A DNA stretch of 31,197 nucleotides, from NCBI GenBank assembly GCA_045837725.1, contig JBEWZL010000008.1, positions 186,001 through 217,197 on the forward strand, written 5' to 3'. Below are positions 1 through 31,197 of the stretch, piece after piece (the stretch's first letter is position 1; every line of letters starts with the position of its first letter). A model generated the notes under the pieces. It saw only the letters and a program-made list of their open reading frames with translations. It searched no databases and had not been told where the DNA came from. The translations under genes were made by a program, and so were the position numbers. This stretch comes from Vermamoeba vermiformis (taxonomy: Eukaryota).

Positions 1-2458
1 CTCTAGCAATCTATTGTCTCATTAGTGTCTGTGCGCACCGATTACAATAATCCTTACGATTTGTAGAGCTCTTCCAAGTGCTGCAATGTCGATCTGCGCT
101 TGATCAAAGGGATGCCGGTGGCTAACGGGAGAGTAAGCATTTATCGATTTCATTCACCTTAGTTACTTACTAGCTACTACTTTCTGATAGTATTGAGATC
201 TCAGGAAGTTTGGCAAGAACTCTGAGCGCACCATCGTGGTAACGAGCTCCATCACGCCGCTGAACAACTCGGGATCTGCAGCTTCAACACCTTGCAGTAT
301 AGTCTATTTAACGTGTTAGATAGCCACGCGGCGACGGCGGGAGTACGTACCTGATGATCGACTTGTGTAGCATCAAATCCAAGCCCGTCTTCGCTTTCTG
401 GATCTATGTACTTGTTGTACAAAAGTGGTGCCATAATTTTGCGCTTATCTGCTTGAGAGTGCTTGTACAGTTCTAAAACAGGATTGTACGGTAAGTACAT
501 ACTACATTTAGGCTATGTATTAATTTTACACGTACCAGCACTGACCAAGAAGGAGAACATAGTGTCCGCGTACACGCTGTACAAATATTCTCTGAAGGCC
601 AAGGTAATGTCTCGTTGGAACAGTAAGTCCGCGATAGTAATTGTCTTGGTTCTAATTTTGACTTCGAGCACTTTTCTGCTTGATTTGAGCTCGTTTTGTT
701 TGAACATCGTTGTGTTTTGTCTGAATACGCAATTGTCGTTAGCAAAGCGGTTGTGACTGATCGTTATTAGAATAGGGGACTTACTTGAGTTGGGTCAAGT
801 TATCGAATAGAGCCAAGGCGTTACGGACGGAGTCGCTAAGCGTGATGGCCTCCATGTGCGCCGCTAGGTCAGCTGAAAGAATGAACTGCGGAAAGTGTCT
901 CAGATTCATCATGCGGAAGATGTAGTTCGTAACGTCTTGGAACGTTGTCTTGGTAGGATTATCGTGCACCTCACGCTCGAAAGCCTAGGGTAACGTAATC
1001 TAATTAGTTTCAAGGCCTTTAAATTGACAACCACTTCATTCGTAGCTTTGAATGACTTACAGATTTGTTTATCAACTCAGGAACAAGAGATGGATTGGGC
1101 GTAATGTACTTTTGATAAATGTTAACAGCTCTTGGGGTGAGTGAAGTCTCGGTCGCCAAACGGTAAATTTCTGCAACGAATTCGTAAATTTCAGATGAGT
1201 ATTGCCACGTTAATTAATCAATTCTAACGTACCAATCTCAAACGCTAGGAGAAGAGCGTCTATTAATTTGATTGATTCAAGGTAGCTTGCGAATCCGGCG
1301 CACAACTCCTTGTTGTAGAACACATCGCTGTAAGAGAGTTCGTTATCTTCCACGATATCCATGGTAGCCCGCTTAGATAAGAATTCATTGAGCTTTTCCA
1401 TGGTACCAGCTTCGATCGTAGGTATTAATGCCAAATTCCGGATTTACAACCTAGAACTTTTTTGCATGTACTTACCTCTACCCTTTCTAGTTTCGATTTC
1501 CTCTTCACTCGAAGCTATATACGATATCATTAGATACCTTCCACAAGCGTACCAGGTACATACAATCGACGATCTCTTGGAAGAACTTGGACTTCTTGTA
1601 GCCAGCCCAGCATTGCATGGAAAGAATCGCCCAAAGCTGTTCTTGCACTTCGGAGAAGGTGTCCTTCTGAGGATTCTCGAGTGCCTTCTTTCTGAGGTCC
1701 TAAAACCAAATTGAAACTCCGATCAGATGCGTTCAAATTCGGTTTGAATTTTCCTACCTCGACGTCGAAGTTATCTACATAGAGATAGTACTCGCTGGAT
1801 TCTTCGAAGTACTTATGGAATATTTCTTGAGCTCGTTTTTCTCTTTGAGCGAGCGAAACCATCGAGTACAATTCTAACGGGTTCGATCAGATGCGAAAAT
1901 TGGCGTATTTTCGGATAAAATACCTGCTTCGAGCCAGAATGATAATGTTTCGTTGGCGTGGATACTATGAAGATATTTTCTGAAGCTGGCCATGACAATC
2001 ACGTTGTTCAAGGCTTCATCCAGTCTCAGAGCCGGATTGGCGTTCAGTAATGATGAAGTTCTCTTTCTCTCGGCAGTGTCACTACAATCATATCAGCATT
2101 GGGCGAACTTTAAACGCCTAAGTAAGCATTGCGAATAATTTGTTGGATGGATTGAAAATTTCATTTTCGATTACAACGTGCAAATCAATAATCGGAGTTA
2201 TAAGATTTTTTTAGAAGCGATGACTATAAGATAGGTATGTTTTAAATTTAAAGCTAAATTCTTGAAGTTGGAAACTAATCCGGTACAAAAAAAATACGCA
2301 AAGCCAAAAGTTATCGGCGCTAATACTTACTTGTAGTTCGAAAGGATTTTTGACGCACCCATCTTCGTCAAATGTGGGCTTTCTGTGCTTTCTGAAGCGT
2401 CCAGGTCGGATTCAGAAGAATAGTACTTGTTCGCTTTGCTTTTTCCAAGACACGCCAT
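1..2458 (-). CDS. Multi-RGS (regulator of G-protein signalling) domain protein, spliced, 3' end runs off the window
   Basis: Exon 1 2458-2331 (MACLGKSKANK...) splices in frame to 2081. Three RGS-like starts: 'LDEALNNVIVMASFRKYLHSIHANETLSFWLEAE', 'YSDVFYNKELCAGFASYLESIKLIDALLLAFEI' and 'IADLLFQRDITLAFREYLYSVYADTMFSFLVSA'. Each is followed by an A-x-x-(I/L)-(F/Y)-x-K-Y helix. Internal exon boundaries are approximate. Confidence 0.75.
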
Positions 2459-2634
2459 TGAGGATTATTGTTGCGCTATGATGAACTCGTTATTGATTTA
2501 TCAACTTTTGGTACAACTTGCTAAAAATTATCAATTTTCTAAATTTGGATTTCAGACTGATCACGTGCCTTGAAATTTAAAAACCTCACCTTGGTTCTAT
2601 TTGTAATGCCTGCAATATTAAATAGATAATCACA

Positions 2635-4070
2635 ATGGCTGATTTGAAGGAAATTGAATCTCACAAAACTTTTGGCGGATGGGTGCGTCGTTTTTCTCAT
2701 ACCAGTAAAGTCTGCAATTGCACAATGAATTTTTACGTCTTCGTACCCGCTCAAGCGGAGCACCAAAAGGTCCCTGTAAGTACACATAATATTAGAGATA
2801 TTTTTTCTGATTTTAGAAAATTAATTTTGCGTGTCAGATCCTCTATTTCCTCAGCGGACTTACCTCCACCGACGAAAATTTCATAATCAAGGCCGGCGCT
2901 CAAGAGCACGCCGCTAAGCATGGCTTATTATTGGTTGCTCCTGATACGAGTCCTCGTGAGTGCAAAAAAACTTGTTTATCGAATTTAAACATATTTGGCC
3001 TCGTGGCCATCAACATATTTAATTAATATTTTATCTAATATTAACACCATCAGGTGGCTTGAATATTGAGGGCGACAATGCCAGCTGGGACTTTGGTAAG
3101 TTTTTCAATTTTTTTTTCCTTGTATTCAATTCAACTGCTAATCTATTCATTGTACTCCATGCCTACGAGCTCTAATTATAATAATGGATTAGGTGTTGGT
3201 GCTGGATTTTACGTGGATGCGACTGAGCCCAAGTGGTCAGCGGGTTATAACATGTACAGCTACATCACAAAGGAATTGCCCGAGCTCATTAAATCTAACT
3301 TCAACGTGTTGCCTAATAAGGAGAGCTTGTTCGGCTTTTCAATGGGCGGTCACGGTGCTTTGATTACTGCTTTCAAAAATCCTGGTCGATATTCTGTAAG
3401 TATCTCTCATATGAAACGTTATACTTTAAATATTATTATGGTCGTTACCATCAATTATAATTGGTTAGCGTGCGTTCTTGTCGTAAAAAAATTATCGTTT
3501 GATATGCCATATTTTTGACTCTATTTTGTATAGTCCGTCACTGCTTTTGCCCCCATTAGCAATCCTTCTAACTGCCCTTGGGGAAAGAAGGCTCTTACTG
3601 GTTACTTAGGCGCCGATCAAGAAAAGTGGAAGGTACGTCGTTTCGTAAAAGTGACACTTTGACACGCGATGCAAAACTATTGTATGAGGCAGGCATTGAT
3701 CATTTCACTGAAATACCATTTAACTCGTGACAAATAGCATATTTTATAATACGGAGTATATTGAGACTTTCTGTAAATTGTCCAAATGACGTCGTGTGGT
3801 AACGGATCTTGATAGGAATATGACGCGACGGAATTGGTCAAGAAGTACCACGGTCCTAACCTTCACATTATCATCGATCAAGGCACCAAGGACAAGTTCC
3901 TGGCCGAGCAATTGTTGCCCGAGAACTTCGTCAATGCCGTGAAGAGCCGTCAAGATCAGTCAGTCACCGTTGATCTTAGAATGCAAGCCGACTACGATCA
4001 TTCCTTCTTCTTCGTCGCTAGCTTTGTTGGCGAGCACATTGACTTCCACGCTAAGCATTTGAAGGCTTAA
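2635..4070 (+). CDS. ESD: S-formylglutathione hydrolase (esterase D), multi-exon
   Basis: Motifs '[14 protein letters not shown]', 'PDTSPR', '[10 protein letters not shown]...[12 protein letters not shown]', nucleophile '[10 protein letters not shown]', '[14 protein letters not shown]' and 'YDHSFFF', separated by short GT-AG introns. Confidence 0.95.
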
Positions 4071-4816
4071 ACCTGGTTATTGTAGCAAGCGGTGAATAGA
4101 ATCCGGATTTAGATCCATCTGACGTCTTCGTTTCTCAGTTTTTTTGAATATTACTAATGACATTGTCTATGTAAGGTACACCTTTCAAGGGTTAGAAAGA
4201 ACTTGCGAATATTCAGATCTATGGCCATACCAACGGAAGTGAGCTTGTGGAGGCCATCGACAGAACATCTTTTTAGCGCCCAATAAGGTACTATCAATGT
4301 TACTAATTACTGCGCATCACTTACTGCCAATACTTAGTTGCAATGCGGGACAGGACATTTTGAATTACACGCGGGATTTGAAATTTCGTCAAATTCCGAA
4401 AGTCCGCTGGTGAATAGGGTGCTAGTCTAGCGCATTATTTCCTGTTGTACGATTGCACTTCGACCAAATTCCTGCAAGAGGTAAGTGTAAGATCCCGTCA
4501 ATTTGAATGGATCTCGGCCTGGTTAGGTTGTACATCGGTTCCGAGAACGAAATATGTATTAACAGATGCTATTTCACTCGTTGCTATGATGTGCAGGCCT
4601 CAGACAGCTTCCTGCGCGAGATCAGATGGCAATTCAGTACTTTTTTGGGCACTTTGAGCCGCTCTTCATAGCAGTTTGTTAGAAAACGCGAAAATTGATG
4701 GTTTCAAGTCATTTCGGGTAGGCGTAAAGTTTCACAACAGCTTTCGTTTTTGCCTTTTTTGAGAACACATGATTTTCAGCGCTCCGCTGTAAATTATTCA
4801 ACTTTAATTAACCACA

Positions 4817-6684
4817 ATGGACAGCACGTCGCAAGAAGAAATTAATCAACGCAAATATATTTCATTGGCTTGCCAAAATTGCCGAGATAAACATCGTAGA
4901 TGCGATGGAAAAAATCCTTGCAACAGATGTATGGCTATAAAAGTAAAGTGCGTATACACTTCAACGAAGCCTCGAGGTGGATACCGCAGAAGAGACCCAG
5001 TGAAGAAGGCCACCCCAACCATACAAACAGCGATCCATCAAGCAACAGGTTCGAAATTTATTTTAAATTAAATAATTAATTAATTTTAATCATCTCCAGT
5101 AGCTGCTCCTACGATGCCGTTGCCTAACCAAGAGTTGAGTATCTACATTGATTATTATGCCAGCATCCACGCGAAAAATTCTGCTTCTTGGGACAACTAC
5201 CGTATTCCTTCCAGTCTATCAAATTTAAGTAAGTCAAATCATCGTTGGATCGTTATACAATCGACTAATATTATTTACGAAGATACCGAACAAAAGTTTC
5301 GGGTTAGCGCGACACTCGCAATGACAGCTTTGACACTTGGACATTTGACGCAAGGCCACATGCTTCTGGATCAAGCAAAGTAAGATCAGCACGAACATCG
5401 AACTAGTAGAGTCATCTAACGCATTAATAGGAGCTACCTTCCGCAAGTGATGTCGAACAGTTCAGTGGATGCACTTCACGGATTCGGTGCACTCGCGCAA
5501 TGTCATACTATGGAATTCGATTATGTAGCATCGTCTAATTACATCAAAGTCGCGAAGAATATTGCCAATTTATTATGGAAGCTACACCGGAACACCAACG
5601 CCAACAATGGGATGAACAGCAAGATTTATGTAACGCTCATGGAAGGATTTGTTGGCGGAAAATTATTTTATTTGAAACATTTGCCGGATAGAAGTCCTCG
5701 TACACTGTAAGTCGTAAAAATTCCTTATTGGAACGAAATTTCGCTAATTTTTTAAACCAGTAAAAAAGCGCGTCGATCGCTAGAAGACCTTGCAGACTTG
5801 ATGCTCGAAATTGCAGTAGATTCGTTAGAGGTGCTGAGTTTTATCAAAGTATGTCATTTTTAGTCTATAGAGTGCATTAGATACTTATCAGTATGAAGGG
5901 AATGTACGCGATTGGCCTCTGCTACGAAGTAGACAACATTTTTGATGCGATGAAGACAGTAGAAAATCTGGCTATGAAATATTCTCCCGCTCTTAAAGAG
6001 TACGTACTTATCAATATAATAGCTATTACTTTATTAACACAAAACTTTGACAGTCATTCAAACATCATCGTGAACTATGTCAATGTGTTAAGATACGCCC
6101 TATTGGATGACGTCACTGAGATGCGTGCTGCGTGTCAAACCTTAATTAAGATATACGATGAGATGTTGAATTACACTACACTAGCTTTGGCTTTATTAAG
6201 CTCGACGACACTCATGTGGTTCGCTTTGGGCCTAAACAGCGAACTTACTCAGGCATGTCAAAGGCGACTCATTTATTAATTTTATTCCTATTCACTAACC
6301 AAAAGCATCTACTAGTTACTTTCAATCGCGCATCGCATGTCAATGTTTTTCCCTGGCTGCAAAGTCATCTGCGAGAGGTTCACGCAAGGCAACCTTTCTG
6401 AGGTCGCCAAATGGAACCCTTTTACAGGAATTCGCGAGAAGTTCCAAGTTTCAATCTCACAACGGGACTCTCAAACTCATAGCCAACAAACTAATAGTAA
6501 CAGCGTTATACAAGCGGATTATAGTCACCTTGAACTATTGTCGTACAGCTCAAGTGACTCGCCGTCAGACCAATGTCAACAAATCAGTCAAGCGTATAGT
6601 GACCATAATAATGACGATATGATCAATCAAGAGTCGGATATGAATTACATTCAAGAAGACTTCATTTTTGATCCGTTGTATTAA
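4817..6684 (+). CDS. Zn(II)2Cys6 (GAL4-type) transcription factor, multi-exon
   Basis: 'ACQNCRDKHRRCDGKNPCNRCMAIKVKCVY' fits CxxC-x6-C-x5-CxxC-x6-C, followed by helical exons and an acidic, Q/S-rich C-terminus ending at 6684. Confidence 0.85.
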
Positions 6685-6894
6685 GATCCGGTCTCCGTGA
6701 CCTGTAGAAAGGCTTTCAATGTTAATAGGATGTAAAATAAAATCGTTTTATCAGCGAGGGTCATAGTCATTTCTAAAATTGTCATAAACAAATAAAATGC
6801 GAGTTTTCGTCAATCGTTGCGGGTTGATTGTTATTTTTTTTCGAAACCATTTTCATTTTTATCCTGCGACGACATCAATAAGAGACAAACCACT

Positions 6895-9706
6895 ATGGAA
6901 AAGGCAACTGGTTTACCCTCGATCTTTCTCGTCTTAGCAATTGTAACTGCCTCGTTTAACTTTGCAAGTGCAGGTAGTGATAAAAAAATATGAAAACATT
7001 ATTCGAATTTTAGTATATTAATCGCTCGATTAATACAGTGAGCTGCGCGGATGGAATGGTGATCGACATGTCTACCGCGACTATTAATCCAAATTACTGC
7101 GCATTTACATACAAAACAAGTAAGTACTTTTGACTATGAAGCTTCAATTACAGAAGAACTTGATTTATTTTTCCGTTAATTAATGTGACCGATCAGGCGT
7201 GGATGGCGCTCGTGGCATGGATTTGGCACCCAATGGAGACTTGTTAGTACTTGCTCGCAATAGTGCCTCAATTATGGCTTTATGGGAAGACGACGCGAAC
7301 GAAACGCAAAGCGCAACTTTATTTACCGGACTTGCCTTGAATCACGCGTTACGTTATCATGAAGGCTATATTTACGCTTCGAGCGATCAAAACGTTTACA
7401 GGATTAATAATTACTGAATTACAAAGAGATTCGCATCGAATCTTGCGTTGATTGCAAAATGTCAGAAAATCTGACGAATCTTCTTGCCTTTTATAGTAAA
7501 GAAGCGTTCCATTTACTTACTGTAATTATCTAACTTACATGACTTATAGATGGGCCTATAATGAATCAAATTACCGTTCGGCTTTGGGTCAATCGCAAGT
7601 CATTTTGCAAGGCATGCCAGCCAAGGGAAATCACGAGACCAGGACACTCGAGTTTGATTCCAACAACCGCGTCTATGTCAAGTACGTGTTAAGGGTCTCT
7701 AGAACTATCCATAATATATACTAACAGTACCATCATAGCATTGGTAGCGCCGATAACATTGACGCAGATAGCAGCCGCGCACGTGTCATTAGATTCACTC
7801 TTGACGGCAGTTATCCTAAGAACTACGGCACCGATACTCAAGTTTTTGGTAGGTCATATTATCTTATATATAAAATCAATTTGAATATTGACAAAGAATC
7901 TTATAGCGGACGGGACCAGAAACGAGGTCGGTTTGAGATTTGACAACCAAGGACGATTGTGGGGAGTTGAGGTACGATCGTGATCATAGTAAATCATATG
8001 AAACTAATATATTATATATAGAACGGTCTGGATAATCTCGGTGTTAGTGGAACTAGAACAGACTTTGGCGACATCCACAACACGAATCCGAGCGAAGAAG
8101 TCAACATGTTCTTGGAGGCCAATGCTGGCCAGTTCTACGGCTATCCTTATTGTTGGAGCGAAGGGCCTGGCACCAACGGCGCTGTTAGTTTTACTCAAGG
8201 ACTTGGCGCTGGTACTCAATGGGCAACTCAAACTAGTGACTCAACGTAAGCCAGCAGAATCATTACATATGATTAATATTAATTATTGGAATATAATATT
8301 AATTATTATTTTATTAAAGTCATACTGATGCGTGGTGCCGCAACACTACCAATAATAAGCCTCCTGTCTACAACTTGCCCGCGCACATCGCGCCTCTCGA
8401 TATTGTGTTCTATAATGGCGATAATATTCCCGATAAGAAGGGTAGAATGGCCATCATCACTTCGCATGGCAGTTGGAACAGGTACGGATCGGATCCACGA
8501 AATTCGAGGAAAGTTCTAATCTCGTTTTAGATTTCCCTCTAAGGGCCGCATGGTTGGATTTTTGAATTTGGACGAGAATGGCAATCCCGTGGACTTTGAA
8601 CAAATCTTTTGGGGCAACAATCCCGGCAGCTTTGGCATCCGCCCAGTGGCAGTAGTTGTTGGCCCGTGCAAAGCCTATGGCGAATGTATTTTCTTCTCGG
8701 ACGATTACGGCATGGCAGTACACGCCCTTGCCTATCTAGGGCCCGATAATCAAGTGCCGCGAGCCCCTACTAGCACTCCTGTGGCCCCGCCAGTTGCGCC
8801 CATTCAAATCGGTCAACCTGTCACTTTGTAAGTCTTTGCACCAATTTCATTACCAACTATAGACCTAATTAATCCGATATAGGAACCTCGGCCCAACTTC
8901 TCTCACTTACACCCTTAGGTAAGTTCTTTTAATATATACCAGTGTTTTTCTGACTCGTGCTTGACAGTGCCGATGAGACCGTGACATTTTCCATTCGTCA
9001 ACAAGCCAAGGGCTGGTTAGCTGTTGGGTTCAACTACGACGGTGCCATGATCACTTCTGAATGCGTGTTGGCATTTAATAACGGAACTGATGTCTTCGGC
9101 GTAAGTACAACGGATCTGCTAATATTTACGGCATGGTGCTGATTTTTTGCAGAAATTTTACCTCCGCAACACCACTGAACAATTGGCCACATGGAACGAT
9201 GACGATTTGATTTCGTGGGACCCGACTGATAATTCACTCGAAATTGACGGTGCAACTGTTGTTTACAACTTCACTCGTCCTTTGGCTAGTGGTATGTTTT
9301 TCGCATTTGTCAAACTCCGAGTGTCATACAAGCATTCCCAAAGCGAAGCTGTCAGTTTCCGTGAAAAAGTTTGACACGTGTCATTCTTTTTGGCTTGTTC
9401 AGGACTAAACTTTTATGTGCAGACCGATTCCCTATTTTGACCAACGGATCTTCGACGTACGTTTTGTTGGCTTGGAACGGCAATGCAGTGCCTTCTCTAG
9501 CTGCCAACGACTTGCCAAAGCACACTGGCCGTGGCGCGTATCCGATCAACTTCATGTACGGCATCATTGGCGATGGCCCTCAAAACCCACCTTTCACGCC
9601 GACTGATGGACCGAATAGCCAACCTACCAAGGTTTCTTCTACATCCTCGTACATGGTTTTGTCGTTGTGGGCTGTTGTTGGTATCATGTTGGCCTGGATC
9701 TTGTAA
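6895..9706 (+). CDS. Secreted glucose/sorbosone (PQQ-dependent, AA12-like) dehydrogenase fused to a C-terminal DOMON domain, probably membrane/GPI anchored
   Basis: Signal peptide MEKATGLPSIFLVLAIVTASFNFASA. Propeller motifs GNHETRTL, DGTRNEVGL, NPSEEVN, PAHIAPLD, TSHGSWNR and IRPV. Then a Pro-rich linker, DOMON 'GWLAVGFNYDGAMITSECVLAF...LLAWNG...PKH', and a hydrophobic C-terminus. Confidence 0.8.
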
Positions 9707-9756
9707 TTAATAACTAAGCTTTATGTTTACCATATACAATCGATTAGTGAGTTGAA

Positions 9757-10696
9757 TTAGCAAAACGCGGCAACGAGGATCAGCGAAACAACGCTGATTG
9801 CAAGTTGATTGGAGCCAGAGGCTACTCGCAAAGGTCGTACTTTGATCGGTGTTGCCACTGGATTTGCTGCGGGTGTTTCAGAGGCATCGGGAGTCACGCT
9901 AGGAATCGACATGGGGGAATCTGCGGGAGATTCAACGGGAGATTCAACAGGAGCGGTGACAGGTGTTGAAACGGGACTTGACGCGGGAGAATCAATGGGA
10001 GATTGCACCGGAGATTCCGCGGGAGCTGCAACGGGTACGTAGCACTCGTCCACACATTTACCAGTGGCAGCACTGCACGTTGAGTTGTAACAGCCGTCAG
10101 GAACGACGCAAGTCACGCCTGTTCCCACGCAAACACCACTTTGACAGGTGTCAAGGTCAGTGCACGGGTCATCGTCGGAACAACTGAGGCCTTCTCCTTG
10201 CGCCGCGACACATCCGTCGATTGGATCGCATTCAAAGCATTGATCGCACTTGAGGTGAGAAACGGGCGTGCAAACACCTGATTGACAGGTATTGACACTG
10301 CAAACAGTTCCAAGGTCACAAGAGTCACCCTCGTTCTTGTCAATGCATGGCTCGGGCATCCACATCTCTCTTGTCCAACCGCTGTTGGTATCGAGAGTAG
10401 CGCCGCAGCGAAATCCGTACGACAATAATCCTGGCGATCCTGGGACGAACAAACAATTAGTAGTGGATTCGTTACGTTAACGTTTTTTAATAGGCTTACT
10501 GTCAGCACTCCAGCAGAGTTTCAATTCAGGATAGGAACCAGATCGGAAGTCGCAAGTGTCCTTTTGAATGTAATCGCCTTGTTTGGCAAATCCGATAGCT
10601 TGGGTGTCATGAAAGTACCAATCGACGCCATTGTCATTGGTAACAGCTTGAAAGTTGTACCCAGTGTCAGTGAGCACTGCAGTTCTTTGACCAGTA
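9757..10696 (-). pseudogene. 3' part of a Cys-rich cell-surface protein gene interrupted by the transposon
   Basis: Exon 10696-10500 (TGQRTAVLTDTG...WYF...IGFA...CW), intron 10499-10440, exon 10439-9757 with Cys repeats (CSDDDPCTDLDTCQSGVC), a P/S/E stalk and a hydrophobic tail. It joins the 5' part in frame once the element is removed. Confidence 0.85.
9905..10035 (-). repeat. Imperfect 12-bp coding repeat (P-x-x-S/T) forming a mucin-like stalk
   Basis: Translation PAESPVQSPIDSPASSPVSTPVTAPVESPVESPADSP; DNA units such as gggagattcaac repeat on the + strand. Confidence 0.8.
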
Positions 10697-10724
10697 CTGT
10701 AAACTGCCAAATAACTCATAAAAA
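10697..10724 (+). repeat. Left terminal inverted repeat
   Basis: CTGTAAACTGCCAAATAACTCATAAAAA, preceded by TA. Confidence 0.96.
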
Positions 10725-10758
10725 TTAATTGGTTTGTTTTCATAACTTTATTTAGCAA

Positions 10759-12808
10759 TTAATTGAGCATTCGCTCTACATTGATGGACACTAAGTGTTC
10801 TTCATTGCCGTTGAGGTTATTCGATATGCCACAAATTTTGAAACTTTTTTCTACTAACTCTTTTGGAATTCGACTCCATGCGGTAATCACCCAATTTGCC
10901 ACCAGCTGCTTTGTAGTCTTCATGAATGTTGCTTGGCTGGCTCGCCAGTTATCATGCAGTGTGCGAAATTGTTGTTTAAAAGCCTTGTTTATTGAGACAT
11001 CCAGCGGTTGAACTACGGGCGTGCATGAAGGAGGAATCAGCACACGCTTTGTAAAGCTGTCTTTTTTGGAAGATTCGCACTGAATATGGCCACTAAACTC
11101 GTCCCAAATAAGCAGGTTATGTGCCGAACCAACATGTTTGAGCCATATTTTGTCCAGCCATAACCTTGTTAGCTCAGTATTGTTCCATGCATTTTCTTGA
11201 AAGCAGATTTGAGCTACTTTTGTCGACAATACAACATCACTAATTGATCTTTTTGTTTTGCCCCGAAAGATGATCATTGGAGGCAACTTAGATCCATCAG
11301 CCATTACTGCCAAAACCACTGTAATTCGACGTCTGGTTGATCCTGAAGTCTTGACTACAACTGTTTTTGCTCCTCGACGGTGGATTACTTTGCGTGGAGG
11401 TACTTCAAAATATATAGGGACTTCATCCATATTCCCAATCAACTTTGATGGAATAGCAAATTGCTGACGTGCACACAGAACAGATGACCAGAAATCAATC
11501 AGTTTTGGGCGCAACTCTTCCATTGGATAAAGCTTGGAGGTAGCTACAGTTGGGGTCCTCAAGGACATATGCTGTCGTCTAAGGAAGCCTTGAAGCCATT
11601 TATCTGATGCGCAGAATCCGGCCTTAATTAATTGCGCTTTGTCTTTTACATCTTGACGAGTGACCGCCAGCTTGCGGTCTCGACGACCAGCAATCCACGA
11701 GGCCAATTCTATCTCTTGGTTTTCACTCATCACTGGTTTACGTCCTCCACCATGCTTGCGCAAACGGCCGAACGCAAAAGCGCGCTGTCGCCAACCATAA
11801 AGTGTTGGCTTTGGTATCAAATACTTTTGAGACGCATAATTGACCCCATATTGCTTCATTTCATTAAGAATAAACATTAATTTGCTAGGATTTTGCTTTA
11901 ATGTATTGTAAGAAACAATTCGACGTTTGATAACAACTGGTGTCGCCACAATGGGTCGCATCTGTCGTTGAGTCTTAGGAACGGTGTCTGAATTAAGACG
12001 AGCCTCAAGGTAATGAAATTTATCTATAGTTATAAAGGAATGAGATTGAATATGATTTCAAAGTGCAACGACAGCCAACGAGTGAGCCACCAGGCGACCA
12101 GTGACAGACCCGTTAACCAGCCGCTCCGCAGCAAAACCAGACTCTGAACCTCACTTACCTGAGAATGGAATGACAGGATAATCACATTGAATAGCAGGAG
12201 GATTGTTGGACTGGGGTTCTACATTGGTGGAGCTGCTGTGTTTGGATCTCTTTGGGCTCTGAGTTTGACTATCTAATTTTGTTAGTAATTGAGTGATTTT
12301 GATGCGATTTTTTTTGTTTATAGTCAATTAGACTGTGCGCATTCAGAATATGAAAACAGAATTCAATTAGCTGTTGATGTAAGCTAGAAACGCGTGCCGC
12401 AAGACCCGCGAAAAATTTGAGTCATTGCACTCTAACTTAGCTTAATGCAAACAGATTTTGGAGTATCTTATATGTAGAATATGGTTATTTAATATGCTGA
12501 ATACGAATTTGCTATTGAAAATTGATTCCGAGCTCATGCGATCCCAATCGAGAATTTTCGATTTGGATTTAATTTTTGTACCAAGTTGTACTGAGCTTAA
12601 TAACCTTAAATACACTATGAATAATATATATATTACCTTTATTTGCTAGTTTGGGTGCTTTTCTTGCAGGTCGATTTTGTTTCTTGGTGCTCAGATGTGT
12701 TTCAGCCTGTTCATCTGCAAAGCTCTTGGTATGGCGTCCCCTGGGTCTATCTCTTCTATTTAAGGATCCAGGCTTTAATTGCTTAAAAAACCTCTCTCTT
12801 GTGGTCAT
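10759..12808 (-). CDS. pogo-family transposase (HTH + CENP-B-type HTH + DDE_1), predicted 516 aa from 3 exons
   Basis: Exons 12808-12637, 12272-12159 and 12023-10759 join in frame through GT-AG introns (1551 nt). HTH 'YASQKYLIPKPTLYGW', CENP-B HTH 'EIELASWI...FCASDKWLQGFLRR', catalytic NMDE / IWDEFSGH / QPLDVSINKAF (DD33D). The core exon is certain; the upstream exons are predicted. Confidence 0.9.
12280..12581. repeat. Left arm of a 302-bp perfect internal inverted repeat, inside transposase intron 1
   Basis: Base-by-base reverse complement of 13135-13436, with no mismatches found. Confidence 0.97.
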
Positions 12809-12948
12809 TTAAATTGGTATTTGATTGATAAGAAATAATTTTGATAAAATTAATCAAGTTCGAACCAAATTTGGAAATTAAGTAATGCTCTGTATTTCTT
12901 ATTGTAAATCACCACGAATCATTACCAATAAACATACTGAATTATATT
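12809..12948. promoter_or_regulatory. Putative bidirectional promoter of the two transposon genes
   Basis: 140-bp AT-rich gap between divergent ATGs at 12808 (-) and 12949 (+); inferred from position only. Confidence 0.55.
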
Positions 12949-14892
12949 ATGTATCAAGACTTGGGTTTAACATGCCTAGAATCGGTACTGACTAAATGGG
13001 ATCATCCAGAACCACTGTCTCTTATCCTACTGGGCATCCAACGCTGGACCAGCAAAGACTCTTCCAATAGGCTGTACAGGTACTATTTATTATAAATTAG
13101 GCATAGTTATAATTTTGGAGCATAGTACAGCTCAGTACAAAAATTAAATCCAAATCGAAAATTCTCGATTGGGATCGCATGAGCTCGGAATCAATTTTCA
13201 ATAGCAAATTCGTATTCAGCATATTAAATAACCATATTCTACATATAAGATACTCCAAAATCTGTTTGCATTAAGCTAAGTTAGAGTGCAATGACTCAAA
13301 TTTTTCGCGGGTCTTGCGGCACGCGTTTCTAGCTTACATCAACAGCTAATTGAATTCTGTTTTCATATTCTGAATGCGCACAGTCTAATTGACTATAAAC
13401 AAAAAAAATCGCATCAAAATCACTCAATTACTAACAGAGATAAATTATCAGAATCTTGGTCACCGATGGTGAGATCCAGACCAATTTTGTGCACAACTCG
13501 ACCCTGGCACCATGGATTAGCTCACATATGTCATCAGGACACCTATTAAAGATCCCTGAATCCCACTGGAAGTTTGTTACGGTTGATAAGTACGTTGCCG
13601 ATTTATATTAACTTCACGCACTAACGTCCGTCAGTGTAAAAACTGTCTGCCTTTTGGCCACTGATGGTATTCAGTGTGACGACAAAAGTCCTCACGTAAG
13701 ACCTTTATATCACATTGGGCTCGATCCAAACAATGCGAAACTACCCCCAGTTCCTACGGATCGTGCCGCCAACAAAAGCGATCTTGTTGAAAACAATGAA
13801 GTCGAGCAGCAACAGCATGATATTGAACAACAAATTGAAGGTGGAGGCTCCGATATAGAGCAATCTAATGACGAGTCTATGGAGAGCAACTTTGTAAGTT
13901 TATCGATCGCTTACGCGCAACTTTTTTTAACAACACACGGTTAGTTTGGCGGCAACCTTTCATTACAGAAAGACAAGCTCTTTACATTCTACTATGATGA
14001 AAATCCAATCAAATACTCCCGTGGCTATCGTGGTTACTTAGGATTAGTCGTTCACAAAACAAACCTAAAACTTCGTGTTGGTTACGACTACCTGCTTATC
14101 ACAGAAGAGCGTGTCAGTTTAATTGCCATCTTAAAGTCAAACAATGGCAGACCTGCTTTACTGGTGATTGACAGTGATGACCAAGTACAAAGGATTGCTC
14201 CATCAGCTATTCAGCAAGAGATCGATGAATCTGCTGCTCGAAAGAAGAAACTTGGCGTCGATGATAACATTAACCAATTCCTGGAGCGAAAGACTGTCGA
14301 GAAGCGTGCCGATGCTCCTGCCAAACAGAACTCCAAGAAACAGCACAACATGCCCCGCCCAAAGCCAACTCTTCGTTCAAGCATCGAGCTCGATCCAAAG
14401 CCTGAACCTCAAGTTAAGCAGTCAGAATTTACTCATCCAGTGGTGTCTGAAGTTGAAGTGCTAAAGAATCAAGTGAAAGAATTGAAAGACACAATTCAGA
14501 CTTTGCAAAAAACAATATCGACTCAGTCGACTCCCATTCATGGATCGATGGCACCAAGTCCAATGTGGGTAATGCCGTACCCTAGCAGTTTTCAAACTTC
14601 TCCAAAGGAATCCAAACATAAACGAACCAAGCGCCACAAACATTTGGCCACATCTGGGTCTCGTTCGAAAGAAAGAGAGTCGCGCAACTATTCTAGCGAC
14701 AGTAATGACGATCCTTCACTTTCATCATCCTCATCAAGATCAGATTCAAGATCTCCAAAAAGACGACACAGAGATCGGCACTCAAAACGGCGTCGGTCAC
14801 GATCTCCAGATAGACGACAACGCAAGCATAGATCACCTACGAGGCATCAATATCATGGTGATTATCAATATAAAAAACCAAGGTATTACTAA
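12949..14892 (+). CDS. Transposon cargo gene (ORF2), predicted 491 aa: RPA70N-like OB fold, acidic linker, small beta domain, coiled coil, RS-rich tail
   Basis: Exons 12949-13079, 13452-13589, 13635-13893 and 13945-14892 join in frame (1476 nt) with GT-AG ends; introns 1 and 2 have CTAAC branch sites. AATAAA follows the stop. Domain calls are by eye. Confidence 0.8.
13135..13436. repeat. Right arm of the 302-bp perfect internal inverted repeat, inside ORF2 intron 1
   Basis: Reverse complement of 12280-12581. Confidence 0.97.
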
Positions 14893-14919
14893 AACAATAA
14901 AGTTTAGGATTGGCTCAAT

Positions 14920-14947
14920 TTTTTATGAGTTATTTGGCAGTTTACAG
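14920..14947 (-). repeat. Right terminal inverted repeat
   Basis: TTTTTATGAGTTATTTGGCAGTTTACAG, followed by TA. Confidence 0.96.
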
Positions 14948-15203
14948 TAGCCGCCACTGTCATTTTTTCAGCTCCATCTGGGCGGCATCCGTACAGCAAG
15001 TAGTCGCCAGGACAAACAGCGTACATATTTGTAATATTTTGGGAAGTGTCTAGGTAGCTCGTCGTCCAACATCGTCGCCAACCGACGAGATCAGCGAAAG
15101 CGACATCTACTTGAGGACCGAATGGGTAGTACGTTGGCTGTGATGTCAATCCAGCAACATAACTTGCGGCGATAAATAATATTGTGACTTGTAGTGCTCT
15201 CAT
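14948..15203 (-). pseudogene. 5' part of the interrupted cell-surface protein gene
   Basis: Signal peptide MRALQVTILFIAASYVAG then PTYYPFGPQVDV...GWRRCW...CPGDYLLYGCR...MTVAA. The frame runs into the TIR and stops at 14904. Confidence 0.85.
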
Positions 15204-15591
15204 TGTTGAAGTTAGTGTTACTGGCTTGCTGGTAAATGAAAATTTATATGTTTCCATCGTGGAACAATCTACCGAATTACAACATTTGCCGCACGGATTA
15301 AATTCGATTTCATAAAATTTCTATAATTGCGGGACCGTTATTTTACAATATCGGTGAATAATTTACCAAATCGCAAGAACGATACCCGACATCACGATGA
15401 CTATTTGGTTTATACATTTCCTTATTTAGTAAGAATATTTGGGAATTATCCTAGTAAATGGAATGACAAGGTTTATTGCCATAACGATCGATGTCTACTT
15501 CAGATCGATGGTTGGAACGTGATCGAGTGGATCTGAATCTGCGATCTGAGGCACGAAAGGGTTTAATGGTGTCAAACGTATGACGCGTATA

Positions 15592-16803
15592 TTATTTTGA
15601 TATTGATTTGAAGGCTAACAACAGCACGCCAAGCGAGACAAGTTGATTCGAGAACGCACTCTGTTTGACTTGACAATTGTTCCACAGATCTTCCATTGTA
15701 TTTTTTTGTGCCGTTGATAACGCTGTCGACACAAATCCTTCAAAATTTAATACTCCACCAGCGAGAACAAGTTGTGCTGGGTTGAAGATTGACAGTACTG
15801 TCGCAATGGCCAAACCAAAAGTCTCCGCTGCGTCGCCTATAATCTGAATAATAGCCTCCTCGGTCGCTGTCAATTTGACTTTTTCTCGCATTTTGGCAAT
15901 GTCCCACTCGTTTTCGTGATTGCGTTTGGCTACCTCTTTCAACATCTGGGAAACTTCTTCAATATCAAGTCCAGTCTTTTCTTTCAGTTTTCTAACTATG
16001 CCCCGGCCTCCTAATGCTTCATCAAAAGTCGAAATTTCGCCATTTTTTAATCGAACTGGAGCACAGCCTAGACAACCTGCCCACCCGATGGATCCGCGCA
16101 TCACTATCGGAACTCAGTCAAAATCTATTATTGTATTATACTTATAAAATAAGCCACATATGATAATTAATGACGAAGTTAAAGTCAATTCTGAGAAGGT
16201 GAATGTTGTTTTTTTCAACTGTGAAACTTTGTACGTACGTTGACCGTTGACGATGCAGCCAAGTCCCAATCCAGTTCCAGCGACTAGGACAGCTAAATTA
16301 TCAATCTTATTGCCGGCTTGAGTTTCCATGTATTCTGCGGCTATCGTTCCTGCACGTACATCATTCTCTATAACGACCAAAACATCTGATCCGAACAGAT
16401 CTTTCATCGCTTCTTTCGGTTTCACACCTAATAAAATTTATTTAATCTCGTAGGTCATTATTAACTGAAGATTATCATAGAGATTATAGGTTGCGGATGT
16501 ACCTGTTAACGCAGAAATTTCGCACACCGTGATTGCTTCAGTCTGAGAGTCTACAAATCCGCATACAGACACACCTACTGCGCTTATCTTTCGCGAGGGA
16601 GGGTGAACAGACTGCAGAAATTTCGTTATTTGTTGTTTCAATTTGTCAACAGAAAATTCTTGACCAGTTGGACTTCGATCGAATTGAACGCTGTTGAAAT
16701 TAAGTGCGTTATTTTCTCCTCTAGGCCTTGATATGTAGCTTAGCATCAGTTTTGTGCCTCCAATGTCGACACCAAGAAATTCGTCGCATCCGGTTTTATC
16801 CAT
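15592..16803 (-). CDS. ROK-family sugar kinase-like protein, 3 exons
   Basis: Motifs GVDIGGTK, VVIENDVRAG, GTGLGLGCIVNG and NPAQLVLAGGV, with two GT-AG introns. Confidence 0.88.
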
Positions 16804-17192
16804 TCTGAAGTTAATCGCAATTAATTACGATATTATTTTTAAATTGACAGTAAAATTATCTAAGTTTAAACAACGAGCCAATGCAATTACTTGATTTCCT
16901 GAGGATTTTACATTTTTTCGTTTCGCTGAGTCAGCTCCTGGTGCAACTCACATTAGTTTTATGACCCAATTTGATAAGGAAATTATGCTACATGTGGTCT
17001 TCTATTGATATATGGAGCAGCAGACAATAAAACTAAAAAAAATTTTGTCGTGTTGCGCTGGGACTGCGAAAAAGAACCAACCACTGTCGGCTAACAAGTA
17101 CCAGCCCACACGTGTTATTATTAATGCAGTTGTTTGTATGATCGTAATAGAATTTTATTTAACATTATCGTGACGACGCGTTTCCCGTATGG

Positions 17193-20100
17193 TTAATTAG
17201 CAAGGTCATCTAAAGACAGATCCAGTCAGAAGGAGAAACATTATACAACGTATTTATATAACAATGTTACCTGAATAGAATCGCCAATACGTAAATTCGT
17301 GCGACAACCAGCCTTGTCCAGTACCAGCAGAGAGACCAACGTAATAACGTACCGGATCGAAGTTCATGTACGTCGAAACAACGAGATTACCATTAACAAA
17401 GACCTAATAATAGACATATTAATTAGTATAAAAAGCTTTTTGTAGGAATGCTGGTCTTACATTCAGTTGGGTATCATAAATAAAACGGAACTCGTAGACA
17501 CCATTACAAGCGACTTTAGGCAACGGGTTAGGAAAGTTTTGACCGAACCAACGCAAGTAGTCGGTAGTAGGTGTGGTCCTATAATAATAAAACAATAAGT
17601 AAATGTGTTGGTGTACGTTATGACATGTTTGGATCCGCACCAATTGGCCACCCAGAACTCATTTTCCGTAATACTATAAGCGAACAAAGTAACATCGGGC
17701 ACATTTTGAATGCCAAGCTGACCGCCAGTAGATGACAGCACATCATTTTCATTCGGTTGATGCTTCGAGAAGAACAATGTGAAGCTGATGACACGTGTCA
17801 GTTTGGCACGTCAAACAAAGAACGAAAAAAATATTTACCCGTCAGCGCCATTGTAGACCGGATCGCAGTTGACTGGCACGAAGAAAAACGACGAGTTGAA
17901 GCCCACGTCAGGACGAACCGAGTGCGGGTAGAAGGCAACACCAGCTTGGTTTGCGTCGTTAGTCAGACTAAGTTTGCCGTCCAGCAAGTGCGCGGCGCCG
18001 AGCGTGACGACGTCAGTGTCATTGCCAAAATCAAAGTCAAATTGGTCGAGCGACACAGAGTTGTAACTGTAGACCCAACTGTTGATTGATTGGCCACCAT
18101 TCGAGTAGCCATCGGCGCCCGAGAAACCGACGTAGTATCTTCTAGGCTCCAATTCCACTCTCACAGTTTTCATTAAATTGTCGTCCGAGAAGATCTAAGT
18201 AATAAAAAGGACTTAGAAAAGAGAGGTCAGATTTGACAAGATGCGGATGTGGTACCTGTAAGAACTTTCCGTCGTAAACAAAATTGAATATATAACTGTT
18301 GCCGCAAGAGAAAGGGGCAGTGCCGAACCAAGGAACGGACAGGCACTGAGGATTGTCTCTGAATGTCACATTGGCCGGTGTGTCCCTATTGACACGTGTC
18401 ATAAGTACTTATTGTACCTCCAAAAAAGGTAACGGCTACGTACCAGCTGCACACGTAGAAATAATTCAAGTTGAAAGTGATCACTAGTCCGATGTCAGGA
18501 ACGTTGCCAATGCCTAGCCCCGTACGAGCGGACGATACAACACCATCGACAGAAGGCACATTCTTCGACAAAAAGAACGTGAAACTAAAGGGATAATTAA
18601 TATTAAGTAGATAGGCGTAATAGTGCTACTTACCCTCTAGGTCGTTGGAAAGCCGATTTTGTTTCACAAACGGTGTGATTGAACTTGCTCTGGAATCCCA
18701 AATGAGCGAGCACTCTGTTCGGATGCACGGCAGCACCGACCGTGAAATTGGTTTCAGTCGTGAGTCTCAATCGAGAGTCGACAGTGGCATCGGCATAGAG
18801 CAACAAATTGCTTTGGTCGAAGCTAGAGTACGACACACGCTCGACATTTTCAGGTTGCCCGGCCTGGAACGAGATCGATTTGATGAAGTTGGCAAAACCA
18901 CCGTTGCCAATGGCCGACAAGCCAAAGTAGTACGAGTCCCAGTCCATCGTAAAATTCTTTCGCAGAAGAGTTCTGCCGTCCGTGAATACCTAAGTAAAAA
19001 TACGATCAGAACTAGTTAAATTAAATTTGACACGTGTCAAAGTAAAAACAAACCTCTAACATAATTCCGTCGTATTTAATAACGATCTCGTTAATATCGT
19101 TGTTAGCGAAACGGTAAGATCTCGGATCCGCATCACAGTTGGTCGAAAAATTGGAGAAACTAGTTTCCCTGATAATTACAAGACATTAGCCTCGTTTAAT
19201 ACTCATCAAATTAATCCTTACCAATGACATAATTGGACTGAAGTTGATTCTGCGTAGTATTTTGACGAGGATAGTATGATTCTCATCGGTAATATTACAG
19301 CGTAAGTGCTGGGCAAGGTTGAAATGCCGTAACTTTCCCACGAGGCACGTACTTGTTGTTCGCTCGGGAATGACTTTGATAGGAAGAACGCGAGGCTAAA
19401 AGAGACGTCAGATCCGCCTTTGTGAAAAAAATTTTTCTTACCCACTGTGAGTAGTTTTCTCGGCAAATAGAGCTCTGGAGTAATTGAATTTGATTTCGAA
19501 TCCGGTGTAGGCTTTGTATAGAACGGGGCGGGCCCAGACACCAGTAGAATTGACCATTGTGCTCGTTAACACAACTCCATTCGTACTGCTAAGACCGGTA
19601 TTACCAAAAGACTGGAAATTCTGGTTATTAATAATCGATGTGATGGCGGGGAAATCAATTCCATTGTAATTGAGCAAATTGAACGACCAATCAGTGACGC
19701 TTTGACGGAAGTAATTGTTGCCGTTGGCGGCGCTAAGTCCCACGTAATACAACGCCGGCTCTAATGTCTCAGTTATATCGTAGAAAATCAAGTCTCGATC
19801 AAAGTACAGCTATTAAAAAACATTAGAATGCAATCTTATTAAAGAAACGTTGACGTACCTTGATTTCAGATCCGTCAAAGATAATTTCAACCACGTAGCT
19901 GCTGTCGCACTTGATTGGTTTATTCCGACTTTTCGTCATGTTGCAGTCTTGCCAATCAACAGTTGTAAGATTCCTTTTTGAAAAAAGATTAATTCACTTT
20001 TGCAGATCGCATCTGAGTACCATGACCGACTTACCAATTGCACTTGCGGAACTCGTTGTAGAAGGGACTGAAACCGACTGCAAGCGTGTTCATATGATTA

Positions 20101-21642
20101 ACAATACCGAGACCATTGCCAAATGAGGACAAGACACCAATGCTCGGGAGAGATCTTGACACGAAGAACGTGAAACCGTCGCCCAATCCATCACTATTCA
20201 TGAACGTAAGTAAAATGTGACGTTCGTAGTAGTAATATGATACTCTTATAGTCACTTACGAGTTGCATTCTGAAGCAGACCACGTGAATCGAGTGCGGAA
20301 ACCGCGATAAGCAGCAGTACCAGATTGATGCAGGACAGCACCAGTAGTGTACTGTTGTGACGGCACGAGCTGGAGTGCATCGTCAGAGAGCTGTGCTGAG
20401 CCAATGAACCGCAGTTGTTGTGCAACATCTTCGGCGTCACTCACACGCGCGTCGTATCTGAAGGCTTCGACGAAAGGTTTGTCAAGTGTTGTCAAGTTCC
20501 AGTTAGTGATCTCTTGTCTCAAACGACCATCGAAAAGAATTCCAATGTTGGCTGAGAAGCCCACGGTGTAAGGCACTGCATTTAACTTCATTGCTTTTGA
20601 TGCTCGCAGCTGACCGTTCACGAAGATCTGTTTCAAAACAATTTAGTTGGGTACTTATGTGATTTACCTTTAACTTGACTTACGCTAATATTTTTAGTAT
20701 CATAGACGACATTAAAGTCATAGCTAGTGTTACGTTGTGTGCTGTTGTAGGATGCGCAAGTGTATGTCGGGTCTGGATTTGCGATACCAGGGCACAAAGT
20801 ACGCACCAGCGTGTCATTCGGGGGATTACTATCATCAAGAAGTTAGTTCCGACAGGTATTAATAAGATTCAGTTGCTACTTACGTCCAATCACAAATGAC
20901 AAACTGATCGACCAACTGCGTGTAGCCAACCATAATCACATTGGGAAGCGTGTTCAAGCCAAACTCGTCCAATATACCAATATTAGGCATCGCAGAGATG
21001 TTGCTTGTTGTTAGGAAAAACGAAAATCTAGACAAAATATTGATTTGATTAGCTTTGCAAAAAGATCCGGATCTGTAATCCATTTTGGCAAGACATAGTG
21101 ACATTAAGGATATTAATAGGAATGCCAGAATACCACTTGACGATAGGCACGTAGGTATCGGGTTGTTTGACTAGTCAAAGGAATTAGTTTCGGGATGCGT
21201 AAAATGTTTTTCTACTAACCTGCAACGGCTGTCCAGTCAGACTCGTTGCTAAAGTCGCAATTAGTGCTGTTAGAATATTTAATATGGTGCCAGCCAGCGG
21301 GAGGCGCGAGCGTTGGAGGTTCCACAACCAAAGTGCATTCCAAAAATGAATAGTAGCGGTTAGGAAGGATGAAATCTTGATAACAAGCAAATCCAGATTG
21401 AAATAATGATCTTTTTTCAGCGGAGCAGGTTCCAAAGCCCTTCGAATCGTTAGTTATTACTTGATTTATTTTTTTTTTAAAATCCGGATCTTTTTTCTTA
21501 CCTGAACCCACCCAATCATCGACGAATTCGAGCAGTCCGAGCTGGTGTGCGTTCCAAAAGTAAATGCAGCGTCAGAAACGCTCGCAAAGCTTGCAAAGCA
21601 CATAAGACCGACAGCAACGGTAACGTAAAATTTGCTAATCAT
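17193..21642 (-). CDS. Secreted protein with about five tandem L-type (legume/ConA-like) lectin domains, many exons
   Basis: Signal peptide MISKFYVTVAVGLMCFASFASVSDA. Five Y-x-(V/F)-G-(F/L)-S-(A/G) motifs near 20560, 19740, 18925, 18130 and 17340, plus repeated G-x-A-x-L...L-x-LT...G and (DG)FTFF strands. Exon boundaries are partly approximate. Confidence 0.72.
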
Positions 21643-21895
21643 CTCTTGCACAAATAATACTGTCAGCTTCGAGTATTTTACAAGAGTTGTGGTATTGGCA
21701 ATAATTGATAGCTACTAAAAGCGACAGAGATAAATCGAAAATTTTGTTCTCGTCTGATTTTGCCTTTTTAATTCTGTAGCTAACTAACTAAGCCTTTTTG
21801 GTAATAAGTAACATGTTACTCGAGTTAATGACATATCTTACACGACCAACCACAAGCTACATTTGTCTACACAGGGCAGCGGATTTGAATTTCAT

Positions 21896-22214
21896 TTATT
21901 TGAATAACTCTAATCGCCTTCGTTGACTCTTTTATTCCTAAAAATTACTAAACAAAGCATGACGTAACCGTGGATTGCGCCTGAAAAAAGGTTAGAATCA
22001 AATCCGTAATAATAAACGAAAAAATAATAATATTTTCTTTTGATTACTTGCCTGGAATAATGCCAAGTATCCATAATACAATATTAATCGCCAATGTTTT
22101 GCTACAACCGAAGAACAGTCCCACGGTAACCGGGCTCAGAAATAGAGTGAAGATGAGGTAAAAAGCATTCCATCCACAATCGCTGCACTTTCTTTCTTGA
22201 GCTGTTTTCGTCAT
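21896..22214 (-). CDS. Pmp3/YqaE (UPF0057)-like proteolipid, copy A
   Basis: ...FLSPVTVGLFFGCSKTLAINIVLWILGIIPG|AIHGYVML..., with a GC-AG intron at 22051-21981. Confidence 0.8.
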
Positions 22215-22733
22215 TATTGAGCTATGTTAATCAACGGCAAGTTAAAATCATCGCTTTTTAGGAGCTGTCACCGGCAGACACGCACGGGACTAACAAGGGA
22301 CTACAAACGCAATCTCGTATTAAATTGCATGTTAGACGTCGTAATTTGTTTCTGTAAGTTATAATTTAAGAAATAATTGTGATGGCCCTTTGTGGTGTGT
22401 TGGCAAAGCGATGCTGAATAATTAGCATTTTCTTTGTAATTGCCAACCAAAGACAACCGCGCAATATACTTTGTACAAGCGAGTGTTTCGAGCATATGAT
22501 ATCAATTCGTGCTTTATTAATTTCGAAGCGTTGTTTGGTGGATTAACTACTGTTGGGTAAGTTTATTTCAAAAGAACGAGTTTAATAATTACAAGATACT
22601 CAGGAAAATTCCCTATTAAAATTTATATAATAACTACATTTTAGTTACAAAGTATTCGTGGTTTGCAAATTGTGGATTGCCGCCTAAAATTATTTTATTA
22701 TTTTAATATTAGGCATTGATGAATAATTACCAA

Positions 22734-22997
22734 TTAATAATCGTCCTCCATCTTCTTAAAATGTAAGCAAATCACCACATAGCCATGAATTGCGCCTAAA
22801 ATTATAATTATTTTTCGATCATCCGATCAAAACAAAGGAAATTACGCTAGCTTACCCGGAATTACGCCTAATAGCCACAGTACAATATTAATCGCTAACG
22901 TGTTGCTGCAACGGAACATGACGCCAACTGTCACAGGGCTCAGAAACAAGGTAAACACCATAAGAAATGTTATATATAAGCAATCTACGTTAGCCAT
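22734..22997 (-). CDS. Pmp3/YqaE-like proteolipid, copy B
   Basis: MANVDCLY...FLSPVTVGVMFRCSNTLAINIVLWLLGVIPG|AIHGYVVICLHFKKMEDDY, same intron position as copy A. Confidence 0.82.
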
Positions 22998-23274
22998 ATT
23001 ATATTCGTATTGGTACTCGATAACGTTGGGTCTGCAATAACAATAAGATTCAATTTTGATGTCGTACGGATCGCGTTACACGCCTGTCAGAAAAAATCGA
23101 GATTGCCGTTAGCGTTAGTCCCCTTTCGTAATTTCCCACTAGCTATGGTACCTAATAATCGTTATTATTATTTATTTTTAAAATACAATATTTGTTTTTA
23201 TCGTGTCTTCCGATCTCAGATCGATGTTTGAATCAATCGCGTTTCGGTTTATATTTACATTAATATTAATACAT

Positions 23275-23539
23275 TTAATCATTGTCCTTCTTAAACAGTA
23301 GAATAAGCATCACAGCACCGTGGATCGCGCCTGAACATAAAATTTGAATTAAATTCTCTATGGCGAGCTGGAGATGTATTTAAGCAGTTATAATTACCTG
23401 GTATTACACCTAATACCCACAGGACGATATTAATGGCCAACGTCTTACTGCAACCGTAATGGATGCCGATGGGTAACGGGCTCAGGATTAAACAGGAGAA
23501 CCCAAGGAAGATCATATACGCCAAGTGAGTGCAATTCAT
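23275..23539 (-). CDS. Pmp3/YqaE-like proteolipid, copy C
   Basis: MNCTH...ILSPLPIGIHYGCSKTLAINIVLWVLGVIPG|AIHGAVMLILLFKKDND, same intron position. Confidence 0.82.
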
Positions 23540-23822
23540 TTTGTAGTGTTTAATTGCTGATCGAATTTATTAGACTGACAAATCTAGAATTCAATTCTAA
23601 AACTAGCATCGGACGGGACGGTCTCGTGTCACCCGGAAAATTAATTATTTCCGGTCCTCAGACCCAATTCGAGTCAGGTACGCTTGCTAAACAATATAAT
23701 CACGTACTCTAACGCAGTTCTATTTAGCGGTCACAATCACATTTGTATTGCCGTTGGATCAAATTTATGGTTAGTATTCCAACGTTGGAAGTTAGTTTAT
23801 TAGGCGTACAGTTGAACTAATA

Positions 23823-24690
23823 TTAATATAAGGCCCAAAATGCGGTAACGATCACGTGTACTAGAGTCAGACCCGGCAAAATAGCCTCAGCGTTGGACGA
23901 CTTGATCTGCGAGGCAGAAGGTTGTGCATTAGGGACTCTTGCAGCGGGCGAGGCAGCACTCGGTGTTGCGCCAATTGGATTGGGCGTTGCTGGACTCGGA
24001 GTAGGCTCGGCATTTGGTGAGGGCACGGCGGGACCGGATCCAACAGGTACTGCTCTCGGACTACCAGCTAGAGGGCACGTGAGAACGTTAAAATAACGTT
24101 GTATTACAGGGGCGGCAGTGCAGGCCTGTGGATGGTGCATGACGAATGGATTTTGAGTGCAATTTGCATCGCTGAACCATGTCAGATCTAACCCATCGCT
24201 CGTGCAGCTGCTAATCTGCAGTGCCCTTCTTCCTTCAGCCGTAGATTCATAAGCTATGCAAGTATCCGCTACGGCTATTGAAAGTAATATTAGCGATCAA
24301 TCCAAGCGCTGAACAGATGTGGATGCGTTTTTGACTCACCTCCAGTCTCGGTTGACACGGAGCAATCCGCGCTCAAACTTTCAACAACGACAGAAAATCC
24401 ATCTTGAGAACGCGGGGTGACGACAGATGCGCAGTTCTCTTTGGCCCAAAACTTGCCAGGCAAGATCTCGGTACATCCGCTTAAACTACATGTTTGCTGG
24501 TAATAATTCATTAATTTTTTATAAGAAGGTGATAGTATTGACTTACATCAGTGCTCGCCATATAAACGTAAGCTACATGGAAGCCCGAGCAGTCAGCGTT
24601 GTTGTAGATCAAGCGCGTGTAAACTCCGGCCTCGATCTGACTTACACATGCAGCGATTAACAGCAACACGAAAAAATGAATAGATCTCAT
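23823..24690 (-). CDS. Small secreted Cys-containing surface protein with P/A/S stalk, probably GPI anchored
   Basis: Signal peptide MRSIHFFVLLLIAAC, Cys-spaced exons (YNNADCSG, FSDANC), a Pro/Ala-rich linker and a hydrophobic C-terminus. Confidence 0.7.
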
Positions 24691-25384
24691 GGTATGTATT
24701 ATTTTAGTCTGTAATTGAACAATGACCAAATCGTCAAATTATTTATTCGGACAAATTCTCTCTATTAGTGACATTATGCACCTAATTCACCAGCGATGGA
24801 CCAAGTGTGCAAGAATCTGGCCAAAAAGAGCTATATTAGGAAGAGAATCTGTTTTGGATAAAAAACAAGTGACGAAGCAAAGTAACTTTTGGTCTCGTTT
24901 GACAGCTCGCAAAAAAAATGGCCCAGAGATATTGATTATTCGTACGTATCAAGTTATTATAGATATTTACATAGTTTGAAATTGCTCTTTATTTTGACGT
25001 AGCGCATCTAACGACTTGAAGGTTCGATCCGCACTAAGGCCGCAATTTCCAGAATAGTACTAAACTAGGTAATTATTACACACCTAGTTTTTAATTTTAG
25101 GAACTGTTCTTAATTATGTTAATACTAACAACACAAACGTTCGTAGGATCCTACAACAAAACTTGAAATTGCAACAAACCGCTCCGGGACAATTATTACC
25201 CGAATTTCTAAGCCTTGTCGCGCACTAGTGCCCAAATATGGTAAGATGTCTGTTGATGCGGGCAATAATTTTTAAACTCCCACAGGAAATTTGTTGTTCC
25301 GCGGACATTTGTTCTTACATTTGCAACTATTTAAGCTCAACGCAAATCTTATTATCTTAATTATTTTAATTTCGTAACAATAAC

Positions 25385-28300
25385 ATGGGCAACGGGTCAC
25401 AAGTATTATTGCTGACCTTGAAGAACTTGAAGATCAAGGGCAGAAACAGATGCGGCACTGCAATGGAGGCCATCTTTCCCCTGATCTGTCTAATCTTTTT
25501 AATGACTATATTTATTGTTAGTACATCAGGCGCAGACGATGATCCGATCTTTGGTCCAATCCCGATCTCTCGCGCAGATCCTACAAAAGCGATCGCGTAC
25601 GGACCAAACATCGACTTGGTTCGTAATATTATGCTACCAGTCGTTGATGGACAAGAAGATCTTTTATATCCTATTGATACGAATGAAGAAATGACTCGCA
25701 CATTGATCACAAGCTCGGGAGCATTGAACTTGGCTGCTGGTAAGTTAAAAGTCTTTTTCTACGGTCTCAAAGTTATTCACATTAATTATAATTACACATT
25801 ATAGGTGTATTTTTCCGGTTAAATCCGGAGGAGATAGCTACTGGTGCATTATCTGATGACATTACGTACGCCATTCGCTTCCTTGGTCAAAACATTACGG
25901 ATCCGACGAAGCTAATTGATTACACGGCCAACGCAAACAAATCTCCCAACTTAATATACATCTCATTCGTCGCACTGCAACAAAAGATCGATCAAAGCAT
26001 CATGGCACTCAAAATTTCAGAGAAAACAGGAGTGAGTTCCAGCGTCAGCATGTCAGCATCAGCAACGCGCTTTCCAGTCCAAGAAGGTGAACCAAACTTT
26101 GACTCGAGATGGCAACAACGCAACTTGATTCTCAAACCTCTTGGTGGTACTTGGCTGACATTCGGTATTCTGTTCTCTGTGTACCGATTGGTCAACACTG
26201 TGTTGGTCGAAAAGAAAACAAAAGTGCGTGACTCGATGAGAATGATGGGTATGCGAGTAAGTTGCACATAATTTTTTCCCTGAGCTCATTCTAACGCTTG
26301 TATTTAGAACGAATTCTATTGGTTGACTTGGTTCGTGGTATCATTGGTCATCATTTTGCCAGCGTTAGTCGCGTGCTCCGTAGTTCTCAAGCTCTTCAAA
26401 TTCTTCCCACTGACTCCTATTGGCATTCCGTTCATTAGTTGGTTCCTTTACGCTGCTACATTGATCGCATTTGCGATGATCTTGTCATCGTTCTTAAACT
26501 CCGCGAAGGTACGTAATACATCCGTAAAACTCAACGTACTAATCCTTATTAATTTAGAGCTCCGGTATTCTCGCTATGTTGACTCTCATCATCTTCAGCA
26601 TCGCAGGCGAACTCGTGGCCATGGCACCTGTCATTCCAGGTGTCAAGATCTTGTTGTCGCTGTTCAGTCCCTTCGCGTTCAACAACATAATCAATATCCT
26701 CGCTGAAGCTGAGAATCTCAGAATCACCATGGATTACGAGCACTCGACAGGTACGATCAAACCGCGTTTCGTCCGTTCTAATCATCTCCGTAGTATCTAT
26801 TACCGAATGGCTTCCTTCGTTGCACTCAATGATCTCAATGCTTGTTTGCAACTTGGTACTTTATCTGTTGATCGCTTGGTACATCGATAACGTCAAGACA
26901 AGTGGCTCAAAGAACCGTGGATGTTTTTGCTTCCGCAAATCTTATTGGGGCAAGCAAACGAACTTTTCAACCAATAACGAAGAAAGACTTGACGAGTACG
27001 TCCCGACTGAAGGAGATTTCGAGAAAGTTGACGAACTGGGCAATCCAGTTGTGAAAGTCAAAAGACTTTGCAAGACGTTTGACATCAACGGAAAGCCGTT
27101 TGTTGCCGTCGACGGCTTCAAGTTGGACTTGTACGAGAATCAAATTGTTTCCTTATTAGGTAATACTCAATACCAAGTAACGAGAGTCCTGTACTAAGAA
27201 TTTGAAGGTCACAACGGAGCAGGCAAAACAACATTGATCTCAATGCTGACTGGCAGTTTGGCACCGACATCAGGCGACGCAGAGTTCTACGGCAACAGTC
27301 TCACAAAAGATTTGAGTGCGTTGAAGAAGATTGTTGGTATTTGTCCTCAATACGATGCAATCTGGCCTCAACTTACAGTTTACGAACACTTGCAACTCTT
27401 TGCTGGCTTCAAAGGTACGATCGAATCATCGATTTCCAAATAAGGAAATAGTCTCGTATTAACACGAATGGCTTAATAGGAGTGAAATTCGGAGATATCA
27501 AAGCAGAGGCAAATCAACTGATCAAAGACTTTGAGCTCGAAGACAAACGCAACTATCCTGCTGGCAAGCTGTCTGGTGGTCAAAAGAGAAAATTATCGAT
27601 TGCTATCGCACTGATCGGAGGGTCTAAAGTTGTATTCCTTGACGAATCATCGAGTGGCATGGATCCTGAAGCACGAAGAACTGTTTGGGATAATTTGACT
27701 CGTTACAAAGCTGGTCGTGTCATCATTTTGACGAGTAAGCCGAAATCATTTGCATCACAAGACCAGTGACTAATCGCACAACTCTTCAGCACATTTCATG
27801 GATGAAGCAGACTATCTTGGTGATCGTATTGCCATCATGAGACATGGAAAGCTTCTTTGTGCAGGCTCATCGTTGTTCTTGAAGAACAGATTCGGTCTCG
27901 GATACACTCTCGGTTGTGTAAGTCCATCGGTTTAAATTTCGAAAGTGATGTTTACTCACGGTATTGTTGGTTCAGGTCAAGGCACCCAAATGTCAAGTCG
28001 AATCAGTTTCTGAGTTCTTGAATGAGCTCTCACCCAACATTCAAATGCTTTCAAATGCAGGCGCTGAGGTCATCTTCAGAGTTCCACGTGAAAGTTTTGA
28101 ACGATTGCCGCAGATTTTAACAGCGATCGAATCCAACAAAGATGAATTGGGCATCACATCATACGGTGTTGGCCAATCAACACTTGAAGAAGTATTTTTG
28201 GAGCTCAACAACGACTCGACTCAAGATCAAGGTATCGATGTCAATCTGAAAGACACAGTGTTCATTCCAGGCGCAAAGCACCCTTCAAAGAGACGTCAGC

Positions 28301-31074
28301 TCAACGCACTTCTCAAAAAACGGCTGTTGTTCGCTCAACGTGACAGCAAGTTCTTGTTCATTCAGTTCGCAGTGCCCATCATTTTGTGTCTCGTTGCATT
28401 CATCGTTCAAACTTTTGTGTTTTCTCCGAACAATCCCAACGCCAAGATTGCCTTCAACGGAACAACCTACGGTAATATCCACCTTATTCCTTTTATGGTC
28501 GCAGAACTAACTTTGTGACCGATTTTAGACACGTATCTTTCACCTTGGTTTGACGCTGGTTGTGCGACAAACTTGTTCTCTGCATTGCCGTTCTACACTT
28601 CAGAAAGATTCCCAGAGATTTCACAGTCAGATCTATTGTCACTGCTTGCCAACATCAACACATTTGCAGCAGGTGCAGTGACCAATTCTCAGTGCTCATC
28701 AGCTGCAAATGCATACACTCTCGAGTACTCCTTGCTGTACAACGCATCGATACCTCACTCATTGCCTTATCATCAAAACTTGGTCTCAAATGCACTGCTC
28801 AACACAGAATTGGGAAACTCAAGCAGAGTGTCAATCACCACAATCAATCAACCTGCTGGTACGTTCGACGAATGAATTCACCCTACTCACATGAACTAAT
28901 TGTCTTATTAGGCGCTGGCATCGTCCTCGTAAACAATCTGATCAACATTATCATCTATTTGCTGATTCTTCTCGGTTCAAGTGTGTTGACAGCATCAGCA
29001 GCAGCGTACATCTTCCAAGAACGAGAACTTGGTGTCAAACAACTTCAACTTGCAAGTGGTACAAACGCGAAGATCTATTGGTTGTCGAACTTCATTTGGG
29101 ACTTTGTGTTGCACATGATCATCTTCATCGTCATAATGTTCTTAGCGAGCGCCGTCAGCTGGTCAACCTTTGGTGGTGTGCGACTTGGCGCCGAGCTCAT
29201 TTTGATCATTTTCTACAGCTTGGCATCAGTTTCTATTGCTTATTTCTTCTCCTTCGTCTTCTCTAGTCCTGGAGCTGGTATCGGATCGCTTGTTGGCCTC
29301 TTCGTTGGTGCAGGATTTGGAGCCTTGGCAGCAATCAACGCAATCGGGGCCACTGCCACGGACGGGACAACGGCGGTCTTGGCGTTGGGTTACATTTTCA
29401 AAGTTATCAGGTACGCTGATCGATCCCCAGTCTCACGCTGAACAGCTACTAACGACCTCTTTTACAGCCCTCATTATTTACTCCTCTCGTCTCTGGGACA
29501 GCTGTCAAATGGCTTCGGAAGTGATCCGTTGAACCCTGTTGATGCAAACACGAACATCTTTGGAATGTAAGTTGGTTTGACATTTTGACACCTCGCTGAC
29601 GCGTTCTAGTAACTTCTGGGGTGCATCGTACATCATATTTGTTGGCCAATCCTTAATCTACGGTGGCTTCACATTGTTGTTTGAAGAATACACACAACTC
29701 AGATTGAGGAGAAACACAAGTGCGAACAACACACTTCGCGATGCTGACGAAGACGATGACGTGGCCAAAGAGCGCGACATTGTTGACAGTGCTAATGCCA
29801 CTGACAGAGAGAGCAACTTGGTGTGGGTCAGAGGTCTTCGCAAAGAATTCAATGCGAAGAAAAAGATCCACAAAGTTGCAGTACACAACTTCTCACTTCA
29901 CATTCCTCGTGGTGAAAGCTTTGGTCTCTTGGGTGCAAACGGTGCTGGTATGGTTATTAACGACTACAAGTACAATAGTGACACGTGTCTAACGATCAAT
30001 GATTCGTAGGCAAGACAACAACACTGAAAATGTTGTCAGGACAACTTCTTCCATCACGTGGTGAAGTGAGTATCAACGGCAACACGTACCAACAACTCGA
30101 TGGCATTCTTCAATCAATTGGCTTCTGTCCTCAATTCGATTCGGTCATTCCAAAACTGAGTGGTCGTGCTCACTTGGAGTTGTTTGCAGAACTCAGAGGT
30201 ACGATCGAGATAAATATCACATGTTACTTTTATTAATAACTCGTGACTGCACAGGTCTTCCAGAAGACAAAGTGCCCTCAATCGTTGATGCACTGATCAA
30301 AATGATCAACTTGACAAAGTACGCAGACAGACCTTGTGGCAAGTACAGTGGTGGCAACAAACGCAAACTGTCCTTGGCACTTGCTTTAATCGGTGAGTAG
30401 TACTGAGTGATATTATGCACGAGGCAATAACTAACGTTCATATTATTTGAAGGCAATCCACCAGTTCTGTACTTGGACGAGCCCTCGACAGGCATGGATC
30501 CACTTGCACGAAGATTCATGTGGAACTTGATCATGGCAGTGCGCTCGAACAAAGCTGTCATCTTGACAACACACAGCATGGAAGAGTGTGAAGCATTGTG
30601 CACTCGTGTTGGTATCATGATCAGTGTAAGCTACATCAATCTCGCAAAAATAGTTTATTTCCTTATTTGGAAATGTTATTGATTGATCGCAGTCACAATG
30701 CTTTTGATCGTTATTGACACGCGTTTTATCTACAGGGAAAACTCCAATGCGTCGGCAGTCCTCAACATTTGAAAACCAAATTTGGCAATGGTTATCGTTT
30801 GGAGCTCAAAACTGACATGCAACACATTGACGACATTCCAAAGTTCATTTCACAACTTGCCAAAGATGCCAAACTGATCGACAATCACACGACAATGTTC
30901 AGTTACGAAATACCGATGCACAACTTGACACTTGGCTCGCTGTTGGAACGTGTTGAAAGTGTGAAAAACAAACTTGCCATCAGCGACTATTCAGTGAGTC
31001 AAACGAGTTTGGAACAGATTTTCATCACCATGGCCCAAGAATGTGCACAGCCAAACATCGTTATCGAAAGTTAA
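25385..31074 (+). CDS. ABC transporter, subfamily A, full length (TMD-NBD-TMD-NBD)
   Basis: N-terminal [13 protein letters not shown]1: [34 protein letters not shown]2: [41 protein letters not shown]-terminal SQTSLEQIF. Confidence 0.96.
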
Positions 31075-31197
31075 TTCAACTTTCGCATCATATTAAATTA
31101 TTTATTAAAGACATTATCGTTGATAATAGACATTTCGAGGTTTGATTGGCCAAATCACGTTTAAATCGCTTGCTTAGGCGATTGAATTTTGAAAATA

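Follow-up and report, generated by a model that had tools for sequence, protein, structure and literature searches.

The longest inverted repeat in the analysed DNA is a perfect match of 302 nt that sits centrally in a 4.25-kb DNA transposon of the pogo/Tc5 type, within the modelled first introns of two divergent genes. According to the reading preferred here, which is given about an even chance of being correct, the repeat is the homogenised core of two mirror copies of one intron in a young element, and inversion between its arms, if any, is a rare by-product. The structure is unusual but probably passive. In the following, the window designates the whole stretch of DNA that was analysed (31,197 bases).

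The transposon and its two divergent genes

The element was delimited by its 30-nt ends, its TA junctions, the restoration of the host ORF and sequencing depth. The halves of the interrupted host ORF were taken from the list of ORFs and from in-silico excision.

10695..14949, whole DNA transposon including the flanking TAs (element proper 10697-14947)
10695..10724, left terminal inverted repeat (TA + 28 nt), 30 nt, 100%
14920..14949, right terminal inverted repeat (28 nt + TA), 30 nt, 100%
10477..10694, minus strand, 3' half of the interrupted host ORF
14950..15223, minus strand, 5' half of the interrupted host ORF, approximate start, signal-peptide-like beginning MRALQ...

The TA target duplication is found at both junctions. 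Excision in silico of the element together with one TA leaves a single continuous host ORF, which argues for a recent insertion. The contig depth of the element equals that of its flanks in the DNA runs, indicating that it is present in one copy in this genome. It is apparently young and autonomous. It shares with the pogo, Tc5 and Tigger elements of the IS630-Tc1-mariner group a DDE_1 domain in which three Asp are invariant, an HTH of the Tc5/CENP-B type, short inverted repeats at the termini and the TA duplication. Unlike these, the element adds a divergent multi-exon gene, ORF2, and the 302-nt internal inverted repeat of first introns. In the accessible part of one source (PMC7325037), extra ORFs are mentioned only generally and for Tec/TBE elements of ciliates. 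No specific report of a pogo element with an internal inverted repeat was found in open-access papers and bioRxiv preprints.

The transposase gene is modelled on the minus strand with three exons coding for 516 residues. Splice junctions are models throughout, including those of ORF2.

12637..12808, minus strand, transposase exon 1, 172 nt, ATG at 12808, basic 57-aa peptide, phase 1 (model)
12273..12636, minus strand, transposase intron 1, 364 nt, GTAATATA...ACTAACAAAATTAG, contains the left arm (model and mirror homology with ORF2 intron 1)
12159..12272, minus strand, transposase exon 2, 114 nt, no ATG, alternative acceptor at 12268 (model)
12024..12158, minus strand, transposase intron 2, 135 nt, GTAAGT...TATAG (model)
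10759..12023, minus strand, transposase exon 3 with the stop, HTH_Tnp_Tc5 and DDE_1 (Pfam, homologues)

The Pfam domains DDE_1 (PF03184; 2.1e-21, 76.7 bits, cut-off 22) and HTH_Tnp_Tc5 (PF03221; 3.9e-08, 33.6 bits, cut-off 22.2) were identified in the protein, for which 59 homologues were found, the best at 70% identity. Residues D211, D319 and D353 are invariant in the seven aligned transposases (7/7) and would correspond to the catalytic acidic triad. In the three closest full-length relatives (P0001-P0003), conservation begins at DKF, directly after the exon-3 acceptor. None of the three has a Met downstream of this conserved start, and P0001 alone has one two residues before DKF. Upstream coding exons may thus be a feature of the family, as the alignment suggests; P0001 might start at its own Met. 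Exon 1 is needed in the model since neither exon 2 nor exon 3 at its conserved start has an ATG.

ORF2 is modelled on the plus strand with four exons coding for 491 residues that end in an Arg/Ser-rich tail.

12949..13079, plus strand, ORF2 exon 1, 131 nt, phase 2 (model)
13080..13451, plus strand, ORF2 intron 1, 372 nt, contains the right arm (model and mirror homology)
13452..13589, plus strand, ORF2 exon 2, internal in-frame ATG (model)
13635..13893, plus strand, ORF2 exon 3, acidic, flanking introns of 45 and 51 nt (model)
13945..14892, plus strand, ORF2 exon 4 with the stop: beta-rich N-terminal part, coiled coil, Arg/Ser-rich tail (relatives' alignment)
12809..12948, spacer between the two ATGs, 140 nt, 23% G+C (composition)

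Three relatives of ORF2 were retrieved among 1.84 billion representatives, and their alignment starts at the first residues of exon 4. No Pfam family matched ORF2 above cut-off (a TSC22 match was sub-threshold), the protein atlas search gave no usable match, and the AlphaFold model was too poor for use (mean pLDDT 46.7). Both genes diverge from the AT-rich 140-nt spacer, a putative bidirectional promoter, and in the models both reading frames close in the assembled orientation only. The central exons would be spliced as modelled. The RNA reads are too few to bear on splicing either way (none in run X8, four partial reads in run X10).

Geometry and reality of the inverted repeat

The arms were defined as the longest perfect complementary run, and the central segment by the repeat search and the splice models.

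12280..12581, left arm, perfect inverted repeat
13135..13436, right arm, perfect inverted repeat
12582..13134, central segment with both donors, both ATG exons and the 140-nt spacer

Positions 12280-12581 are complementary to 13436-13135 at 302 of 302 positions and enclose 553 nt (12582-13134), exactly the coordinates of the repeat and of the segment described in an earlier note on this DNA. A looser alignment of the arm pair extends over 352 nt at 94% identity (12261-12612 / 13104-13455). The inverted-repeat scan of the full window returned 19 pairs, of which the 302-nt pair is the longest and the 30-nt transposon ends the next; the remaining pairs are at most 29 nt long with 72-100% identity. 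A perfect match of 302 nt cannot be due to chance. Each arm closes with ...ACTAACA shortly ahead of the acceptor of its gene, at 12273 for the minus strand and at 13451 for the plus strand. The arms separate the donors, on the inner side and exactly 55 nt away for each gene, from the branch sites and acceptors on the outer side. The placing of both GT donors and both ATG exons in the central segment, the end of arm identity at the branch site ahead of the acceptors, and the phases of the two first exons (1 for the transposase, 2 for ORF2), all put forward in the earlier note, are the same in the independent splice models.

The arms behave as a genuine duplication in the sequencing data. In the DNA runs X1 and X2, each of the four arm edges is spanned by contigs, and the depth of the arm contig is about twice that of the rest in both runs (1105.5 vs 594-630 in X1; 223.4 vs 106-117 in X2). 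These observations, together with the closure of both frames in the assembled orientation alone, make it extremely improbable that the structure is an artefact of assembly, whether through a foldback chimera or through a middle piece placed arbitrarily. In favour of an artefact, contigs built from short words cannot fix the orientation of 12582-13134, and X1 and X2, which represent one sample and do not constitute independent support, may be the assembly's own data. An inversion between the arms keeps every junction word and the Logan contigs end at the arm edges, so that both orientations fit.

The use of the arms as inward-facing mRNA promoters was also considered and is disfavoured: the leaders would contain 9 and 12 upstream ATGs.

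Mirror homology of the two first introns

When the two halves are compared in mirror register, identity is complete over the core (302/302), falls to 31/55 between core and donors, and to 11/20 from the core toward the acceptors. The 31/55 identity of the inner edge was reached by none of 5000 shuffles (0/5000), and 389 other registers averaged 15.7 and peaked at 24. The mirror comparison of exon 1 with exon 1 is at background level, 1973 of 2000 shuffles scoring as well. Detectable mirror homology therefore comprises the two first introns and little else. At 364 and 372 nt, these introns greatly exceed the other three in the models (135, 45 and 51 nt), and they owe their length solely to the arms inside them.

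The sharp step in identity at the core edge indicates arm-to-arm gene conversion, which would be the cause of the step as far as can be read from one sequence present in a single copy. The proposal of the earlier note that arm identity is kept by recombination, either inversion or gene conversion, gains indirect support from the drop between the perfect core, the diverged inner and outer edges and the background level of the exons.

The preferred model, homogenised twin introns, can be described as follows. The first introns of both genes would be one sequence, each read in the same sense, and in divergent genes such same-sense introns necessarily form an inverted repeat on the DNA. The duplication of the intron would be older than the perfect arms suggest, the intron ends having diverged to about 55% identity. 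The 302-nt core would later have been made identical again by at least one event of arm-to-arm gene conversion. Such recombination could also be resolved as a crossover, leading to inversion of the 553-nt cassette that carries the promoter and both first exons. Any inversion would be rare, unprogrammed and mostly disabling for the element, not the work of a dedicated switch.

A single recent re-copying event would resemble ongoing homogenisation. The youth of the element alone also predicts perfect identity over 302 nt, if the diverged flanks are ignored.

That mirror homology is confined to two introns far exceeding the other three in length would also be expected if one introner-like mobile intron had inserted twice independently, once in each gene. 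Introner-like elements or near-identical introns are described in the accessible parts of PMC3609843 and PMC9860276, and the present case resembles them in that two introns of different genes share sequence. Contrary to introner-like elements, which occur as many near-identical copies in unrelated genes, only two copies are found here, both in one element, with diverged ends around a perfect core. Arm depth of only about 2x implies that there are no further identical copies in the genome, and the inverted-repeat scan revealed no other arm copy in the window. Neither target duplication nor terminal repeats were seen by eye at the ends of arms or introns. After two recent insertions, moreover, a perfect core would not be bordered by diverged ends, and this origin of the introns is considered very unlikely.

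A nested MITE or foldback insertion was rejected, as no target duplication or terminal repeats were seen by eye at the arm ends. The transposon end shows only weak local similarity to the region 12200-13500 (score 11).

A 22-nt word from the arms was absent from the genome-contig and viral-contig collections searched. Of the words sampled from the stretch, 18% occur in a lake-water sequencing run (X4). A metagenome scan for relatives yielded 80 loci; most are shorter than 3 kb, and none exceeds 40% identity across the greater part of the protein. Self-comparison of these 80 loci detected no long perfect internal repeat, the longest being 158 nt at 75%; the loci are too distant to inform on this family.

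Consequences of an inversion between the arms

Homologous recombination between the arms would flip the segment 12582-13134. The earlier note infers a phase-variation-like ON/OFF switch; in this reading the segment would be a functional invertible cassette of promoter and first exons that alternates between an ON state, with both genes in frame, and an altered or OFF state. The arms are longer than homologous recombination usually needs, and the identity step implies that they recombined in the past. Either orientation would retain complete GT...ACTAAC...AG introns, with the donors inside, the branch sites and acceptors outside and 55 nt on each side. The tandem acceptors 12272 and 12268 would moreover let either exon 1 enter the transposase frame, although a frame-restoring AG within a few bases is by estimate, not computation, not improbable by chance. 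The remaining evidence makes a functional cassette unlikely. The element lacks a site-specific recombinase (Pfam detects only DDE_1 and HTH_Tnp_Tc5, and nothing above cut-off in ORF2) and none was found in 10 further ORFs scanned, in agreement with the earlier remark that no dedicated recombinase is visible. The element is single-copy by depth, so that there is no population of copies to benefit. ORF2 has no compensating acceptor, 13438, 13440 and 13452 all leading to stops in the flipped state. If the promoter in the spacer is bidirectional, a flip would alter the N-terminal peptides only.

The flipped state had been proposed to be OFF. This holds in the models for ORF2, which meets a stop in exon 2, and for the transposase spliced at acceptor 12272, which reads an R-stop there. 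It does not hold at acceptor 12268, which restores the transposase frame and would give a 501-aa chimera, so that the flip is not a clean OFF. A more specific version of the cassette follows from this frame: a toggle borne by the transposon and driven by the host's homologous recombination, in which one orientation would give the full transposase with its basic N-terminus and ORF2, and the other an N-swapped transposase without ORF2. Such a toggle would be heritable and reversible and need no dedicated recombinase; its probability is considered slight.

Invertible segments with a dedicated recombinase include the G segment of phage Mu, the C segment of P1, the Hin system of Salmonella and fimS of E. 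coli, and the FLP system of the yeast 2-micron plasmid operates on 599-bp repeats. As in these systems, inverted repeats bracket gene starts, here modelled, and a putative promoter, and divergent genes flank the segment. Unlike them, the element carries no recombinase gene, and its arms are long stretches of generic homology, not short recombinase sites.

A U4-like match and other RNA-based readings

Both arms hold sub-threshold matches to U4 snRNA that face inward.

12439..12593, plus strand, U4-snRNA-like match of the left arm (RF00015, 18.9 bits, gathering threshold 46, model positions 1-138/138)
13118..13277, minus strand, U4-snRNA-like match of the right arm (RF00015, 22.4 bits; E 0.31 in the whole window, 0.0041 in a 411-nt stretch)

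Each arm might accordingly be a copy of a small-RNA cassette, with about 159 nt of upstream sequence and a U4-snRNA-like RNA of the Sm class of about 155 nt, lying antisense in the first intron and directed inward; arm identity would then result from concerted evolution or from selection on the RNA. Likeness to U4 extends over the full length of the RF00015 model in both arms. The cmscan alignment comprises a 5' AGCUU..GCA, the box UUUGCUA-UUGAAAA (of which UUGCUA-UUGAAAA is common to U4), a strong central hairpin, AAUUUUUG and a terminal hairpin, so that the Sm-like site is flanked by a strong central and a short terminal hairpin as in members of the class. Compared with shuffles, the 3' domain has the better fold (z -3.36 and -2.52). 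By eye, a G+C-rich block and then an A/T run can be made out some 30-50 nt upstream of the match. The few reads of RNA run X10 that touch the stretch share 22 nt (12499-12520, the UUUGCUAUUGAAA core) and then diverge.

The differences from U4 are nevertheless considerable. The scores of the candidate, 22.4 and 18.9 bits with E of 0.31 and 2.6 over the whole window, fall well short of the gathering threshold of 46, at which no Rfam match was obtained. Control loci totalling 67.7 kb gave 11 further sub-threshold matches (18-31 bits), none of them to U4. The K-turn 5' stem-loop is left unaligned by cmscan (45 nt vs 29), a canonical K-turn could not be drawn by eye, and the local fold of this region is no better than shuffles (z 0.10), which also applies to the whole candidate (z -1.47). 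Arm identity ends 12 nt short of the modelled 3' end, so that the 3' hairpins of the two arms are not the same. None of the RNA reads aligned to the arms from one end of the read to the other (run X10, four partial reads), and a rough calculation puts a 22-nt match close to what chance would produce in about 1.9 Gb of reads. The Rfam scan found no U6 in the window. Altogether, a U4-like cassette is doubtful.

The weak U4-like matches and the frame-keeping second acceptor hint at a function outside the passive reading.

The perfect complementarity of the arms would also fit a self-silencing hairpin. A read-through transcript, for instance from the minus-strand host gene, would fold into a 302-bp dsRNA stem, feed RNAi and limit the element. 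Read-through is plausible for an element located inside a minus-strand host ORF, and the read-through of Tc1 ends in C. elegans offers an analogy. This explanation leaves the coincidence of the repeat with two introns unaccounted for, and a silencing role is considered quite unlikely. A structured intron RNA was also rejected, since the whole intron folds no better than shuffles (z -1.31).

Comparison with homogenised repeats and significance

Y-chromosome palindromes and plastid repeats are examples of repeats kept identical by gene conversion. The preferred reading of twin introns homogenised by gene conversion likens the element to these palindromes and to inversions generated by non-allelic homologous recombination, with perfect arms, a sharp drop to diverged flanks and no need for more than the host machinery. 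Contrary to these systems, the repeat measures 302 nt, not kilobases, lies within one mobile element, and has the introns of two genes as arms. Inversions mediated by inverted repeats are described for human polymorphic inversions and for Galileo in Drosophila in the accessible parts of PMC3961182 and PMC2775673, respectively.

If the arms were found to flip measurably, the element would be a transposon that regulates itself by DNA inversion; if they encode a U4-like RNA beside an Arg/Ser-rich protein, the means of self-regulation would be splicing parts of its own. No report of self-regulation by either means was found for this superfamily in open-access papers and bioRxiv preprints. As a caution, short reads cannot be trusted for the orientation of the middle piece of such a structure. 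If the passive reading is right, the case would show, on a small scale, gene conversion maintaining the identity of an inverted repeat within a mobile element, and would also present a pogo-type element with a conserved second gene of unknown function.

The transposon and its genes

The inverted repeat lies between the divergent genes of an element inserted in a host open reading frame. The main features are as follows (window positions).

10477-10694 and 14950-15223, minus strand: split host open reading frame, about 160 aa when rejoined, with a signal-peptide-like start (MRALQVTILFIAAS...)
10695-10724 and 14920-14949: terminal inverted repeats, a perfect 30-nt pair with TA at start and end, second-longest inverted pair in the window
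10759-12057, minus strand: transposase open frame, 432 codons, with DDE_1 (2.1e-21) and HTH_Tnp_Tc5 (3.9e-08) in Pfam
12808-12637, 12272-12159 and 12023-10759, minus strand: transposase exons of the splice model, 516 aa
12949-13079, 13452-13589, 13635-13893 and 13945-14892, plus strand: ORF2 exons of the splice model, 491 aa
15592-16824, minus strand: neighbouring host gene, ROK-family kinase-like
about 25800-31100, plus strand: neighbouring host gene, large ABCA-type ABC transporter

Both transposon genes are located between the terminal repeats, and the element can be assigned from its sequence to the pogo/Tc5-type DNA transposons as a complete 4.25-kb copy in host coding sequence. Deleting the element together with one TA in silico makes the host frame uninterrupted, which indicates a very recent insertion. 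The interrupted host frame matches no Pfam family above cut-off. In DNA run X1, element and flanks have equal depth (594-630 and 551-622), no empty-site joint was listed, and the transposon appears to be single-copy in the genome.

The transposase has 59 homologues (best 70% identity), and three Asp are invariant across a 7-sequence alignment. In comparison with the three closest full-length relatives, conservation begins at a DKF motif directly past the exon-3 acceptor, with no downstream Met. One of these relatives, P0001, carries a Met two residues ahead of DKF, where its translation might start. In the window, neither exon 2 nor the part of the frame ahead of DKF contains a Met, so that an upstream ATG exon is required.

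The ORF2 frame at 13945-14892 (plus strand) matches no Pfam family above cut-off. This last exon encodes a member of a very rare protein family, for which 1.84 billion representative proteins yielded three relatives (E 8.8e-38, 2.2e-30 and 3.3e-05). The relatives align over this exon, starting at its first residues and reaching a conserved Arg/Ser-rich tail (KRRRSRSPDRR), presumably of the kind known from splicing factors. The exon has a beta-rich N-terminal part, and residues 164-194 are predicted to form a coiled coil, the sole part with a pLDDT near 80 in an AlphaFold model that is otherwise unusable (pLDDT 46.7).

Several observations were made around the element. The ROK-like and ABCA-type genes are each spread over several reading frames, as expected with introns. 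The palindromic motif (TT)TGACACGTGTCA, which may be a host promoter element, occurs at five places (9364-9391, 17790-17809, 18389-18410, 19019-19040 and 29970-29993), several of them apparently intergenic. At 22047-23497, a 105-nt unit is present in three diverged direct copies (100/74/66%) with spacings of 804 and 542 nt. For 9800-15800, 18% of sampled words were found in the lake-water metagenome X4 and 5-6% in soil and root metagenomes.

The inverted repeat and its spacer

The perfect 302-bp inverted repeat claimed in the earlier note was recovered by direct comparison (12280-12581 versus 13436-13135, with a 553-nt spacer at 12582-13134). It is beyond chance. A repeat finder calls the same arms as 352 nt at 94%; among the 19 inverted pairs in the whole window, no other comes near it in length (runner-up 30 nt). 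All four arm edges are spanned by contigs from both DNA runs, X1 and X2, and arm depth is about twice that of the surroundings in X1 (1105.5 versus 594-630) and in X2 (223.4 versus 106-117), two runs of one sample that is possibly the source of the assembly and thus not independent support. Together, the edge-crossing contigs and the doubled depth exclude a gross artefact.

The ATGs of both genes are 140 nt apart, and we infer that the stretch between them (23% G+C) is a bidirectional promoter. Of two RNA runs labelled with the same species, X8 had 0 reads on the 5-kb stretch and X10 had 4 partial ones, flanking host exons being empty too; the splice junctions of both genes are those of a model. 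One X1 record lies only partly on the stretch, and loose ends are listed at 12849 and 12908, where 255 nt of unrelated A/T-rich sequence follow in each case. Another locus that has part of the central spacer in common, over a short length, may be the source.

Mirrored first introns

Since the genes are divergent, the arms read alike in both pre-mRNAs, and the identical 302 nt lie in sense orientation inside the first intron of the transposase gene and of ORF2.

Mirror identity between the two sides
Core: 302/302
From the core as far as the GT donor, exactly 55 nt in either intron: 31/55
From the core in the direction of the acceptors: 11/20
Exons: about 0.3, the background

The value of 31/55 was reached by 0 of 5000 shuffles, and 389 other registers averaged 15.7, with 24 as the highest. 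For exon 1 against exon 1, 1973 of 2000 shuffles scored as well. With mirror identity in the introns and background in the exons, the unit of homology is the whole first intron. These introns measure 364 and 372 nt, against 135, 45 and 51 nt for the other three modelled ones. As their ends have fallen to about 55% since an old duplication, 302 nt cannot have stayed untouched over the same time. An old intron duplication would have been followed by at least one arm-to-arm gene conversion, or equivalent re-copying, restoring the identity of the core. Such conversion or re-copying best explains, from this one copy, the step from 302/302 to 31/55 and 11/20, which also favours the earlier proposal that recombination maintains arm identity.

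Other origins and roles of the arms were considered. A nested MITE was rejected, as target duplications and terminal repeats are missing, and an introner-like family is unsupported by an arm depth of only 2x. Were the arms inward promoters of both mRNAs, the leaders would hold 9 and 12 upstream ATGs. A self-silencing hairpin formed from read-through transcripts is possible.

A permissive Rfam scan raised another reading, in which the arms encode inward-pointing U4-snRNA-like RNAs antisense to the introns.

12439-12593, plus strand: U4 snRNA-like match, 18.9 bits, sub-threshold (gathering 46)
13277-13118, minus strand: U4 snRNA-like match, 22.4 bits, sub-threshold (gathering 46)

Each match covers the model (1-138/138), aligning the 5' AGCUU..GCA, UUUGCUA-UUGAAAA, a strong central hairpin, AAUUUUUG and a terminal hairpin, but leaves the K-turn stem-loop unaligned in both arms. 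Folding is stronger than in shuffled sequences for the 3' domain (z -3.36 and -2.52), whereas for the whole candidate it is not (z -1.47). The few X10 reads that touch the stretch agree over 22 nt (12499-12520) and differ beyond it. However, the E value over the whole window is only 0.31, perfect arm identity stops 12 nt short of the modelled 3' end, and in 67.7 kb of control loci there were 11 other matches of similar strength below threshold, none of them to U4. We consider this reading unlikely.

Three X10 reads, each starting at a different place, make up a palindrome with the 22-nt word (12499-12520 / 13196-13217) at its centre and run on into sequence related, not identical, to the arm. 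They could reflect a related small RNA copied into snap-back cDNA, a palindromic arm relative, or chance. Elsewhere, a metagenome contig with a distant pogo relative (L030) carries a strong hairpin at 6265-6398, which several families of plant miRNA precursors match below threshold, at 28-31 bits and on either strand.

Possible inversion between the arms

If the two arms crossed over, 12582-13134 would be inverted. As donors lie inside and branch sites and acceptors outside this segment, introns are complete in both orientations. The earlier note took this for an ON/OFF switch. The phases on which it relied agree with the model (phase 1 for transposase exon 1, 172 nt; phase 2 for ORF2 exon 1, 131 nt). 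In the rebuilt flipped state, transposase exon 1 joined to ORF2 acceptors 13438, 13440 or 13452 meets a stop in every case, the frameshift foreseen for ORF2; an in-frame ATG lies inside ORF2 exon 2. The predicted R-stop also appears when ORF2 exon 1 is joined to transposase acceptor 12272. However, a second acceptor four bases further on (12268) keeps the frame open through the whole transposase (501 aa), and the flipped state is no clean OFF. Inversion between perfect arms would alter no junction word, and the Logan contigs end at the arm edges. Just as the earlier note had it, no dedicated recombinase was found by Pfam in the element or among 10 further ORFs scanned. Recombinase-driven invertible segments and the yeast 2-micron plasmid resemble the element in geometry only. 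A maintained functional switch is judged very improbable.

All tested features of pogo/Tc5 transposons are present in the element. What sets it apart from them is a conserved second gene and first introns that mirror each other, an arrangement for which no description was found in the accessible portions of open-access papers and bioRxiv preprints. The arms are similar in their identity profile to palindromes homogenised by gene conversion. Overall, the earlier interpretation is partly supported, in its anatomy and its recombination signature, and rare unprogrammed inversion would be likely to arise as a by-product.
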